Source: Candidatus Woesearchaeota archaeon | GTDB taxonomy: Archaea > Nanobdellota > Nanobdellia > Pacearchaeales > GW2011-AR1 | DNA length: 64,000 nucleotides | Assembly: GCA_964623495.1 (NCBI GenBank) | Contig: CAZUTV010000001.1 | Span: 44,682-108,681, forward strand | Reading direction: 5' to 3' | Shown here: positions 1 through 64,000 of the stretch, piece after piece | Position numbering within the stretch: the first letter of the stretch is position 1 | How the letters are laid out: each line of letters begins with the position of its first letter | The notes under the pieces: generated by a model | Databases searched by the model: none | The model's input: the letters and a program-made list of their open reading frames with translations, nothing else | What the model was told of the DNA's origin: nothing | Program-made: the position numbers and the translations under genes

Positions 1-2025
1 TTTCTCCTCAGCAAATTAGCATTGCTAACAACAGTTATTGAAGATGCAGCCATAGCAATTTCTGCAATTATTGGATGAAGAATTCCTCCAACAGCTAAAG
101 GAATAGCAACAACATTATAGGCAAAAGCCCAGAACAAGTTTTGTTTTATTTTTGAAAAAGTGGCTTTGCTTAATCTTATAGCAGCAACAACTCCCAACAA
201 AGAGCCTCTCGCTAATACTAAATCTCCTGCTTCTATTGCAATATCTGTTCCTGTTCCCATTGCAATTCCAACATTTGCCTGCTTTAATGCAGGAGCGTCA
301 TTAATTCCATCCCCAATAAATGCAACCATGCCTCTTTTTTGCAGTTCTATTACTTTATTTGCCTTGTCTTCTGGAAGAACATTTGCAATTACTTCTTTAA
401 TTCCAACTTCCTTAGCAATTGCTTTGGCAGTTCTTTCATTGTCTCCTGTAATCATAACTGTTTTATATCCTGCATAATTAAGCATTGAAATCGCTTTCAT
501 TGAGTCATCTTTAACAGCATCAGCAATCCCAATAATCCCAAGAACTTTTTTGTTTTCGGCAACAATTACAGCAGTATATCCAGAATCTTCAAATTCTTCA
601 ATATTCTTTTCAAGACCCTTTAAAAGTATGCCCTTTTCTTTCATTAATGTTGAGTTTCCAATAATAATATTCTTGCTTCCAATCTTTCCTTCAACACCCC
701 GTCCCCTTAAGATTTTGAATGATTTAACTTCTTTGTATCTCTTTAATCCTGCTTTTTGCACAATGGCCTTAGATAACGGATGCTCGCTTAGTTTTTCAAG
801 GCTTCCAGCAATTTCAAGCAAATAAGATTCTTTGACTTTAGAATAAATCTGCCTTACTTCTGGCTTTCCTTTTGTTATTGTTCCTGTTTTATCGAAAACA
901 ACATATTTTATCTCTTTCATTGTCTGGATTGCCTCTCCCTTTCTAATTAAAATTCCTTTTTTAGCTCCCATTCCGCTTCCCACAGTTAAAGCAATAGGAA
1001 CTGCAAGTCCTAAAGCACACGGACAAGCGATTACAAGAACAGAAATTGCAACCCCAATAGACCGCCCTATTTCTCCATTAAAGTACCACCAGCCGAAAAA
1101 TGTCAAAACAGCAACAACAAGTATTGATGGAACAAATATGCTTGTTATGTAATCTGCTGTTTTTTGTATTGGCACTTTTGTTCCTTGCGCTTCTTCAACC
1201 AATTCTATAATATGGGCAAGGAAAGTGTCTTTCCCTACTTTTGTGGTTTTAATATACAATATCCCATCTTGATTTAAGGTAGCTCCAATTACCGGACTTC
1301 CTTTTAATTTGTCAATAGGAAGACTTTCTCCGGTAACCATTGATTCATCAACAGCGCTCTCTCCCCTGACTACTATCCCATCTGTTGGAATCTTTTCCCC
1401 CGGCTTAACAATTAAAACATCTCCAACAACAACTTCTGAAATTGGGATTTCAACTTCTTCTTTGCCTCGCAAAACACGGGCATTTTTAGCTCCAAGTTCA
1501 AGCAGTTTTTTTATTTCTTGAGACGCTCTTCCTCTTGCCTTGGCTTCAATATATTTTCCTGTAATAAATATAGCCATAATCATTGCAGAAACCCCGGAAT
1601 AATCATTAATCTCCATAAAAAAGGTTAGTATTCCAGTTAGGTAAGCAATTATTGTTCCTAAAGAAATTAAAGAGTCCATATTAAAGTAAAATGTAAATAA
1701 CCCCCTAAATCCAGACTTTAAGGTTGAAAAGCCAAATATAAAAACAACAGGAAACCCAAGAATAAGTAAAATAGCAATTAGCCACTCTTCTGGCAAAAAC
1801 ATTAGATCAAAAACTCTCATAAGGACCATTATTATTGCAATAGGAATTGCAAAGATCCAACTGCCGACAAGTTTTCTTTTCCAGCCTCTGATTTCAGAAT
1901 CTTCTGCCGGCTTTGAATGATCATGATTATGGTTCATTCTAAGTTCTGGTTTGGGAATCTTTCTAAAAGGTTCAATTTCGTGATTTTTATTGTTCACTCT
2001 ATCATCTATTCTAAAGTGTTCCATT
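1..2025 (-). CDS. copA: Cu(I)-translocating P1B-type ATPase; 3' end runs past the window edge, which is why no ORF was reported
   Basis: Reverse-strand translation gives [16 protein letters not shown] (phosphorylation DKTGT), [18 protein letters not shown] and a His-rich N-terminus MNHNHDH. The plus-strand ORFs 160-2138 are its antisense. Confidence 0.85.
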
Positions 2026-2034
2026 TGATGTTTC

Positions 2035-2244
2035 TTAATCAATGCTTGTTACTCTGTATCCAACTTTTGCAACAGCTTTCTTTAATTCTTCATCACTTGC
2101 TTTTTCATCAGCTTCAACAAATGCCTTTTTTCCTATAACACTAACGCTGACTTCCTTGACTCCAGAAATCTTTTTCAAGCTTCTTTCAATGTTTGTTGCA
2201 CAGCTAGCACAATGCATTCCTTCTATGTTTATTTTTTTCTTCAT
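2035..2244 (-). CDS. copZ: HMA-domain copper chaperone (CopZ-like)
   Basis: [15 protein letters not shown] metal-binding MxCxxC motif; 69 aa ferredoxin-like HMA length; lies 10 nt upstream of copA. Confidence 0.8.
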
Positions 2245-2261
2245 TTTTTTATTTTATAAAT

Positions 2262-2498
2262 TTATCTTTTGTTGACTTGTTTTACTAACCAAACTACCCC
2301 TAATATGATAAATATCAATATTCCGATATTTGTAATGTAGCTAATTAATTGTCCATAGCCATATCCCCCAGATCCATAGTTCCAGTTCCCCATCATGTTG
2401 CAAATTCCCCAGCCGGAATTTCCTGTCCATGGAATCATTGCTATTGCTAATAAAATTACAGCCCCTAAAACTATCCAAACTATTCTTTGGTCTTTCAT
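2262..2498 (-). CDS. small two-TM protein with Gly/Tyr/Met/Cys-rich extracytoplasmic loop (candidate Cu-binding)
   Basis: TM-loop-TM topology; loop GNSGWGICNMMGNWNYGSGGYGYG; paralogue of 2572-2808. Confidence 0.5.
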   Translation of the reverse strand: MKDQRIVWIVLGAVILLAIAMIPWTGNSGWGICNMMGNWNYGSGGYGYGQLISYITNIGILIFIILGVVWLVKQVNKR

Positions 2499-2571
2499 TT
2501 TAATTTTTTAATTAATCTCCTATTTGAAAACTTTATTGTGAATTGTTGGTTTGGGAACCTTTTCAAAAGGT

Positions 2572-2808
2572 TCATTTTTGGATCTGCTTTACTAGCCAGA
2601 CAATGAATAAAACCGCCAAAACCAAAATAATTATATTAAATATCCATCCAAAAATCCAACCAGCTCCGTATCCATAGTTGCCAGACATCATACCCCACAT
2701 TCCACCAAAGTTGCCATATCCCATCATCCCATATCCAAATCCGCCAAAAAGCAACAAGATTAGGACGACCAAGACAACTATTAGGATAGTGTTATTATCC
2801 TCTTTCAT
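2572..2808 (-). CDS. small two-TM protein with Gly/Tyr/Met-rich loop, paralogue of 2262-2498
   Basis: Loop GGFGYGMMGYGNFGGMWGMMSGNYGYGAGW; same architecture and C-terminal WLVKQ motif. Confidence 0.5.
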   Translation of the reverse strand: MKEDNNTILIVVLVVLILLLFGGFGYGMMGYGNFGGMWGMMSGNYGYGAGWIFGWIFNIIILVLAVLFIVWLVKQIQK

Positions 2809-2809
2809 C

Positions 2810-3178
2810 TTATTTGCTTCCTCCTTTCATGTTATGCAATATGTGTATGCAATACTGCGACATGTGCTTATCAATAAGCTTCATTATTGGCTTTATTGTT
2901 TCTTCATTTAAGGAATAATAAATAAATTTCCCATCTCTTTCTGTTTTCACAAACCCGCATTGCCTTAATCTAGCAAGATCATGGGAAATTGCAGTTTGAT
3001 CCATTTTAAGTTCTCTCATTATTTCGCTAACATTCTTTTTCTCATTTCTCAATAAATTTATAATCTTTAGCCTTGACTCAGAAACCAATGTTCCAAAGAA
3101 GACTTTGTAAGCCCCATAAACTTCATTTTCATGAAACCCTTCTTTATGAACGTGATGTAACATGTTTTTATTAATCAT
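2810..3178 (-). CDS. ArsR/SmtB-family metalloregulator
   Basis: wHTH LKIINLLRNEKKNVSEIMRELKMDQTAISHDLARLRQCGFV. Confidence 0.75.
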   Translation of the reverse strand: MINKNMLHHVHKEGFHENEVYGAYKVFFGTLVSESRLKIINLLRNEKKNVSEIMRELKMDQTAISHDLARLRQCGFVKTERDGKFIYYSLNEETIKPIMKLIDKHMSQYCIHILHNMKGGSK

Positions 3179-3223
3179 ATGATAATCCCATACATATGTA
3201 TTTATAAATGTTTCGGTGTTTGA

Positions 3224-3679
3224 CTAGCCATTTTTTTTGAAAATCCATAAGCCAATAGCTAAAATTATCGCAATAAAGACTTGAATTTCAATTCCCCCAA
3301 AAGGAAGGCTTGCAAACGAAAACCCTATTCCCAAAGCACTAAAAATCATGGGAAACAAGCCAGTAACGCACAAAGGGCACACCCCAACAATTAATCCTCC
3401 CAAAGTTCCAACCCCCGCTGTTGCAACTGCTTTTCTGCATTTTTGCCTTTCTTTATATTTAACAAAAGCCGTTACAGCATTAATGGAAACTAGAATCCCG
3501 ATGACTAGAGTTAAAATTATCGAAATTCCAAGTTTAAGCCAGTTGACTGTGTCCGCATAAATTATAAACGACTTAATAGTGTTGTAAAAACCGCTAAAAA
3601 TAACATTCAAAATTATATAAACAATAAAAATTAAAAAAATCCAATAAATATATGGTTTTTTGAAAATTTTCATAATCAC
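3224..3679 (-). CDS. 4-TM membrane protein with CPLC motif (putative metal/thiol handling)
   Basis: GVCPLCVTG inside a TM helix; hydrophobic profile. Confidence 0.45.
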   Translation of the reverse strand: MIMKIFKKPYIYWIFLIFIVYIILNVIFSGFYNTIKSFIIYADTVNWLKLGISIILTLVIGILVSINAVTAFVKYKERQKCRKAVATAGVGTLGGLIVGVCPLCVTGLFPMIFSALGIGFSFASLPFGGIEIQVFIAIILAIGLWIFKKNG

Positions 3680-4074
3680 TCAACGATCAGCTTTCCAGAA
3701 CCCATTCCCATGGAGCACATAAAGACATAAGTTCCTTTTTCTTCAGGCGTAAATTCTACATAATCTTTTGGTGTTGGCAGTTGTTTGCTGATTCCTAGGG
3801 CCCTTATATTAAAACTTCTATAACATCCGTAAACACTCTTATCTAGGTAAATTCTTACAGGCAAACCGGCCTTTACAGTTACGGTATTAGGGTAATAATT
3901 AAAATTCTGCATGCTTAAGACAATTTCCTGAACATTTCCATCCACTATTCCCCCGTTTCCAGAAGGTTTCAAATCTTCGTTTCCTTGCCCGCTAACAAAA
4001 ATAAAGTATCCTAATACTACCACCGCAATTACCACTATGAAAAGCGTTATCTTCTTCATCCTCCGCAGCCACAC
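3676..4074 (-). CDS. secreted cupredoxin-like domain protein
   Basis: Signal anchor, then beta-rich domain ending FMCSMGMGSGKLIV (Cys/Met ligand pattern of cupredoxin-like Cu proteins). Confidence 0.55.
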   Translation of the reverse strand: MWLRRMKKITLFIVVIAVVVLGYFIFVSGQGNEDLKPSGNGGIVDGNVQEIVLSMQNFNYYPNTVTVKAGLPVRIYLDKSVYGCYRSFNIRALGISKQLPTPKDYVEFTPEEKGTYVFMCSMGMGSGKLIVE

Positions 4075-4526
4075 CCTCCGCCATTCGCCATTCCGCAGCT
4101 TGATCCGGTTTGGGTTTTTTGTTCAACGTAAGCTGGTTTTGTGCCGTCATTCTCCAGAACAGTAAAAGACCCTTGGTACATGTTCATTGAGCATGCTATA
4201 TTGAAAGTTCCTGCTTTATTTGGAGTAAATTCTATTACATTATCTGAGCTAGATAAGCTCTTTCTTATATTAAATGCAGAGATAACAACCGATTTAGAAC
4301 AACCAGGCATTTTGCTTATATCTGCTTCTATTCTTACAGGAGTATCTTTCTTGATTGTTGAAGGACTTAAGATATAGTTTCCTCCTTCGACAGAGAGCTT
4401 GACAATCTGCACATTTTCATTTGCAATAACATTCCCTGTTGTTGCGCTTCCTGAATTTGTGAATACAAATACTGCAGCCACTAAAACAATCATTCCTATT
4501 CCAATAATTGCTGTTTTGTTTTTCAT
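4056..4526 (-). CDS. secreted cupredoxin-like protein with C-terminal Cys/Gly tail
   Basis: Paralogue of 3676-4074 (IACSMNMYQGSFTV); tail SSCGMANGGGCGCGG; overlaps the downstream gene by 19 nt. Confidence 0.55.
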   Translation of the reverse strand: MKNKTAIIGIGMIVLVAAVFVFTNSGSATTGNVIANENVQIVKLSVEGGNYILSPSTIKKDTPVRIEADISKMPGCSKSVVISAFNIRKSLSSSDNVIEFTPNKAGTFNIACSMNMYQGSFTVLENDGTKPAYVEQKTQTGSSCGMANGGGCGCGG

Positions 4527-4593
4527 CTTTTATTTACCTCCTTCTCTTTAAATCTGGTTTCCAATTGATTTAAATGCTTTGATGCAATCAGTT

Positions 4594-5277
4594 TCATCCA
4601 AATAATGCACTCCTTGGTCCAAAAACCATAAGCCAGCTAGTAGCCAAGGTTAACACTAAACTGGTGACTATTGCTATAAAATGATCTTCCTTTACCTGCC
4701 TATCACTTTCTTTGGTTTCTGTAAATATCATGTAATTTAATGAGGCAAGAATCACAGTACATACCCCGAAGATGATAATGCTTGCAATTTTCAGATTGTC
4801 ATTTATTAACATTACTGCAGTCATTGCGCCCATCCAGCCACCCATAAAACCCGCCATTATACCTTCCATGAATCCCATTACTCCACAGCAAGATCCCATC
4901 CAGATTCCAAGGACAATCCCTACAGCCATTCCAAAAACTCCCCCAATAAACATCCCGTTAGTTGCTCCCATGAAATATCCTGCCAAAAACCCGGCTATCA
5001 TTCCAATAGTCATCCCAACCATCATGCCAGACATGCACGCCATTTGCTTATATGCCCTAATCTGTTTTATTGTTGGAATAACGAGCGCATAGCTTAAGAC
5101 CGCAAATAAAAGGTAAAATCCGTATTTAGGAATAAAATTCTCGACATATCTTAATTTAAAATAATAAAATAAGGCAAGGACTATCAGAGATGTAATAAGT
5201 GAGTAAAATATGGTTTTAATTAACTCTCCTTCTACCCTATTTCCATTCAATTCTTTAGTGAATTCTTTAAACGACAT
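4594..5277 (-). CDS. membrane protein with Met/Gly-zipper TM helices
   Basis: CMSGMMVGMTIGMIAGFLAGYFMGATNGMFIGGVFGMAVGIVLGIWMGSCCGVMGFMEGIMAGFMGGWMGAM. Confidence 0.5.
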   Translation of the reverse strand: MSFKEFTKELNGNRVEGELIKTIFYSLITSLIVLALFYYFKLRYVENFIPKYGFYLLFAVLSYALVIPTIKQIRAYKQMACMSGMMVGMTIGMIAGFLAGYFMGATNGMFIGGVFGMAVGIVLGIWMGSCCGVMGFMEGIMAGFMGGWMGAMTAVMLINDNLKIASIIIFGVCTVILASLNYMIFTETKESDRQVKEDHFIAIVTSLVLTLATSWLMVFGPRSALFG

Positions 5278-5329
5278 GATATTATGGCTTTTTATTCATT
5301 TAAATAATTTATGAAGTAACTGGTTTCAA

Positions 5330-5359
5330 GGTATAATAAAATAAAAATAAAATAAAAAA
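5330..5359 (-). terminator. oligo-T terminator downstream of the DsbA-like gene
   Basis: Minus strand reads ATTTTTTATTTTATTTTTATTTTATT immediately after the stop. Confidence 0.35.
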
Positions 5360-6061
5360 TTATTTTGCAAGCTCTGCGTCAATTGCCTGCTTGAATACTT
5401 CGTATGGTTGTGCACCGCTTATGAATGCCCCATTAACAAAAAACCCGGGAGTTCCCTGAACCCCATAGCTTTGCCCGTCAGTCATGTCTTTTCTTATTTC
5501 GCCTGCCATCTGTCCAGAGTCAAGACAGCTGTTGAACTTGCCTATATTGAGCCCTATCTGCTGAGCATAAGCCTTCAAGCTATTCACATCTAATGCTTTC
5601 TGGTTTGTAAAAAGCTTGTCATGCATTTCATAATATTTTCCCTGCTCTCCAGCACACTCCGCAGCTTCTGCTGCTTTTTGAGCATTAGGGTGGAAGCTTA
5701 ATGGAAAGTCTCTGAAAACAATTCTTACTTTTCCGGTATCAACATATTCCTTCTTTATTTGTGGATATGTCTGGCTGAAGTGCCTACCGCAATACGGACA
5801 TTCATAGTCACTGAATTCAACCATTGTTACTTCTGCATCTTTGTTGCCAAGAATGGCGTCGTCATCAATGCTTACCTGAACTTTTGAAGGCTCAGGACTA
5901 GGTACACTATCTCCTGCAACTGCATTGCCTGTCACGCTTCCTCCACTCATTCCAAATCCGCCAGTGAATAGGCTTATGACAAATAATGCTGCAAAAAGGA
6001 AGGTTCCTATCTGCCACATAGTGTGTTTTTTAACAGTTATTGATTCTTCTCTTTGTTCCAT
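5360..6061 (-). CDS. DsbA-like thiol:disulfide oxidoreductase, membrane-anchored
   Basis: Thioredoxin-fold CPYC active site (FSDYECPYCGRHF); N-terminal TM; likely start at internal MWQIG. Confidence 0.75.
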   Translation of the reverse strand: MEQREESITVKKHTMWQIGTFLFAALFVISLFTGGFGMSGGSVTGNAVAGDSVPSPEPSKVQVSIDDDAILGNKDAEVTMVEFSDYECPYCGRHFSQTYPQIKKEYVDTGKVRIVFRDFPLSFHPNAQKAAEAAECAGEQGKYYEMHDKLFTNQKALDVNSLKAYAQQIGLNIGKFNSCLDSGQMAGEIRKDMTDGQSYGVQGTPGFFVNGAFISGAQPYEVFKQAIDAELAK

Positions 6062-6125
6062 CTTTTTTACCTCCTTACATCTTTTTGAATAAAAAGTGTT
6101 CTTGGTTTACCAAGTCCGGACAAAC

Positions 6126-6599
6126 TTAGTCCTTTAGGACTACGATGTTATTCATCCCCCTTCGTTTTCTTTCAATCAACTGCTTGGACTCTAGCTTGTC
6201 AAGAAGTCTCGTCATCTTAACCTTGCCAATTTGAAGTTTTTCCATTACATCTGCCTGAAACATTGCATTTCCTTCTTTAGATAATAAATCAACAACAAGT
6301 TTCTCTTCTTTTTCTAAGCCAGAAATATCAAGCTTCTTCTTCTTTTCTGTAATATTCTTCACAACAATTTTTTCTTTTGGTTTTGAAAACATAATGAATA
6401 AGCCTATAATAACGATAACTCCTATAATTGTTACACTAATCCAAGTCTGAGTTCTTATTGTCCCATACATGCCACAACTCGGGCCGTGCGTGCAGGTTTG
6501 ACTAACTATATCTTTTAATCCAAAATTGAATAAAAGTACAACTGCTAGCATTATTACTGCAATTCCTAAGATTAACCAACCAACTTGTTTATTTTCCAT
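6126..6599 (-). CDS. membrane-tethered winged-helix regulator
   Basis: Two N-terminal TM segments flanking CTHGPSCGMYG, then C-terminal wHTH MTRLLDKLESKQLIERKRRGMNNIVVL. Confidence 0.55.
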   Translation of the reverse strand: MENKQVGWLILGIAVIMLAVVLLFNFGLKDIVSQTCTHGPSCGMYGTIRTQTWISVTIIGVIVIIGLFIMFSKPKEKIVVKNITEKKKKLDISGLEKEEKLVVDLLSKEGNAMFQADVMEKLQIGKVKMTRLLDKLESKQLIERKRRGMNNIVVLKD

Positions 6600-6891
6600 T
6601 TTTTTTGTTTAACCTCTTTAGCAATTCATTCATGTCTCTTTTACTCATTCCGTGAACCATACATCCTTCTTCAATTGTTTCAGCCATGGACATTGGACAT
6701 CCGATACAGTGAAACCCAATATCAAAAAGCAGGTCTGCGGCTTCTGGATTTAGGTACATTATCTCTGCAATCCTTGTGTCTTTAGTAATTTCTTTCTGTA
6801 CGGCAGTGCTTTGTTTAGACATTTTGGGTGAATCCTTAGTTGTCACAACAACATTTATGGCCCTTATTGCAGTTGCAGTCCTCTCCATCAC
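6589..6891 (-). CDS. DUF1858-type redox-disulfide domain protein (start probably at internal MSKQ, 6822)
   Basis: FHCIGCPMSMAETIEEGCMVHG motif. Confidence 0.6.
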   Translation of the reverse strand: MMERTATAIRAINVVVTTKDSPKMSKQSTAVQKEITKDTRIAEIMYLNPEAADLLFDIGFHCIGCPMSMAETIEEGCMVHGMSKRDMNELLKRLNKKNGK

Positions 6892-6940
6892 AGCAGTCTT
6901 TCTCTTTGTCTTTCTTTTGCTTTGGTTTTTTCTTCTCCAT
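6836..6940 (-). CDS. candidate 34-aa Lys-rich / Cys-rich metallothionein-like peptide
   Basis: MEKKKPKQKKDKEKDCCDGEDCNCNKGHKCCCDN; it is an internal-Met sub-ORF of the 71-aa track ORF 6836-7051 and sits between the DUF1858 gene and the ArsR gene. Confidence 0.25.
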   Translation of the reverse strand: MEKKKPKQKKDKEKDCCDGEDCNCNKGHKCCCDN

Positions 6941-7001
6941 CTTTCGTTTCCTTGTTTTTGTAAAATGAGTTATGCGGAATCTCTTGATTCCAAATTTTCC
7001 A

Positions 7002-7307
7002 TTAGTGACATTCGCAATTGCAATTAGGTTTGTTACAACAACATCTTGCATGTTTATCTGTCATCTCAAGCATTGGGATCACTGTTTTACTGAGAGAATA
7101 TATCCTTTCCTTGCCTTTCTGCTTAGAATTGACGATTCTGCATTTTTTTAGGGATGCAAGCGCATGAGAAAGCTTGCTTTGTTCAACTTTAAGCTCCTTT
7201 ACAAGCTCGCTAACATTTTTGTCCTTATTTCTCAAACTAAGAATTATCTCAATCTTTAACGGATTAGCAAGGTTCGTAAAAAATGTACAATAAAAGTGTT
7301 TCTGCAT
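7002..7307 (-). CDS. ArsR/SmtB-family regulator with C-terminal Cys cluster
   Basis: HTH NVSELVKELKVEQSKLSHALASLKKCRIV; tail CCCNKPNCNCECH. Confidence 0.7.
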   Translation of the reverse strand: MQKHFYCTFFTNLANPLKIEIILSLRNKDKNVSELVKELKVEQSKLSHALASLKKCRIVNSKQKGKERIYSLSKTVIPMLEMTDKHARCCCNKPNCNCECH

Positions 7308-7449
7308 ATATGAATCCTAGTTCATATGACTTTATAAATCTTGCGAAGATAAAGTTAAAAAATGAATAAGTAACAACTTTTAATTAAGTACGCCTTTATA
7401 GTTACAACAGTATACAAATATTTATAAATCAAAAAGAAAGAGTATTTTC

Positions 7450-7938
7450 ATGAGTTCAAGCACAGGGTTGATAATTGTTGTTACAATCGCTTTAATTGCC
7501 GTAGTTCTTATAGGCGGCTATTTATTGCTAGGCGATTTTTCAAGTTATGATGAAGATCAAGATTATGTTGCTCCTAGCAATTCTTTCGATCAAGAGCTTT
7601 CTAACCTAAGAGAAGCAAATTTTCAATTGAGCATGCAGCTTAGCAATGCCCAAAACGAAATTAAGAACTTAAAATCTCAGCAAAACCAATACTCTCAAGC
7701 ATCAACCGATGACAGAAAATGCAGCAACCTTGATGATGACTATGATGAAATTAAGGAAGACATAGATGATAAAGAAGAGGATATTGAAGACTTAGAGGAT
7801 GAAATAGACAGGAAAATACTCAATAACGAAACAGTGACTGACTTGCAAAACAGATTAGACAACTTATACGAAGATTTAGATGACCTTGAAAATGATCTTG
7901 ATGACATCAAGGACGATTTAGACAGATATAACTGCTGA
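7450..7938 (+). CDS. N-terminal TM anchor plus acidic coiled-coil protein
   Basis: TM helix, then highly acidic heptad-like region (DDDYDEIKEDIDDKEEDIEDLEDEID). Confidence 0.45.
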   Translation: MSSSTGLIIVVTIALIAVVLIGGYLLLGDFSSYDEDQDYVAPSNSFDQELSNLREANFQLSMQLSNAQNEIKNLKSQQNQYSQASTDDRKCSNLDDDYDEIKEDIDDKEEDIEDLEDEIDRKILNNETVTDLQNRLDNLYEDLDDLENDLDDIKDDLDRYNC

Positions 7939-7941
7939 ATT

Positions 7942-9084
7942 CTAAAAAGAAAATCTTCTTAACTTACTAATTATCTTTTCCAACTTCTCAAGAACAAAAT
8001 CCAATTCTTCTTTTGTAGTATACTTGCTTATACTGATCCTTACGCTTGATGCAATTTCCTTGTCGGTTCGTCCGATTGCCTTTAATACGTGACTTTTGGC
8101 GCCAGTATGCGAACTGCAAGCACTTCCAGTAGATGTATAAATTCCTTCATTCTCTAAATACCCTCCAAGCGCTTCTCCTTCAACTTCTTCAATACATAAA
8201 TTGATATTATTGGCTAGTCTATTTTTTCCAGAAGGGCCGTTTAACTCAACTCTTTCAATTTTCAAGACTTTACTTAAAAAATAATCTCTTAACTCTTCCA
8301 TTCTTTTAACGTCTTTAGAATTAGCAATTTCAACAGCCTTGGCAAACCCAACAATCCCAGAAACATTTTCAGTCCCTGATCTGAAGCCTCTTTCATGTCC
8401 ACCCCCATGGAAAAATGGATCAATTTTGATTCCTTCTCTTATATACAAAGCTCCAACACCCTTAGGACCGTGAATTTTGTGCCCGTTAAGAGTCATTAAG
8501 TCAATATTCATTTTTCTTACATCTATTGGGACCTTAGTAAAGCTCTGGCACGCATCTGTATGGAATAAAACCCCTTTTTTCTTGCAGATTTTTCCAATTT
8601 CTTCAAGATTTTGTATGGTTCCTATCTCATTGTTTCCGTGAATTATTGAAACAAGAAATGTTTTGTCAGTAATTGCCTTTTCAACATCTTTGGGATTAAC
8701 AAAACCCTCTGAATCAACATCTAAATAAGTAACTTTAGCAACATGCTTTTCAAGATATCTGCAAGTGTTCATAACACAATCATGATCGATTTTGGTTGTT
8801 ATTATATGGTTTTTTGAAGGATAATTCGCATAACAAAGTCCTGTAATTGCAAAATTGTTGCTTTCAGTTCCTCCTGATGTAAAAACAATCTCGTTAGCCT
8901 TTGCATTTATTGCTTTGGCAATAATTTTTCTAGAATTCTCTAAAGCCTGTTTAGCTTGTTGCCCAAAAATATGAACACTCGAAGCATTTCCATATTTTTC
9001 ATTAAAGTAAGGAGTCATTTCTCTAAGCACTTGATCATCTACTTTAGTTGTAGCTGCATTGTCTAGATATATTGTCTTGGGCAT
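7942..9084 (-). CDS. cysteine desulfurase (class V aminotransferase, NifS/IscS/SufS-like)
   Basis: PLP-lysine region LNGHKIHGPKGVGALY; SGGTESN; active-site Cys loop TGSACSS. Confidence 0.85.
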   Translation of the reverse strand: MPKTIYLDNAATTKVDDQVLREMTPYFNEKYGNASSVHIFGQQAKQALENSRKIIAKAINAKANEIVFTSGGTESNNFAITGLCYANYPSKNHIITTKIDHDCVMNTCRYLEKHVAKVTYLDVDSEGFVNPKDVEKAITDKTFLVSIIHGNNEIGTIQNLEEIGKICKKKGVLFHTDACQSFTKVPIDVRKMNIDLMTLNGHKIHGPKGVGALYIREGIKIDPFFHGGGHERGFRSGTENVSGIVGFAKAVEIANSKDVKRMEELRDYFLSKVLKIERVELNGPSGKNRLANNINLCIEEVEGEALGGYLENEGIYTSTGSACSSHTGAKSHVLKAIGRTDKEIASSVRISISKYTTKEELDFVLEKLEKIISKLRRFSF

Positions 9085-9187
9085 GATAAATCAAGAAATG
9101 ATTGATATATAAGATTTTCTAGTTACCCCTTCATAAATCCAACACGTCTTAAAAAACCTTAAATACTACCAATTTACTCTCAAAATC

Positions 9188-11797
9188 ATGACTACAATCC
9201 TTCAAGCGCAAAAACACACAGCCAAAGAAACAGAAAAAATCCTTCACCCTCTTGTAAAAGAATGGTTCTTTAATAAATTCAAGGATTTTTCTCTTACCCA
9301 GGAGTACGGAGTTCTAAATATCTGGGAAAGAAAGAATATTCTTATCTCAGCCCCAACAGGAGGAACAAAAACACTTACAGCCTTTTTATCAATACTTAAT
9401 TATTTGGTTATAAAAGCAGAAAAGCACGAGCTAGAAGATAAAATATATGCGGTCTATACTTCCCCCCTTAAAGCATTATCCAATGATATTGCAAAGAATC
9501 TTATTGAACCTCTAGGTGAGATAAATGAATTAGCCAAATCAAAAAGCATTAATCTTCAACAAATTAGAGTCACCCTCAGGACAGGTGACACAACAACAGC
9601 TGAAAGAGCAAAGATGGCTAAGAAATCTCCGCATATCTTTATAACCACCCCCGAATCCCTAGCAATTATCCTCACATCAAAGAACTTTGTTGAAAAACTA
9701 AGAGAAACAGAATTCTGCATTGTTGATGAAATTCATGCCTTAGACAACAAGCGAGGAGCATACTTAAGTTTAACTTTAGAGAGATTAAATGAAGTAGCAA
9801 AAGACTTCCCGTGTAAAATAGGATTAAGTGCGACAATAGCTCCTTTAGAAGAAGTTGCAAAATACTTAGTAGGTATTGCAAAAGATAGAGTTGTTAGTAT
9901 TGCAGAAGTTCCTTTAGATAAAAAAGTAGATGTTCAAGTACTTTCTCCAGCAAAAAACCTTCTTGAAGACATTGGCTTACATCATAAGATGTACGAGTTA
10001 ATCTCTAAATTAATTAAAGAGCATAAAACCACCTTAATTTTTACAAATACGCGATCAGCAACAGAAAGAGTTGTTAACTACCTCAAAGAAAAGTTTCCAA
10101 CAGAATACGGGGATGATAATATTGCCGCCCATCATTCTTCGTTGAGTAAAGGCCATCGATTCAATATAGAAGAACGTTTAAGGCAAGGTAAATTAAATGT
10201 GGTTGTTTGCTCCACTTCTTTAGAGTTGGGTATTGACATCGGGTTTATTGACCTGGTTATAATGCTTGGCTCCCCAAAATCAAGTGCAAGAGCCCTTCAG
10301 AGATTAGGAAGAGCCGGACACAAACTCCACGATACTGCTAAAGGAAGATTCATTATCTTAGACAGAGATGATTTAGTAGAATGTTGCATAATCCAGAAAG
10401 AAATGATTGAAAGAAAAATAAACAAGATATATTTTCCCAGAAACTGTTTAGATGTTCTAAGCCAACAGATATACGGAATGGCCATATACAAAATTTGGGA
10501 TATTGATGAACTTCTAAGTACTATAAGAAAGAGTTATTGCTTTGCAGAACTTGTAAAAAATGACTTTATGGATGTTATAGCTTACTTATCAGGCGAGTAT
10601 GCTTTGGAAGATTCAAGAGTTTATGGAAAAATATGGTATGATAAGGAAACAAAACAAATAGGGAAAAAAGGAAAGTTAGCAAGAGTTTTATATATGACTA
10701 ATATAGGAACAATCCCTGAAGAATCTTTTATAACCGTTAAAATTTCTGGAAGTGAAGAACAAGTTGGGTTTGTAGACGAAGGATTTATGGAAAGAATGAA
10801 AAAAGGAGATGTATTTGTCCTTGGAGGAAAGAAATATATCTATGGTTATACCCGGGGAATGAATTTATATGTTAGGCCGACAGTTAGTAGATCTCCAACC
10901 ATTCCCTCTTGGTTTAGTGAAATGCTTCCTCTTTCATTTGACTCTGCTTTAGAGCTTCAAAAGTTCAGAAAATTAATGTCAGACAAGCTCTTATCTTCGA
11001 GACAGCCCAAGACAAAAACAATAGAATTCATAAAAGAACATTTGTATGTTCCACAAGATACTGCAGAGGCAATATACAATTATTTCTTAGAACAGCACAG
11101 CTTCCTGGAAATTCCAAACGAATCCAAAATCATAATTGAAAAATATACCGATAACAACAAGAGATACCTTATCTTTCATACCTTATATGGCAGAAGAGTA
11201 AATGACGCTTTATCAAGGTCAATTGGTTATCTTATCGGGGTTTATGGCGGAAGAGATATTGAATTGGGAATTAATGATAACGGGTTTTATCTTGCAGGAG
11301 AAAACATGATGCTTAAAAAATCTCTTGAACAATTGAATGAAAAAAATATAGAAAAACTGTTAAAAGAAGCTATAGAAAAAACAGATGTGCTGGCTAGAAG
11401 GTTTAGGCACTGTGCAACACGTTCATTGATGATCCTAAGATCTTACAAAGGATTAAGAAAGACAGTAGGAAAACAGCACATGAAATCCCATTTCCTTTTA
11501 GCTGCAGTAAAAAAGATCACTGGCGAATTTCCAATATTAAGAGAAGCCAGAAGAGAAGTTCTTGAAGACCTAATGGACATTGAAAATGCAAAGCTCGTAT
11601 TGTCTTGGATAAAAAAAGGCAAAGTAGAAGTAGAAATCAAAGAAACAGATCTTCCAAGCCCCTTTGCTCTCAATTTAATCTTGCAAGGCCACAGCGATTT
11701 AATAAAAATAGAAGACAAGCAAGCATTCTTGAAAAGAATGCACGAAATGCACATGAAGAAGATTTTGGGAACTAAAATAATTTCCCAAAACATATAA
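9188..11797 (+). CDS. lhr: Lhr-core type ATP-dependent DEXH helicase
   Basis: APTGGTKTL (Walker A), DEIHAL (DExH), helicase C motifs, about 870 aa with an Lhr-like C-terminal domain. Confidence 0.85.
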   Translation: MTTILQAQKHTAKETEKILHPLVKEWFFNKFKDFSLTQEYGVLNIWERKNILISAPTGGTKTLTAFLSILNYLVIKAEKHELEDKIYAVYTSPLKALSNDIAKNLIEPLGEINELAKSKSINLQQIRVTLRTGDTTTAERAKMAKKSPHIFITTPESLAIILTSKNFVEKLRETEFCIVDEIHALDNKRGAYLSLTLERLNEVAKDFPCKIGLSATIAPLEEVAKYLVGIAKDRVVSIAEVPLDKKVDVQVLSPAKNLLEDIGLHHKMYELISKLIKEHKTTLIFTNTRSATERVVNYLKEKFPTEYGDDNIAAHHSSLSKGHRFNIEERLRQGKLNVVVCSTSLELGIDIGFIDLVIMLGSPKSSARALQRLGRAGHKLHDTAKGRFIILDRDDLVECCIIQKEMIERKINKIYFPRNCLDVLSQQIYGMAIYKIWDIDELLSTIRKSYCFAELVKNDFMDVIAYLSGEYALEDSRVYGKIWYDKETKQIGKKGKLARVLYMTNIGTIPEESFITVKISGSEEQVGFVDEGFMERMKKGDVFVLGGKKYIYGYTRGMNLYVRPTVSRSPTIPSWFSEMLPLSFDSALELQKFRKLMSDKLLSSRQPKTKTIEFIKEHLYVPQDTAEAIYNYFLEQHSFLEIPNESKIIIEKYTDNNKRYLIFHTLYGRRVNDALSRSIGYLIGVYGGRDIELGINDNGFYLAGENMMLKKSLEQLNEKNIEKLLKEAIEKTDVLARRFRHCATRSLMILRSYKGLRKTVGKQHMKSHFLLAAVKKITGEFPILREARREVLEDLMDIENAKLVLSWIKKGKVEVEIKETDLPSPFALNLILQGHSDLIKIEDKQAFLKRMHEMHMKKILGTKIISQNI

Positions 11798-11823
11798 ATA
11801 CATTCTTAACAATAGTTATTACA

Positions 11824-12195
11824 ATGCCCAAACCCAAAACAGTTTCAGAATATATTTCAAAAGCTCCTAAAGAAGTTCAAGTAAGGCTTAGACAGATGCA
11901 GAAAGCAATCAAAGCATCTGCCCCCAAATCACTCGAAGGTATTAAATGGAGCATGATTTCATACTCTTACTCAAGAATTTTAGTTATGTTTGCTTATTTT
12001 AAGAACCATATTGGATTTTTCCCAACCCCAAGCGCAATAAAAACATTTTCAAAAGATCTTAAAAAATATAAAACATCCAAAGGAACAATTCAGTTTCCCA
12101 ATGATAAGCCAATCCCTATAGGATTAATAAAGAAAATTGTAAAGTTCAGAGTAAATGAAAGTAAAGAAAGGGATGTTAAGTGGAAGGGGAAATAA
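11824..12195 (+). CDS. DUF1801 (YdhG-like) domain protein
   Basis: Motif resemblance only. Confidence 0.45.
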   Translation: MPKPKTVSEYISKAPKEVQVRLRQMQKAIKASAPKSLEGIKWSMISYSYSRILVMFAYFKNHIGFFPTPSAIKTFSKDLKKYKTSKGTIQFPNDKPIPIGLIKKIVKFRVNESKERDVKWKGK

Positions 12196-12443
12196 AAATG
12201 CCTCCTTCAAACCTCCCCCACAAACTTCCTTCAGACTTAAGCAAAGCCCTTAATTCTTCAAAACAAGTCAAGGAAAAATGGAATAGTTTAACGCCCCTTG
12301 CTAAAAACGAATGGATATGCTGGGTCATTTCTGTAAAAACACCTGAAACAAGAACAGAACATGTCAGAAGAGTTGTTGAAGATTTAATGAATGGAAAAAG
12401 AAGGCCTTGCTGCTGGGCTGGATGTGTGCATAGGAAGAGATAA
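12180..12443 (+). CDS. YdeI/OmpD-associated family-like small protein
   Basis: KTPETRTEHVRRVVEDLMNGKR motif; overlaps the upstream gene by 16 nt. Confidence 0.45.
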   Translation: MEGEIKMPPSNLPHKLPSDLSKALNSSKQVKEKWNSLTPLAKNEWICWVISVKTPETRTEHVRRVVEDLMNGKRRPCCWAGCVHRKR

Positions 12444-12490
12444 TAAAAAATTACAATAATCTTTAAATAGATTCAGTTTATAAGATAAAT

Positions 12491-12781
12491 ATGAATGATC
12501 AAGAATATTCAATTACTCCAAATTCTCAGTCTTGCTTTGTGGCCACAGTAGTCTATGGAGATATTAATGCTCAAGAATTGGATTTGCTAAGGCACTATAG
12601 AGACAATGTTTTAATGAATACTTTTCTTGGAAGGGCTTTTGTTGATTTATATTATGGTAATGCAGGGGAGAGAATTGCCGAGTTTGTAAAAACTCATGCA
12701 AGGTTTACAATTCCTGCAATAAAGAGAGGACTTGACGGTTTAATAGGAAGACATGCAAAAAGCTTAGTTGATCAAAAATAA
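12491..12781 (+). CDS. small protein with CFVATVVYG...LRHYRD motif
   Basis: Family not confidently identified. Confidence 0.4.
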   Translation: MNDQEYSITPNSQSCFVATVVYGDINAQELDLLRHYRDNVLMNTFLGRAFVDLYYGNAGERIAEFVKTHARFTIPAIKRGLDGLIGRHAKSLVDQK

Positions 12782-12791
12782 ATACTTCTTT

Positions 12792-14330
12792 CTAATTCCT
12801 CACAGTCTCATTAACGATCTCATAAACTTCAGGATATTTGTCTATGTCTGTGATTTCTTCATGCAAAAATTCAAGACCTAGTTCATTGCATGCTCCTTGT
12901 ATGTAATGATTGTTTGCAAAGCTCAAGAACTGGCTTGAGTTTTTTACAATGCCATCTCCTGTTTCTTCTCCCATTGTACACCCAAACCCGATAATATTCT
13001 CTATAGGGAACGCTGGCTGAGGCGAGTTGTCAAGCCTATTTATGAAAATGCTGTCTTTATCCATGTCACTGCATGTTGACCCGTCTCCAAGCAAAGAGCA
13101 ATAGTCTCTGACTTTACCGTCAATTCCGTGATTAGGGATTGTTATAAATATAACTTTTTTAATATTTGAGTCTCCAAAAATCTGTACATATCTTCTGGTT
13201 ACTAATCCCCCCATGCTGTGTGCCACAATAATAACTTTATCTTTTCCTGTTCTGTGCTTTACTGCATCAATTATATCCCTAAGCCTTATCGCGTAAGTGT
13301 CTATACTTTCTGTTTTTGAAGGAACAGTGGTTTCTTCTCCGCTTTCAGTTTTATAAATATCAAAGAAATAGCTGGCGGTCACAGCTACAGGGGCATTAAC
13401 CCTCCCCCATAACCCAGGATCTTCTCTTTCATAATTTGTCACCATGATTCCTGCATCAACATATCCTTCTTGAACAAGCTTGTCTTTAATTTTTGCAAGC
13501 TTATCTAGGCTGTAATCCGCAGGGAGCGCCCGGTTAACGCTATGCCCGTGAAGGAATATCACCGGATAATTTTTACCAGAACAATTAGCATCACAGCATC
13601 TTTCACAGGTTCCATTAAGACAACAAATTCCTGGATCTTGACTAGAAGCATAATTCAAAGTAATAAGCACAGATCTTTTAACTTCTTCTCCTTTTGTATA
13701 GCAAAGTCTGGCTTTCTGGGCTTTGCATCTTACATTAAACAAACTCAGTCTTTGTGATTCGTTTGTTCTTAATCCTTTAAGAAAGTATGTCTGGGTTTTA
13801 GAAAATAAGGGCGTGAGATTAAAACTACCAGAATCAGTGATTACTCCAGAGCTTAAATCTAGAAATTCATACCGGCATTCGGCGGTGCAGATGGGATTCA
13901 TAGAAGCAGAAATCTTAAAGTTAATATCTTTTGCTTCATCGTGGCTAAAAAATAAATCATTTTTGTCTGCAGACAACTTTATCAACAAGTCATTCCCAAT
14001 CAGAAATCTTCCATAAAAGTAAGTTTGAGTTAAGGCAATAATCCCAATCACTGCAATAATAAAGAATAGTGTGAGCAAGGCAACTTTTTTAAATGTTTTA
14101 TTCTGCGGGTTTTTCATATATCTCACAAAACCAGAGAACAAATAGCAAACCACAATTATTGCCGCCGCACAGATATAAGCCCACCATGAGGATTTGAAGT
14201 CCTTAAGGAAATTAAGATAGTTCTGAAGAAGAGAGCCATGCTGGAGAAGCAGAGTTACAAATAGAAAAGACGGCAAAAAGCCAAGAACCAAAAATAATGT
14301 AAACCTTAAAAATTTCGACCCCTTTCCCAC
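12792..14330 (-). CDS. membrane-anchored alpha/beta-hydrolase, lipase-like (PGAP1/DUF676-like)
   Basis: N-terminal TM segments; nucleophile elbow AHSMGG; FLHGH oxyanion region. Confidence 0.65.
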   Translation of the reverse strand: MGKGSKFLRFTLFLVLGFLPSFLFVTLLLQHGSLLQNYLNFLKDFKSSWWAYICAAAIIVVCYLFSGFVRYMKNPQNKTFKKVALLTLFFIIAVIGIIALTQTYFYGRFLIGNDLLIKLSADKNDLFFSHDEAKDINFKISASMNPICTAECRYEFLDLSSGVITDSGSFNLTPLFSKTQTYFLKGLRTNESQRLSLFNVRCKAQKARLCYTKGEEVKRSVLITLNYASSQDPGICCLNGTCERCCDANCSGKNYPVIFLHGHSVNRALPADYSLDKLAKIKDKLVQEGYVDAGIMVTNYEREDPGLWGRVNAPVAVTASYFFDIYKTESGEETTVPSKTESIDTYAIRLRDIIDAVKHRTGKDKVIIVAHSMGGLVTRRYVQIFGDSNIKKVIFITIPNHGIDGKVRDYCSLLGDGSTCSDMDKDSIFINRLDNSPQPAFPIENIIGFGCTMGEETGDGIVKNSSQFLSFANNHYIQGACNELGLEFLHEEITDIDKYPEVYEIVNETVRN

Positions 14331-14459
14331 GTATAGATAAACCTTAGATTATTTAAAAAACTACTCTTTAGCAATCAAAACCCCCAGCATCAAATTTAAT
14401 GGAAAGAATCCCTTTATTTAACCCTAAATCTTATAAACTTCTCTTTCAACTTTACCCCC

Positions 14460-15185
14460 ATGCTAGAATATATCTTCATTGACAAATCATTATTTTTTCC
14501 AAAGCAAGGCATTCTTGCAATTGGAGATCTACATATCGGCTATGAAGCGATGCTAAGGCAGTCTGGCGTTTTGATTCCTGAAAGGCAGGTTAAAGATATT
14601 ATTAATGGGCTAAAGGAAATTTTTGAAAAAATAAAAAAACAAGGCCATGAACTTAAGAAAATAGTCTTCATAGGAGATATTAAACATGCCTTCACTTTTG
14701 AATATGGAGAGAAAAATGAATTTAGAAAAGTGATCGAGTTCCTGGGGGAAAATCTGCCGCAGGAAAACATAATCTTAATCAAAGGAAATCATGATACTAT
14801 CGATTATACTTTTGAAGGTTTAATGAAGTCTTACTACATTGATGGAGAAATTTTATTTTTACACGGCCATAAAAAGATAAAAGAGCTTAATGATAAGAAT
14901 ATTAAAACTATAGTCTTCGGCCATATTCATCCCTCTGTATCATTTGAAGAAGGTGCAAAAAAAGAATCCTATAAGTGTTTTTTAACAGGGAGGTCGAATA
15001 ACAAGGATGTAATAGTTCTTCCTAGTTTTCTCGGATTTGTCGAGGGAACTCCCATAAACGATTACCAAGAAGACTATATTGAGTCTTTTTCCATTATTCC
15101 AAAAAAAGAAATAATGAATTTTAGGGTTCACGCTGTTGGAAAGAATGAAGTATTGAATTTCGGAAAGGTTAAGGACTTTTTATAG
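14460..15185 (+). CDS. metallophosphoesterase (calcineurin-like)
   Basis: GDLHIG, GDIKH, GNHD and GHIHP motifs in the canonical order. Confidence 0.75.
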   Translation: MLEYIFIDKSLFFPKQGILAIGDLHIGYEAMLRQSGVLIPERQVKDIINGLKEIFEKIKKQGHELKKIVFIGDIKHAFTFEYGEKNEFRKVIEFLGENLPQENIILIKGNHDTIDYTFEGLMKSYYIDGEILFLHGHKKIKELNDKNIKTIVFGHIHPSVSFEEGAKKESYKCFLTGRSNNKDVIVLPSFLGFVEGTPINDYQEDYIESFSIIPKKEIMNFRVHAVGKNEVLNFGKVKDFL

Positions 15186-15579
15186 GTCTGTAATACCTTA
15201 TTGTAAATTTTTGCTCTCCAGTAAAGTCTATGCTGCCATATCTTTCATCAACTCTTTGGAAATCATCTCCTTCAACAATGATTGCATTTCCTCCAGAATA
15301 ACACCCCAATCTATGGGTTACTTTTAAAGGATTAACGCTTACAACAACACCCATATGGTTTACCGTGGCATCATTTTCCCAAGAAATTATTGCACCTTCC
15401 TCTGGCTGGCTTAGACTTTCCATTCTCGGAAGAAAGTGTCTTTTGGCTTGCGGGGGGCTGAAATACTCGTCAGAGTCGTTAACCCCCGATAAAAACAAGG
15501 CTGTTCCAATACAATTAGTCGGTGTTTGGTTCTCTATTGCCATAAAAACTCTCTTACTTAGATCTAACATAAAAAACAA
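15169..15579 (-). CDS. hypothetical protein, possibly papain-like (Cys..His) hydrolase
   Basis: NCIGTALF ... NHMGVV pattern only. Confidence 0.3.
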   Translation of the reverse strand: MFFMLDLSKRVFMAIENQTPTNCIGTALFLSGVNDSDEYFSPPQAKRHFLPRMESLSQPEEGAIISWENDATVNHMGVVVSVNPLKVTHRLGCYSGGNAIIVEGDDFQRVDERYGSIDFTGEQKFTIRYYRPIKSP

Positions 15580-15689
15580 CCCTTTAGCAATGTTATAAAC
15601 TTTGCTTTTTTATAAAGTGAAATGCCCGTTTAATTCCTTAAAGATAGTCTTAGAATAAGATTTAAATACAAGTTTTTTCTTTTATACTT

Positions 15690-16553
15690 ATGAGGGGTGC
15701 ATTAATTGCCTTTTTATCTTTAATGTTAATTTCTTTAGCAAGTGCAGACTGCAGTTTAGAGGTCTCTTTGTTAAATCAAGATCCATACCCCGCAGTTCCT
15801 GGAGATTACGTTAAAATAGTTTTTCAAGTAAGCGGGTTATCTAGTCCTAAATGCAACAATGTGGATTTCTGGATAGATAATAGCTACCCCTTTACTTTAG
15901 ACCCAGGAGTAGAAAATAAAATATCTCTAAATTCTGGGACCTACATCCAAGATTACAGTGATGTAATACTCATTCCATACAAGCTAAGAGTGGATAAGGA
16001 AGCTCTTGATGGTAACAATGAAATAAGAGCCTTTTATTCTATATTAGAAGGGCAAAGCATAATCTACACGAGGAAATTCAATATAAGTGTAGAGGAATCA
16101 AAAACAGACTTCGAGGTTTTTATTAAGGATTATGTCGAGGACACAGACAAAATAACTCTTGCAATTCTTAATACTGGAAAAAAAGACGCTAGTGCAGTAA
16201 CTGTTGAAATTCCTGATCAGGAGAACATTCAAATTATAAAAACAGATAAGGTGATCCTCGGGGATTTAGATTCAAAGGAAGATGATACGGTTGCTTTTGA
16301 AGCAACCCCAAGCAAAGGCAACATTAATCTTTCGATTTATTATAATGACGAAGGAGATGAAAGAAGAAAAGTAGATAAAACGGTTCTTTTTAATCCTGAT
16401 TTATTCCCAAAGGTGGAAAAAAAGCAAAAAGTTTCGCCGACTCTCGCTTTCATCATTGGTCTCTTGATTCCCATAATCTTTTTCTATGCTAGAGGAAAGA
16501 TCAGAAAAAGAAGAGAAAGACTCATGAAGAAGCGTGGAATGGTCAAGTTCTAA
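15690..16553 (+). CDS. secreted protein with C-terminal TM anchor and basic tail
   Basis: Signal peptide MRGALIAFLSLMLISLASA; C-terminal TM plus KIRKRRERLMKKR. Confidence 0.5.
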   Translation: MRGALIAFLSLMLISLASADCSLEVSLLNQDPYPAVPGDYVKIVFQVSGLSSPKCNNVDFWIDNSYPFTLDPGVENKISLNSGTYIQDYSDVILIPYKLRVDKEALDGNNEIRAFYSILEGQSIIYTRKFNISVEESKTDFEVFIKDYVEDTDKITLAILNTGKKDASAVTVEIPDQENIQIIKTDKVILGDLDSKEDDTVAFEATPSKGNINLSIYYNDEGDERRKVDKTVLFNPDLFPKVEKKQKVSPTLAFIIGLLIPIIFFYARGKIRKRRERLMKKRGMVKF

Positions 16554-16814
16554 GCTCTTCTATTAATAAAATATGCAGACAATGCACCTATTGCTGTTGC
16601 AGTTCCCAAAGCCCCACCAAGATAGAATTTTTCTTTTTTCCTCTAAACATCACCAATATCACAAAAATCTCCAAAACACATTTTCTGCTCTTCTATTTTA
16701 TCTTGGTAGCCTCTTTCATCTAAATAATTACCTAATCCAAGACCTGCAGGAATTGCTAAGAATCCTCCAACCAATATAACAAGTCCAAATTTTCTTTTTC
16801 TGTCCATCTTAATA

Positions 16815-16885
16815 TGGGCACGGAGGGAATCGAACCCCCATCTCCTGGGCTGGAGCCAGGTAGTCTGCCATTAGCCTACGCACCC
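16815..16885 (-). tRNA. tRNA-Trp (CCA)
   Basis: Cloverleaf on the reverse strand: acceptor GGGTGCG/CGTGCCC, anticodon loop CTCCAGC, T-loop TTCGATT; CCA not encoded. Confidence 0.8.
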
Positions 16886-16932
16886 CTAAAAATAAGAGAA
16901 TTAATTGATTTTTAACTCTATCTGTTGGTGTT

Positions 16933-17307
16933 TTAATTATTCTTCCTTGCCTGCACGCTTAAAATAAGAAACGCATTAATTGCAATTAAATGAAATATGA
17001 GGTTTGTCCAGTTAGTTGTTCCTGTTGTAGCCCATTTTATTGTTACAGTAAAAATAGCAACAATAAGTATTAAGGCAGGGATTAAAGCAGTGTATTTTAT
17101 CTTCCAGTTTGCAATAACAGCCAAACCAGACCCAATTTCACCGATAATTAAAATCCAAGCCCAAACCATTGGCGCCCATGAAAATAGCACTATTTTAGAA
17201 AGCATTTCTGCAACTTTATCTGCATGAGTTACAAAAATCTTAATCAATCCTGCAACGAGCATCAACAATCCAAGCAGTATTCTATTAAGAGTTAATAAGT
17301 TTTTCAT
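16933..17307 (-). CDS. DoxX-family membrane protein
   Basis: 4-TM about 120 aa DoxX-like profile. Confidence 0.6.
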   Translation of the reverse strand: MKNLLTLNRILLGLLMLVAGLIKIFVTHADKVAEMLSKIVLFSWAPMVWAWILIIGEIGSGLAVIANWKIKYTALIPALILIVAIFTVTIKWATTGTTNWTNLIFHLIAINAFLILSVQARKNN

Positions 17308-17348
17308 AAGAAGCTTAACAATGGTTTATTTTTAAAGATTTCTGTGGG

Positions 17349-18026
17349 TTAATTTATTCTCTCTGCTTCTCTTATTTCTTCCTCAGAAATAGAGCAGCCC
17401 TTGAATTTCATGGCATAAAGCAGTGCATCAAGAACAATTCCATTGTCTAATTCAATAAGCCCTTTTTTATATGCAAGATAAACAAGCTCGGTGGATCTTA
17501 TTATTTTAAAGCCTTTAAACATCTTCAGATTATTTTTGTTGGAGATTATGTTTGTGTGCAGTTTATTTTCCAGCAATTTTTCTAAATTCTCCGGTTTTTC
17601 TACAAGCATTCTCATTGTTCTTTCATCGACTGCAATGACACACCCTATTTTTCTTTCCTCAAGCGCTCTTGCAAGGGCAATACAGGAAGCTTCACCAAGA
17701 TCAATCAATTTAAGATGATGGCCCCCAGACTTAAAAGTTGTATTTGCGGTTTCTATAATTCTATTCGTGTCTCTAGAAATTTCCTTATCAGATATATCTA
17801 AAGAAGAAGGCATCTCTAAGACCCCCTCATCAAAAAGTTTTTTTATCTTTAATGCCTCTAACTCAAATCTCTTTATTGTCAAAGGCCTATCAATTACCTC
17901 TCCCTTCACTTCTTTTGTAATAAGGAACTTGCCGTTAAAAATCTCCTTAAGATGTCTTAGCTCATCATACAAGCCATTCATGGCAAAACTTATGAGTGTG
18001 CTTGCATCGAAGATGAGGGCTTTCAT
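17349..18026 (-). CDS. PIN-like domain protein
   Basis: N-terminal LIFDASTLIS and later IAVDERT acidic positions typical of PIN folds. Confidence 0.45.
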   Translation of the reverse strand: MKALIFDASTLISFAMNGLYDELRHLKEIFNGKFLITKEVKGEVIDRPLTIKRFELEALKIKKLFDEGVLEMPSSLDISDKEISRDTNRIIETANTTFKSGGHHLKLIDLGEASCIALARALEERKIGCVIAVDERTMRMLVEKPENLEKLLENKLHTNIISNKNNLKMFKGFKIIRSTELVYLAYKKGLIELDNGIVLDALLYAMKFKGCSISEEEIREAERIN

Positions 18027-18583
18027 TCGAAAAAATCCATCGCAATTTTAATTCTGTTTTTAATTTCCATTGTCTTCCCAAGATTGACGTCTCCAATTCC
18101 TGTCTGGCCAGCATATCCTGCAAGATCCCATAAAGTAATTCCCAATAATTTTGCTGTTTTCTCCATCGAAATTCCGTGCTCGTAAATCCTAGATGCTTTG
18201 TTTATCTGCGCTTTTATAAAAACATCCTGGATATATTTCTTTAATTTTCCAGAAATTCCCCCTATTTTTTTGCTTATTCCCTCAAGATGTTTTCTTAGAT
18301 GTTTTTCATTATTTCTTTCAATTGCTCTTATAGAGTGTTCTATCTGATAAAGTGTGTTTTTGTAAAATTTTTCCCACCCAATTTTTTCCTTGTAGCTTGT
18401 TCTTTCAATTATCTTGCTTAAAGAATAGATTATGACTGCAATTGCAATGTTGTCAGGATCTTGGCTTATAGAAGCTGTGTGGATTGTTTGGTTTGATAAG
18501 TCCTTGAGTTTTATGGCATCGTCTCTTTTCAAAGCCACTAAAGTTTCTTTCAGAATTCTTAATATGTTCTCCCTCTCTTGCAT
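18023..18583 (-). CDS. hypothetical protein with C-terminal HTH
   Basis: ISMEKTAKLLGITLWDLAGY; 4-nt overlap (ATGA) with the downstream gene. Confidence 0.4.
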   Translation of the reverse strand: MQERENILRILKETLVALKRDDAIKLKDLSNQTIHTASISQDPDNIAIAVIIYSLSKIIERTSYKEKIGWEKFYKNTLYQIEHSIRAIERNNEKHLRKHLEGISKKIGGISGKLKKYIQDVFIKAQINKASRIYEHGISMEKTAKLLGITLWDLAGYAGQTGIGDVNLGKTMEIKNRIKIAMDFFE

Positions 18584-18633
18584 TCATTCTTTAGGAAAAA
18601 AGATTATTTAAACCTTAATATCTTCTTCTATTC

Positions 18634-18987
18634 ATGCAACAAGTGATCTTAGATACAAGCTTTATCCTTACCTGCATAAAGCAGAAAATTGATTTTTTTG
18701 AAGAGCTTAGTTTTAAAGGCCTTGAAATATTAATCCCAGACAAAGTCCTGGCAGAATTAGAGGGCTTGGCAAAGCAAAACCCGAGTTCAAAACTAGCACT
18801 AAAAATAATCGGTTCTAATAAGTTTACTGAAATAACTATTAAATCAAAAAAAGTTGACCAAGGAATAATAAATTACGCAAAAGCAAACCCGCCTGTTATT
18901 TTAGCTACTTTGGATGAAGAGATAAAAAAGAGAACAAAAAACCCAAAACTTGTGGTAAGAGGGAGGAAAAAACTGGAGGTTTTGTGA
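18634..18987 (+). CDS. Fcf1/COG1412-like PIN-domain protein
   Basis: VILDTSFIL PIN N-terminus; conserved archaeal neighbourhood immediately upstream of rpoE'. Confidence 0.7.
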   Translation: MQQVILDTSFILTCIKQKIDFFEELSFKGLEILIPDKVLAELEGLAKQNPSSKLALKIIGSNKFTEITIKSKKVDQGIINYAKANPPVILATLDEEIKKRTKNPKLVVRGRKKLEVL

Positions 18988-19034
18988 TTTTTACAGATAA
19001 TAACCTTTAAAAAGCAATTTTTACTAATTTTAAA

Positions 19035-19649
19035 ATGTTCTATATAACCGAAGTTGAGGATTACGTTAGAGTGGAGCCAAGACTTTTTGGCCTGCCTACT
19101 TTAGAATCTGTTGAAAAGCAGCTGAAAGATACTTACGCAGATTATTACGACGAGGAATTAGGAAGAGTTGTTGCTGTAATCGAGATTATGGATGTTGGTG
19201 AAGGGGTAATAATTCCAGGAGACGGTGCAGCCTACTATAGTTCAAAATTCAAGCTTTTAGCATGGAAACCAGAGCTTCAGGAACTTGTTTTCGGCGAAAT
19301 CTCAGAAATTACGAACTTTGGAGCATTCATTAATCTGGGTGTTTTAAAAGGAATGATCCATATAGGACAAACTATGGACGATTACGTGTCTTTCTCAAAG
19401 TCAAATACTCTTCTTGGCAAAGCATCTAAGAGATCCCTTAAATCAGGAGATTTATGCCTTGCAAGAATTGTTGCAATAAGCCATAAAGGCGACGAGCCAA
19501 AAATAGGGCTTACAATGAGGCAGCCAGGCCTTGGGAAAATTGAATGGATAAAAGAAGATCAGATGAAAAAGGAAAGAGAAGCAAAGAAGATGGCAAAAGC
19601 CGAGGAAAAATCTGAAAAAGGAAAGGCCAAAGGAGGAAAGAAAAAATAA
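19035..19649 (+). CDS. rpoE: DNA-directed RNA polymerase subunit E' (Rpo7)
   Basis: Rpb7-like N-domain plus S1 domain (GEISEITNFGAFINLG); Lys/Glu-rich C-terminal tail. Confidence 0.85.
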   Translation: MFYITEVEDYVRVEPRLFGLPTLESVEKQLKDTYADYYDEELGRVVAVIEIMDVGEGVIIPGDGAAYYSSKFKLLAWKPELQELVFGEISEITNFGAFINLGVLKGMIHIGQTMDDYVSFSKSNTLLGKASKRSLKSGDLCLARIVAISHKGDEPKIGLTMRQPGLGKIEWIKEDQMKKEREAKKMAKAEEKSEKGKAKGGKKK

Positions 19650-19650
19650 A

Positions 19651-19842
19651 ATGGCTAAGGAAAAGGCATGCAAAATATGTAATACCCTTTACGAAACAGG
19701 GGATAAGTGCCCAAAATGCGGCTCCAAGGAATTCACAGACGGATTTAAAGGGAGAATAATCTTATTGAATCCTGAAAAGTCCGAAATTGCACCAAAATTA
19801 AAGCTAAAAGACAAAGGGACTTTTGCAATAAAAACAAGATAA
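19651..19842 (+). CDS. spt4: transcription elongation factor Spt4 (RpoE'')
   Basis: Zn ribbon CKIC...CPKC; 63 aa; directly after rpoE'. Confidence 0.8.
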   Translation: MAKEKACKICNTLYETGDKCPKCGSKEFTDGFKGRIILLNPEKSEIAPKLKLKDKGTFAIKTR

Positions 19843-19843
19843 A

Positions 19844-20113
19844 ATGACTGAGTTGAATATAATAAACGAAAAAGAAAACCCGCTATTCAAAAGAAAGGAA
19901 GTTAAGGTGGTTCTTGAGGCAGAAAAAGCATTGAGTAAAGATGAGGCTGCAAAAATTATTGCTAATAGCTTTTCAGCGAAGCCGGAGAGCATTGCAATAA
20001 AAAAAATAAGCGGAAAATTTGGGGTTAATACTTTTAAGATAGATGCAAACCTCTATCATTCAGAGGAAGACAAATTAAAGACAGAACCTAAACCAAAGGA
20101 AAAAAAGAAATAA
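19844..20113 (+). CDS. rps24e: 30S ribosomal protein S24e
   Basis: NPLFKRKEVKVVLEAE S24e signature. Confidence 0.85.
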   Translation: MTELNIINEKENPLFKRKEVKVVLEAEKALSKDEAAKIIANSFSAKPESIAIKKISGKFGVNTFKIDANLYHSEEDKLKTEPKPKEKKK

Positions 20114-20319
20114 TGGCAAAGAAAGGCGAAAAAAAAGGCAAAAAACCGCATAAGAACAAACCTACCAGCAAGAAGTATAAAATGTACAAGATCGAAGGCG
20201 ATAAAATTACAAGAGAAAGAGCTTGCCCTAGGTGCGGGCCAGGAATATTTTTAATGAAGGCAAAAGACAGAGTTTACTGTGGAAAATGCCATTATTCTGA
20301 ATTTGCAAGTAAGAAATAA
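20113..20319 (+). CDS. rps27ae: 30S ribosomal protein S27ae
   Basis: C4 zinc ribbon CPRCGPG...CGKC with Lys-rich N-terminus. Confidence 0.85.
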   Translation: MAKKGEKKGKKPHKNKPTSKKYKMYKIEGDKITRERACPRCGPGIFLMKAKDRVYCGKCHYSEFASKK

Positions 20320-20433
20320 TTATCTCTTGATCAATACAGCCAGCAGCCCTCTTTGGCGTACAATTCTTCTTTCAAATACTCCCACAGTCTCGTTTCCAAT
20401 ATAAAAATCAGCTCCTTGGGCATTTAATTCTCT

Positions 20434-20616
20434 TTATTTTTCAGCTCTTCTTGAAGCAGTAATGTTATATACCCCTCTATAACCTTGTGCAACTTGTGTT
20501 GGGTATAGCTCTTCTGTAGCCTCTCTTATTAGCTCTTTTGTAGTATTAATGTGCCTGTTGCTTTCTCTAAAATAATTGCCAACAGAAATTGCTCCTCGCT
20601 TGTTTCCAGTACTCAT
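20434..20616 (-). CDS. hypothetical small protein
   Basis: ORF only. Confidence 0.3.
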   Translation of the reverse strand: MSTGNKRGAISVGNYFRESNRHINTTKELIREATEELYPTQVAQGYRGVYNITASRRAEK

Positions 20617-20664
20617 TTAAGGATTTGATATTATTACTTTAAAAATGTATCTTGAAAAAATAGT

Positions 20665-21024
20665 CTATTCCTTTACACTATGCCCTAATTCACTCAATTG
20701 AAGCCAAACAAAAACAGAACTAAACAATGAATTTTTAGATATTATAAAATTTTTAATTTCTAAGCAAATTTCATCTTGATTTTTTACTCTTTCAGGATAT
20801 GAATAAGCTTTTATTGTAACTTCTATCTCTGCTATTGGCAACTGATATTTTGGGACAATAACTTGTATGCTAATCTCTTCTGGTTTAAGCTCCCTACTGC
20901 TACCCGTAAGTTTTTTAGCTATAAACTCTCTCAACTCTGGAAGAATGTTCTTTAGTCCCTTGGCTTTATCTTCATTAACTATATTTATTATAACTGATGG
21001 CATAAAAAGATTAGAAGTCCACAA
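20665..21024 (-). CDS. hypothetical protein
   Basis: ORF only. Confidence 0.35.
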   Translation of the reverse strand: MWTSNLFMPSVIINIVNEDKAKGLKNILPELREFIAKKLTGSSRELKPEEISIQVIVPKYQLPIAEIEVTIKAYSYPERVKNQDEICLEIKNFIISKNSLFSSVFVWLQLSELGHSVKE

Positions 21025-21099
21025 CTTAAATGTTTTTCTAAATATGATTGCGAGGGAGCAGATATTAAAGAATAAATGCTTATTCCTCGACTTCTTTTT

Positions 21100-21208
21100 T
21101 GAATATTTTGAGTATAATGTGTAAAATGGGGTTTTAGCTAAACCCTGGGATAGATACTTCAGGACTCAAAAAGTTTCCCGAAGCCTCTATCCTGGGGAAA
21201 AAGAGGTG
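21100..21208 (-). ncRNA. candidate small structured RNA downstream of an orphan TATA-like element
   Basis: Minus strand: long stem CCCAGGATAGA...TCTATCCCAGGG, second hairpin GGGTTTAGCTAAAACCC, then a U-rich tract; no ORF; promoter-like motif at 21227-21245. Confidence 0.25.
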
Positions 21209-21226
21209 ATAAAATATAGATATCTT

Positions 21227-21245
21227 ACTAGTATTTAAACCTTTC
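21227..21245. promoter_or_regulatory. BRE/TATA-like element ACTAGTATTTAAACCTTTC (orphan copy)
   Basis: Near-identical to motifs upstream of the minus-strand genes at 44519 and 51115. Confidence 0.35.
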
Positions 21246-21501
21246 GTTTCTGTAACTATTCTAAAATGACATAAGGTTTTTCACCTGGAGTTACGATAGG
21301 GTGTTTAACTCTTAAGTGTCCTGTGTCTTCTTTAGTGGGACGAACCCTTTATATACTTTTAATATTTAACCACTACATTAATATATATTTAGTAACTACT
21401 CTATTGTTTTATTCTTAATCTTTATAAAACCCTCTTGCTTTTAATCATTACGGAGGAAAGAGGAAACTAAAATTTCCACATCTGTCTTATAGACAATCCA
21501 A

Positions 21502-22389
21502 ATGGGAGAGGAAAACAACATCAAACCCAATATAAAGCAAGACCAAATCCACGATTTATTATTCAACAGAGAAATTGGGTGGCAGGAAATAATCTATGAT
21601 CTAATCAATACAGAACAGTTAGATCCGTGGGATATTAACCTTGTGGTTTTAACTGATGGATATCTGGCAAAAATAAAGGATCTGGAAGAAGCTGATTTCT
21701 TTATCTCAAGTAAGGTTCTTTTAGCAGCCTCACTTTTATTAAGAATCAAATCAGAAATTCTCTTAAATAAGTATCTTAAAAACATTGATGAAATTCTCTT
21801 TGGCAGAGAAGAAAAAAAGAAAGCCGGTTTGGAGAGGATTGAATTAGAGGATGAAATTCCAGAGCTTGTTCCTAGAAGCCCATTGCCAAGATTCAGGAAA
21901 GTAACTCTTCAGGAGCTTATGGATTCTTTGAACCAGGCAATTAACACAGAGAACAGAAGAATAAACAAGGAGATAATAAAGAAGAATGCATTAAGGGAAG
22001 CAGGAATCTCGCTTCCAAAGCGAAGATTTTCCATAAAAGACAAAATCCAGGAGATTTATAACAAACTTTTTACTCACCTTAAGGACGATAGTATAAAGAA
22101 AAAGATAAGCTATACCGAGCTTATTGGAGATGATAAAGAAGAAAAGTTAATAGCTTTCTCCCCACTTTTGCACCTCGAGAATCAAAAGAGGATTTGGCTT
22201 GACCAGGAAAAGCATTTTGATGAAATTTATGTCTGGCTTAAGGAAACCTACTGGAAGCACAATCCAGACCCATTTGCAGACTTAAAGAAAGAACTTGAAG
22301 AAGAAATTGAAAACTTAGATGAAGAAGGAAAAAAGCGTCTTGAAAAAGTTAATGAAGACTTTAAGAGTCCTTTAGGGGATTTTGATTAA
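21502..22389 (+). CDS. scpA: segregation and condensation protein A-like kleisin (ScpA)
   Basis: N-terminal LDPWDINLVVLTDGYL resembles the ScpA N-terminal helix; charged central region; C-terminal winged-helix-like. Confidence 0.6.
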   Translation: MGEENNIKPNIKQDQIHDLLFNREIGWQEIIYDLINTEQLDPWDINLVVLTDGYLAKIKDLEEADFFISSKVLLAASLLLRIKSEILLNKYLKNIDEILFGREEKKKAGLERIELEDEIPELVPRSPLPRFRKVTLQELMDSLNQAINTENRRINKEIIKKNALREAGISLPKRRFSIKDKIQEIYNKLFTHLKDDSIKKKISYTELIGDDKEEKLIAFSPLLHLENQKRIWLDQEKHFDEIYVWLKETYWKHNPDPFADLKKELEEEIENLDEEGKKRLEKVNEDFKSPLGDFD

Positions 22390-22830
22390 TTACTCTGCTA
22401 GTCGGTATAACGCTGTCCTAATTCTCTCTAGTCTTGTTTCTGGAGGCCTGACATCTATTGAATAAACCCATTCTCCAAAATCTTTATCCACATAAATGCT
22501 TGCCCAAAAATCAGGAGTATTTATGGTTAAACTATCTCTTGATCCAAGGTGTCTGTCTCCAGACTCTTTTTGTGCAGAGATTCTATAATCCCGGCCATCA
22601 ATTGTCCTTGAAAATTCTGCTCGGTCATACTCCTTGCTTCCTGTTCTACTAGGTAAAAGCCTACGTGCAAGATAATATAAACTTCTTACCTGCTTATCTT
22701 TTTCCTCTTGTTGAGCCAGCTCTGCTTCTCTTACAGCTCTTAATCGAGCCCTTTTTTCTTTAAATCTGGCTATAAGACCCATGCATTTAGCATAAAATTT
22801 GCGTTTATAAAACCTCTTATTTTCAATCAA
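22390..22830 (-). CDS. hypothetical Arg-rich protein
   Basis: ORF; composition differs from neighbours. Confidence 0.4.
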   Translation of the reverse strand: MIENKRFYKRKFYAKCMGLIARFKEKRARLRAVREAELAQQEEKDKQVRSLYYLARRLLPSRTGSKEYDRAEFSRTIDGRDYRISAQKESGDRHLGSRDSLTINTPDFWASIYVDKDFGEWVYSIDVRPPETRLERIRTALYRLAE

Positions 22831-22860
22831 TCTTAAAAACCCCCATTTCTTCCCCCAACC

Positions 22861-23529
22861 ATGAAACTCGGGGTTTTATTTTCCGGAGGAAAGGATTCAA
22901 CTTATGCAGCATGGCTTGCAAAAAAGCAGGGAAATGAATTGGTATGCTTAATGTCTTTATTCTCTCAAAATCCAGATTCTTTCATGTTTCACACGCCTTC
23001 AATAACCAAGGTTAAAAAACAGGCAGAAGTCATGGGCTTGCCCTTATTAGTTCAGAAGACAAAAGGTGAAAAAGAAAAAGAATTAGCCGACTTAGAGAAA
23101 ATACTCAAAGAAGCAATAAAAAAATACAAAATTCAGGGAGTTGTAAGTGGCGCACTTGCCTCCCAGTATCAGTATGATAGAATCGGAAAGATATGTGAAA
23201 AGCTGGGGATTGAATCATTCACTCCTTTATGGAAAAAAGACGAGTTAGAGTATCTAAATGAATTATTAAAAGCCAAATTCAAAATCATAATTATAGGGGT
23301 TGCAGCCTATCCCCTAGATGAAAAATGGCTTGGAAAAGAAATCAATAGGGATTTTATTGCTAAAGTAATTGACTTAAATAACCGGAATAAAATTCATATT
23401 GCCGGAGAAGGCGGGGAATTTGAGTCTTTCGTCCTTGATTGCCCTTTGTTCAAGAAACCATTAAAGATTAAAGACAAGAAAATTTCGGGCAAAGGCAACT
23501 CTTGGAGAATGGAGATTGAAATAGAGTGA
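22861..23529 (+). CDS. PP-loop ATPase of the MJ0570/Dph6 family (diphthine-ammonia ligase-like)
   Basis: SGGKDS PP-loop; GEGGEFESFVLDCPLFKK matches the Dph6-family EGGEYETFTLDCPLF motif. Confidence 0.75.
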   Translation: MKLGVLFSGGKDSTYAAWLAKKQGNELVCLMSLFSQNPDSFMFHTPSITKVKKQAEVMGLPLLVQKTKGEKEKELADLEKILKEAIKKYKIQGVVSGALASQYQYDRIGKICEKLGIESFTPLWKKDELEYLNELLKAKFKIIIIGVAAYPLDEKWLGKEINRDFIAKVIDLNNRNKIHIAGEGGEFESFVLDCPLFKKPLKIKDKKISGKGNSWRMEIEIE

Positions 23530-23988
23530 TCACCTCTTCAAAGCAAAAAACCATCTAAGATCCTTTTCAAATTCAGTTTTCCAAATTTTTTTGAAATAAG
23601 TTATCTTAAACTTATGGTCTGGAGAGCTCCACGGGTCATACAAATGAATTAATCCTCCTTCTATTTTTCTAATAATAGAATAATGGTCTTCATCTTCTGC
23701 AGGATTATTATAGCAAACAATAATAATCCACTTATTTTTATGCAATTTTTTTAAATCAGAAATCTTTCCCTTCCTTTCTACAAGATAGTTGATCCTGTAT
23801 TTTTCAGCAATCTTTGGGAATTCCTTCTCATGAGTTCCCATAACTTTGTTTGTTCCAAGAAGCCTTGCCATCTGTTTCTCTGTTTTTCTTATTCCGAGCT
23901 TCTCAAAAGCCATCCTCATACACGCAGCCCCGCATGTATAAGCCCTCTCTTGTTTATGGTACGGAAAAACCATGTTAATTATTGGCAA
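23530..23988 (-). CDS. papain-like (peptidase C39-like) cysteine peptidase domain protein
   Basis: YTCGAACMRMA catalytic Cys context and downstream His. Confidence 0.5.
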   Translation of the reverse strand: MPIINMVFPYHKQERAYTCGAACMRMAFEKLGIRKTEKQMARLLGTNKVMGTHEKEFPKIAEKYRINYLVERKGKISDLKKLHKNKWIIIVCYNNPAEDEDHYSIIRKIEGGLIHLYDPWSSPDHKFKITYFKKIWKTEFEKDLRWFFALKR

Positions 23989-24006
23989 GATTAATATAAA
24001 AATCTA

Positions 24007-24077
24007 TGGACCCGCCGAGAATTGAACTCAGGTCTCCTGACTGCCAGCCAGGCATAATACCACTATACTACAGGCCC
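24007..24077 (-). tRNA. tRNA-Ala (GGC)
   Basis: Acceptor with G3:U70 identity pair, anticodon loop CTGGCAG, T-loop TTCAATT. Confidence 0.85.
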
Positions 24078-24156
24078 GTGATGCACATTAAATAAAGATA
24101 TTCACTATTCATAAATTTTACCTAAGCTTTTTAAATTATAAAAAATTGATTCAAAG

Positions 24157-24402
24157 ATGTTAGTCAGTTTAATAAAAAAGGAGATGAATTACGAAATAGT
24201 CGCAGTTCTAGTGTTTATTGCTATCTCTGGATTATATCTTTTCGCTGTGCACGGCCCGGCGTATATAATAGACAACATGTTCCTTTCCATATTCTCTGCA
24301 TCCATAGTAATTCTTCTAACACTTTTAGTTGTAAAGATAATAGAACATGCACATTACAAGACAAAGAGCAAGTATAGTTATGTTGATTGGAGAAAACACT
24401 AA
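24157..24402 (+). CDS. small 2-TM membrane protein
   Basis: ORF plus hydrophobicity. Confidence 0.35.
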   Translation: MLVSLIKKEMNYEIVAVLVFIAISGLYLFAVHGPAYIIDNMFLSIFSASIVILLTLLVVKIIEHAHYKTKSKYSYVDWRKH

Positions 24403-25532
24403 ATTTTTAGTATAGATTCTTTTCCGCTTTTCATGTCCTTAACCATGAACTTTTTTGCTTTTACTTCCTTTTCACCAACGAAGATAACCTTTCCAATATT
24501 GTAAGCATTTGCATATTCAAGGGCCTTGCTTGGCTTTCCATAGTAGATACTTACAGCGCTTCCTTTAGATCTTAATTTGTCCGCAAGTTCAATTGCTTTC
24601 CTATCTTGTTCAAGAGAAACAATAAGATACCTTTCTTTATCTATTTTAAATTTTGATATCAAGGCCAGTCTGTCCAAACCAAAAGAAATTCCGGTACATT
24701 GAACATTATTAAAGATATAACTCCCTCCTGCAACGAGGGTTTCTTTTATTCCCTGAGCTTTAACCTCAAAAACATTTCCATTATAATAGCTTAAACCTCT
24801 AACAACTGTAGGTGAAAATTCGGCTTTTAGCCCATAAAGTCTGCAGTATTCCATTAAACCAAGTATTTCCTTATAAGATTCAAACTTGGAAAAGTATTTT
24901 TCTCCTTTTTTTAAGTTATCAAGAACTTTCTCGGCTTTTAGCTTCTTTAAATTTTCTTTAACTTCTTTTTCTGAGAGCTTGTCTATCTTATCAATTTCCC
25001 TTAAAACCTGGAACTTGTCCTTATCCTTGACCTGATTGTCTTCTAGAATTTCATTCAGTAATTTTCTGTTGTTAATAAGAATTATTGGCTTAATGTCAAG
25101 TTCAACCAATGCTTTATTCACCACTGCCAGAATTTCCGCTTCATCCTTAATACCTGACCCAATTGTATCTATGTCACACTGAATAAACTGCCTAAATCTA
25201 TTGCTAGATATGGGCTCGTCCCTAAAGACTGGCCCTATTTGGTATCTTTTGTAGGGGAGTTTTTTATTCTGCATAAGCCTCTTTAACTGAAAGGTAAATT
25301 CATATCTTAAAGCAAGCTTCCTTTCTCCCTTGTCTTTTAATTTAAAAATATCAGAAACAGCTTCGTCGCTTGCATTTTCTCCTTTGACAAATTCTTCATA
25401 TTCAAGTACAGGGGTCTCTGCAGGCTCAAATCCATATTTTTCAAAACACTCGACCAGGATTTTCCTTATTTTCTCCCTTTTTATGGCCTCTCCACCAGAA
25501 AAATCCCTGAAGCCTTTGACGGGATCAGTCAT
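24399..25532 (-). CDS. hisS: histidyl-tRNA synthetase
   Basis: Class II motifs GFRDFSG, RYEFTFQLKR and YQIGPVFRDE; C-terminal anticodon-binding domain present. Confidence 0.8.
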   Translation of the reverse strand: MTDPVKGFRDFSGGEAIKREKIRKILVECFEKYGFEPAETPVLEYEEFVKGENASDEAVSDIFKLKDKGERKLALRYEFTFQLKRLMQNKKLPYKRYQIGPVFRDEPISSNRFRQFIQCDIDTIGSGIKDEAEILAVVNKALVELDIKPIILINNRKLLNEILEDNQVKDKDKFQVLREIDKIDKLSEKEVKENLKKLKAEKVLDNLKKGEKYFSKFESYKEILGLMEYCRLYGLKAEFSPTVVRGLSYYNGNVFEVKAQGIKETLVAGGSYIFNNVQCTGISFGLDRLALISKFKIDKERYLIVSLEQDRKAIELADKLRSKGSAVSIYYGKPSKALEYANAYNIGKVIFVGEKEVKAKKFMVKDMKSGKESILKI

Positions 25533-25987
25533 TTTGTCTTCACCCAGATCTTTCTTTTGTTTTCACTGTCTCTCTTGATTATTTTAAACCTAAGTTTTTT
25601 CAGAATACTCTCTAGTCTAATCCTTAAATCATCGGTAATTGCGTTTATTTTTTTCAACTTTAATTTATTGAAAGCGTAATCCAGCAGTTCTTTTGTTGTC
25701 TGCGTTGCAATTCCTTTTCCCCTATACTCTGGCAGAATAAATACTGCAAGTTCGTCAAATCCCTTATCATTAAAGATTCCGGCAAATCCAACAAATCTGT
25801 CGTTGTAATAAACAGAAAACTTATGTATCTTCATTCTCCGGGAAACACCCTTTAAGGCTACTATAAAGTACCCTATTACACTCCTGGCAAACTCCTTTCT
25901 GGTTTTAGGGCTCAGCCTTACTTTCAAGAACCTTACATAATCCCCAAACTTAAAGGGTCTTATCTCAATTTTATTTTGTTTTTTCAT
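25529..25987 (-). CDS. GNAT-family N-acetyltransferase
   Basis: RGKGIATQ acetyl-CoA binding motif. Confidence 0.7.
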   Translation of the reverse strand: MKKQNKIEIRPFKFGDYVRFLKVRLSPKTRKEFARSVIGYFIVALKGVSRRMKIHKFSVYYNDRFVGFAGIFNDKGFDELAVFILPEYRGKGIATQTTKELLDYAFNKLKLKKINAITDDLRIRLESILKKLRFKIIKRDSENKRKIWVKTK

Positions 25988-26006
25988 TTTTGTTGCTTGT
26001 CCTTAA

Positions 26007-26903
26007 TTAATTAAGTTTTTTTGAATTTAATAAGGTTTCTTTAGCTGTTAAAAAGCATTCTTCTCCCAATTCTTCTCTATCTCTCACAAATAATAGAACA
26101 TCTCCTCTTCTGCCATAAACTTTTTTGTTTCCATCTTTTCCGATTAATATCCTTTCTTTAAGGATTTCAAAATCGCTAAAATCTCTGGATTTTGTAAATT
26201 TTCCATATTTATTCTTATACTGAAAAATAATTTTAAGGAATCTTTTCTTCTTTAAACGAGTTGTTCTATTTTTTATGGCTCCGGCTAAAGCTAAAAAATC
26301 TATCAATGCTGTTTTTGCCCTAAGCTCAGATTCAGAATCTTTCAAATACCCACACTCAACACAAATTCCAATTTTGTTTTGCAAGTTCATGTAATAATCT
26401 GTCGAACCTGGTTGAAATTCATCCCAGTTCCAGCTAATAATCTTCGGAGGGAGTTGCATAGCAAAACCAAAGCTTTGTGGTTGGCATATAACAAAAGGTA
26501 TTGATTTTGGAGTAAAACTCGCGTGTATATCCAGCATTAAATCAGCTCGATCTAAATAAGGCATTATCTCCCTTGCTAGTCTTCCTTCAAAACTCTTGAA
26601 TATTTCTTTGGGCTGTTTCTTTAAAAAACACCTATTAAGATTATATTCCATAAATCTTTTATTTTGTTTTATGGCTTCAAGATTTGCAATTATGAAAGTT
26701 ACTTTCCCTGCATTAATTTCTAAATTTGGAGCTAATTTTCCTATAACTCTTACGCCACAGACTTCATTTCCGTGTACTCCCCCTAGAACAACTATATTTT
26801 TTCCAGGCAGTCTTCCAAACTTTTCAATAACCTTAATGTTTGACTCTTCATATGGTAAATTAGGGGCCCCATAAGGGCCCCATAATAAATTCTTATCTTT
26901 CAT
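26007..26903 (-). CDS. succinylglutamate desuccinylase / aspartoacylase (AstE/AspA) family zinc hydrolase
   Basis: VLGGVHGNEVCGV zinc-binding motif. Confidence 0.7.
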   Translation of the reverse strand: MKDKNLLWGPYGAPNLPYEESNIKVIEKFGRLPGKNIVVLGGVHGNEVCGVRVIGKLAPNLEINAGKVTFIIANLEAIKQNKRFMEYNLNRCFLKKQPKEIFKSFEGRLAREIMPYLDRADLMLDIHASFTPKSIPFVICQPQSFGFAMQLPPKIISWNWDEFQPGSTDYYMNLQNKIGICVECGYLKDSESELRAKTALIDFLALAGAIKNRTTRLKKKRFLKIIFQYKNKYGKFTKSRDFSDFEILKERILIGKDGNKKVYGRRGDVLLFVRDREELGEECFLTAKETLLNSKKLN

Positions 26904-27411
26904 TTTCTAACGTCCTAGACAAATAAATTCTATCTTTATACTTTGGATCAAAAACTCCTGTGTTTTCAAATCCAAGTTTCCTAAATAGTGCCATTGAGGC
27001 TGTATTCCAGATATCTGTTCTTAGAGTAACTCTTTTCATTCCCTGTTCCCTAGCGACACGCAAGTACTCTTCTCCCAACAAAGAACCAACATTCTTCCTC
27101 CTGTTACTGCCACTTATGGCTATTTCATCCATGTAGCTGGCTTCCAAAGTACTGTCTTCACTCAACCACGGAAATTTTTCTATAGGTAGTCTATATCCCC
27201 CACTAAATCCTGCCAATCCCTTTCCCGCTTCAGCTACAAGAACAATATTGTCCATTTGAGAAAGAGCAAACTCCAAATCTTCTCTTACTTCTTTTGAAGT
27301 CCAAGACTCATTCCAAGGCGGCTCAGAAAAAGCAGATTGATAAACCTTTATAAGCTCAGGCAAATCGCTTTCCTTATAAGTTCTTATTGTTGGAGTGGTG
27401 AATACAACCAC
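26893..27411 (-). CDS. GNAT-family N-acetyltransferase
   Basis: GNAT fold motifs. Confidence 0.7.
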   Translation of the reverse strand: MVVFTTPTIRTYKESDLPELIKVYQSAFSEPPWNESWTSKEVREDLEFALSQMDNIVLVAEAGKGLAGFSGGYRLPIEKFPWLSEDSTLEASYMDEIAISGSNRRKNVGSLLGEEYLRVAREQGMKRVTLRTDIWNTASMALFRKLGFENTGVFDPKYKDRIYLSRTLENER

Positions 27412-27483
27412 GGTTTATTAGACCAGTCATTTTGACCTCCAAAAATTTAATTCAGAAACAAAGCGAGGCTTTGAGCATGCAAG

Positions 27484-27555
27484 GGCGGAAGGAGAGAATC
27501 GAACTCTCGTCTCTCGAGCCACAGTCGAGCGTACTGCCATTATACTACAACCGCC
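27484..27555 (-). tRNA. tRNA-His (GUG) with genomically encoded G-1
   Basis: Anticodon stem CTCGA/TCGAG, loop CTGTGGC; 8-bp acceptor including G-1:C73; two U-U oppositions at the stem base. Confidence 0.8.
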
Positions 27556-27707
27556 ATAATTTACATTAAGTGAAGTTGATATAAAAACATTCTCATTAAA
27601 GTTAAATAAGAAGCGACCGCTAGAAAAATCTTCTTGATTATATGTGCCGACAACCTCGGCTTATTGCTGTCATGAAAATTTTAATTAAATAGCGTATTTA
27701 AACTTAA

Positions 27708-28172
27708 CTAAACCTGATAAACGGTCTTTCTCGTGCAAACATGTTCTTTTCCTCTAGAATCTTTAAAATAAGCAAAAACTTCTATTTTAATGGGTATTGC
27801 TTCGGTATTTATTCCAGAAATGCTTTTAGAAACACTTTCTAAAGGGACTATATTCCCTGAAACATCTATAACCCCGCCGTTTTCTCCAACACCATCATAA
27901 AATATAACTTTTAATCCGGCAATTTCTCCTCCTCCTGCTTTTCTGGTAAAGGTAACTTTACAGGTATAATCTCCACCGCCAAAAACACATCCAGAGATAG
28001 AATTCGCAGTTACATCTATCTCAAGGCAATTGAAAGAGCTACCAGTTGTCTCAACTCCGCCTTGAATAACCTTATGAACCACGGCCCAAACAGTCCCTAT
28101 ATCTACAAGTACAAGAAGAATTATAATAAGGGTTGTTACAACCGTAGACAATCCTCTTTTTTTTGGTCTCAT
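27708..28172 (-). CDS. archaeal type IV pilin-like protein (class III signal peptide)
   Basis: MRPKKRGLSTVVTTLIIILLVLV N-terminus; the track ORF starts further upstream at an unlikely Met. Confidence 0.65.
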   Translation of the reverse strand: MRPKKRGLSTVVTTLIIILLVLVDIGTVWAVVHKVIQGGVETTGSSFNCLEIDVTANSISGCVFGGGDYTCKVTFTRKAGGGEIAGLKVIFYDGVGENGGVIDVSGNIVPLESVSKSISGINTEAIPIKIEVFAYFKDSRGKEHVCTRKTVYQV

Positions 28173-28179
28173 TTTAAGA

Positions 28180-28569
28180 CTAACTATTTTTTCCAAAACA
28201 GATATTGCATTTATTAGAAAATGACTTGTCCTGATTTTGATGGATCTTGCAGAGAGTTTTAGATTTCCTGAACTCAACGCAAAGTTTATAGACAACTTCA
28301 AAAGCATCTTTCTTTTTTTCAATTATTTCCTTGGCTGCTTTCATTATTTTAGTCTCTTGTTCTCTTGGAAACTTAACCTCTGCTCCCCTCTTTGACTTTG
28401 CATAATGGGATATTGTTGCCTCGCTTGTTCCAAAAATCTTAGCTATCTGCTTCTGGCTTAAATTATATTCTTTAATGAATATTTTAGTAAGTTCTCTTCT
28501 TAAGGCAGGAATAAGATACCATACTTCTATTTCCTGTGGCATAAGCTTGTTCATGTAAAAGCAAATCAA
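28180..28569 (-). CDS. HTH transcriptional regulator
   Basis: LSQKQIAKIFGTSEATISHY HTH; 7 nt upstream of the pilin gene. Confidence 0.5.
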   Translation of the reverse strand: MICFYMNKLMPQEIEVWYLIPALRRELTKIFIKEYNLSQKQIAKIFGTSEATISHYAKSKRGAEVKFPREQETKIMKAAKEIIEKKKDAFEVVYKLCVEFRKSKTLCKIHQNQDKSFSNKCNICFGKNS

Positions 28570-28627
28570 CGAGGGTATATAATTCTTTTCCCATAAAGCT
28601 TATAAAGTCTTAACTATTGTTAATTCT

Positions 28628-30013
28628 ATGAAATCGCGAGCTGTTTTTGACACTGCCACTAAAGAAGATTTGAAGTTTAAGGCTCTTCCAGGAATAAGCG
28701 AGGAGCTTGTAAGAATGATTTCAAATGACAAACAGGAGCCAGAATGGATGCTTAACAAAAGGCTTCTGGGGTTAAAGCTCTTCTTTGAAAAGCCCATGCC
28801 TAATTGGGGCCCAGAGCTTGCTGACCTTGATATAAACAAGATTCATCTGTATATGCGGCCAAATGCAGATAGGAACTCGAGAAAGTGGGAAGATGTCCCT
28901 TTAGAAATAAGAGAAACTTATGAAAGACTGGGAATTCCAGAGGCTGAGAAAAAAGCGCTTGCAGGAGTAGGAGCGCAATATGAAAGTGAGGTCATATACC
29001 ATAATTTAAAAGAATCGCTGAAAGAAAAAGGTGTTGTTTTCTTAGATATGGATGAAGCAGTTAAACAATACCCGGACTTGGTTCAAAAGTATTTTATGAC
29101 TAACTGCGTAAACCCAAACCTCCATAAGTTTGCATCGCTTCATGCCGCTGTCTGGAGCGGCGGAACTTTTATATATGTTCCAAAAAACACAAAAGTCGAT
29201 CTTCCTCTTCAGGCTTACTTCAGAATGAACGCAAAAAAAGGCGGACAATTTGAGCACACCTTGATAATAGCAGATGAGGGCAGTGAAGTCCATTATATTG
29301 AGGGGTGTTCTGCCCCCCAGTATTCAGAAAACTCACTCCATGCAGGCTGTGTTGAAATTCATGTTCTAAAAAACGCCAAAGTAAGATACACAAGCATTGA
29401 AAACTGGAGCAAGAATACGTATAACTTAAACACTAAAAGGGCAATTGTGCATGAAGATTCTACTATAGAATGGATTAATGGTAATATGGGGAGCAAAGTC
29501 ACAATGCTTTATCCCTGCAGCGTTCTTGTGGGCAAAAACTCAAGGACAGAATATCTTGGAATCGCTTATGCCGGAAAAGACCAGCATCAAGATACAGGAT
29601 GCAAGGTTTACCATATTGGAGAAAACACAAGTTCTTTGATTGTAAGCAAAGGGATAAGCAAGGGTGGAGGAATAAGTTCTTACAGAGGATTTATAAAAAT
29701 AAATCAAGGGGCAATAAATTCCAAGACCAGTGTTAGATGCGATGGTTTAATGCTGGACAGCGAAAGCAAAGCAACAACCTTTCCCAGCATGGAAGTTGAA
29801 GAAAGCCAGGTGGAAGTGGCGCACGAAGCAGCTGTCGGAAAAATCGGCGAAGACCAGTTATTTTACTTAATGTCAAGAGGATTAAGCGAGGATGAAGCAA
29901 CAAAAATGATAGTCTCTGGTTTCATAGAGCCTGTTGTCAAGCAGCTTCCCTTAGAATATGCTGTAGAATTAAATAGGCTTATTGAGCTAGAAATAGAGAA
30001 TTCGGTATGTTAA
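28628..30013 (+). CDS. sufB: Fe-S cluster assembly protein SufB
   Basis: SufB/SufD beta-helix core (FEHTLIIADEGSEVHYIEGCSAP). Confidence 0.9.
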   Translation: MKSRAVFDTATKEDLKFKALPGISEELVRMISNDKQEPEWMLNKRLLGLKLFFEKPMPNWGPELADLDINKIHLYMRPNADRNSRKWEDVPLEIRETYERLGIPEAEKKALAGVGAQYESEVIYHNLKESLKEKGVVFLDMDEAVKQYPDLVQKYFMTNCVNPNLHKFASLHAAVWSGGTFIYVPKNTKVDLPLQAYFRMNAKKGGQFEHTLIIADEGSEVHYIEGCSAPQYSENSLHAGCVEIHVLKNAKVRYTSIENWSKNTYNLNTKRAIVHEDSTIEWINGNMGSKVTMLYPCSVLVGKNSRTEYLGIAYAGKDQHQDTGCKVYHIGENTSSLIVSKGISKGGGISSYRGFIKINQGAINSKTSVRCDGLMLDSESKATTFPSMEVEESQVEVAHEAAVGKIGEDQLFYLMSRGLSEDEATKMIVSGFIEPVVKQLPLEYAVELNRLIELEIENSVC

Positions 30014-30393
30014 ACAAAATAAATTCAAATCCGCTTCACAGAGAAGAGCTCCTGGATATTTACTCTAAAAGGCCAAATTACGGAGCATTAAATACAAAAA
30101 CCCACGAGGCTTCCCTAAAAAACCCCTCCTGTGATGACACGATAAACCTAGAAATAGAGGTAGAAAAAGGAATTATAAAAAATGCTAAATTTTCAGGACA
30201 AACCTGCCTGATTAGCACAATCTCTGCATCAATTTTAACTGGAAAGATCAAAGGAATGAAAATAGAAGAGGTCTTAAAGCTGGGTAAATCGGATATAGAT
30301 AAATTCCTCGGAACAGAAGTAATTCTCACAAGAGCCGGCTGTGAACTGCTTCCTCTTGAAGCAATTAAGCAAGCATTAAAAAATAAAAAATAA
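30007..30393 (+). CDS. SufU/IscU-like Fe-S scaffold
   Basis: Three Cys at SufU-like positions (NPSCDD, GQTCLIS, RAGCELL). Confidence 0.6.
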   Translation: MLNKINSNPLHREELLDIYSKRPNYGALNTKTHEASLKNPSCDDTINLEIEVEKGIIKNAKFSGQTCLISTISASILTGKIKGMKIEEVLKLGKSDIDKFLGTEVILTRAGCELLPLEAIKQALKNKK

Positions 30394-30394
30394 G

Positions 30395-31135
30395 ATGGCA
30401 TTAAAAATTCAAGGCCTAAAATCAGAAATAGGTGGAAAAGAAATACTTAAAGGAGTTAATCTTGAACTTGAAAAAGGAAAAATCTATGCTTTAATGGGGC
30501 CTAACGGATCAGGAAAGTCAACTCTTGCTAATATTATTATGGGAAATCCCCAATATAAAGTAACCTCTGGAAGAATAATTCTAAATCAACAGGAAATAAC
30601 AAACTTGGCCCCAGACAAAAGGGCAAAGGAAGGCATTTTTATGAGTTTTCAAAACCCAAAAGAGATTCAGGGAGTAACTATCGCTAATCTAATTAAAAGA
30701 GCCTATAATGAGCTAAACCCAAAGAAAACACTCTTTGATGCCAAGGATAAATTGAATTCTTCGCTAAAAGATCTTCATCTAGAAAAATCCTTTTCCGAGA
30801 GGTATGTAAACGAAGGTTTTAGCGGAGGAGAAAAGAAAAAATCAGAGATACTTCAGCTGCTTTCTTTAGACCCCAAAATAGTCATTTTAGATGAAACAGA
30901 TTCTGGGTTGGATATTGATGCATTAAGAACTGTTGCCCAGGGAGTCAATAAATTTTTCAGCAGAGAAAAAACAGTGCTTATTATCTCACACTACAAGAGA
31001 ATATTCAACTTCATAAAACCAGACAAGGTTATTATTATGATTAATGGTAAAATTGCCTTAGAGGGCAACACAGATTTAATAGACCACCTTGAAGAAAAAG
31101 GCTATGGATGGATAACTGAAGAAAATTCAGGATAA
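30395..31135 (+). CDS. sufC: Fe-S cluster assembly ATPase SufC
   Basis: ABC Walker A GPNGSGKST, signature FSGGEKKK, Walker B ILDETDSGLD. Confidence 0.9.
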   Translation: MALKIQGLKSEIGGKEILKGVNLELEKGKIYALMGPNGSGKSTLANIIMGNPQYKVTSGRIILNQQEITNLAPDKRAKEGIFMSFQNPKEIQGVTIANLIKRAYNELNPKKTLFDAKDKLNSSLKDLHLEKSFSERYVNEGFSGGEKKKSEILQLLSLDPKIVILDETDSGLDIDALRTVAQGVNKFFSREKTVLIISHYKRIFNFIKPDKVIIMINGKIALEGNTDLIDHLEEKGYGWITEENSG

Positions 31136-31158
31136 AAAATTGCTAGTTTAAAAAAAGA

Positions 31159-32145
31159 CTAAATAACCCCTTCTTCAAGAAATTTTTCCCAGCTTTTCTC
31201 GCCAAGTCCAACCAATGCTTCTTTGTAGCTTAAAATAGACTTATTGTATTTTGCAAAGTCATCTACAGCAATTCTTGGGCATGCGAGTTCGACAAAGCAG
31301 TCGATGTTTGGAAAATTAGTAAGCTTGTCAATACTTACCTCATTCATTAAGAGAATGACTGCATTTTTTCCTTTTTGTCTGAACTTTTCAAGCAGAATCT
31401 TTGGAGATCCGAAATTCTGTCCGGGCTTAACTTCGATGATTATCCCAATATTCTTGGATGTTTTGAATCTCTCTATAGAAGCAAACCTCTGTTTTATTAT
31501 CTTATCTTTGGCTAGGCCCATTTCTATAACCTCGTCATTATAAACATCGAGCAAAAAAACAGGCTTGTTAACAGATAAGACAGCCCCAAGAGAATGAAAT
31601 CTATTCCCAACAACCACAAAACAATCAACGTTTCCTTGAATTGCCTTCAGCCCAGAATACTGACAGCCAACAATATGCCCTTCATAAGCAACTCTTCCCA
31701 GTTTTTTTGATAGGCTAACTGTCTTTTTATTGCTTTCATAAAATTTAATTATTTTTTCAGCATCATGCCTGTGTTGTATGGAGTAAGAAAGCCCAATTTT
31801 CTTGAATTTCTCCAACTTTTTTAGAGATTTTTTAAGAATTGGCTCTAAATTCAACATATCTTTGACTTCAACATAAATTACAGGGAAATCAGATTTCATG
31901 AATTCAGCATGCCCGAAATGAACAATTAAATCAGCCCCTACTGCCTTTGCCTCGCTCAAGGCCAAAGAACAACCTCCCCAGCAAGTATCACCTGAAAAAA
32001 CAACATCTATTCCTAAGCCTTCAATTTTCTTAGATAAGTCAAAAACCTTGTTTTTTATTCCTTCAGGTAACTGAACCAAAACCCTCTTTGGTTTTCTCTT
32101 ATTTAATTCTCTTATTAAGTTTTCTTCTTCAAAATCTAAAGTCAT
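31159..32145 (-). CDS. dph2: diphthamide synthesis protein Dph2 (archaeal 2-(3-amino-3-carboxypropyl)histidine synthase)
   Basis: Archaeal Dph2 length and three-domain Cys pattern (GDTCWGGC, VGCQYSG, ELACPRIAVD). Confidence 0.7.
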   Translation of the reverse strand: MTLDFEEENLIRELNKRKPKRVLVQLPEGIKNKVFDLSKKIEGLGIDVVFSGDTCWGGCSLALSEAKAVGADLIVHFGHAEFMKSDFPVIYVEVKDMLNLEPILKKSLKKLEKFKKIGLSYSIQHRHDAEKIIKFYESNKKTVSLSKKLGRVAYEGHIVGCQYSGLKAIQGNVDCFVVVGNRFHSLGAVLSVNKPVFLLDVYNDEVIEMGLAKDKIIKQRFASIERFKTSKNIGIIIEVKPGQNFGSPKILLEKFRQKGKNAVILLMNEVSIDKLTNFPNIDCFVELACPRIAVDDFAKYNKSILSYKEALVGLGEKSWEKFLEEGVI

Positions 32146-32199
32146 TTAAATTAACCCCAAACTGCATTTATAAGATTTTCCGATAAAGCAAAAGCTAGC

Positions 32200-32236
32200 T
32201 AAAGAATAAAAATAAGAATAAGGATAAAAAATAAAA
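32200..32236 (-). terminator. oligo-T terminator after pilin gene
   Basis: Minus strand reads TTTTTTATTTTTTATCCTTATTCTTATTTTTATTC. Confidence 0.35.
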
Positions 32237-32238
32237 AA

Positions 32239-32682
32239 CTAAAATGCGTATGTTGCCGGTGGGCTACAAATGTGGTTTTGTCCTGTAGTATCCTTAAAGT
32301 AAGGAGATACTTCGACTGAAGAAGGAGCTATAAGGTCATTAGCAGCAGTTAATGTTTTTGTTTCTAAAGCTCCTACATTTCCGCTAACATCAACAATAGT
32401 GCTAGATGCAGTTCCATTTTTGTATACTACCATCACACCTGAGAGGTCTTCTCCTCCTGCGCTCCTACTAACAATAACTCCTGTAGGATCAGTGGCACCC
32501 CCCGTGATATTTGTTACACTTAAAGCAACCTGAAAGCACTTGGCTCCGTAATCCACGCTTTGTGAACCTCCCTCTACAATTCCCCTAATAACTACCCAGA
32601 TAATCCCTATAGCTACAAGTACAAGAAGAATTATAATAAGGGTTGTTACAACCGTAGACAATCCTCTTTTATTATTAATCAT
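32239..32682 (-). CDS. archaeal type IV pilin-like protein (class III signal peptide), paralogue of 27708-28172
   Basis: MINNKRGLSTVVTTLIIILLVLVAIG. Confidence 0.65.
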   Translation of the reverse strand: MINNKRGLSTVVTTLIIILLVLVAIGIIWVVIRGIVEGGSQSVDYGAKCFQVALSVTNITGGATDPTGVIVSRSAGGEDLSGVMVVYKNGTASSTIVDVSGNVGALETKTLTAANDLIAPSSVEVSPYFKDTTGQNHICSPPATYAF

Positions 32683-32727
32683 CTCAACCTCCTTTCATCA
32701 CCTATTTATTAATATCTATGTTTAATT

Positions 32728-32745
32728 AAGCAAAATCCGATATTT
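32728..32745 (-). promoter_or_regulatory. TATA-box-like element upstream of pilin gene
   Basis: ATATTTAAATGTTTT about 45 nt upstream of the start. Confidence 0.35.
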
Positions 32746-32753
32746 AAATGTTT

Positions 32754-33962
32754 TTATGCTCTATTGAAATTATCCAAAACCTCGAAAAAATCCTTGCTAG
32801 AAATAACTTTATCCACTTCTGTAAGGCCTCTTTGCTCTATAAACTTGGCAAAAGCATCTGGCTTATAGCCTCTTTTCCTTAAAGAAGATATTGTTGGGAG
32901 TTTTTCGTCATCATATCCTGAAAATTCCCCGGATTCTATTAAAGCAGAAATTTTTCTTTTTGACAAAACAAGGTCAGTAAACTTAACTCTTCCAATAAAG
33001 AAAACCCAAGGAAACTTCTTGTGAAATACCTCAAAAACTAGTTTCTGCCTCTCTGCATTATCCCTATGGTCCTTTCCCCTTATTACATGAGTCATACCTA
33101 ACTCCATATCATCCACACTTACAACCAGGTTCATCAAAGGCCAAACTCTGTATTTTTTCTTCTGCAAGGGATGCTCTTTAAGACTTATTCTTGCAAGCGG
33201 AAAATCTCTCATAGCCGGATTTTTATGGGTCATTGAACTTTTGAACCTTAAAACAACCTCGCCTTCCTTGTATCCCGTCTTAGAAAGCATTTTCTTCCAT
33301 CTTTTTACGTTCTCTTCGACATCTAGATGCCTGCACGGGCATTCTGTTTTTGATTCTGAATGATGCCTGAATGCGTCTTGTGAGCAGGTGCATACATAAG
33401 ACTTTCCTTTTTTTATTAATTCTTCAGCGTACTGATAATATGTCTTCATTCTATCAGAGCTATTTATGTACTGGTATACATTCCCAAAAATCCAGTCGCA
33501 GTCTTCTTTTATTTTTTTATAAGAGTCTACCTGTACTGTTGTTGGGTCAGTATCATCAACAATAACATAGAATTTTCCCCCATATTTTTTAATATAAAGA
33601 GAGGAGACTAAATTTGAGATTATGTGCCCGACATGCAGTGGACCAGAAGGCGCTGGCCTGAACCTCATTATAACCCCTGTTTTCTTAACATCTGGAAGTT
33701 CAGGCAAGCCTTCCCTGCTAGTTCTCTCGCTGATAATCTCACGTAATCTCTCAAATTCTTTTTTTTGATTATCTAGCGATAAGGAGTTAATCTCTTTAAC
33801 ACAATCATTAATCTTTGGCATAACCTCCCTAACTTCTTCCTTTTTCAGCCCTTCATTAAATAAAGCACTTATGACACTTCCTGGATTAGCTTTTCCATTA
33901 TAAGCAACTGCATTTTTCAAGGCATAAGCTTTTATTTTTTTAGCTAGGTTTTTAATTGTCAT
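32754..33962 (-). CDS. gltX: glutamyl-tRNA synthetase, archaeal type, lacking the C-terminal anticodon-binding region
   Basis: Archaeal-type N-terminal YALKNAVAYNGKANPG region; class I HVGH; Zn knuckle YVCTCS...CPCRHL; KMSKS-like VLSKR; stops at about 400 aa where archaeal GluRS continues for about 150 aa. Confidence 0.75.
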   Translation of the reverse strand: MTIKNLAKKIKAYALKNAVAYNGKANPGSVISALFNEGLKKEEVREVMPKINDCVKEINSLSLDNQKKEFERLREIISERTSREGLPELPDVKKTGVIMRFRPAPSGPLHVGHIISNLVSSLYIKKYGGKFYVIVDDTDPTTVQVDSYKKIKEDCDWIFGNVYQYINSSDRMKTYYQYAEELIKKGKSYVCTCSQDAFRHHSESKTECPCRHLDVEENVKRWKKMLSKTGYKEGEVVLRFKSSMTHKNPAMRDFPLARISLKEHPLQKKKYRVWPLMNLVVSVDDMELGMTHVIRGKDHRDNAERQKLVFEVFHKKFPWVFFIGRVKFTDLVLSKRKISALIESGEFSGYDDEKLPTISSLRKRGYKPDAFAKFIEQRGLTEVDKVISSKDFFEVLDNFNRA

Positions 33963-34561
33963 TTTTCATTCTCCTTTATCTTCTTCTCAACTCCTTTAAT
34001 GACTTTGGGTCTTATCTTAAACCATTCCTCTTTTAGTAAGCCATAGATATTTTCATCATGAATTTTTCCAGTAGATTTAGCAATAACTGTTTTTCTCTTC
34101 ATGCCCTCGTGTGTAAATCCGAGCTTTTGAGACATTTTATTTGATGCTTTATTCTCAACGAAAGCGGATGTTTCTATCTTTCTCAATTTAAGTTTATTAA
34201 ATGCAAAGTCAAGAACAGGAACTTTAGCTTCTAAGATATATCCCCTTCTCCAATATTTTTTATTGATCCAGGACCCGGTATGGCCTTTTTTGCTCTGGTT
34301 ATCAATTCCGTGTATTGTTGTAACCCCAATAACTTTTTTCTCTGCTTTCAACTCCATAAAGAAGACATACTCTTTTTTGTTCTTTTTCTTTAGCTCCTTA
34401 AGCTTAGAATTTATCCACCACAATGCATCCTTTTTCTTGTAAGGATGCGGAACAACCAAGAGCATTCCCGATACTTCTATCTCTTTAACTCCTTCAACAA
34501 TGTCCTTCCAATCGCTTTTTCTTGGAGGCCTTAAAATAAGTCTCTTTGTTTTTATTATCAT
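33959..34561 (-). CDS. GNAT-family acetyltransferase (RimJ/RimL-like)
   Basis: KRLILRP N-terminus and GNAT motifs. Confidence 0.7.
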   Translation of the reverse strand: MIIKTKRLILRPPRKSDWKDIVEGVKEIEVSGMLLVVPHPYKKKDALWWINSKLKELKKKNKKEYVFFMELKAEKKVIGVTTIHGIDNQSKKGHTGSWINKKYWRRGYILEAKVPVLDFAFNKLKLRKIETSAFVENKASNKMSQKLGFTHEGMKRKTVIAKSTGKIHDENIYGLLKEEWFKIRPKVIKGVEKKIKENEK

Positions 34562-34641
34562 GTCTTAAAGAATAAAGATGGATTAATAAAATTATCTTAA
34601 AGTATATAAAACCTTAAATATTAATTAAGATAATTATAGCA

Positions 34642-34830
34642 ATGGGCGAAGATAAGAAATTGGAAGATAAAGCCAAAGAACCACGATTTAATCCTGATTG
34701 GTCTCCAAACCACCCCCATAATAAGGAAGTTGCTAGAAGATTAGGTTTAACCTATGATCCTTCACTACAAATGTATGTAGATGATGAAGGGTGTCTTATA
34801 AGAGACAGATACGGTCAGCCTTTGGGATAA
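34642..34830 (+). CDS. hypothetical small protein
   Basis: ORF only. Confidence 0.3.
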   Translation: MGEDKKLEDKAKEPRFNPDWSPNHPHNKEVARRLGLTYDPSLQMYVDDEGCLIRDRYGQPLG

Positions 34831-34838
34831 CTTAAAAT

Positions 34839-35228
34839 TTATTCAGAACCAGTAAATCTTGTTCTTTTTTCCAGAAGTTCAACTCTTTGAGTAATGTGAT
34901 AAACCTGATTGCTTAAATCTTCAATTCTATCAGTAAGATCCATAAGCCTCTTTGCAAGTCTTTTCCTTCTCTCTTCAATGCTTGCATTAGGATCATCATA
35001 ATCGCTTGAGCTTGAAGAACCTGATGCAGAAGCCAAATTTCCTAAAAAAGCAAAATCACTTCCAGATTGCTGGGAGGAAGCTGTTGGTTGTAATGCTTTC
35101 CCTTTAGTCTTATTGAATTTCTGCTCGTCATTATAGCTGCTAGCAAGATCCAGCACCTTCTCTTTTTTTCCAAATCCAAGAAAACTCATGAAAAATAAAA
35201 GATAAACTGATTTATAAGTATTTCTCAA
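34839..35228 (-). CDS. hypothetical protein with Ser-rich region and C-terminal coiled coil
   Basis: ORF. Confidence 0.35.
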   Translation of the reverse strand: MRNTYKSVYLLFFMSFLGFGKKEKVLDLASSYNDEQKFNKTKGKALQPTASSQQSGSDFAFLGNLASASGSSSSSDYDDPNASIEERRKRLAKRLMDLTDRIEDLSNQVYHITQRVELLEKRTRFTGSE

Positions 35229-35232
35229 TTAT

Positions 35233-37026
35233 TTAATCTCCAAGGTAACCGCCTTTCTGCAGATTCCAGAGTTTTCTGTACTCTCCAGGCCTTCTAATTA
35301 AATCAAGATGCTTTCCTTCTTGGATTATCTTACCTTCTTTCATAACAATTATCCTGTCTGCATTCATAATGGTTGAAAGCCTATGCGCAATTATTATTGA
35401 AGTTCTTCCTTTAAGCAATTCGCTAAGCGCTTCTTGTATTTTATGCTCGGTTTCTGAGTCTAATGAAGAAGTTGCCTCATCAAGAACAAGAATTTTTTTA
35501 TTTGCTAAAATTGCCCTTGCTATAGAAACTCTCTGTTTTTCTCCTCCAGACAGCTTTACTCCTCTTTCTCCAACAATAGTATTCTCTTTGTAAGGAAATG
35601 CTTTCACAATATCATAAAGCCTGGCAAGTTTTATTGCATTCATGACCTCGCTTCTTGAAGCGTCTGGCTTTGCGAATTTTATGTTATTATAGATTGTATC
35701 ATCAAACAAAAGACATTCCTGGGGAACAATCCCTGTTTCTCCCCTTACCGATTCCTGCTTGAAATCTCTTAAATCTCTCCCATCTATAAGTATCTGCCCG
35801 GAATCAACATCATAAAATCTGTTTAGCAGTTTAACAATTGTTGTTTTCCCAGATCCGGAATGCCCCACAAGGGCAATTTTTTCGTTTTCCTTTATTTTTA
35901 AATTAAAATTCTTCAGCAATTTTCTGTGTCCGTAGCTGAAAGAAACGTCTCTAAATTCAATGACTCCTTTCTGAATATCTATGTTCTTTGCTCCGGGTTT
36001 GTCTTTTATCTCGTTCTCTTTCTTCCCGTATTCAAATAAATCTTGGAAATCGGCCATGGATCTATAAAATCCCCTAATTCCCCCAACAAAGCCAAACATT
36101 GCCCCGACAATCTGGGAATAAACAGTGTAAACAAAAACAAGAGTTCCAAGACTCAATTCTCCGGCCAAAAACTCTTTTATTGGGAAGTAAATTAAGAAAA
36201 ATGTTCCAAGGGTAAGTATAAATGACTGGCCTGCATCAAACCACCTAAAATAACCCCAGTATTTCCATGCAGTGTTTTTTGATTTTAGGGCTTTTTTTTC
36301 ATACTGCGCCTTTACAAGCTGCTCTTTTCCAAGATATTTTACAGAATCTATATTCATAAAAACATCGCTTATCATGCCTTTTTCTCTGTCTTCTGCTTTA
36401 ATAAAATCAAGCTTTGATTTCTGCTGCAATTCTAGTATGTAATAACTATAAATTGTGAATACAATCGTTGTTAAGAGAATTACAATTGCAGGAACGATGC
36501 TGAAATAAGCAAGAGAAAACATCACAACAACTATATTGATAAATAAAGGAATAAAGTTAAACGTGAGGATATCTGTCATATTCTCTACTGCCCCAGCTCC
36601 TCTAATCATCCTAGAAACCATTGACCCGGTTCTGTGTGTTGTATGGAAGTTATGATCCAAATCAACAATATGGTTAAAATACTTCCTCTTTATATCTAAA
36701 ATAATCTTTATATCTAATTTTGCTAGGAAATAGTGTGTAAACCACTTAGAAATAATTCTTACAGCTCTGGCAGTTAGATAAATTATCACTATGACCATCA
36801 GGGTTTTTACAAAAATATCTGCCAGTAAGCTCCCCTCGATGAATCTGGCCCCGTCGTCTATTATTCTCTTGAATAGGAATTTTTCAACAACAGGAAGAGT
36901 CTCTGCAACAAGAGAAACAAACAAAAGCAAAAAGAACAAACCCTTGTACTTGCCCAAGACCTTCCAGTATTCTCTAAGATTATACCTAAAATCTATTTTT
37001 TCTCCGTGTCTTCCTTTCATCTTCAT
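35233..37026 (-). CDS. ABC transporter, fused permease/ATPase (exporter type)
   Basis: 6-TM domain, Walker A GHSGSGKTT, LSGGEKQR signature, Walker B ILVLDEATS. Confidence 0.85.
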   Translation of the reverse strand: MKMKGRHGEKIDFRYNLREYWKVLGKYKGLFFLLLFVSLVAETLPVVEKFLFKRIIDDGARFIEGSLLADIFVKTLMVIVIIYLTARAVRIISKWFTHYFLAKLDIKIILDIKRKYFNHIVDLDHNFHTTHRTGSMVSRMIRGAGAVENMTDILTFNFIPLFINIVVVMFSLAYFSIVPAIVILLTTIVFTIYSYYILELQQKSKLDFIKAEDREKGMISDVFMNIDSVKYLGKEQLVKAQYEKKALKSKNTAWKYWGYFRWFDAGQSFILTLGTFFLIYFPIKEFLAGELSLGTLVFVYTVYSQIVGAMFGFVGGIRGFYRSMADFQDLFEYGKKENEIKDKPGAKNIDIQKGVIEFRDVSFSYGHRKLLKNFNLKIKENEKIALVGHSGSGKTTIVKLLNRFYDVDSGQILIDGRDLRDFKQESVRGETGIVPQECLLFDDTIYNNIKFAKPDASRSEVMNAIKLARLYDIVKAFPYKENTIVGERGVKLSGGEKQRVSIARAILANKKILVLDEATSSLDSETEHKIQEALSELLKGRTSIIIAHRLSTIMNADRIIVMKEGKIIQEGKHLDLIRRPGEYRKLWNLQKGGYLGD

Positions 37027-37261
37027 AAATTTTATATACTTCCAGTACCTTTATTTATAATGAAAAAGCTGACTATCGAGTCAGGTTCGGTATTTGATTA
37101 TAAGGAATCTGATACTGATCAGGACGAACTCGAAGAGCCTTTTCCCGATTCTAAAGAGGAAGAAGACGTTTCTTCCGTTAACTAAAAAACAATTTTTACC
37201 TTATAAACCTTTTTTCCTTAGCATTTTTGGAAAAGCTCATTATCAAAACCTTTTTTAATCT

Positions 37262-37405
37262 CCTCTTCCTTAATTTAACCATGGTTGAATATCGAATCAC
37301 TCAGAGGCATCGAAAAGATTCGACCTCGGTTGCTGGATCGAGAATTTACACGAATAATTCAAAAGGAGTGTGGGTTCGAGCAATAAAAACCCGCCGGAGG
37401 TTTTT
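37262..37405 (+). promoter_or_regulatory. GC-enriched structured leader / candidate cis-regulatory or small RNA element
   Basis: About 45% GC versus about 33% context; hairpins TCGAATC(16 nt loop)GATTCGA and CTCG..CGAG; terminal stem AAAAACC-CGCCGGA-GGTTTTT occludes the GGAGG SD 6 nt before the ATG at 37406. Confidence 0.3.
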
Positions 37406-38818
37406 ATGGTTGAAATAAAGAGTGTGGCAGACATAATAAAAGAAATCTCCCCATACTATAAGGAAAAGGGCGGACCAGAAGCAGAACATAAGCTTGTTTA
37501 TGACTCAAGCTCTGAAACTCTCGAGCCAGTTTACTTTTATATCATTGACTTAATGAATGATCTAGGGTTTAAAATTGAAAAACTAGTTGATAACTTTTCT
37601 TCTTCTGTGGGTTCTGGCCATTTTTCAGAACTTGGCCAAAGAGCAACAATTATGCAGCAGCAAGGAGCAAAAATTCTTGGTGATGTCAATACGGTTCTAA
37701 GATCTGTATTAAATATTGTATACGATTTAAAGGAATTCAGAATAAGACTTCAAACCTACGACGACTTGAAATCAAAAGATAAAAAGAAATCAGAAGGTGC
37801 AAAATACTCGCTAAAACAAATCTGGATGGATAAGGTTGATATTAACAAGGGAAATTCAAGCATAAAGGCAATGGCTCTCGGGCAGGCAGGATTTCAAACT
37901 CTAATAGACGCATTTCTAATTGTTAATGACGAAAAACTTAAGGGGCCTGATGGAAAAGAACTTGATCTGAATGACAGAGTTAAAAGAATAGTCCAGCAGA
38001 GAATTTCAGAATACAATATCTGGATTAAACAATCAGAGATGGAATTAAGAAAAAGATTTGAATTAGAGAAAACCTACCTTAAAAGCCAGGTCAATGCCCT
38101 AAAACTTTACACAAGATGGGCCAAACCCTACTTAAAAGCCGCTTCTCAGCTAGAAACAAAAGACTTTGGGAGAGATCCTGCACTAGTCAAGGTTTTCAAC
38201 ACCCTTCTCCTTGAACTAACACTTCTTGGAGCCAGGGAAATAAAAGTCAAAGAATCTGCCCTTGAAGGGGATCTTCCAAGAGAATTCACTAGAGAAGGAT
38301 TCATAAAGTCCTTGAAGAGAAAATACCATGTGTGTGTTTTGGTTGATTTTGTTTTTAGGGGGATTCCGCAAAGAGCAGGCCAGCAATTCCATTATGTTTT
38401 TGGAGGAAAAGTGGATGTTATTTTTAGAGGTTATGTTTTAAACGATGATGAGATAAATAAGATTAAGGAAGTTTTGGACAAATCAGACCTCTCAACAGCC
38501 CTATCTTTAGTTGAAGGGACCACAGAAGAAAGTCTTTCCCAAATTGAAGAAGAAATAAACTTTTATTTGGAAGAAAGAGATGAAAGTAAAGAAGAGAAGA
38601 GCGATGAGTCAAATCCTTTTCTGGCATTGTTTGGATTCTATAATAAGTCAGATTCAAAGTCTTCTGGAAAGAAAGAAAAGAAAGAGATAATCGTAGCCAA
38701 AGACAGCTGGGTTGAAAAAGCCCATCTCAGAAGGCTTGGGTCTGAAAAAGCAGTAGAAGACGCTTTTAAGGTCTTTGAAACCTACAAAAAGTCCCATGAT
38801 ATGCCTGCGTACACTTAA
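37406..38818 (+). CDS. hypothetical 470-aa largely alpha-helical protein
   Basis: ORF; track start 37370 is GTG inside the structured leader; no recognisable motifs. Confidence 0.5.
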   Translation: MVEIKSVADIIKEISPYYKEKGGPEAEHKLVYDSSSETLEPVYFYIIDLMNDLGFKIEKLVDNFSSSVGSGHFSELGQRATIMQQQGAKILGDVNTVLRSVLNIVYDLKEFRIRLQTYDDLKSKDKKKSEGAKYSLKQIWMDKVDINKGNSSIKAMALGQAGFQTLIDAFLIVNDEKLKGPDGKELDLNDRVKRIVQQRISEYNIWIKQSEMELRKRFELEKTYLKSQVNALKLYTRWAKPYLKAASQLETKDFGRDPALVKVFNTLLLELTLLGAREIKVKESALEGDLPREFTREGFIKSLKRKYHVCVLVDFVFRGIPQRAGQQFHYVFGGKVDVIFRGYVLNDDEINKIKEVLDKSDLSTALSLVEGTTEESLSQIEEEINFYLEERDESKEEKSDESNPFLALFGFYNKSDSKSSGKKEKKEIIVAKDSWVEKAHLRRLGSEKAVEDAFKVFETYKKSHDMPAYT

Positions 38819-38846
38819 TAATAAGCTTTAAAAAGCCAGGTAGTAA

Positions 38847-39263
38847 ATGATTTCTATGGCAACAGAAGCATTAGTGGTTAAACTTTCAGCTCCGTTTAGC
38901 AGACACAGGGGAAACTGCCAGTGTCCAAATTTAATGCCCCTCTGGGAGCAAATGGCTGAAACAGACAGAGCAGAAGCAGAGGCCAGAAGATATGCAGAGC
39001 AGTTTGCAGAGAACCCAGAGAAATACAAAAGAGATGTTATTTTTCAAGATGCGCTTATAAGGAGAAGGAGAAGTTTTGAATTGGCGCTTGAACTATACAG
39101 GGATGTTTTTGCACAAGCCGCAAGATCAAAAGGAATAATTTTTGAATCTGGTGGAAGAGTTGTTGAACCAGACATCATCCAAGAAGGCCAGCAATATACT
39201 ATGAACTGCAGCACTTGCAGAACAGAAATTCCTTTTGTGGAATACGAAGGCTGGAACCAGTAA
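38847..39263 (+). CDS. hypothetical protein with CxC...CxxC
   Basis: ORF; GNCQCP and NCSTCRTE. Confidence 0.4.
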   Translation: MISMATEALVVKLSAPFSRHRGNCQCPNLMPLWEQMAETDRAEAEARRYAEQFAENPEKYKRDVIFQDALIRRRRSFELALELYRDVFAQAARSKGIIFESGGRVVEPDIIQEGQQYTMNCSTCRTEIPFVEYEGWNQ

Positions 39264-39293
39264 TCTTATAAATTCTGATTAATTCTTTGATTT

Positions 39294-39734
39294 ATGTCTA
39301 TGTACAAAAAAAGAGACATTGATGAGAGGTTAAGAAATCTTGGTGCAACTCCCTTATACAAGGAAGGATGGGATTATGCAGTTACCTATAAGGGCGTGAG
39401 AATTCCAGGGATTAAGGTGACTCATCCGGGCAATGAAATTCCTGACGGTGCTGTAAGCAAGCTTGCAAGAGAAATTGCAGACATAGGAAATCTAAATTCA
39501 AATGATGTTAAAAAGGTCTTGAGGGGGATGCGCCCTTCACTTGACACCGGATTAAATTCGGGGATTTTAACCGCTTCATTTGTCTTGATAATGCTTATAA
39601 TTTCAAGAACAAAAATTCTTACGGGCAATGTAATCGGAAATATTCCTTCTTCTGCCTTAAATGGTTTAATAATCTTAGTTGTCTTTATTATTCTTGGATT
39701 GCTCTTATTAAAATTCAGAAGAGATAACTCTTAA
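39294..39734 (+). CDS. hypothetical protein with two C-terminal TM helices
   Basis: ORF plus hydrophobicity. Confidence 0.4.
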   Translation: MSMYKKRDIDERLRNLGATPLYKEGWDYAVTYKGVRIPGIKVTHPGNEIPDGAVSKLAREIADIGNLNSNDVKKVLRGMRPSLDTGLNSGILTASFVLIMLIISRTKILTGNVIGNIPSSALNGLIILVVFIILGLLLLKFRRDNS

Positions 39735-39768
39735 CAAATTTTATATATCTCTTGTTCTTTAGCTTTAT

Positions 39769-40365
39769 ATGGAAAAAACCAGCAAGCCAGCCAAAAAATC
39801 AAGCAAAATTCAAAAAACTCTTGGAAAAGTCAAGTTCAAGGAAATAATCATTCCTCTTGAGAAATCTGAAAAAAAGGAATTAGAACCTCCCAGGAAGGAT
39901 TCTGGCTTGGAGGAAGAAATTATTGAAGCAGAGGAAATAATAGATTCCCGGCAATTTCAGAAATTTTTAACAGCGTCCGGCTCCCCAACCTTAGAAAGTA
40001 TAGGAGGATCCCAGCAGCAAAGAGTAAGATTTGTTAGAAGCGAAAGGTCCGAAAGAGATCTAGATAACGATTCCTTAAAATACGATCAGGGCGGAAAAGA
40101 TTATTTTTCTCCAAATCAGGCAGATCCTGGATCTGGAAAAAGAGATTACTCTATGATAAGCGAAGCTCAGCCTTTAAGAGGAAATGATAATACTAGCAGA
40201 TTTTTGCTAAAGCCTGAAGCGCCAATGTCAGATAGGATAGAAAATCAGGCGCCATATCCTGAGATGGGAAGGCCAATAATGAATCCGGAATTTGCGCAAA
40301 ATAGAACAAAGCTCCCTTTTGAAATGGCCAAGGAAGATAAAAAATATAAAGAAGCTAGATTTTAG
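39769..40365 (+). CDS. hypothetical low-complexity / disordered protein
   Basis: ORF; Lys-rich N-terminus; Pro/Glu/Arg-rich C-terminus. Confidence 0.4.
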   Translation: MEKTSKPAKKSSKIQKTLGKVKFKEIIIPLEKSEKKELEPPRKDSGLEEEIIEAEEIIDSRQFQKFLTASGSPTLESIGGSQQQRVRFVRSERSERDLDNDSLKYDQGGKDYFSPNQADPGSGKRDYSMISEAQPLRGNDNTSRFLLKPEAPMSDRIENQAPYPEMGRPIMNPEFAQNRTKLPFEMAKEDKKYKEARF

Positions 40366-40399
40366 ATAGGTTAATAAATAAAAAATCCGTATTTTGTTT

Positions 40400-42160
40400 A
40401 TGGGAAAAGGGGAATACACAATTAAAAATTTTTATTCTGGAGGATACTCTAGTTTTAGCCCTAGTTATGGAAGTTCTTTTACAGGATATAGGACATCAGC
40501 ACAACATTTGGGTATGGCCACTGATGCAAGAACGGCAAATGTTTTAAAAGAAGTTTCTGAAAATTTATCTGCTGGAGCTAAAACCGTTGAATTAAACCAA
40601 GTTTTTCCGGAAGTTTTTGAATCAATCCCAAAAGATCAATTAAAAGAAGTAAATAGGCTTGCAAAACTAACCGGAGTAGATGTCACACTTCATGCGCCTT
40701 TAGTTGAACCTTCTGGTATGACAAAAGACGGGTTTACAGAAGCAGGAAGAGAATCTGCTGAAAGACAAATGAATCTTGCAATAGAAAGGGGGCACGAAAT
40801 AAATCCTAAAGGAAATGTTAATATAACCTTCCACTCTTCGGTTCTTCTCCCAGGACAGATAAAACCAAAAGGAAGAGAAGTTCCAGAAACATTTGTTATA
40901 AATTCGGAATCGGGCTCGGTACAAAAACTGCCCTTGAAAGAAAGAAAGTTTCCTGGAGAAGCACAGCAGCCAAACATCAAAGAAGAGGTGACTAAGATCA
41001 ATGAAGAGGTTTGGAAGCAGCAACTGACCCATCTGGCCTACAATATAGAAAGAGCAAGTGAACTTATAAGGTCTTCGGGATATCTGGCCCTAACAGCCGA
41101 AGCCGAAGAAAAAGCCGGAGAAAAATTATATCCCCAGGAAAAACAGGCAAAAAACGCCTTTAATGTTGGAACAGCTTTTCTGCAAGATTCTTATAGAGAG
41201 CTTAAAGCCCTTTACGATTTAGCATATAAAAACGCAACCGAAGAAGAAAAAAATATGCTGTTGGATTTAGGAAATAAAATTAAGGAAAGGGTGGAAGTAA
41301 TAAAAAAAGAGCCGGATAGCCGTAAAAGCATAATGTTAAGACAGGAAATTGTTGAAGATGGTCTTGCCACCCTAACCAAGATCTCCATTCCAGAGATATA
41401 CAAATCCCTAAATGATTTTGCCAAAGAAAAAACAACAGAAACATTTGCAAACGCAGCCCTTAATTCATATAAAAAATTCAAAGAAAGCACCCCCATAATA
41501 AGTATTGAAAATCCCCCTGCAGGAGGAGCATTCAGCACAGCAGAGGAATTAAAAGAAATTATAGAAAAATCTAGAGAAAAGTTTGTCAAAAAAGCTGTCG
41601 AGTCAGGAATTTCTGAATCAACTGCAAAAGAGCAGGCTGAAAAAATAATCGGAGCTACATGGGATGTCGGCCACATAAACATGCTTAGGAAATACGGCTA
41701 TGAAGGTAAAGACATTGTAAAAGAATCCGAGAAGATAGCACCCTTCTTAAAACACGTCCATCTTTCTGACAACTTTGGCTTAGAGCACACAGAATTGCCT
41801 ATGGGAATGGGAAATGTACCAATAAAAGAAATAATGGAGAAATTTGACGAAGAGGGCTTCAAAGGAAAAAAAATAATCGAAGCGATGCACTGGTGGCAGC
41901 ATTTTTCTCCTGGCGGAAAAACAAATCCTCCGTTGCAGGTAACTTTAGAGGCTTTTGGGTCTCCAATTTATTCTTCTGAATCCGGGCCTTACTGGAATCA
42001 ATCCCCTGGTCTAATACAAAATTATTATAGTGGTTATGGCCAGTTTCTTCCTGATGTTAACTACCAAACCTTTGGTGCAGGATTCTCACAGCTGCCTGCA
42101 GAACTCGGAGGACAAAGGCCAGGCCAAGGTAGTAGAATGAGCGGAAGAGGAATGGAATAA
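40400..42160 (+). CDS. xylose-isomerase-like TIM-barrel (sugar-phosphate isomerase/AP-endonuclease-2 family) split by a long coiled-coil insert, with Gly/Tyr/Ser-rich termini
   Basis: N-half TVELNQVF...VDVTLHAP; C-half KHVHLSDNFGLEHTELPMGMGNVPIKEI...GKKIIEAMH is the family metal-site motif; about 250-aa helical insert between halves; track start 40394 is TTG. Confidence 0.5.
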   Translation: MGKGEYTIKNFYSGGYSSFSPSYGSSFTGYRTSAQHLGMATDARTANVLKEVSENLSAGAKTVELNQVFPEVFESIPKDQLKEVNRLAKLTGVDVTLHAPLVEPSGMTKDGFTEAGRESAERQMNLAIERGHEINPKGNVNITFHSSVLLPGQIKPKGREVPETFVINSESGSVQKLPLKERKFPGEAQQPNIKEEVTKINEEVWKQQLTHLAYNIERASELIRSSGYLALTAEAEEKAGEKLYPQEKQAKNAFNVGTAFLQDSYRELKALYDLAYKNATEEEKNMLLDLGNKIKERVEVIKKEPDSRKSIMLRQEIVEDGLATLTKISIPEIYKSLNDFAKEKTTETFANAALNSYKKFKESTPIISIENPPAGGAFSTAEELKEIIEKSREKFVKKAVESGISESTAKEQAEKIIGATWDVGHINMLRKYGYEGKDIVKESEKIAPFLKHVHLSDNFGLEHTELPMGMGNVPIKEIMEKFDEEGFKGKKIIEAMHWWQHFSPGGKTNPPLQVTLEAFGSPIYSSESGPYWNQSPGLIQNYYSGYGQFLPDVNYQTFGAGFSQLPAELGGQRPGQGSRMSGRGME

Positions 42161-42206
42161 CAAACAAATTTAAAAACTATATACTCCAACCTATATAATA
42201 AAAAAG

Positions 42207-43196
42207 ATGGTTAAGAAAAAAAGAGGGAAAAAATCAAAGACGATACGAAAGCTTCCTAATTTAGATGATTTAAGCAAGAAAACAGAAAAGGAAAAGACAG
42301 TTGAAAGCCAAGAAAAAAAACCCATTTCTTCAAAAACCTTCAAAAAACCAAAGATTCATCTAAAACAGGAAAAGCCTAAGAAAAATTTAAATCCAAAAAA
42401 CTTTCCAAGTCTGCAGCTTAAGTCAGAGCATGATATTGCAATGGATTTTGCAGTTAAGGTCTATAAGAGATTTGACAAAATTATCAAGTCTGTTGTTCTT
42501 TTTGGCTCGACAGTAAAGCAGTCTGCTGTTGCAGGTTCAGACATTGACATTATAATAATCATAGATGATGTTGCAATAAAATGGGATCAGGAGCTTATTG
42601 CCTGGTACAGGGAAGAGCTCGAGAAAATTTTGCAAGTCAACCCTTATAAGTATGCATTGCACATAAACACAGTCAAGTTAAGCACCTGGTGGGAAGATGT
42701 AAGCAGAGGGGATCCTGTAGTTATAAATGTCTTAAGGCATGGTGAACCGATGCTGGATTATGCAGGATTCTTTGAGCCTTTAAAATATCTTTTGCTACAG
42801 GGAAAAATCCGACCTTCACCGGAAACAATTTACATATCTCTTCAAAGAGCCCCAACCCATTTAGCAAGAAGCAAAGCATCTGTATTGAGTGCAGTAGAAG
42901 GATTGTATTGGGCAATGGTTGATTCAGCTCATGCCGCCTTGATTGCAGCAAATATCCTTCCTCCTTCTCCAGAGCATCTTGCAATTGATTTAAGGGAGCA
43001 GTTTGTAAATGAAGGAAAATTAAACATGAAATATGTTGTCTGGTACAGAGACTTGCTAATGCTCCACAAAAAAATCAATCACGGAGAAATAAGGGACGTT
43101 AAAGGCTCTGATATTGACGCCTGGTATGACAGAACAAAAGAATTCATTGACGTCATGGCAAATTTAGTTAAAAATATTGTTGATAAGCAAGATTAA
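42207..43196 (+). CDS. Pol-beta-superfamily nucleotidyltransferase with C-terminal helical domain and Lys-rich N-terminal extension
   Basis: VLFGSTVKQSAVAGSDIDIIIIIDD (GS...DxD); paralogous to 47163-48968 (shared RPSPE region). Confidence 0.6.
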   Translation: MVKKKRGKKSKTIRKLPNLDDLSKKTEKEKTVESQEKKPISSKTFKKPKIHLKQEKPKKNLNPKNFPSLQLKSEHDIAMDFAVKVYKRFDKIIKSVVLFGSTVKQSAVAGSDIDIIIIIDDVAIKWDQELIAWYREELEKILQVNPYKYALHINTVKLSTWWEDVSRGDPVVINVLRHGEPMLDYAGFFEPLKYLLLQGKIRPSPETIYISLQRAPTHLARSKASVLSAVEGLYWAMVDSAHAALIAANILPPSPEHLAIDLREQFVNEGKLNMKYVVWYRDLLMLHKKINHGEIRDVKGSDIDAWYDRTKEFIDVMANLVKNIVDKQD

Positions 43197-43212
43197 CTAG
43201 AAAAATTTCTTC

Positions 43213-43497
43213 TTATGCCCCGGGGTTGGGCCCATCAGCAGAATAAACTCTACTTGGGAGATCAAAATTTGGTTTTCTTTGGGGGATAAAGACGTATTTT
43301 TCTGGGAGTATTCTTTGATAATTTAATCCATCGTCTCTGTTAACCGAAGTCTGTGTTGGGGTTCTCCAATCTCTTGATATAATCTCCCTATCATAATTAT
43401 TTTGTAAATCACTCACTCCACTCACAACAGAAAGCATAATTAATCCAGACACAAGGTTTTTTCTCATCTTAAAATCCATTTCCTTTTCTGTAATCAA
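43213..43497 (-). CDS. small secreted protein
   Basis: Signal-like N-terminus (internal start MRKNLVSGLIMLSV). Confidence 0.35.
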   Translation of the reverse strand: MITEKEMDFKMRKNLVSGLIMLSVVSGVSDLQNNYDREIISRDWRTPTQTSVNRDDGLNYQRILPEKYVFIPQRKPNFDLPSRVYSADGPNPGA

Positions 43498-43717
43498 ATT
43501 CTCTGATTATATTGAAATTATGTAGGAAAACAAGCCAGACAAAAGCCCATAGAAACAAGTCAAATCTAAGGTTGAAATCCATTCCAATTATTCCATTAAT
43601 TAAGATATAGACTATAAAGAAAAGAGCAACTGCTAATCCAAAATAGTTTACCCATATTGGTCTTTCTCTCATGATTAAATTTTGTTTTGTCATTTTAATT
43701 TCTCCTCGTTGCAGCAT
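43469..43717 (-). CDS. small 2-TM membrane protein
   Basis: ORF plus hydrophobicity. Confidence 0.35.
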   Translation of the reverse strand: MLQRGEIKMTKQNLIMRERPIWVNYFGLAVALFFIVYILINGIIGMDFNLRFDLFLWAFVWLVFLHNFNIIREFDYRKGNGF

Positions 43718-43883
43718 ACAAAGCAGCTAATCCAACAGCAGCAATCCCCCCGTAAACAACTTCTGGCTGTTTGAGGTTATATCTATCATTCCTTCCTTCG
43801 CTTAAGCCATTTGCTAGTGAAAGAACTGCCACTGAAGCAGCAGCTATTGCTCCTATTCTAAAAATGTTTGCTATTGTTTTCAT
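43695..43883 (-). CDS. small 2-TM membrane protein
   Basis: ORF plus hydrophobicity. Confidence 0.35.
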   Translation of the reverse strand: MKTIANIFRIGAIAAASVAVLSLANGLSEGRNDRYNLKQPEVVYGGIAAVGLAALYAATRRN

Positions 43884-43940
43884 TTTTTGTTTTTAGTTTA
43901 TTTAATCTAAATTATAAAAGTTAAAAAATAAAAAATAAAA

Positions 43941-44519
43941 TTAAAGTTTAGATGCTAAGTTCTTAAGCTCTTGCATTCTTGTGGTATCAACTGCATCAGG
44001 TCTTAAAGATTCATAGCTGTATCTGTCAAGTGTCTGCATTACATCCATAACATCCTTGTATCTGGCTATGGTTTCCTTAGCTTCAGCAATTTGGTCATTG
44101 CTGAACAAGCCCTTTGGAGCTTTCTTGTCAGTCATGTACTTTGCTTTGGCATATTTCTCTCTTATAGACTTGATAGTTTCATCATGTCTATTCAATGCGC
44201 CAACAATCTTGTCTCTGTCTCCAGATTCAAGACCTCCTAAAGCAGAGCCATACCAATCAACTAACTCAGAAGGTTTATATTCTCCTCTCTTCTCTTCGAA
44301 TTTAGATGCATAAACTGCTATTGCAGTAGTTACACCATCTTCAGAAGCCTGAGTACCCCTGATAAAACCTTCAGCATCTTCTCCTAAGTTAAGGCCTTTT
44401 GCACCTGCAAGTACTTCTAAAGCACCCGGAGCATATCTTCCGCCATCTTCAGTTGAAGCTAAATAAGCGGCAGCTGCACCATACTGGTATCTTTTAAAGT
44501 CTGTTCTTTGGTCAGGCAT
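43941..44519 (-). CDS. hypothetical soluble protein
   Basis: ORF with a strong promoter-like motif upstream and T-rich terminator downstream. Confidence 0.45.
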   Translation of the reverse strand: MPDQRTDFKRYQYGAAAAYLASTEDGGRYAPGALEVLAGAKGLNLGEDAEGFIRGTQASEDGVTTAIAVYASKFEEKRGEYKPSELVDWYGSALGGLESGDRDKIVGALNRHDETIKSIREKYAKAKYMTDKKAPKGLFSNDQIAEAKETIARYKDVMDVMQTLDRYSYESLRPDAVDTTRMQELKNLASKL

Positions 44520-44579
44520 TTTGTGTTTTTGTTTTTTCCTCCATTATTATGAGTATTTTTCTTAAAATTACCATAAAAC

Positions 44580-44598
44580 ACTAGTATTTAAACCTTTC
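44580..44598 (-). promoter_or_regulatory. BRE/TATA element (GAAAGGTTTAAATACTAGT on minus strand)
   Basis: About 60-80 nt upstream of the start at 44519. Confidence 0.4.
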
Positions 44599-44736
44599 TA
44601 TTTGTAACCACTTACTAATAGGAACAAAACAGAATACTTAAAAAGAGTAATTTTTCTGGTTAATTTTTAAGTCTTTATCAATATTTAAGAAACCATTACT
44701 AATCAGTTTAAAAATTTTTAGAAACCCGTATAATCT

Positions 44737-45282
44737 CTATTGCTTGCCAGAATTATCTTCAAAAACAACCTTTGTATGACACGGAAGCTTTGATCTTATC
44801 TGATTGTATAAATGCCTTACAATACTTACTGCCTTAGGGGTTTGAACAGCAATAAAAAATATTGGACTGCCTCTCTTTACTATAGCTGCTTTTCCAACAG
44901 CTTTTCCAAAAGAAAGCTGCATTCCGGTCTGCATTCTGTCGGCCCCTGCCCCGGTCAACATTTTATTCTCTCTTTGAATATGGTGCGGAAAAGGAATTAC
45001 TCTGAAATAATACTGCCCAGCAAGCTCTTCATCTAGTTTTTTGTTGATAAACTGTCTGCAAGATTCAAGGGCATTGTGCCTCACCTGTGCGTTTTCTGTA
45101 GCAACCATGGATAGTGATAAAGGTAAATTTCCTTTGCCATACAAACCAGAATTTCCCATACTAAACTTCACAATTTTCTGCGGCGGAACCACTTTTATAA
45201 AAGCCTTGCTTTTCTGTTTGCTTATTCTTGTAAAAGGAACAACAGTCTTCTTCGAATATGATAGGGCTTTTCTAAGTGCCAT
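44737..45282 (-). CDS. rpl10e: 50S ribosomal protein L10e (uL16)
   Basis: MALRKA N-terminus, FSMGN, RHNALESCRQ and RENKMLTGAGADRMQTGM L10e signatures. Confidence 0.85.
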   Translation of the reverse strand: MALRKALSYSKKTVVPFTRISKQKSKAFIKVVPPQKIVKFSMGNSGLYGKGNLPLSLSMVATENAQVRHNALESCRQFINKKLDEELAGQYYFRVIPFPHHIQRENKMLTGAGADRMQTGMQLSFGKAVGKAAIVKRGSPIFFIAVQTPKAVSIVRHLYNQIRSKLPCHTKVVFEDNSGKQ

Positions 45283-45558
45283 TTAACACTCTCCCACCAT
45301 TACAGCTGTTCGAATAGCTTGTTTAAACGCCCCTAATGGTGCTACCTGGATATAAGCAATATTTTCCCCTACAGAACCCTCAACAAAAGATGCCAATTCT
45401 CTTCCCTTGACTTCTGCAAATCTTGAAAGAGATGCAATTTGGTGTCTAATAAAAACATCGTATAATCTATCAGAATCTAAAAATTCAGATGCTCTGCTTA
45501 GCATAAAATTTCCCCATTGGCAAATCGAATTATAAGCAAATATCTTTCTATCTATCAT
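45283..45558 (-). CDS. hypothetical protein in ribosomal-protein operon
   Basis: ORF between rpl35ae and rpl10e. Confidence 0.35.
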   Translation of the reverse strand: MIDRKIFAYNSICQWGNFMLSRASEFLDSDRLYDVFIRHQIASLSRFAEVKGRELASFVEGSVGENIAYIQVAPLGAFKQAIRTAVMVGEC

Positions 45559-45869
45559 TTTATCTCCACCTTTGCGTTATGTGCTTTAGCAGATAATGCA
45601 TGCGAGAAATCTTTAATTTCGACGCTTGTTGTCAAAGCCTGGCCAGGCAGTCCTTTTTCAAATATAGCCCTAACAACGCCTTTAGTTCCGTGAGGAGCAG
45701 CTATCTTTCCGTTGATTGCTCTGCCTGCAGAAGATTTCCATTGCACACTCTTGCCTACAAACTTCTCAGCATCCTTTCTTGTTTTAGAACCTTCTATCTC
45801 TATAAGAAAGTGCCTTTCATGAACAGTATGTCTTCCTCTTCTAAATTGAATTACTTTTGCATTTACCAT
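45555..45869 (-). CDS. rpl35ae: 50S ribosomal protein L35Ae
   Basis: IQFRRGRHTVHERHFLIEIEG and HGTKGVVRAIFEKGLP L35Ae signatures. Confidence 0.8.
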   Translation of the reverse strand: MVNAKVIQFRRGRHTVHERHFLIEIEGSKTRKDAEKFVGKSVQWKSSAGRAINGKIAAPHGTKGVVRAIFEKGLPGQALTTSVEIKDFSHALSAKAHNAKVEIK

Positions 45870-45900
45870 TTTATATCGTGCAAAAAATCATTTATAAATC

Positions 45901-46998
45901 TTATCTATTCTCTAAAACAATGATTTCTCGTCCGACAATATTAGATTCCCTATATTCTTTAATTGGAAATCCCTTGACAATTTTAAGCCCGGTATTCTTA
46001 GCTATTTTCTCAAGGTTGCATGAAACCCTGGTTTTTCCGGTTTTTATCAAAGGAAGAGTAAACACAATTCTCCCAGAAACACTTTTCTTAAGATTGTTTA
46101 AAACAGAAACCATTAACCCTTCAAATCCCCTTAACATTTTATTGGCTTCTTCTAAAGAAGGAACATGCCTAAGAACTCTCCCCAAATCAGGTTCTGTAAC
46201 CACACCATCGACTTTGCCTATATCTACTTTCCTAGAGTCACCAGTAATAATAGAATACCTCTCTGAATTAAACCTCTTAAATTTCAAATTTTCCAGACAC
46301 CCTTTGATTGCTTCTTCATCTTTGTCAATTCCTACCACTCTAATCTCCTGCATCAAAGCCTCTATTAGTATCGCTCCTATGCCGCAAAAAGGATCTAATA
46401 AAATCTCTTTTTCTTTGACTAAAGACAGGTTTATCATTATCTTTGCTAGCCTAGGGGAGATAGAAAGCTCTTCTCTTCTTACCGGCTTTTCCATATCTCT
46501 TTCTTCCAGCTCCTTGTAATCACAATTTTGAATAATTCTTCCAAAAAGATCCTCAAAAACAAAAAACTCTTCATTAATTAATCCAGAAGCGATTCTTACC
46601 CTCTCTCCTGACTGCAATTCCATTGAGCCATTAAGGTTTTTTTCTGTTGCCTTTAACTCTTCTTGCTTGAATCTTTTTTTAAGATAGCCTGAAACTTTAT
46701 CATAATTCTTATCTGAGAAATTCCAAAGAACATAATTAAGCTTATTACTGGCCCCGTTGTAAATAACAGCTTTATCTAGCTCAACATCTCTGGTACCACA
46801 TAAACCCTCCCCTATTGCAATAACACCGCCAAGCCTATCGATTGCATTATTCTTTAATTTATTATCAATTTCCACTAAAAAACCATTACTCTTCAAATTA
46901 AAGCCCAGTATTTTATGCCCCTCCTTTTTCAGATAGCAAAAAACTTCCTGCTTTGAAAGCTCGGGATTTCTTCCTAGAATGAACAAGTATTGTGGCAT
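45901..46998 (-). CDS. THUMP-domain tRNA (guanine-N2)-methyltransferase (Trm11/Trm14 family)
   Basis: LDPFCGIGAILIEA SAM-binding motif of the UPF0020 MTase family after an N-terminal THUMP-like region. Confidence 0.7.
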   Translation of the reverse strand: MPQYLFILGRNPELSKQEVFCYLKKEGHKILGFNLKSNGFLVEIDNKLKNNAIDRLGGVIAIGEGLCGTRDVELDKAVIYNGASNKLNYVLWNFSDKNYDKVSGYLKKRFKQEELKATEKNLNGSMELQSGERVRIASGLINEEFFVFEDLFGRIIQNCDYKELEERDMEKPVRREELSISPRLAKIMINLSLVKEKEILLDPFCGIGAILIEALMQEIRVVGIDKDEEAIKGCLENLKFKRFNSERYSIITGDSRKVDIGKVDGVVTEPDLGRVLRHVPSLEEANKMLRGFEGLMVSVLNNLKKSVSGRIVFTLPLIKTGKTRVSCNLEKIAKNTGLKIVKGFPIKEYRESNIVGREIIVLENR

Positions 46999-47162
46999 TT
47001 TGATAATATGATAAGGATAGTATATTCTATTTTAAAAATTATGGGATTAGTATATCCATAGATTAAAGGCATTACAATGAAGATAATTATTGATATTCCT
47101 CAAACTTAGTAGTTAAGTCTATCAAATTAGTATTAACAAATTATCAAAAAATCATTAAACCC

Positions 47163-48968
47163 TTACAAAACAATTTCAAATTCTCCAAACTCTTTTTTTA
47201 TAAGGTCAAATAGTTTAGGATTAACTGCAAGATCTTTCCTTGTCTTTTGGTGCTCCATGGCCTCAGAAACTTCTTTCATATTTGAGGTTTCTATCTTGTC
47301 TGTTATTTTTTTAATTTCATTACCAATAAACAAAAAGCAGTTTCCTCCGGAAATCAAGAGTTCGGCAGTCCTGTCCTTAAAGATTATCTTCATCCTTCCC
47401 TTTTCAACACCCAATAGATCCTTTCTCTGAGAGAAATCAATAAGATCGTTCATAAGGATTGCAGATCCTTTTCTTACATCATCTGCTTTCTGCAGGCTTA
47501 GCTTCGCTTTCTTTGACTCTGTCTTGGCAGCAACTATCTCTTTAAGAATTCTTAGGTGTTGCTGCGTAAACTTGCCTTTCTTAACAAGCTTATTTTCAAA
47601 CTCATGCACAATATCCTGCTGTGAATTCTTTCCAGTAACTATCTTCAAAAGCTCAAAAACATCCTTATACACTTGATCTATGGTTTTTTCCTGCGCCTGC
47701 TTTTCAATCTGATCTCTTAACTCCTTAAGTCTTTTAAGATAATCCTCTGTATCTTTAAGCAGCTTATCAATTTCTTTTCCAGAAACTTCCTTTATCTTCT
47801 CGTGTTCATATCCCTTATAATACTTAATTGTAATCTCTTCAAGAATGTCAATGTATTTTTTTTCAAGCATCTTTTCCTTGTCAACAAAAACCCTCTTCAT
47901 TTCCTTAAAAGTTTCTTTTGTTGTTGGGGGAGGCATCCCATACAGCATTAACAAAGCCTGGCTTGGGGTTATAACACTCCAGTAAATATCCAATAACAGA
48001 ATATCCATTAAAGCCTTCTTAGCTCTCTTAATTGTGTTGTCTCCTGCAGACATGAACATGTCAATAGCTTCTGGAGAAGGTTTAAGCTTCCCCATTTTTA
48101 ATAATGCTTTCCATGGCATAAAGGTAGCTCGATCATAAAGAGGAACTCCGTCTCTTATAAATGTAAAAATAACCGGATGGGCATCCTTGACACTCTCCCA
48201 AAAGTCAGTCAAAAGATAAACTTGGATGTTAAGCATGTTGTTTTTGACTCCTGCAAGAGCAGCAGCCTCTGTCACATACTGGCCGACAATCATGCTCCTA
48301 AGCCTTTCCTTTAATTCAAGTCTTGGCATTCTCTTAACATCAGTATCATTAATGACAACAAAAACATCAACATCAGAGCTTTTTACAGTATCTCCTCTTA
48401 CAAAGCTTCCTGCAATAACGTAGCTTACAACATACTTGTCAAATTTCCTTAAAACAAGGGATTTGTGTATTTCAGCAACTCTTAAGCCTTGAAGTATTCC
48501 GGTATCATGAATTGGAAGAGACATTGCAATGGCGCCGATAAGCTCGAATTTGCTGTCAAAACAGATCTCCCATAAATCCACAGGAGTCTTAATCTGAAGC
48601 CAGATCTTTTGCTTAAGCTTTTCCTGCGTCAATTCAACTTGTTTAATGATTTCCTGCTTTATCTTTGGAATATTCTTAAATTGTTCTTCAGGAACCACCA
48701 TATACAAATGCAGGTATTTTTCAGTTTCCTTAGGAACTTCTTCCTCCTCAATAAAAAACTTAATTGCCTGGTTGTGAAGAATGCTTATGGATTGTGTGAA
48801 AGGATATTTTTTAACAATAAATCCTTTCAACTTATCCAGCTCTTTTCTTGTTTTCTCCATCTCTTTCTGCAGTTTTTCCTGATCGGGAGGCAATATATTT
48901 TTAGAACTATATTTATTATCCAGATTCATTTCAGGAATGTCTTGAGGAGAGTTATCATTCGAGGACAT
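47163..48968 (-). CDS. Pol-beta-superfamily nucleotidyltransferase with N- and C-terminal coiled-coil extensions (paralogue of 42207-43196)
   Basis: VIAGSFVRGDTVKSSDVDVFVVINDTD; shared downstream region PWKALLKMGKLKPSPEAI. Confidence 0.6.
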   Translation of the reverse strand: MSSNDNSPQDIPEMNLDNKYSSKNILPPDQEKLQKEMEKTRKELDKLKGFIVKKYPFTQSISILHNQAIKFFIEEEEVPKETEKYLHLYMVVPEEQFKNIPKIKQEIIKQVELTQEKLKQKIWLQIKTPVDLWEICFDSKFELIGAIAMSLPIHDTGILQGLRVAEIHKSLVLRKFDKYVVSYVIAGSFVRGDTVKSSDVDVFVVINDTDVKRMPRLELKERLRSMIVGQYVTEAAALAGVKNNMLNIQVYLLTDFWESVKDAHPVIFTFIRDGVPLYDRATFMPWKALLKMGKLKPSPEAIDMFMSAGDNTIKRAKKALMDILLLDIYWSVITPSQALLMLYGMPPPTTKETFKEMKRVFVDKEKMLEKKYIDILEEITIKYYKGYEHEKIKEVSGKEIDKLLKDTEDYLKRLKELRDQIEKQAQEKTIDQVYKDVFELLKIVTGKNSQQDIVHEFENKLVKKGKFTQQHLRILKEIVAAKTESKKAKLSLQKADDVRKGSAILMNDLIDFSQRKDLLGVEKGRMKIIFKDRTAELLISGGNCFLFIGNEIKKITDKIETSNMKEVSEAMEHQKTRKDLAVNPKLFDLIKKEFGEFEIVL

Positions 48969-49022
48969 ATTAAAAAAATGAGAGTTATGCTTTTAAATGT
49001 TACTGATAAAAGGTGCAATTCT

Positions 49023-49298
49023 TTATTTTCCCCAGCTCCATCTTGGTTTCTCTCCCTTCTTATAGCATATCCTTATAAGAACAACTGTTAAGAGCAATAT
49101 TGGCAAGATAAATGTAAAGAATACTTCTAAAGCAGAAGAGCTTTCATCAATAGTAAGAGAAAATAAAACTAATGCCAAGACATAAACCCCTACGACTAGC
49201 CATCCCTGCCATTTTACAGGAACCCATCCCCACCCATAAAGCTTTCTTTTAAACCAGTAGCCTTTCGGGTTGTCTTTTAGATATTGGAAGTAGTTCAT
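49023..49298 (-). CDS. small membrane protein
   Basis: ORF plus TM. Confidence 0.35.
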   Translation of the reverse strand: MNYFQYLKDNPKGYWFKRKLYGWGWVPVKWQGWLVVGVYVLALVLFSLTIDESSSALEVFFTFILPILLLTVVLIRICYKKGEKPRWSWGK

Positions 49299-49301
49299 AA
49301 T

Positions 49302-49499
49302 TTACATTCCTAAAAACTTCATTAGATGATATACTACAAAAGCCGGCCAGACTAATGCCTTTAGCACTCCAAGAACTCCATCCCAAAATCCTGCTGCAGT
49401 TGACAAGTTATAAACAAGTGCTCCTACAAAACCCAAGCCGTAAAAAGCTCCCCCACAACCGCCTCCGCAGCCCGCAAATTTATTTTTTGCCATTTTCAT
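49302..49499 (-). CDS. small membrane protein with CGGGCGG motif
   Basis: ORF plus TM. Confidence 0.3.
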   Translation of the reverse strand: MKMAKNKFAGCGGGCGGAFYGLGFVGALVYNLSTAAGFWDGVLGVLKALVWPAFVVYHLMKFLGM

Positions 49500-49549
49500 A
49501 AAGATAACTATATCCCAGAATTTATAAATCTAACATAAATTCAATAATC

Positions 49550-49909
49550 CTAATCTTGAATAAACAAACTATGCAAGAAAATAAAGAGAATTACAAGAAT
49601 GCTTATTGCAATTGACAAATAAATCCAGCCAGATTTATCCTTATTTTTTATTAAAGCCACCATGCCAAATACAAGAGCAATAATCGGCAAGGGAAAAACA
49701 ATAGCCACAGCAACATCCCACCACTTATCCCCATAATCAAGGATATTAAAAATGGGAGCTAAGAATATAGAAATAATAATTGCTACCAAGAAAAAAATAT
49801 TCAATCCAACACTCCACTTACCTAATTTTGTCTTGGGTTTTGTTTTCATGATATTATATAAGTAAATTCTCTTTATAAACATGGCCCTAATCGGAATAAA
49901 ATTCCTCAA
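49550..49909 (-). CDS. 3-TM membrane protein
   Basis: ORF plus TM. Confidence 0.4.
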   Translation of the reverse strand: MRNFIPIRAMFIKRIYLYNIMKTKPKTKLGKWSVGLNIFFLVAIIISIFLAPIFNILDYGDKWWDVAVAIVFPLPIIALVFGMVALIKNKDKSGWIYLSIAISILVILFIFLHSLFIQD

Positions 49910-49919
49910 AGTCCCATTT

Positions 49920-49990
49920 ACTCCGTAAATGGCCCTAAGCAGGATCGAACTGCTGACTACTCGGTGTAAACGAGTCGTTTTGCCACTAGA
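49920..49990 (-). tRNA. tRNA-Val (UAC)
   Basis: Perfect acceptor GGCCCTA/TAGGGCC, anticodon loop TTTACAC, T-arm AGCAG-TTCGATC-CTGCT. Confidence 0.85.
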
Positions 49991-50169
49991 CTATAGGGCC
50001 TGAAAACCTGCGGTTTTCGATCCATGAAGCAACTTCCTTTCTTTGCCTCTGATGGAAGTTTTGATCCCGAAAACCTACAGATGTAAAACATAAAAACACC
50101 TTTTAAAACTTACTAAAACAAGTAAACTGAAAAATCAGAAAAAAATAGAAAAAAGAAAAATAAAAAAGC

Positions 50170-50505
50170 CTAATTTTTAGCAATTGCGAATACGTTCTTT
50201 ATTGCAACTATTATTGTTGCAGGAACAAAAATTGCTAGTAAAGTTTGTAGCATTCCATCCAATCTTGGAACTTGTGCAGTCACAGTTTGTCCAAGTGCAG
50301 AGGCAATAATCAATACAATTCCAGACATAAGGAATGGCTGAACTTCTTTGTCAGCTACATTCAAAAGGCCGATGATTATACCAACAGCAATAAGGATGTA
50401 AAGCCATGTAGGATTCATTACATTAAGCAATCCAAGCAGCAATGCAAGAATTACTCCTATAAGAAATGCCCAGCTTCCAATAAAACTCCCTTTGCCTTTA
50501 GCCAT
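50170..50505 (-). CDS. 3-TM membrane protein
   Basis: ORF plus TM. Confidence 0.4.
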   Translation of the reverse strand: MAKGKGSFIGSWAFLIGVILALLLGLLNVMNPTWLYILIAVGIIIGLLNVADKEVQPFLMSGIVLIIASALGQTVTAQVPRLDGMLQTLLAIFVPATIIVAIKNVFAIAKN

Positions 50506-50629
50506 AGTCCACCTCCTTTCTACCTCTTTAATAATATTCTAATCAAATTTCAGTTTAAATACTTTTTTATTATACTTCCTAAAAGAACAGTAAAACAATT
50601 AGAATAAGAATAAAAAAATAAAAATAAAA

Positions 50630-51115
50630 TTAAGGAACTCTTCCTGAAATTGTTCCGCTTGCCTGCTGTGTTATCCCTCCAGCTCCTGCAGTGAAGTAAA
50701 CAGTAACATCGCCGTTAAACCTGGTGTCTGAAGTTAAAGCGGTTCCGTCGCATGCAACTGTCAAAGCTCCGGTTAAAGTTCCGTCAGCAACAGGACCAAC
50801 ATCTGCAAAGGTATCGGTTGCAGAATTAGTGCATCCTTCAATCTCTATATTTGAGATTGTTACTGCATCGCCAACACCATTCCTAAATTCTATCTGGATA
50901 TTTCCGGGTACTGGAGCAGCAGATATAGCCATACCTTCTGGATCAAATGGCTGGCTTAGAGTAAATCTATTTCCAGCAAGGTTTCCAGGACTTCCTATAA
51001 TATACCATAAAACTCCTACAACAATGATTGCAGCTAAAATTGCCCAACCATAAGTCATAAGAAACTCCATGGCCGCCTGTCCTCTTTTTCTTATCATAAT
51101 CATACCTCCTTTCAT
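50630..51115 (-). CDS. archaeal type IV pilin-like protein (class III signal peptide)
   Basis: IRKRGQAAMEFLMTYGWAILAAIIVVGVL; Gly/Thr-rich beta domain. Confidence 0.6.
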   Translation of the reverse strand: MKGGMIMIRKRGQAAMEFLMTYGWAILAAIIVVGVLWYIIGSPGNLAGNRFTLSQPFDPEGMAISAAPVPGNIQIEFRNGVGDAVTISNIEIEGCTNSATDTFADVGPVADGTLTGALTVACDGTALTSDTRFNGDVTVYFTAGAGGITQQASGTISGRVP

Positions 51116-51159
51116 CAGGTCAAATAAATCTTAACCTCTTATAATTTTATTATGGAAAA

Positions 51160-51177
51160 TTAGTATTTAAACATTTC
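51160..51177 (-). promoter_or_regulatory. BRE/TATA element (GAAATGTTTAAATACTAA on minus strand)
   Basis: About 50 nt upstream of pilin start 51115. Confidence 0.4.
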
Positions 51178-51187
51178 TCCCCATTTA

Positions 51188-52180
51188 CTAAGGAGTTAAT
51201 ATTCTACTAACCTGATATTTAATGTGATGCCTTACTGGTTCTGTGTCATCAATCCTAAACCACGATTGCATTCCAAAAACTCCCGAATGATGTATGTCTA
51301 TTTCTGTAAAATAAATATAATCTATGCAGGATTTTGTCATTACCGGAACGTCCTGTATTCTGAGCTCATCAATATTGACAAAACTCTCAATGCCGTTAGG
51401 ATCCGAAGAAAGATCTCCTTCAAGCCTTTTCAGAAAGCTCGGGGCATAAGTATTCTCCGCATAATATCCTTTATTAACGTGATCTTTTAGATTTGTAACA
51501 TCTCCTAACTCAGTCACATAATTTTCCTCATAAAAAGTTTTAGTTATCTTCCTCGATACTCTCCCTCCAGTATTCACAACAAACAAAGGATCTTCGAACT
51601 CAGTTATTGGAATATATGCAGAGATTACTTGCCTTTTGTCCCACCTAGCAAGACCTTCTTTATCTTCCATCACAAAATCAGAAATAAGGGAGAACTTAAC
51701 ATGCCACGGATCATCCTGGCTTACATTTATTATAGAATTGCTTATGTTAACCCGGACATTAATTTTCGCAGCATTTCTGTTTATAGAATCAAGAACATCT
51801 GCATAAGTCACTCCCTGAATGAGGCTTATATTTGCTTCTCCTTTAACTGTACCATTAAAAAATGCTTCGCTGAAAAAAGTATCTACATCAATATAATCCC
51901 CGGAAACCGCAATCTCGTTCTCTGCTACAAGAAGAATCCTAAACCCAGAAATATAAACTTGTCTTTCTAGATTCTTTTCCATTGAAAAAAGAAAATTATC
52001 CATTGTAGAAACTCTGGTAGTTATAGAATTTTTTTCCTTTACTAGGGAAAATATTTCAAAAGAAGCAAACATAAGCAAAATGAGTAGTATAGCAATTCCC
52101 GTAAAAAATTGGGATTTTTTATTTTGAATTAAATTGAATTTCATCATTTCCATGTCCTCACCTGAACTTCTGTCTCCCAC
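51188..52180 (-). CDS. pilus-locus membrane-anchored hypothetical protein
   Basis: N-terminal TM then extracytoplasmic domain; start may be the internal MKFNL. Confidence 0.45.
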   Translation of the reverse strand: MGDRSSGEDMEMMKFNLIQNKKSQFFTGIAILLILLMFASFEIFSLVKEKNSITTRVSTMDNFLFSMEKNLERQVYISGFRILLVAENEIAVSGDYIDVDTFFSEAFFNGTVKGEANISLIQGVTYADVLDSINRNAAKINVRVNISNSIINVSQDDPWHVKFSLISDFVMEDKEGLARWDKRQVISAYIPITEFEDPLFVVNTGGRVSRKITKTFYEENYVTELGDVTNLKDHVNKGYYAENTYAPSFLKRLEGDLSSDPNGIESFVNIDELRIQDVPVMTKSCIDYIYFTEIDIHHSGVFGMQSWFRIDDTEPVRHHIKYQVSRILTP

Positions 52181-54741
52181 GCAAACGGAATTCCAGAAAC
52201 CTCGACAGAATTTATTGAAAGATCGTTCTCCGAGAACTTAGTTTCAATCTTGCCATTTAAATTAAGATCCATTTCCTGCAAAAGCTTAAAGACAGCATTG
52301 TTAATAGCATCATTTTCATCATAAGACTGTAATGACGAAGTATAAGAGCAACTGCCTGAACCAGAATAATTTGATGGAACTTTAAAAGTAGAGGTGGTCC
52401 CATCTTCAAATTCCACTTCCCATTCACATCCGTTAGCAAATGGAAGTATGGCAGTGTAAGAAGAAATTTCTTTTAAAACCGAGTAAATAACTTTGTTGTA
52501 AGGTGATCCTGCGCTAGCGTTAAAGGGATTCAGACCAACACCCACCCTTACAGAATTATTTCCCACATTAATAAGCGATGGAGGGATATTAACCATATAC
52601 GGATCTCCAAGTTTAGTAAAATTAACCCCATACTCTCCAAGATCAAAAATATTATCCCAGGTTCCGGTCACATTATTATATTTCTCAACCTTGCTCGTCC
52701 ACTTTGATCCAGAATAAGAAACAACCTTTGCGTCATAAGGGGCTGTATCATTTGGAACAAAGAAACTTCCTTGTGAAAGATTATTGTTAAATTCAGGGGT
52801 TTCTGAAACAACAACCAACCCGTATGGAATGCTTTCTTTATAGCTTATATTAATATATGAATCTGGATAAAGCCGCGTATTTATTCCTTCCCCGACAATT
52901 GTTTGTTCTACATAGGCTGCCTGAATAACATCGCTGGCAACCTGCCTATAAATGCTTTCTAGCTGGCTTACATTCACGAAATAATAGTTTCCGTGCCCGC
53001 AATTAGCGATATCTTCCATAACCTGCCGATTAATATTGCTCCCAAATCCAATTGCATAAACTTTTATAGAATAATTATTATATGCTGCACAGGCCGCATT
53101 AACTGCCCATTGTTGATCAAGAGCATCACTTATTCCCCCAGACCAATCACCTCTAGACCCTGAGCCGCTATAATCTGTATAACTATTACAATAATAGGTA
53201 GGTGCTCCATCACTCATAACAACTATCGACCTTGATTTGCTTGAATTTGACTGCGTTGCAAGCATATTTACGGCCCTATTAATACCGCAGCAAATACAGG
53301 TTCCTCCTGTTGCACTCCAAGAATCGACTTCTGCTTTAAGGCTGACATTATTAGTAGAAAGGGCATGCGTGTTTGAAAGAAGGGCGCTTGTGCTGTATGC
53401 TGCAAGACCAACCCTATTAATTGAAGAATTAAGAACAATATCCACAAATAACTTTGTTGCGTTCTTTGATTCCCCGATCTTATCTTCATAAATTCCGCCG
53501 CACTCTCCGCATCTTGTTGCATTATTAACACACCAACCACAACTAGAATTACAGCAAGAACTTCTCCCACAAGTAACCCCGCTGCATGTCGATGCCATGC
53601 TTCCGCTTATATCGTTAGTGGAAATAACATCTGCGGGCAGAGTAACATTAAAAGTATAAGAAGCATTTACAAACCCAACCCTAAAAGGAATGGTTTTGTC
53701 TTCAAGAGTCGAATAATCCAACAAGGAGGATAAATAGGCGTTATCAAGGCTAATATTTACAATTTGCCCGCTGCTATTCCCCTGATAAACAGTTTTATTT
53801 CCTATCATAAAAAATATGTCGTAAGAGCTGTTATAACGAAGTAGAGATTCTATTCTTGTTATTGTAGAGGGAATATAAAAACTATCGTATAAATTTATAA
53901 GCCCATCAATGCCTGGAAAATTTTTTCTCCCGTTAAGATAAGGAACGTTGGAATAAATTATCTTAATAAATCCTCCAGCAACGTAAAGTGTGCCATTGAA
54001 AGATTTAAATTCGAAATAATTGTCTCCACTAACAAAGTTCGAGGAATAAGGAGATAAATCTATTTTATACGGAACATTTGGATTAGGATTAAAAACCCCA
54101 ACATTCACATTATTTATAGATAGATTAAATGGTCTAGAAAAAACTCCTTCGATGTTTCCATCAATAATCTCCCCAGTAATTTTTACAGTTATATTTCCAT
54201 CACCGACATAACCACCAAAATAAAAATAATCTACTTTATTTGCAGAAGACAAAAATGCTCTTGCAGAATAGCCTTTTGTTGCGTTCCCCTGTTGAATCCC
54301 GCTGATTATCTGCCTGGAGGTATAAATTGTATCTGCATCATTATACGGACTTACTTCGGACTTTGCAATCTCGGTGTTTCCAAAATACAATCCGAGGTTT
54401 TTGCTTAGATTCAAGCCATCAAGTATAGAATCGGCAAGCATATTTGCTGCAGCATCGTTATTGGCGTAAAATTCTCCGAGTTGATCAAGAACAGACTGAT
54501 TAAGGTTAGTGATATTTCCAGAAGCAATTAACTGTTTTGCATATGAATTGTCTATTTCTCCGATTTTAATTGAAGAAAGAGAGATTATAAGGTCTTCTTG
54601 CAGATGTGTCTCGTACTGAACTTGAGAATGCTGTGGTTTTATAAAAAGAACGACCCCAAGAATCAGCAGCAGAGCTATCAAAGCATCCACGCTGAAATAG
54701 TAGGCTTTTTTATTTTTTTTAAAATTTAGCATTTTAGTCAT
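52144..54741 (-). CDS. large pilin-like adhesin with von Willebrand factor A domain
   Basis: Class-III-like N-terminus KKAYYFSVDALIALLLILGVVL; MIDAS DISGSM and IVVMSDGAPT; many Cys; about 865 aa. Confidence 0.65.
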   Translation of the reverse strand: MTKMLNFKKNKKAYYFSVDALIALLLILGVVLFIKPQHSQVQYETHLQEDLIISLSSIKIGEIDNSYAKQLIASGNITNLNQSVLDQLGEFYANNDAAANMLADSILDGLNLSKNLGLYFGNTEIAKSEVSPYNDADTIYTSRQIISGIQQGNATKGYSARAFLSSANKVDYFYFGGYVGDGNITVKITGEIIDGNIEGVFSRPFNLSINNVNVGVFNPNPNVPYKIDLSPYSSNFVSGDNYFEFKSFNGTLYVAGGFIKIIYSNVPYLNGRKNFPGIDGLINLYDSFYIPSTITRIESLLRYNSSYDIFFMIGNKTVYQGNSSGQIVNISLDNAYLSSLLDYSTLEDKTIPFRVGFVNASYTFNVTLPADVISTNDISGSMASTCSGVTCGRSSCCNSSCGWCVNNATRCGECGGIYEDKIGESKNATKLFVDIVLNSSINRVGLAAYSTSALLSNTHALSTNNVSLKAEVDSWSATGGTCICCGINRAVNMLATQSNSSKSRSIVVMSDGAPTYYCNSYTDYSGSGSRGDWSGGISDALDQQWAVNAACAAYNNYSIKVYAIGFGSNINRQVMEDIANCGHGNYYFVNVSQLESIYRQVASDVIQAAYVEQTIVGEGINTRLYPDSYINISYKESIPYGLVVVSETPEFNNNLSQGSFFVPNDTAPYDAKVVSYSGSKWTSKVEKYNNVTGTWDNIFDLGEYGVNFTKLGDPYMVNIPPSLINVGNNSVRVGVGLNPFNASAGSPYNKVIYSVLKEISSYTAILPFANGCEWEVEFEDGTTSTFKVPSNYSGSGSCSYTSSLQSYDENDAINNAVFKLLQEMDLNLNGKIETKFSENDLSINSVEVSGIPFAWETEVQVRTWK

Positions 54742-55189
54742 AAAGATAAAGATTAAATTTAGAGGGTTTATTTTTGTAAAGAACAATTCTCGTAACCTGA
54801 ACAAGATTTTCTACTTCTCCTGGGCCGGCTAAACCGACATGACTCTCTGGATTTCCTTGAATTGTCAGATTCTGAATGGTGAAATAAAAATGATTTCTAG
54901 ATCCAACAAAATTCTTCAAGCCAGAATAATTAAGGTATACTTCATCCAGCTTTGATTGATTAACCTGATTTTCATTTAGAATTCCGAATTCCCCTTCGCT
55001 TAGTATAAGATCTGCTGCAAGGTTCCCCTCATAAAAGAGCTCATCTAATTTGTTCTTTGATTGGGACGAGTAATTTACTGCATAAACATAGAGTATAACT
55101 ATCCCGGAGATAAATATTACGCTTGCTATAACCAAGTCAAAACTCCAGGTTTGTGCTCTTTTGTTTTTAATTGAGGTAAACGCTTCCAT
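54734..55189 (-). CDS. minor pilin-like protein (class III signal peptide)
   Basis: KRAQTWSFDLVIASVIFISGIVIL. Confidence 0.55.
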   Translation of the reverse strand: MEAFTSIKNKRAQTWSFDLVIASVIFISGIVILYVYAVNYSSQSKNKLDELFYEGNLAADLILSEGEFGILNENQVNQSKLDEVYLNYSGLKNFVGSRNHFYFTIQNLTIQGNPESHVGLAGPGEVENLVQVTRIVLYKNKPSKFNLYLYD

Positions 55190-55562
55190 TTTGTTTTCTT
55201 ATAAGGTTGTCTCCTTTACTTATGTTCCCAATAACTTCTGGAATTTTATAAGTAAGATGAAAATTATCCAGGCTAGCAAAAAGAAAAGTCTCTGTGATAT
55301 TTATTTTATAATTTTTGCCTAAAATGTTCTCTGGAATTTTAAATGTCCGCGAATAGCCATCAGAAGCTTCTGAAGCTATGCTTATTTCTTCCTGTGCATT
55401 TAGGGCTATATTCTGGAGCAGTATCTTCTCTTTCTCTTGGTTCTTCTCGCTTATATTGCCTTGGATGATGGTAAAAAAAGTGACAAAGAAAAAAAGAACA
55501 AACCCAAAGATTATAGCAAATTCTGCAGCACTCTGCGAGTGCTTCACCCCCTTTTTTATCAT
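55167..55562 (-). CDS. minor pilin-like protein (class III signal peptide)
   Basis: HSQSAAEFAIIFGFVLFFFV. Confidence 0.5.
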   Translation of the reverse strand: MIKKGVKHSQSAAEFAIIFGFVLFFFVTFFTIIQGNISEKNQEKEKILLQNIALNAQEEISIASEASDGYSRTFKIPENILGKNYKINITETFLFASLDNFHLTYKIPEVIGNISKGDNLIRKQNGSVYLN

Positions 55563-55755
55563 AAAAGGATATAGGAATTAAGATATATAAAATTAAGCAT
55601 TTAATTTGCAGAAGCATGGCATCCGAAGATGTCATGTCAAACACGTAAGTGCCCGAACAAGAAAAATCTCCTGCCTTCTGCAGAGATAATAAAATGCTTT
55701 TGTATTTAAATTTTTGGATAATTAGGTTTATATATTTAGATTAGTTATTTATCTT

Positions 55756-56370
55756 ATGGGAAAAGCCATAGACATCATACTGATAATCCTTATAGCAATA
55801 GTGATAATTACAATAGCAGGGGTATTTTTCTTAAACAATAATGCAGATAATTTTTTTGGCATTGACAACGATCAAACCATAAACGACGACCAGGATGTTA
55901 ACGGAGATTTTCCAACCTATCCTGATGAAGAACCAGAAAGTGAACCAAACTCTTCAGGATCAAGCTCTAGCGGAAGCAGTGGAGGCGGTGAAAGCAATCC
56001 GGGAGGAAATATAAATCCAATTACAGGATGTGCTACTTCCTCTATTTCTTACTCAATAGAAGATATAACTATAGAAGAAACCTGCAATTTTTACAATAAT
56101 GAGATATGCACAGATAAAACAGTTACCTGCTCTGCAGAGATTCACAACCTTGACTCAGAATCTGATGGAATATTCAAAGTAATACTTAAATTCATGGAAG
56201 GAGACATGGCAAATGGAATTATTCTTGAATCAAAATCCAGGGAATTTTCTGTTCCTGCAGGACAATTCGAGATATTCATGGAAACAATAAATCTTCTGGG
56301 GGAAGAAGCCGGCAAGCAACTCAACTGCTTTTACAATACCGAAGAACCTCCAAGCACAGACCCGTGTTAG
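55756..56370 (+). CDS. membrane-anchored Cys-rich extracellular protein
   Basis: N-terminal TM; Ser/Gly linker; 8 Cys. Confidence 0.4.
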   Translation: MGKAIDIILIILIAIVIITIAGVFFLNNNADNFFGIDNDQTINDDQDVNGDFPTYPDEEPESEPNSSGSSSSGSSGGGESNPGGNINPITGCATSSISYSIEDITIEETCNFYNNEICTDKTVTCSAEIHNLDSESDGIFKVILKFMEGDMANGIILESKSREFSVPAGQFEIFMETINLLGEEAGKQLNCFYNTEEPPSTDPC

Positions 56371-56822
56371 CTTATTAAAACATAGCTTTGCTTTGCTTCT
56401 AAAGTGATCTTCTTTATTCCAGGCGTGTTTGTAATGCCTCCCTGCAGAGGAACATTACTATTATAGGCTCTTTTATTGGTGGTTGTACTCACCGTCGTTG
56501 TTATAAAGATATAATCTGCATTCACTTCTATACTTTGAACGCCTTCTGGCAGATAAAGACTTATTGTTGTTTTGCTCGGCTCGCCTGCAAAAAAGACATT
56601 TTCTGCAGAGTTAATTACCTGGGTTGCAAAACTCTCTATCTGGTTAAGCCTAATTTGGTCATTAATCCTATTAGAATAGAAAAAAGCAACAGTAAGTATT
56701 GAAAGTATAGCAAAGGTTATGAATCCAACAACAATCAAATATTCAACGCCAACTTGCGAACGTTTGCACGAGGCAATCCAAACGCAGGTGCTGGCGCGAG
56801 TTGAGCCTCTTTTCTTCATCAT
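56367..56822 (-). CDS. pilin-like protein (class III signal peptide)
   Basis: SQVGVEYLIVVGFITFAILSIL. Confidence 0.5.
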   Translation of the reverse strand: MMKKRGSTRASTCVWIASCKRSQVGVEYLIVVGFITFAILSILTVAFFYSNRINDQIRLNQIESFATQVINSAENVFFAGEPSKTTISLYLPEGVQSIEVNADYIFITTTVSTTTNKRAYNSNVPLQGGITNTPGIKKITLEAKQSYVLIS

Positions 56823-56878
56823 TTTTTATTTTTAAAAAGGTTTATTTATTGTAGATACTTGGTTTTAGAAACCTTTTT

Positions 56879-56895
56879 TGAAAAGGTTTATATAA
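56879..56895 (+). promoter_or_regulatory. BRE/TATA element GAAAAGGTTTATATAAC embedded in a palindrome
   Basis: About 50 nt upstream of ATG 56947. Confidence 0.35.
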
Positions 56896-56946
56896 CTACA
56901 CTCCTATTTAGAAATGAAGAATATATAAACATTTTTAATAAACATA

Positions 56947-57443
56947 TGGGGAAAAAAAGGCTGATAATTTTAGGACTCTTTGTCTTGTTATTTTCTGGAA
57001 TAAATCTTTACTTATATTTTAACCAAGGGAATAATTCCTATTCCAAAATTTCCGGATTATTCATGGAAGACTTGCAGGAAGGAATGAACCTTTCAGTAAT
57101 AATCTTTATAGGCCAGTGGGTTTTATTATTGGCTATTGTTTTATTTGCCTACACGAGGTTCCTTAGGCACAAAAGAGAGCAGGAAGAGGTCAAACCTATA
57201 GAATGTAATATTCAGCCCTCTGGAACAGGATCAGAAACAGAATTAGACTGTTTATACAAACTATTGCAGGAAAAAAAGAGATTAAGTATAGACACTATTG
57301 CAAAATCCTTTAATGTTTCAAAAGAAAAAGCATTGGAGTGGGCGAAGATACTGGAGAACAGCGAGCTGGTTACCATAGAATATCCTGCATTCAATGATCC
57401 AGAAGTTAAGATCATAAAAAAAGAGGAAGAATCAAAAGAATAA
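56947..57443 (+). CDS. membrane-tethered winged-helix protein
   Basis: Two TM segments then C-terminal wHTH (RLSIDTIAKSFNVSKEKALEWAKILENSELV); track start 56859 is TTG inside the promoter. Confidence 0.45.
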
Positions 57444-57444
57444 A

Positions 57445-59166
57445 ATGGGTGTTGTAAAAAAACAAGTAAAGAAGGAGGATAAAGAGCTTGAAATTTGGGT
57501 ATCAGAAGCAATAAAAAAAGGTTATAGTCCCCAGCAAATAAAAAAAATTCTTTCAGACCAGAAATACCCTCAGGGGCAGATATCTAAAATCCTCTCAGTG
57601 TACAACAAAATAGAATCAATAATTGCTGCCCCGAAAAAAGTAGAGGTTCAGCCAAAAATACAGGAAGGAAAGGGGAGCATAAGAGAAAGCTACCGTCTTG
57701 AAATTGACGGGGCAAAGATAGACATAGAAATTCAAAAAACCAACGAAGGCCTAGTTTATAATGTAAAGATTCCAAGCATTGATATTGGAACAAAGGCTCT
57801 ATTAGATGAAATAAGAAAAGACCTTATCACTATCACAGCAATTGGCGTTGGCGAAATAATTGACCAAAAATCCGTTTCTAGGATGAAGAATAAATTCATG
57901 AGTGATGCCTCAGACCTAATAAAAGAAAAGCTTCCCAGAATAAAGAAGGAAACAGAAGATTTTCTTATTGGGGTTTTAATGCAGGAAATGCTTGGGCTTG
58001 GAAAAATTGAATTCTTAATCAATGACCCAAATCTTGAAGAAATTGTAATTGTAAACAGCAAGGAAACAAGAGTTTATCATAAAAAATACGGATGGTTACT
58101 AACAAACATAACTCTGGCCTCTGAAGACGAAGTGACAAATTACGCAAACATTATTGCAAGAAGAGTTGGAAGACAGATCAGCATTTTAAACCCTCTTCTA
58201 GATGCGCACGTTGTTACCGGAGATAGAGCCAACGCGGTTTTATATCCTATTTCCACAAAAGGGAATACAATCACAATAAGAAAATTCGCAAGAGATCCCT
58301 GGACAATAATTGATTTAATAGAAAATAAAACCGTCAGCAAAGAAATTGCGGCAATCTTATGGCTGGGAATAGAATACGAGATGAACATCATTTTTTCAGG
58401 CGGAACAGCCTCTGGAAAAACAGTTTTCCTTAATGCATGCATGCCTTTTATTCCTCCAAACCACAGAGTAATTAGTATAGAAGATACAAGAGAGCTAATG
58501 CTGCCAAGATTCCTTTATTGGTGCCCCCTAGTTACAAGAACTCCAAATCCAGAAGGCAAAGGGGAAGTCTCTATGCTAGATTTATTAGTAAACTCTCTTA
58601 GAATGAGGCCGGACAGAATCGTCGTTGGAGAAATCAGAAGGCAAAGAGAGGCAGAGGTTCTTTTTGAGGCAATGCATACCGGACACAGCGTTTACTCCAC
58701 TCTCCATGCAGATACAGCAAGCGAAACAATCAGAAGATTGACAAACCCCCCGATAAATGTCCCTCCTTCAATGCTGAGCAGCGTCAACCTAAATATAGTA
58801 ATGTTCAGGGACAGAAGAAAAGGTTACAGGAGAGTTATTCAGGTTGGAGAGTTTATGGCAGGAAAAGATACATATATAGCAAATCTCATCTACAGATGGG
58901 TTCCGGAAAAAGACCAGTTTGTACAGCACAACAAAAGCCTTTCTTTCTTTGACCAAATAAGCAGAAACACAGGAATGAGCCAGATTGAAATAGACAAGAA
59001 CCTAGAATATAAGAGATCTATTTTTGATTGGCTTATTAAAAATAAAATCCGCGATTTAGAATCTTTCGGAAAAGTGATGAACCTGTATTATACTGATCCA
59101 GAAGAACTTAAATCAATAATAAAAAATAATTTGACAAATAAGATACTGGAAAGAAAGGGGGATTAA
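57445..59166 (+). CDS. FlaI/PilB-like secretion ATPase (archaeal type IV pilus/archaellum assembly ATPase)
   Basis: Walker A FSGGTASGKT, Asp box ISIEDTRELML, Walker B and His box; about 150-aa N-terminal extension. Confidence 0.85.
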   Translation: MGVVKKQVKKEDKELEIWVSEAIKKGYSPQQIKKILSDQKYPQGQISKILSVYNKIESIIAAPKKVEVQPKIQEGKGSIRESYRLEIDGAKIDIEIQKTNEGLVYNVKIPSIDIGTKALLDEIRKDLITITAIGVGEIIDQKSVSRMKNKFMSDASDLIKEKLPRIKKETEDFLIGVLMQEMLGLGKIEFLINDPNLEEIVIVNSKETRVYHKKYGWLLTNITLASEDEVTNYANIIARRVGRQISILNPLLDAHVVTGDRANAVLYPISTKGNTITIRKFARDPWTIIDLIENKTVSKEIAAILWLGIEYEMNIIFSGGTASGKTVFLNACMPFIPPNHRVISIEDTRELMLPRFLYWCPLVTRTPNPEGKGEVSMLDLLVNSLRMRPDRIVVGEIRRQREAEVLFEAMHTGHSVYSTLHADTASETIRRLTNPPINVPPSMLSSVNLNIVMFRDRRKGYRRVIQVGEFMAGKDTYIANLIYRWVPEKDQFVQHNKSLSFFDQISRNTGMSQIEIDKNLEYKRSIFDWLIKNKIRDLESFGKVMNLYYTDPEELKSIIKNNLTNKILERKGD

Positions 59167-59173
59167 TTCTAAG

Positions 59174-60055
59174 ATGAATAGATTTCAGATTCCTTTTACC
59201 CTTGCAGACATAGAGATTCAAAAAAGAAAAAGCAAGAGATTTATAAAATTCGCCAGCGCAAAAAAAACAAAGCTGGATGAATATCTAAAAGCAGCCAATG
59301 TTAATCTTAATAAAAGAGAATATCTTGCAATATGCTACAGAAGATTTTTAATAAACATTATTAGCTTCTCAGTAATAGCCTCCTCTGTTCTTGGAATTTT
59401 AAGGACAAGCCTCTTTCCTGTTTACGGATTCATAATTTCTCTGTTGATATCCGGCCTGGTTTATTTTAATCAGATAAATTATCCAAAAGTATATACCTTA
59501 AACAAACAAAGGGATGTAGACAAAAACCTTATTCCTGTGCTTCAGGATATGATAGTTCAATTAAATTCAGGAGTTCCCATATTCAGAATTCTCTCTAATA
59601 TCTCTGAATCAGATTACGGGGAAGTTAGCGTGGAATTCAAAAAAATAGTAAAGGAGATTAATTCGGGGGTTTCCCAGATTGATGCAATAGAAAAGCACGC
59701 AAAACTTAATACTTCCGAGTATTTCAAAAGAGTTTTGTGGCAGATCAGCAACGGCATGAGGGCTGGAAGCGACATGGAAATTGTCATAAAAGAAGGAATA
59801 AAGAATTTAAGTGACGAACAAGCAATCCAAATCCAGACCTACGGAAATAGGTTAAACCCTTTAATTATGTTTTACATGTTAATTGCAGTTATAATTCCTG
59901 CATTGGGAATAACTTTCCTTATCATTCTTGCATCTCTTCTAGGATTTCCCGAAAAAGTAATTCATCTTATATTTGTAGTTATCTTTGTGATAGTTGTATT
60001 TATGCAGATAATGTTTCTTGGATTAGTCAAATCAAGGAGGCCAAGTTTATTATGA
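59174..60055 (+). CDS. FlaJ/TadC-like membrane protein, single T2SSF domain
   Basis: T2SSF cytoplasmic domain plus 3 TM. Confidence 0.7.
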   Translation: MNRFQIPFTLADIEIQKRKSKRFIKFASAKKTKLDEYLKAANVNLNKREYLAICYRRFLINIISFSVIASSVLGILRTSLFPVYGFIISLLISGLVYFNQINYPKVYTLNKQRDVDKNLIPVLQDMIVQLNSGVPIFRILSNISESDYGEVSVEFKKIVKEINSGVSQIDAIEKHAKLNTSEYFKRVLWQISNGMRAGSDMEIVIKEGIKNLSDEQAIQIQTYGNRLNPLIMFYMLIAVIIPALGITFLIILASLLGFPEKVIHLIFVVIFVIVVFMQIMFLGLVKSRRPSLL

Positions 60056-60149
60056 TAAATAAAGAATATTTTTGTACTAACTTCCATCAGAGGCAACTAA
60101 GGGAAGTTGGCGCGGATGCTGGATTGAAAACCCGCAGGAGGTTTTCAAT

Positions 60150-61112
60150 ATGAATACGCTAAAGTTTTACCCCAGACAATTAAGAGAGTCTTATGAAAAA
60201 AATATTAAAAATGCAGGAATTGAAAATCCTCCTGAAAAGTACCATAACTTTATTTTTTATATAACTCTAATGCTTGCCGTGATTTCAATGGGATTCTTTG
60301 CAATAATAGGGATGACCATATATTTTTCCTTGGTTGTGTTTATCTTCTTGAATGCATTTATCTACTTTAAAATAAGTTTGAAGGCAAGCGCCAGAATAAA
60401 AAAAATGGAAACTATATTTCCGGACGTTATTTCACTAATGGCAAGCAATCTTCGTTCAGGAATGACAATAGATAAATCCTTTCTTTTGGCTGCACGTCCA
60501 GAATTTGATCCCTTGGATAAAGAAATATTAAAAACCGGAAAAGAAATAACTACAGGCCAGGACATAATATTTGCGCTAAAAAGACTTGGGATAAGAGTAA
60601 ACTCTGAGAAAATCTCAAAAGTCGTGACTTTAATAATCTCAGGATTAAGGGCAGGAGGAAATATCTCTGACTTGTTAGACCAAACATCAAAGAACATGAA
60701 AGAAAAAGAGATTATTGAAAAAAAGGCAAGATCAACTATTTTAATGTATGTTATCTTCGTATTTTTTGCAGTTGGGGTGGGAGCGCCAATACTTTTCGGG
60801 TTAAGCTCAATCCTGGTGGAGATTGTTATGGCGTTAACTTCAAAGCTGCCTGAGGCGGCAACCGCAAGTACAAATCTGCCTTTATCATTTAAGGAAATAT
60901 CCATATCTCCAAGTTTTGTCATTTACTTTTCATTATTCTTTATAGCAGTTACAGACCTGATCTCCTGCATAGTAATAGGTTTAGTAAACAAGGGGGAGGG
61001 AAAGGCAGGATTAAGGTATTTCCTACCCTTACTTGCAGTAAGTTATGTTCTGTTCTTTATAATTAGGTCTTTACTGTCAAAGACACTAGTAAGCTCCTTA
61101 TCAGTAATATAG
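60150..61112 (+). CDS. FlaJ/TadB-like membrane protein, single T2SSF domain
   Basis: T2SSF domain plus TM. Confidence 0.7.
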   Translation: MNTLKFYPRQLRESYEKNIKNAGIENPPEKYHNFIFYITLMLAVISMGFFAIIGMTIYFSLVVFIFLNAFIYFKISLKASARIKKMETIFPDVISLMASNLRSGMTIDKSFLLAARPEFDPLDKEILKTGKEITTGQDIIFALKRLGIRVNSEKISKVVTLIISGLRAGGNISDLLDQTSKNMKEKEIIEKKARSTILMYVIFVFFAVGVGAPILFGLSSILVEIVMALTSKLPEAATASTNLPLSFKEISISPSFVIYFSLFFIAVTDLISCIVIGLVNKGEGKAGLRYFLPLLAVSYVLFFIIRSLLSKTLVSSLSVI

Positions 61113-61140
61113 TAGAGTTTAAAAAACTCTTAAACATAGA

Positions 61141-61971
61141 TTGAATATGAAAAAAAAGAGGAAAGAAAAACCTAGAAAAAAATTGCACAAGAAAAAACCC
61201 GTTATTAAAAAGGAAAAGCACAAGAAATCCCGGCATTTTACAAAAGAAGAAAAAATAACCAAGGACACTGTAACGGAAAGAGTTTCTTCCGGAATCCCAA
61301 AGTTTGACCAAATGACTCAGGGGGGCTTTGAAAGAAACTCAATAAATCTGCTTGCCGGCGGCAGTGGCAGTGGAAAAACAATCTTCTCCATACAATTTTT
61401 ATTAGAAGGCGTCAGAAGAGGGGAAAAAGTTCTTTATATCACCTTTGAAGAAAAAAAAGAGGAGTTTTATAGAAATATGAAGAAGTTTGGATGGAATCTT
61501 CAAAAAGCAGAAGACTCGGGAAATTTTATTTTCTTGGAATACTCCCCGGAAAAAGTTAAGATGATGTTGGACGAAGGCGGGGGAACAATAGAAACAACCG
61601 TGTTAAAGTACAACATTTCAAGACTTGTAATTGACAGTGTGACGAGTTTTTCGTTGTTATTTGGGGATGAGCTATCCAAAAGACAGGCTGTTCTTGGATT
61701 GTTTGATATTATAAGGAAATGGAATTGTACGAGCCTCCTCACAATACAGCACAACCCATCCAGCACAATTGACAGAGGAATTTCCCCTGCAGAATTCGAG
61801 GCAGACAGTATCACTCTTCTTTATTATGTTAAAGTTGGAGCAAGAAGAAAAAGATTCTTGGAGGTGTTAAAGATGCGCGGCACAGACCACTCAAAAGAAA
61901 TCCACAATTATATGATAAAGAAGGGAATCCAGATAGGCAGCATTTCTAATGTGAGATTGTTTGACGAGTAA
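61141..61971 (+). CDS. KaiC/FlaH-like RecA-superfamily ATPase with Lys-rich N-terminal extension
   Basis: Walker A LAGGSGSGKT, Walker B LVIDSV. Confidence 0.75.
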   Translation: MNMKKKRKEKPRKKLHKKKPVIKKEKHKKSRHFTKEEKITKDTVTERVSSGIPKFDQMTQGGFERNSINLLAGGSGSGKTIFSIQFLLEGVRRGEKVLYITFEEKKEEFYRNMKKFGWNLQKAEDSGNFIFLEYSPEKVKMMLDEGGGTIETTVLKYNISRLVIDSVTSFSLLFGDELSKRQAVLGLFDIIRKWNCTSLLTIQHNPSSTIDRGISPAEFEADSITLLYYVKVGARRKRFLEVLKMRGTDHSKEIHNYMIKKGIQIGSISNVRLFDE

Positions 61972-61973
61972 TA

Positions 61974-62219
61974 CTAAAAGCTGTAAGTCCCTATTTGGGG
62001 CAGTCTTCTATGAACCACAGTCAAAGAATATACTTGATTTTGTGTGGATTTAATTTCCTGCCTGGAAAAATTAACAATCACTTTTCCATTAGGATCAACA
62101 AATCCATTTTTTACCAATGCCTGAAAAATATAGCCATCTCTACCGGTTAACGGATCTAGGTCCCTTTTAGTCAACCTATGGTCTGCTACTACTTGTACAA
62201 CAACCATATCTATTCCCAT
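61974..62219 (-). CDS. hypothetical small protein (weak)
   Basis: ORF only. Confidence 0.25.
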   Translation of the reverse strand: MGIDMVVVQVVADHRLTKRDLDPLTGRDGYIFQALVKNGFVDPNGKVIVNFSRQEIKSTQNQVYSLTVVHRRLPQIGTYSF

Positions 62220-62264
62220 AGAGATTTTTTCGTTTTAAGGCCTTATAAAGATATCTGGTAAAAA

Positions 62265-62391
62265 TGCGCGGACCGGGAATCGGACCCGGGTCACCTCGTC
62301 TTTGCATTTTTGCTTCTTTGAGCGCCGAACTTTCTTTCTAAAGAAAGTTGGGCATTGGCAACGAGATATTCTACCATTAAACCATCCGCGC
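62265..62391 (-). tRNA. tRNA-Gly (GCC) with about 54-nt intron in the anticodon loop
   Basis: Perfect acceptor GCGCGGA/TCCGCGC and T-arm CCGGG-TCCGATT-CCCGG; anticodon stem TCTCG...CGAGG interrupted after TTGCCA by an insert with an internal hairpin. Confidence 0.7.
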
Positions 62392-62467
62392 TTAAGTCAA
62401 CAAATAAAGGAAAAAATCAACATATTTAAACATATTTCTATTCTAAAAACAATAAAAGAGGCGAAAA

Positions 62468-63322
62468 ATGTTATATCTCCCAATAATAGGTTCTCTGGCT
62501 TTAGCTGCAGGAACCATCCTCCAAAGAACCCTAATAAAGAAAAAGAGTATGGGGATAAAACTCTATCAGTCAGCAGAGTTTCTGGCAATTGCAATTACTT
62601 CCCTGCCCTTCTTGTATTTTATGTGGAAAGTTGATTCAACAGCACTCACAACAGCAAACATCCTTATTTTTGCATTAGTCGTTATTTTCTCATTTATAGC
62701 AAATATTCTCTTGTATTATTCTATGAAGTGGGAAAAAGTAACTCACCTGGAGCCAGCCAAGCTCACCGAATCTCTTTTTGTAGTTGTTCTCGCAGCCATA
62801 TTCAGTTTTATCTTTGGGACTAGCCTTTATGAACGAAATCTTAATGTGATAATCCCGGCATTAATAGCAAGTCTGGCCTTAATTCTCTCCCATGTAAAGA
62901 AACATCATTTAGATTTTAACAGATACATAATCGCTGCAATTTTTGGAAGCTTCTTCTTTGCCTTAGAATTGGTTTTATCAAGACTAATACTGGATTTTTA
63001 CTCTCCCATGAGCTTTTATTTTTTGAGATGCGCTGCAATACTCATTATAAGTATCATAGCCTTCAGGCCCAAACTTGAGAAAATAGAAAACAAGGCAAAA
63101 ATCCATATCCTGGTAATTGGCTTTATCTGGGTTGTCTATAGAATTGTCTTATACTATGGATACATTCACTTGGGAATTATCTTCACCACACTTACAATAA
63201 TGCTTTCCCCAATTCTAATTTATTTCTTCGCACATAAATACCTTAAAGAAAAACTCGAGTGGAGAAACATAGCCGCAGCAGTAGTCATTGTTGCTTGCAT
63301 TATTTATGTTTTAATAGTCTAA
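62468..63322 (+). CDS. EamA/DMT-superfamily 10-TM transporter
   Basis: Two repeated 5-TM halves. Confidence 0.65.
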   Translation: MLYLPIIGSLALAAGTILQRTLIKKKSMGIKLYQSAEFLAIAITSLPFLYFMWKVDSTALTTANILIFALVVIFSFIANILLYYSMKWEKVTHLEPAKLTESLFVVVLAAIFSFIFGTSLYERNLNVIIPALIASLALILSHVKKHHLDFNRYIIAAIFGSFFFALELVLSRLILDFYSPMSFYFLRCAAILIISIIAFRPKLEKIENKAKIHILVIGFIWVVYRIVLYYGYIHLGIIFTTLTIMLSPILIYFFAHKYLKEKLEWRNIAAAVVIVACIIYVLIV

Positions 63323-64000
63323 TCCATCTCCGGCATGCCTCTTGGCATGCTCATACCAGTTTTTCCCCCAGAAGAAGCTATAACATCATCAATTCTTAAA
63401 ATCATGATGGCAACTTCACTTGCAGAATTAATCGCTTGGGTTTTAATCTTTAAAGGCTCAATAATCCTTGACTCAAGAACATTTTCAATCTTCCCTGTAA
63501 AGAGATTCAATCCAAAACTTTTTTCTCCAGAATCGTGCCTCGATTTAAGCTCTGTAAGAACATCGATGGGATCAAGACCGGCATTTTCTGCTAGAGTAGC
63601 CGGAATAAACTCAAGAGAAGAAGCGAATTCCTCTACAGCAAGCTGCTCTCTGCCGCTTAATCCTTGAGAAAATTCTCTTAACCTTTTAGCCAACTCTATC
63701 TCAATAGCCCCCCCTCCAGGCACCACAAGACCGGATTTAATAGAACAGACAACATCTCCAATTCCATCCTTCAATGCTCTTTCAATTTCATCAATAACAT
63801 GATCTGTCCCCCCATGAATTAGGATAGTTAGTGCTTTGGGGTTCTGGCATCCCCTTATATAGGTAAAAGTATCCTCTCCGTGCTTAATTTCCTCAACAAG
63901 CCTAGCAGCACCAAGCTCAAAAGGAGTCAATTCTCCTAGATTGCTAACCATTTTCCCTCCAGTCGCCTTTGCAAGTTTTTCCATATCTGATTTTGCAACT
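63319..64000 (-). CDS. thermosome (group II chaperonin) subunit, C-terminal part; gene continues beyond the window
   Basis: VPGGGAIE near the C-terminus, C-terminal GGMPGMGGM-like tail (RGMPEMD). Confidence 0.85.
   Translation of the reverse strand, partial: VAKSDMEKLAKATGGKMVSNLGELTPFELGAARLVEEIKHGEDTFTYIRGCQNPKALTILIHGGTDHVIDEIERALKDGIGDVVCSIKSGLVVPGGGAIEIELAKRLREFSQGLSGREQLAVEEFASSLEFIPATLAENAGLDPIDVLTELKSRHDSGEKSFGLNLFTGKIENVLESRIIEPLKIKTQAINSASEVAIMILRIDDVIASSGGKTGMSMPRGMPEMD

What the first reader, a model, noticed from the sequence alone, without database searches (positions are those of the whole stretch)
50630..61971. Type IV pilus locus with split FlaJ, a KaiC-like ATPase and a vWA adhesin
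The locus encodes a FlaI-like ATPase with a long N-terminal extension. It has two separate single-T2SSF-domain membrane proteins, where archaeal FlaJ/TadC are usually one two-domain protein. A KaiC/FlaH-like ATPase carries a 40-aa Lys-rich leader. There are at least five class-III-signal pilin-like genes and an about 865-aa pilin-fronted vWA (MIDAS) protein, a likely tip adhesin. For a putative episymbiont, this is the obvious host-attachment apparatus.
Basis: partly seen in the sequence, partly recalled or inferred. Interest (0 to 1): 0.5.

Follow-up and report, generated by a model that had tools for sequence, protein, structure and literature searches.

The report
Conserved DPANN type IV pilus locus

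Summary
Window 50630-61971 carries a motor operon on the plus strand: a membrane winged-helix protein, a FlaI/VirB11-family ATPase, two single-T2SSF platform genes and a KaiC-like ATPase. The minus strand carries six prepilin-like genes, one of them an 862-aa vWA/MIDAS pilin.

The cluster is not a one-off. The ATPase has relatives in at least 587 species-representative genomes. Among the 80 best loci (Nanoarchaeota, Pace- and Woesearchaeota), 21 of 37 loci of 20 kb or more hold all 11 gene families.

The "unusual" features are known:
- Split platform genes define Epd-like and Tad pili and occur in euryarchaeal Clade 1 and 2 systems.
- KaiC-family ATPases are recorded as associated with type IV pili.
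- vWA pilins have TadG and PilY1 as parallels.
- DPANN islands with TadB and TadC have been published.

Corrections:
- The ATPase N-terminal "extension" is only about 50-70 residues of variable basic tail.
- The KaiC-like protein is not ArlH/FlaH.
- No prepilin peptidase lies in the window.

Two components remain uncharacterised. One is the membrane-tethered winged-helix protein, adjacent to the ATPase in 70 of 72 loci. The other is a 319-aa pilin with no solved structural relative.

Verdict: a new member of a known kind, of modest interest.

In passing I found a 74-nt four-way-junction RNA with strong covariation and no Rfam family.

The parts
50630..51115 (-). pilA161: predicted major pilin (161-aa ORF). 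Its class-III-like N-terminus reads RKRG|QAAMEFLMTYGWAIL.
   Evidence: The N-terminal 25 residues are almost invariant in 45 orthologues. The gene has its own BRE/TATA-like motif at 51164-51176. It is the last gene of the pilin block and sits after a 72-nt gap. PF04021 Class_IIIsignal scores only E=0.45. The major-pilin role is an inference.
51188..52147 (-). p330: large pilin-like protein, 319 aa from the ATG at 52147 (the mechanical ORF runs to 52180). Predicted cleavage site KKS|QFFTGIA.
52144..54732 (-). vWA pilin, 862 aa from the ATG at 54732 (the ORF runs to 54804). It has the KKA|YYFSVDAL N-terminus, a vWA domain with a complete MIDAS motif, and a Cys-rich insert. Predicted tip adhesin.
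   Evidence: PF00092 gives E=1e-8, 36.1 bits against a cut-off of 23.8. DxSxS, T and D are conserved in orthologues and the Cys-rich insert is variable. There are 29 N-x-S/T sequons against 14.4 expected, and 16 Cys. No PDB sequence relative was found.
54734..55189 (-). pil151a: minor pilin-like protein (KRA|QTWSFDL).
   Evidence: The N-terminal motif is conserved in 42 orthologues. The gene is overlapped by or abuts its neighbours.
55167..55562 (-). pil131: minor pilin-like protein (KHS|QSAAEF).
   Evidence: The motif is conserved in 47 orthologues. There is a weak DUF7266 hit only.
55756..56370 (+). p204: lineage-specific insertion. It has an N-terminal membrane anchor, a Ser/Gly linker and a Cys-rich C-terminal domain. 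It is not a core component.
   Evidence: It is found in only 7 of the 80 loci, and in the metagenome loci L082-L085. It has no Pfam family.
56367..56822 (-). pil151b: minor pilin-like protein (KRS|QVGVEYLIVVGF). It is divergent from the motor operon.
   Evidence: The motif is conserved in 53 orthologues. There is a BRE/TATA-like motif at 56864-56876 on the minus strand.
56946..57443 (+). p194: 165 aa from the ATG at 56946 (the mechanical ORF starts at 56859). It has two transmembrane helices and a cytoplasmic winged-helix domain. Predicted membrane docking or scaffold partner of the ATPase.
   Evidence: It is adjacent to the ATPase in 70 of 72 loci. Its stop codon lies 1 nt before the ATPase ATG. 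The start position follows the orthologue alignment. In the AlphaFold2 model the winged helix has pLDDT about 90. Foldseek matches MarR/ArsR-type winged helices at E about 2e-3. The domain has a net charge of about -1. The family has 1367 representatives and no Pfam model.
57445..59166 (+). Assembly ATPase of the VirB11/FlaI/TadA family, 573 aa.
   Evidence: T2SSE gives E=9e-34, and PilB3_C gives 23.7 bits against a cut-off of 27. PDB matches are A. fulgidus GspE2 at 2e-69, FlaI at 7e-58 and CpaF at 1e-47. The Walker A, Asp box, Walker B and His box are conserved. The FlaI equivalog scores 300 bits against a cut-off of 550.
59174..60055 (+). Platform protein 1: a single T2SSF domain corresponding to the N-terminal half of a two-domain ArlJ/UpsF-type platform.
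   Evidence: PF00482 gives E=5e-17. The protein aligns to ArlJ profile positions 2-171 of 465 and to UpsF positions 29-246 of 484.
60150..61112 (+). Platform protein 2: a single T2SSF domain corresponding to the C-terminal half.
   Evidence: PF00482 gives E=1.5e-15. The protein aligns to ArlJ profile positions 192-461 of 465. It is 23% identical to platform protein 1, E=8e-9. The pair is split in essentially all loci.
61141..61971 (+). Single-domain KaiC-like (RecA-fold) ATPase with a Lys-rich N-terminal tail of about 45 aa.
   Evidence: PF06745 gives E=3e-56. PDB matches are KaiC domains, PH0284, PH0186 and SSO2452, with no FlaH structure at E<1e-5. Walker A, the FEE catalytic glutamates, Walker B and the KMRGT.H motif are conserved. 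The gene lies immediately downstream of platform protein 2 in 36 of 63 loci and somewhere in the locus in 53 of 63.
56882..56894 (+). BRE/TATA-like promoter motif AAAGGTTTATATA, about 50 nt upstream of the p194 ATG.
   Evidence: This is the only exact match to a motif that occurs 18 times in the window against 6.8 expected, mostly just upstream of genes. Promoter function is inferred.

Best explanation
The locus encodes a complete assembly machine and subunit set for a non-archaellar archaeal type IV pilus. It belongs to the lineage that includes the euryarchaeal Clade 2 (PilB3-type) systems, the Epd-like systems and the bacterial Tad systems.

Shown here:
- A five-gene plus-strand operon encodes p194, a VirB11/FlaI-family ATPase, two single-T2SSF proteins and a KaiC-like ATPase.
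- p194 is a membrane protein with two transmembrane helices and a cytoplasmic winged helix.
- The ATPase has intact catalytic boxes.
- The two T2SSF proteins are collinear with the N and C halves of a normal two-domain platform.
- The KaiC-like ATPase has an intact Walker A, Walker B and catalytic glutamates.
- The minus strand encodes six proteins with conserved class-III-type N-termini. One of them is an 862-aa vWA/MIDAS protein.
- The same 11 gene families travel together in dozens of Nanoarchaeota, Pace- and Woesearchaeota genomes.

Inferred:
- A prepilin peptidase encoded elsewhere cleaves after [KR][GAS].
- The two half-platform proteins form a heterodimer that takes the place of the pseudo-dimeric ArlJ/PilC.
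- The ATPase hexamer docks on this platform and drives insertion of pilA161, the major pilin, which has its own promoter.
- The four smaller pilins and p330 prime assembly and carry the glycosylated, disulfide-rich vWA pilin at the tip. There its MIDAS site binds a ligand on a host cell or surface.
- The KaiC-like ATPase acts on the cytoplasmic face as a modulator of the motor, as ArlH does in the archaellum.
- p194 tethers the ATPase or ATPases to the membrane through its acidic winged helix.
For: Domain assignments come, and structural relatives of the ATPase and the KaiC-like protein. Catalytic motifs are conserved across about 60 orthologues.

Platform protein 1 matches ArlJ profile positions 2-171 and platform protein 2 matches positions 192-461, so the pair looks like a fission in the native order. 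The two are paralogous.

Class-III-like N-termini are conserved in all six pilin families. The MIDAS residues are conserved. The vWA protein has twice the expected number of N-glycosylation sequons and 16 Cys.

Synteny:
- The ATPase was found in at least 587 species genomes.
- p194 is adjacent to the ATPase in 70 of 72 loci.
- All 11 families are present in 21 of 37 long loci.

Gene junctions are tight: there is 1 nt between p194 and the ATPase and 7 nt between the ATPase and platform protein 1. Promoter-like motifs lie ahead of the motor operon, pil151b and pilA161.

The literature places each feature in known systems: PMC4858521, PMC6668835, PMC6393860 and PMC9563170.
Against: - No A24 prepilin peptidase was found among the membrane-rich ORFs of the window. 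None appears as a recurrent family within about 10 kb of the 80 related loci.
- The formal Pfam Class_IIIsignal match is below threshold, E=0.45. Cleavage is therefore inferred from motif resemblance.
- The head domain of p330 has no solved relative, and p194 has no characterised homologue.
- The predicted major pilin, about 150 aa when mature, is not short as in Epd and Tad pili.
- No TadZ/MinD-like ATPase is in the locus.
- Nothing here shows a filament, adhesion, or that the organism is an episymbiont.
Confidence: 0.8

Rival explanations
1. The same machine serves mainly as a DNA- or nutrient-uptake (competence-like) pilus and not as an adhesin. It would capture extracellular DNA for an organism that lacks nucleotide biosynthesis.
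For: The DPANN literature speculates that pili import DNA or nutrients (PMC9563170; PMC9938205). Strongly basic tails are present on both ATPases, but these are cytoplasmic.
Against: No ComEC-, DprA- or DNA-receptor-like gene recurs in the 80 loci. The largest conserved surface component is a vWA/MIDAS protein, which is a typical protein or ligand adhesin. No pilin with a recognisable DNA-binding patch was identified.
Confidence: 0.1
2. The locus encodes a short pseudopilus or a bindosome-like surface-assembly or secretion device, not a long filament. The many "pilins" would be membrane-anchored surface proteins placed by the ATPase and platform.
For: Five of the six class-III proteins look like minor pilins or large surface proteins. 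Archaea do use type IV pilus machinery for the bindosome, and the BasE model scores 147 bits.
Against: The BasE score is far below its cut-off of 1000. No substrate-binding proteins with class III signals lie in the locus. There is a highly conserved small pilin with its own promoter, as expected for a filament subunit.
Confidence: 0.07
3. The locus is a divergent archaellum (a rotary motility filament), suggested by the combination of a FlaI-like ATPase and a KaiC/FlaH-like ATPase.
For: The best NCBIfam model for the ATPase is FlaI, E=4e-89. A RecA/KaiC-fold partner is encoded in the operon, as ArlH is in archaellum operons.
Against: - FlaI scores 300 bits against a cut-off of 550, and ArlH scores 54 bits against 215.
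- No FlaH structure appears among the PDB hits.
- The platform is split into two genes.
- No archaellin, ArlF/G, ArlC/D/E or ArlX family hit was found in any locus protein.
- A vWA adhesin is part of the conserved set.
Confidence: 0.03

Closest known systems
Euryarchaeal "Clade 2" type IV pili (Haloferax volcanii PilB3/PilC3- and PilB4-type systems; Makarova, Koonin and Albers 2016, PMC4858521)
   Same: - A VirB11-family ATPase with a PilB3-like C-terminal region.
- Often two tadC-like platform genes.
- KaiC-family ATPases encoded in or next to the operon.
- A system-specific set of major and minor pilins.
- A few Nanoarchaeota were already placed in this ATPase clade.
   Different: The pilin families here have no detectable similarity to the PilA and arCOG02911 families, as far as the tools available could show. 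A membrane-tethered winged-helix protein is strictly linked to the ATPase. The adhesin is a vWA pilin. Clade membership was not tested by phylogeny.
Epd pili of Methanococcus maripaludis and bacterial Tad/Flp (type IVc) pili (Denise et al. 2019, PMC6668835)
   Same: - Two single-T2SSF platform genes that arose by fission of a two-domain gene.
- Pilins with Gln at +1 and an acidic residue at +5 (Epd/DUF361-type motif; recalled from my own knowledge of Szabo et al. 2007).
- A vWA-containing pseudopilin, TadG in Tad systems.
- An adhesive function.
   Different: - The predicted major pilin is about 150 aa, not short.
- No TadZ/MinD-type ATPase is in the locus.
- The gene order here is N-half then C-half.
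- A KaiC-like ATPase and p194 are present.
- There are no secretin or other outer-membrane parts.
Archaellum motor core (ArlI/ArlH/ArlJ)
   Same: The overall logic is the same: a FlaI-family ATPase, a RecA/KaiC-fold ATP-binding partner and a polytopic T2SSF platform.
   Different: All three proteins score far below the equivalog cut-offs. The KaiC-like protein keeps the canonical catalytic glutamates and Walker B. The platform is split. There are no archaellins and no ArlF, G, C, D, E or X.
vWA-bearing pilus tip proteins: PilY1 of Pseudomonas/Myxococcus type IVa pili (PMC9210963, PMC7541494) and modular vWA pilins of Gram-positive bacteria
   Same: A large vWA/MIDAS module is delivered by the pilus machinery together with a set of about four minor pilins that prime assembly. 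The expected role is adhesion or surface sensing.
   Different: Here the vWA module is fused behind a class-III signal and pilin helix. It carries a Cys-rich insert next to the MIDAS motif. No sequence relative is found in the PDB.
Published DPANN type IV pilus islands (Makarova, Wolf and Koonin 2019, PMC6393860 Fig. 2A; Nanohaloarchaeota and Undinarchaeota Tad-like clusters, PMC9563170)
   Same: DPANN loci with the ATPase, TadC, TadB and unannotated signal-peptide proteins interpreted as pilins. Some clusters also contain kaiC.
   Different: Those reports do not describe the 11-family conserved set, the p194 family, p330 or the vWA pilin of the Pace/Woese lineage, as far as the text I could search shows.

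Membership tests
Type IV filament superfamily (archaeal type IV pilus) | VirB11/PilB-family hexameric ATPase with Walker A, Asp box, Walker B and His box | tested here: met
   T2SSE E=9e-34. PDB relatives are GspE2, FlaI and CpaF. The motifs SGGT.SGKT, EDTREL, RPDRI..GE and HTGH are conserved.
Type IV filament superfamily (archaeal type IV pilus) | Polytopic platform protein or proteins with a T2SSF domain | tested here: met
   PF00482 E=5e-17 and 1.5e-15.
Type IV filament superfamily (archaeal type IV pilus) | Subunits with class III signal peptides: a short basic leader, cleavage after G/A/S, then a hydrophobic helix | tested here: inconclusive
   The motif is visible and conserved in six orthologue families. 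PF04021 scores only E=0.45, 11 bits against a cut-off of 23.7. No FlaFind-type predictor was available.
Type IV filament superfamily (archaeal type IV pilus) | A24-family prepilin peptidase in the genome | tested here: inconclusive
   None was found among the membrane-rich ORFs of the 64-kb window. None recurs within about 10 kb of the 80 loci. The rest of the genome could not be read.
Epd-like / Tad (type IVc) clade | Two homologous platform genes, each with one T2SSF domain (fission of the two-domain gene) | tested here: met
   The criterion comes from PMC6668835.
Epd-like / Tad (type IVc) clade | Short major pilin | tested here: not met
   The predicted major pilin is a 161-aa ORF, and orthologues have a median of 153 aa.
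Epd-like / Tad (type IVc) clade | TadZ/FleN/MinD-type ATPase associated with the system | tested here: not met
   No such family is among the recurrent families of the 80 loci. It may be encoded elsewhere, as is usual for the archaeal stand-alone gene.
Epd-like / Tad (type IVc) clade | ATPase and platform fall inside the Epd/Tad clade in a phylogeny | not tested
CpaF is a weaker PDB match than GspE2 and FlaI.
Euryarchaeal Clade 2 type IV pilus (PilB3/PilB4 type) | PilB3-like C-terminal domain on the ATPase | tested here: inconclusive
   PF23989 scores 23.7 bits against a cut-off of 27 for the window protein. Precomputed PF23989 hits exist for many close homologues.
Euryarchaeal Clade 2 type IV pilus (PilB3/PilB4 type) | Two tadC-like genes and a KaiC-family ATPase in or next to the operon | tested here: met
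   The criterion comes from PMC4858521.
Euryarchaeal Clade 2 type IV pilus (PilB3/PilB4 type) | PilA-family major pilin and arCOG02911 minor pilin | not testable with these tools
   No arCOG profiles were available. The locus pilins have no Pfam or NCBIfam hits. A separate PilA-like ORF exists at 32239-32682.
Archaellum | ArlI equivalog | tested here: not met
   NF058587 scores 299.7 bits against a cut-off of 550.
Archaellum | ArlH equivalog | tested here: not met
   NF052589 scores 54.3 bits against a cut-off of 215. No FlaH structure appears among the PDB hits.
Archaellum | Single two-domain ArlJ, archaellins, ArlF/G and ArlC/D/E or ArlX | tested here: not met
   The platform is split. ArlJ scores 25-27 bits against a cut-off of 400. 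No archaellin or Arl accessory hit was found in any locus protein.
KaiC-like single-domain ATPases (PH0284/PH0186/SSO2452 type) | PF06745 KaiC domain with Walker A, paired catalytic Glu and Walker B | tested here: met
   190.8 bits against a cut-off of 26.6. PDB hits are 2dr3, 2zts and 2w0m at 1e-23 to 1e-27. The motifs G..G.GK, FEE, DS.T and KMRGT.H are conserved. The NCBIfam archaeal KaiC subfamilies all score below their cut-offs.
vWA/MIDAS adhesin domain | vWA fold with MIDAS residues DxSxS...T...D | tested here: met
   PF00092 scores 36.1 bits against a cut-off of 23.8. D[LI]S[GS]SM, GGT-CICCG and MSDG are conserved in orthologues. Metal or ligand binding cannot be tested here.

The most novel reading that the evidence does not exclude
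The Pace/Woesearchaeota cluster could be a distinct motor variant of the archaeal type IV pilus. In it, the uncharacterised p194 would be the membrane anchor or stator-like scaffold for the ATPase. It would do the job that GspL/PilM-N or ArlX do elsewhere, acting together with a catalytically competent KaiC-like hexamer.

p194 has two transmembrane helices and an acidic winged helix. Its family has 1367 representatives and no Pfam model. It is adjacent to the ATPase in 70 of 72 loci.

If true, this would define a new accessory module of type IV filament machines. It might also couple pilus activity to a KaiC-type phosphorylation switch.
Probability: 0.25. Interest if true: 0.5.

Novelty: new member of a known kind. 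Interest (0 to 1): 0.3.

Why it matters
DPANN archaea of the Pace/Woesearchaeota lineages are abundant and mostly uncultured, and they are thought to live attached to other cells. This 11-gene cluster is among their most widely conserved surface machineries, so it is the natural first candidate for a host-contact organelle. Its vWA pilin is a concrete target for binding or localisation studies.

The value lies in cataloguing and guiding experiments, not in a new principle. The individual design features (split platform, KaiC partner, vWA pilin) are already in the literature. The two uncharacterised conserved parts, p194 and p330, and the unannotated structured RNA next to the pilin genes are the pieces most likely to repay further work.

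Tried and rejected
- **Archaellum reading:** rejected on NCBIfam cut-offs and on the absence of archaellins and Arl accessories.
- **FlaH identity for the KaiC-like gene:** rejected.
- **Prepilin peptidase in the window:** ten membrane-rich or unannotated ORFs were scanned and none is an A24 peptidase. Clustering all ORFs of the 80 loci revealed no recurrent peptidase or other extra component.
- **PDB sequence searches:** these found nothing meaningful for platform protein 1, the p194 profile (only spurious rhodopsin transmembrane matches), the p330 profile or the vWA pilin.
- **Foldseek for p194:** only generic winged helices.
- **AlphaFold database (afdb50) fold search:** the library was unavailable.
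- **p194 as a DNA-binding regulator:** considered less likely because the winged helix is net acidic or neutral, with a recognition-helix charge of 0. It is not excluded.
- **Pfam Class_IIIsignal on isolated N-termini:** below threshold.
- **Makarova 2017 KaiC paper (PMC5717392):** could not be read.
- **Rfam for the intergenic RNA:** no match.

Full report
**What is in the sequence**

The ORF map of 47-64 kb and the Pfam and NCBIfam scans show two divergent gene blocks.

On the plus strand:
- p194, 56946-57443 from the ATG supported by orthologues.
- A 573-aa T2SSE ATPase, 57445-59166 (E=9e-34).
- Two single-T2SSF membrane proteins, 59174-60055 and 60150-61112 (E=5e-17 and 1.5e-15).
- A KaiC-domain ATPase, 61141-61971 (E=3e-56).

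Spacers are 1, 7, 94 and about 30 nt, so this is an operon.

On the minus strand:
- pil151b, 56367-56822.
- pil131, 55167-55562.
- pil151a, 54734-55189.
- The vWA protein, 52144-54732.
- p330, 51188-52147.
- pilA161, 50630-51115.

A lineage-specific plus-strand gene, p204 (55756-56370), is inserted between pil151b and pil131. The finding's coordinates match the outer gene ends exactly.

**Source and distribution**

The identical ATPase lies on a 66.7-kb JGI metagenome contig next to a thermosome gene. GC content is about 35%.

The ATPase has more than 7,900 database homologues. The named ones are Nanoarchaeota, Pacearchaeota or Woesearchaeota proteins at 60-75% identity. A scan of one genome per species found at least 587 loci, and the best 80 were fetched.

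tblastn and ORF clustering across these 80 loci gave the following:
- The ATPase is present in 80 loci.
- p194 is adjacent to the ATPase in 70 of 72 loci.
- Both platform genes are present in 73-76 loci.
- The KaiC-like gene is present in 53 of 63 loci that extend far enough, and immediately downstream of platform protein 2 in 36 of them.
- The six pilin families are present in 35-58 loci.
- All 11 families are present in 21 of 37 loci of 20 kb or more.
- The block pil151a-vWA-p330-pilA161 moves as a unit. It sits either upstream on the opposite strand or downstream of the KaiC-like gene.
- No other family recurs in more than 12 loci.

**The motor**

The ATPase is closest to A. fulgidus GspE2 (2e-69), then FlaI (7e-58), then CpaF (1e-47). 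Its catalytic boxes are conserved.

FlaI residues 20-460 align to query residues 69-513. The "long N-terminal extension" is therefore about 50-70 residues. In orthologues this region is a variable basic tail with a median of 59 aa and 30% K+R.

The FlaI equivalog scores 300 bits against a cut-off of 550.

Platform protein 1 aligns to ArlJ profile positions 2-171 of 465 and to the first half of UpsF. Platform protein 2 aligns to ArlJ positions 192-461. The two are 23% identical and are split in essentially every locus. This is the fission described for Epd-like and Tad systems (PMC6668835). It is also noted for euryarchaeal Clades 1 and 2 (PMC4858521).

**The KaiC-like ATPase**

This is a single RecA/KaiC domain with Walker A, the paired catalytic glutamates (FEE), Walker B and the KMRGT.H motif all conserved.

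PDB relatives are KaiC domains and the single-domain archaeal proteins PH0284, PH0186 and SSO2452. No FlaH structure appears at E<1e-5. ArlH scores 54 bits against a cut-off of 215. It is therefore KaiC-like, not FlaH.

Its Lys-rich leader is a lineage-wide but length-variable feature.

Association of KaiC-family ATPases with type IV pilus loci, including Clade 2, is documented (PMC4858521). kaiC-containing pilus clusters have also been reported in DPANN (PMC9563170). An ArlH-like modulatory role is an inference by analogy.

**p194**

Orthologue alignment sets the start at M30.

The AlphaFold2 model gives two transmembrane helices, a basic linker and a winged helix with pLDDT about 90. Foldseek finds only generic MarR/ArsR-type winged helices at E about 2e-3.

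The domain is net acidic or neutral, with a median charge of -1 and a recognition-helix charge of 0. Together with strict adjacency and a 1-nt junction to the ATPase gene, this favours a protein-docking role over DNA binding. Neither role is shown.

A profile search of 1.84 billion representatives finds 1367 members, 672 of them at E of 1e-10 or better. There is no Pfam family.

**The pilins**

All six families keep a short basic leader, a G/A/S residue, then Q (Y in the vWA protein) and a hydrophobic helix. An acidic residue sits at +5 or +6, except in p330 (QFFTGIA). The motif is conserved across orthologues.

pilA161 has a nearly invariant N-terminus, KKGQAAMEFLMTYGWAIL. It also has its own BRE/TATA-like motif. 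I therefore take it as the major pilin.

The vWA protein has a conserved MIDAS motif and a variable Cys-rich insert. It has twice the expected number of N-glycosylation sequons and 16 cysteines. This is consistent with an exposed adhesin.

The formal Class_IIIsignal Pfam hit is below threshold. No A24 peptidase is in the window or recurs near the related loci.

**Comparison and verdict**

Each feature that made the locus look unusual is a recorded property of the Epd/Tad and Clade 2 family of archaeal type IV pili. DPANN islands with TadB, TadC and "dark-matter" pilins have been shown before (PMC6393860).

The locus fails every archaellum test. I could not run the phylogeny needed to choose between Clade 2 and Epd-like membership. 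The long major pilin and the absence of a TadZ-like gene argue against a strict Epd/Tad assignment.

The cluster is best described as a new, very widespread member of a known kind. It has two uncharacterised conserved accessories, p194 and p330.

Host attachment is plausible but untested.

**Side observation**

Between pil131 and p204, on the minus strand, lies a 74-nt RNA (55608-55681). It folds as a perfect four-way junction with three tetraloop hairpins, at -38.8 kcal/mol and z=-5.3.

A covariance model and one metagenome pattern scan gave eight distinct copies. Seven are at the same place in this pilus cluster. One lies next to a toxin-antitoxin-like pair in an unrelated context.

97% of cells are paired, against 39-49% for slid controls. 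16 of 31 pairs show compensatory changes, and there is an invariant G·U pair.

No Rfam family matches. A TATA-like box upstream and an oligo-T run downstream suggest an independent small RNA gene. Its function is unknown.

Noticed in passing
window 55608-55681, minus strand (covariance-model hit 55596-55694); also L003 7377-7475, L004 5722-5819, L005 8153-8251, L083 337-435, L084 8784-8882, L085 1504-1602, L086 823-922: An unannotated 74-nt structured RNA: a 7-bp closing stem and three perfect hairpins with tetraloops, forming a four-way junction.
- Folding energy is -38.8 kcal/mol, z=-5.3.
- Eight distinct copies are known. 97% of cells are paired, against 39-49% for slid controls. 16 of 31 pairs carry compensatory changes.
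- It sits about 45 nt upstream of pil131 and about 75 nt from p204 in seven pilus loci. In L086 it lies beside a toxin-antitoxin-like pair in an unrelated context.
- No Rfam family matches.

Its identity is unknown. It is the size of a tRNA but is not tRNA-like.
   Followed up: yes
window 62265-62391, minus strand: Rfam finds a 127-nt tRNA match (48.8 bits against a gathering score of 29). Its length suggests a tRNA gene with an intron. It lies between the KaiC-like gene and the EamA transporter gene. ARAGORN did not report it.
   Followed up: no
window 32239-32682, minus strand: A stand-alone 147-aa ORF with a different, PilA-like class-III N-terminus (MINNKRG|LSTVVTTLIIILLVLVAIG), far from the pilus locus. 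It has no Pfam hit. It may be a second pilin type assembled in trans.
   Followed up: partly
window 5360-6061 and 6126-6599, minus strand: A membrane-anchored DsbA/thioredoxin-like protein (E=1e-38), followed by a small two-TM protein with a CxxxxC-type motif. This suggests extracytoplasmic disulfide formation, which would fit the Cys-rich vWA pilin and p204.
   Followed up: no
window-wide, e.g. 56882-56894(+), 56864-56876(-), 55722-55734(+), 51164-51176(-), 14334-14346(-), 34603-34615(-), 44585-44597(-): The motif AAAGGTTTATATA (up to 2 mismatches) occurs 18 times against 6.8 expected. Most copies lie just upstream of genes. It looks like the organism's BRE/TATA promoter consensus.
   Followed up: partly
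ATPase residues about 17-50 (window 57493-57594); also ATPase orthologues in L002-L005, L008 and L042, and the KaiC-like orthologue in L008: A short helical motif (GYSxxxIkkiLxxxxYxxxxIxxIL) recurs inside the otherwise low-complexity basic N-terminal tails of the pilus ATPase. In one locus it also appears in the tail of the KaiC-like ATPase. It could be a shared docking element.
   Followed up: no
window 47163-48968(-) and 42207-43196(+): Two proteins with minimal nucleotidyltransferase (Pol-beta-type) domains. The 601-aa one lies just outside the pilus locus and is syntenic in L002 and L005.
   Followed up: no
L055, L057, L063, L068, L075, L079 and other more distant Woesearchaeota loci: More distant loci keep the motor genes but carry alternative pilin-like families in place of part of the pilin set seen here. 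One is a 273-aa family (MKKTRLNKKAMFYTISL...) and another a 142-aa family (NKKGIIFALDSAIAII...). This points to modular exchange of pilin sets.
   Followed up: no
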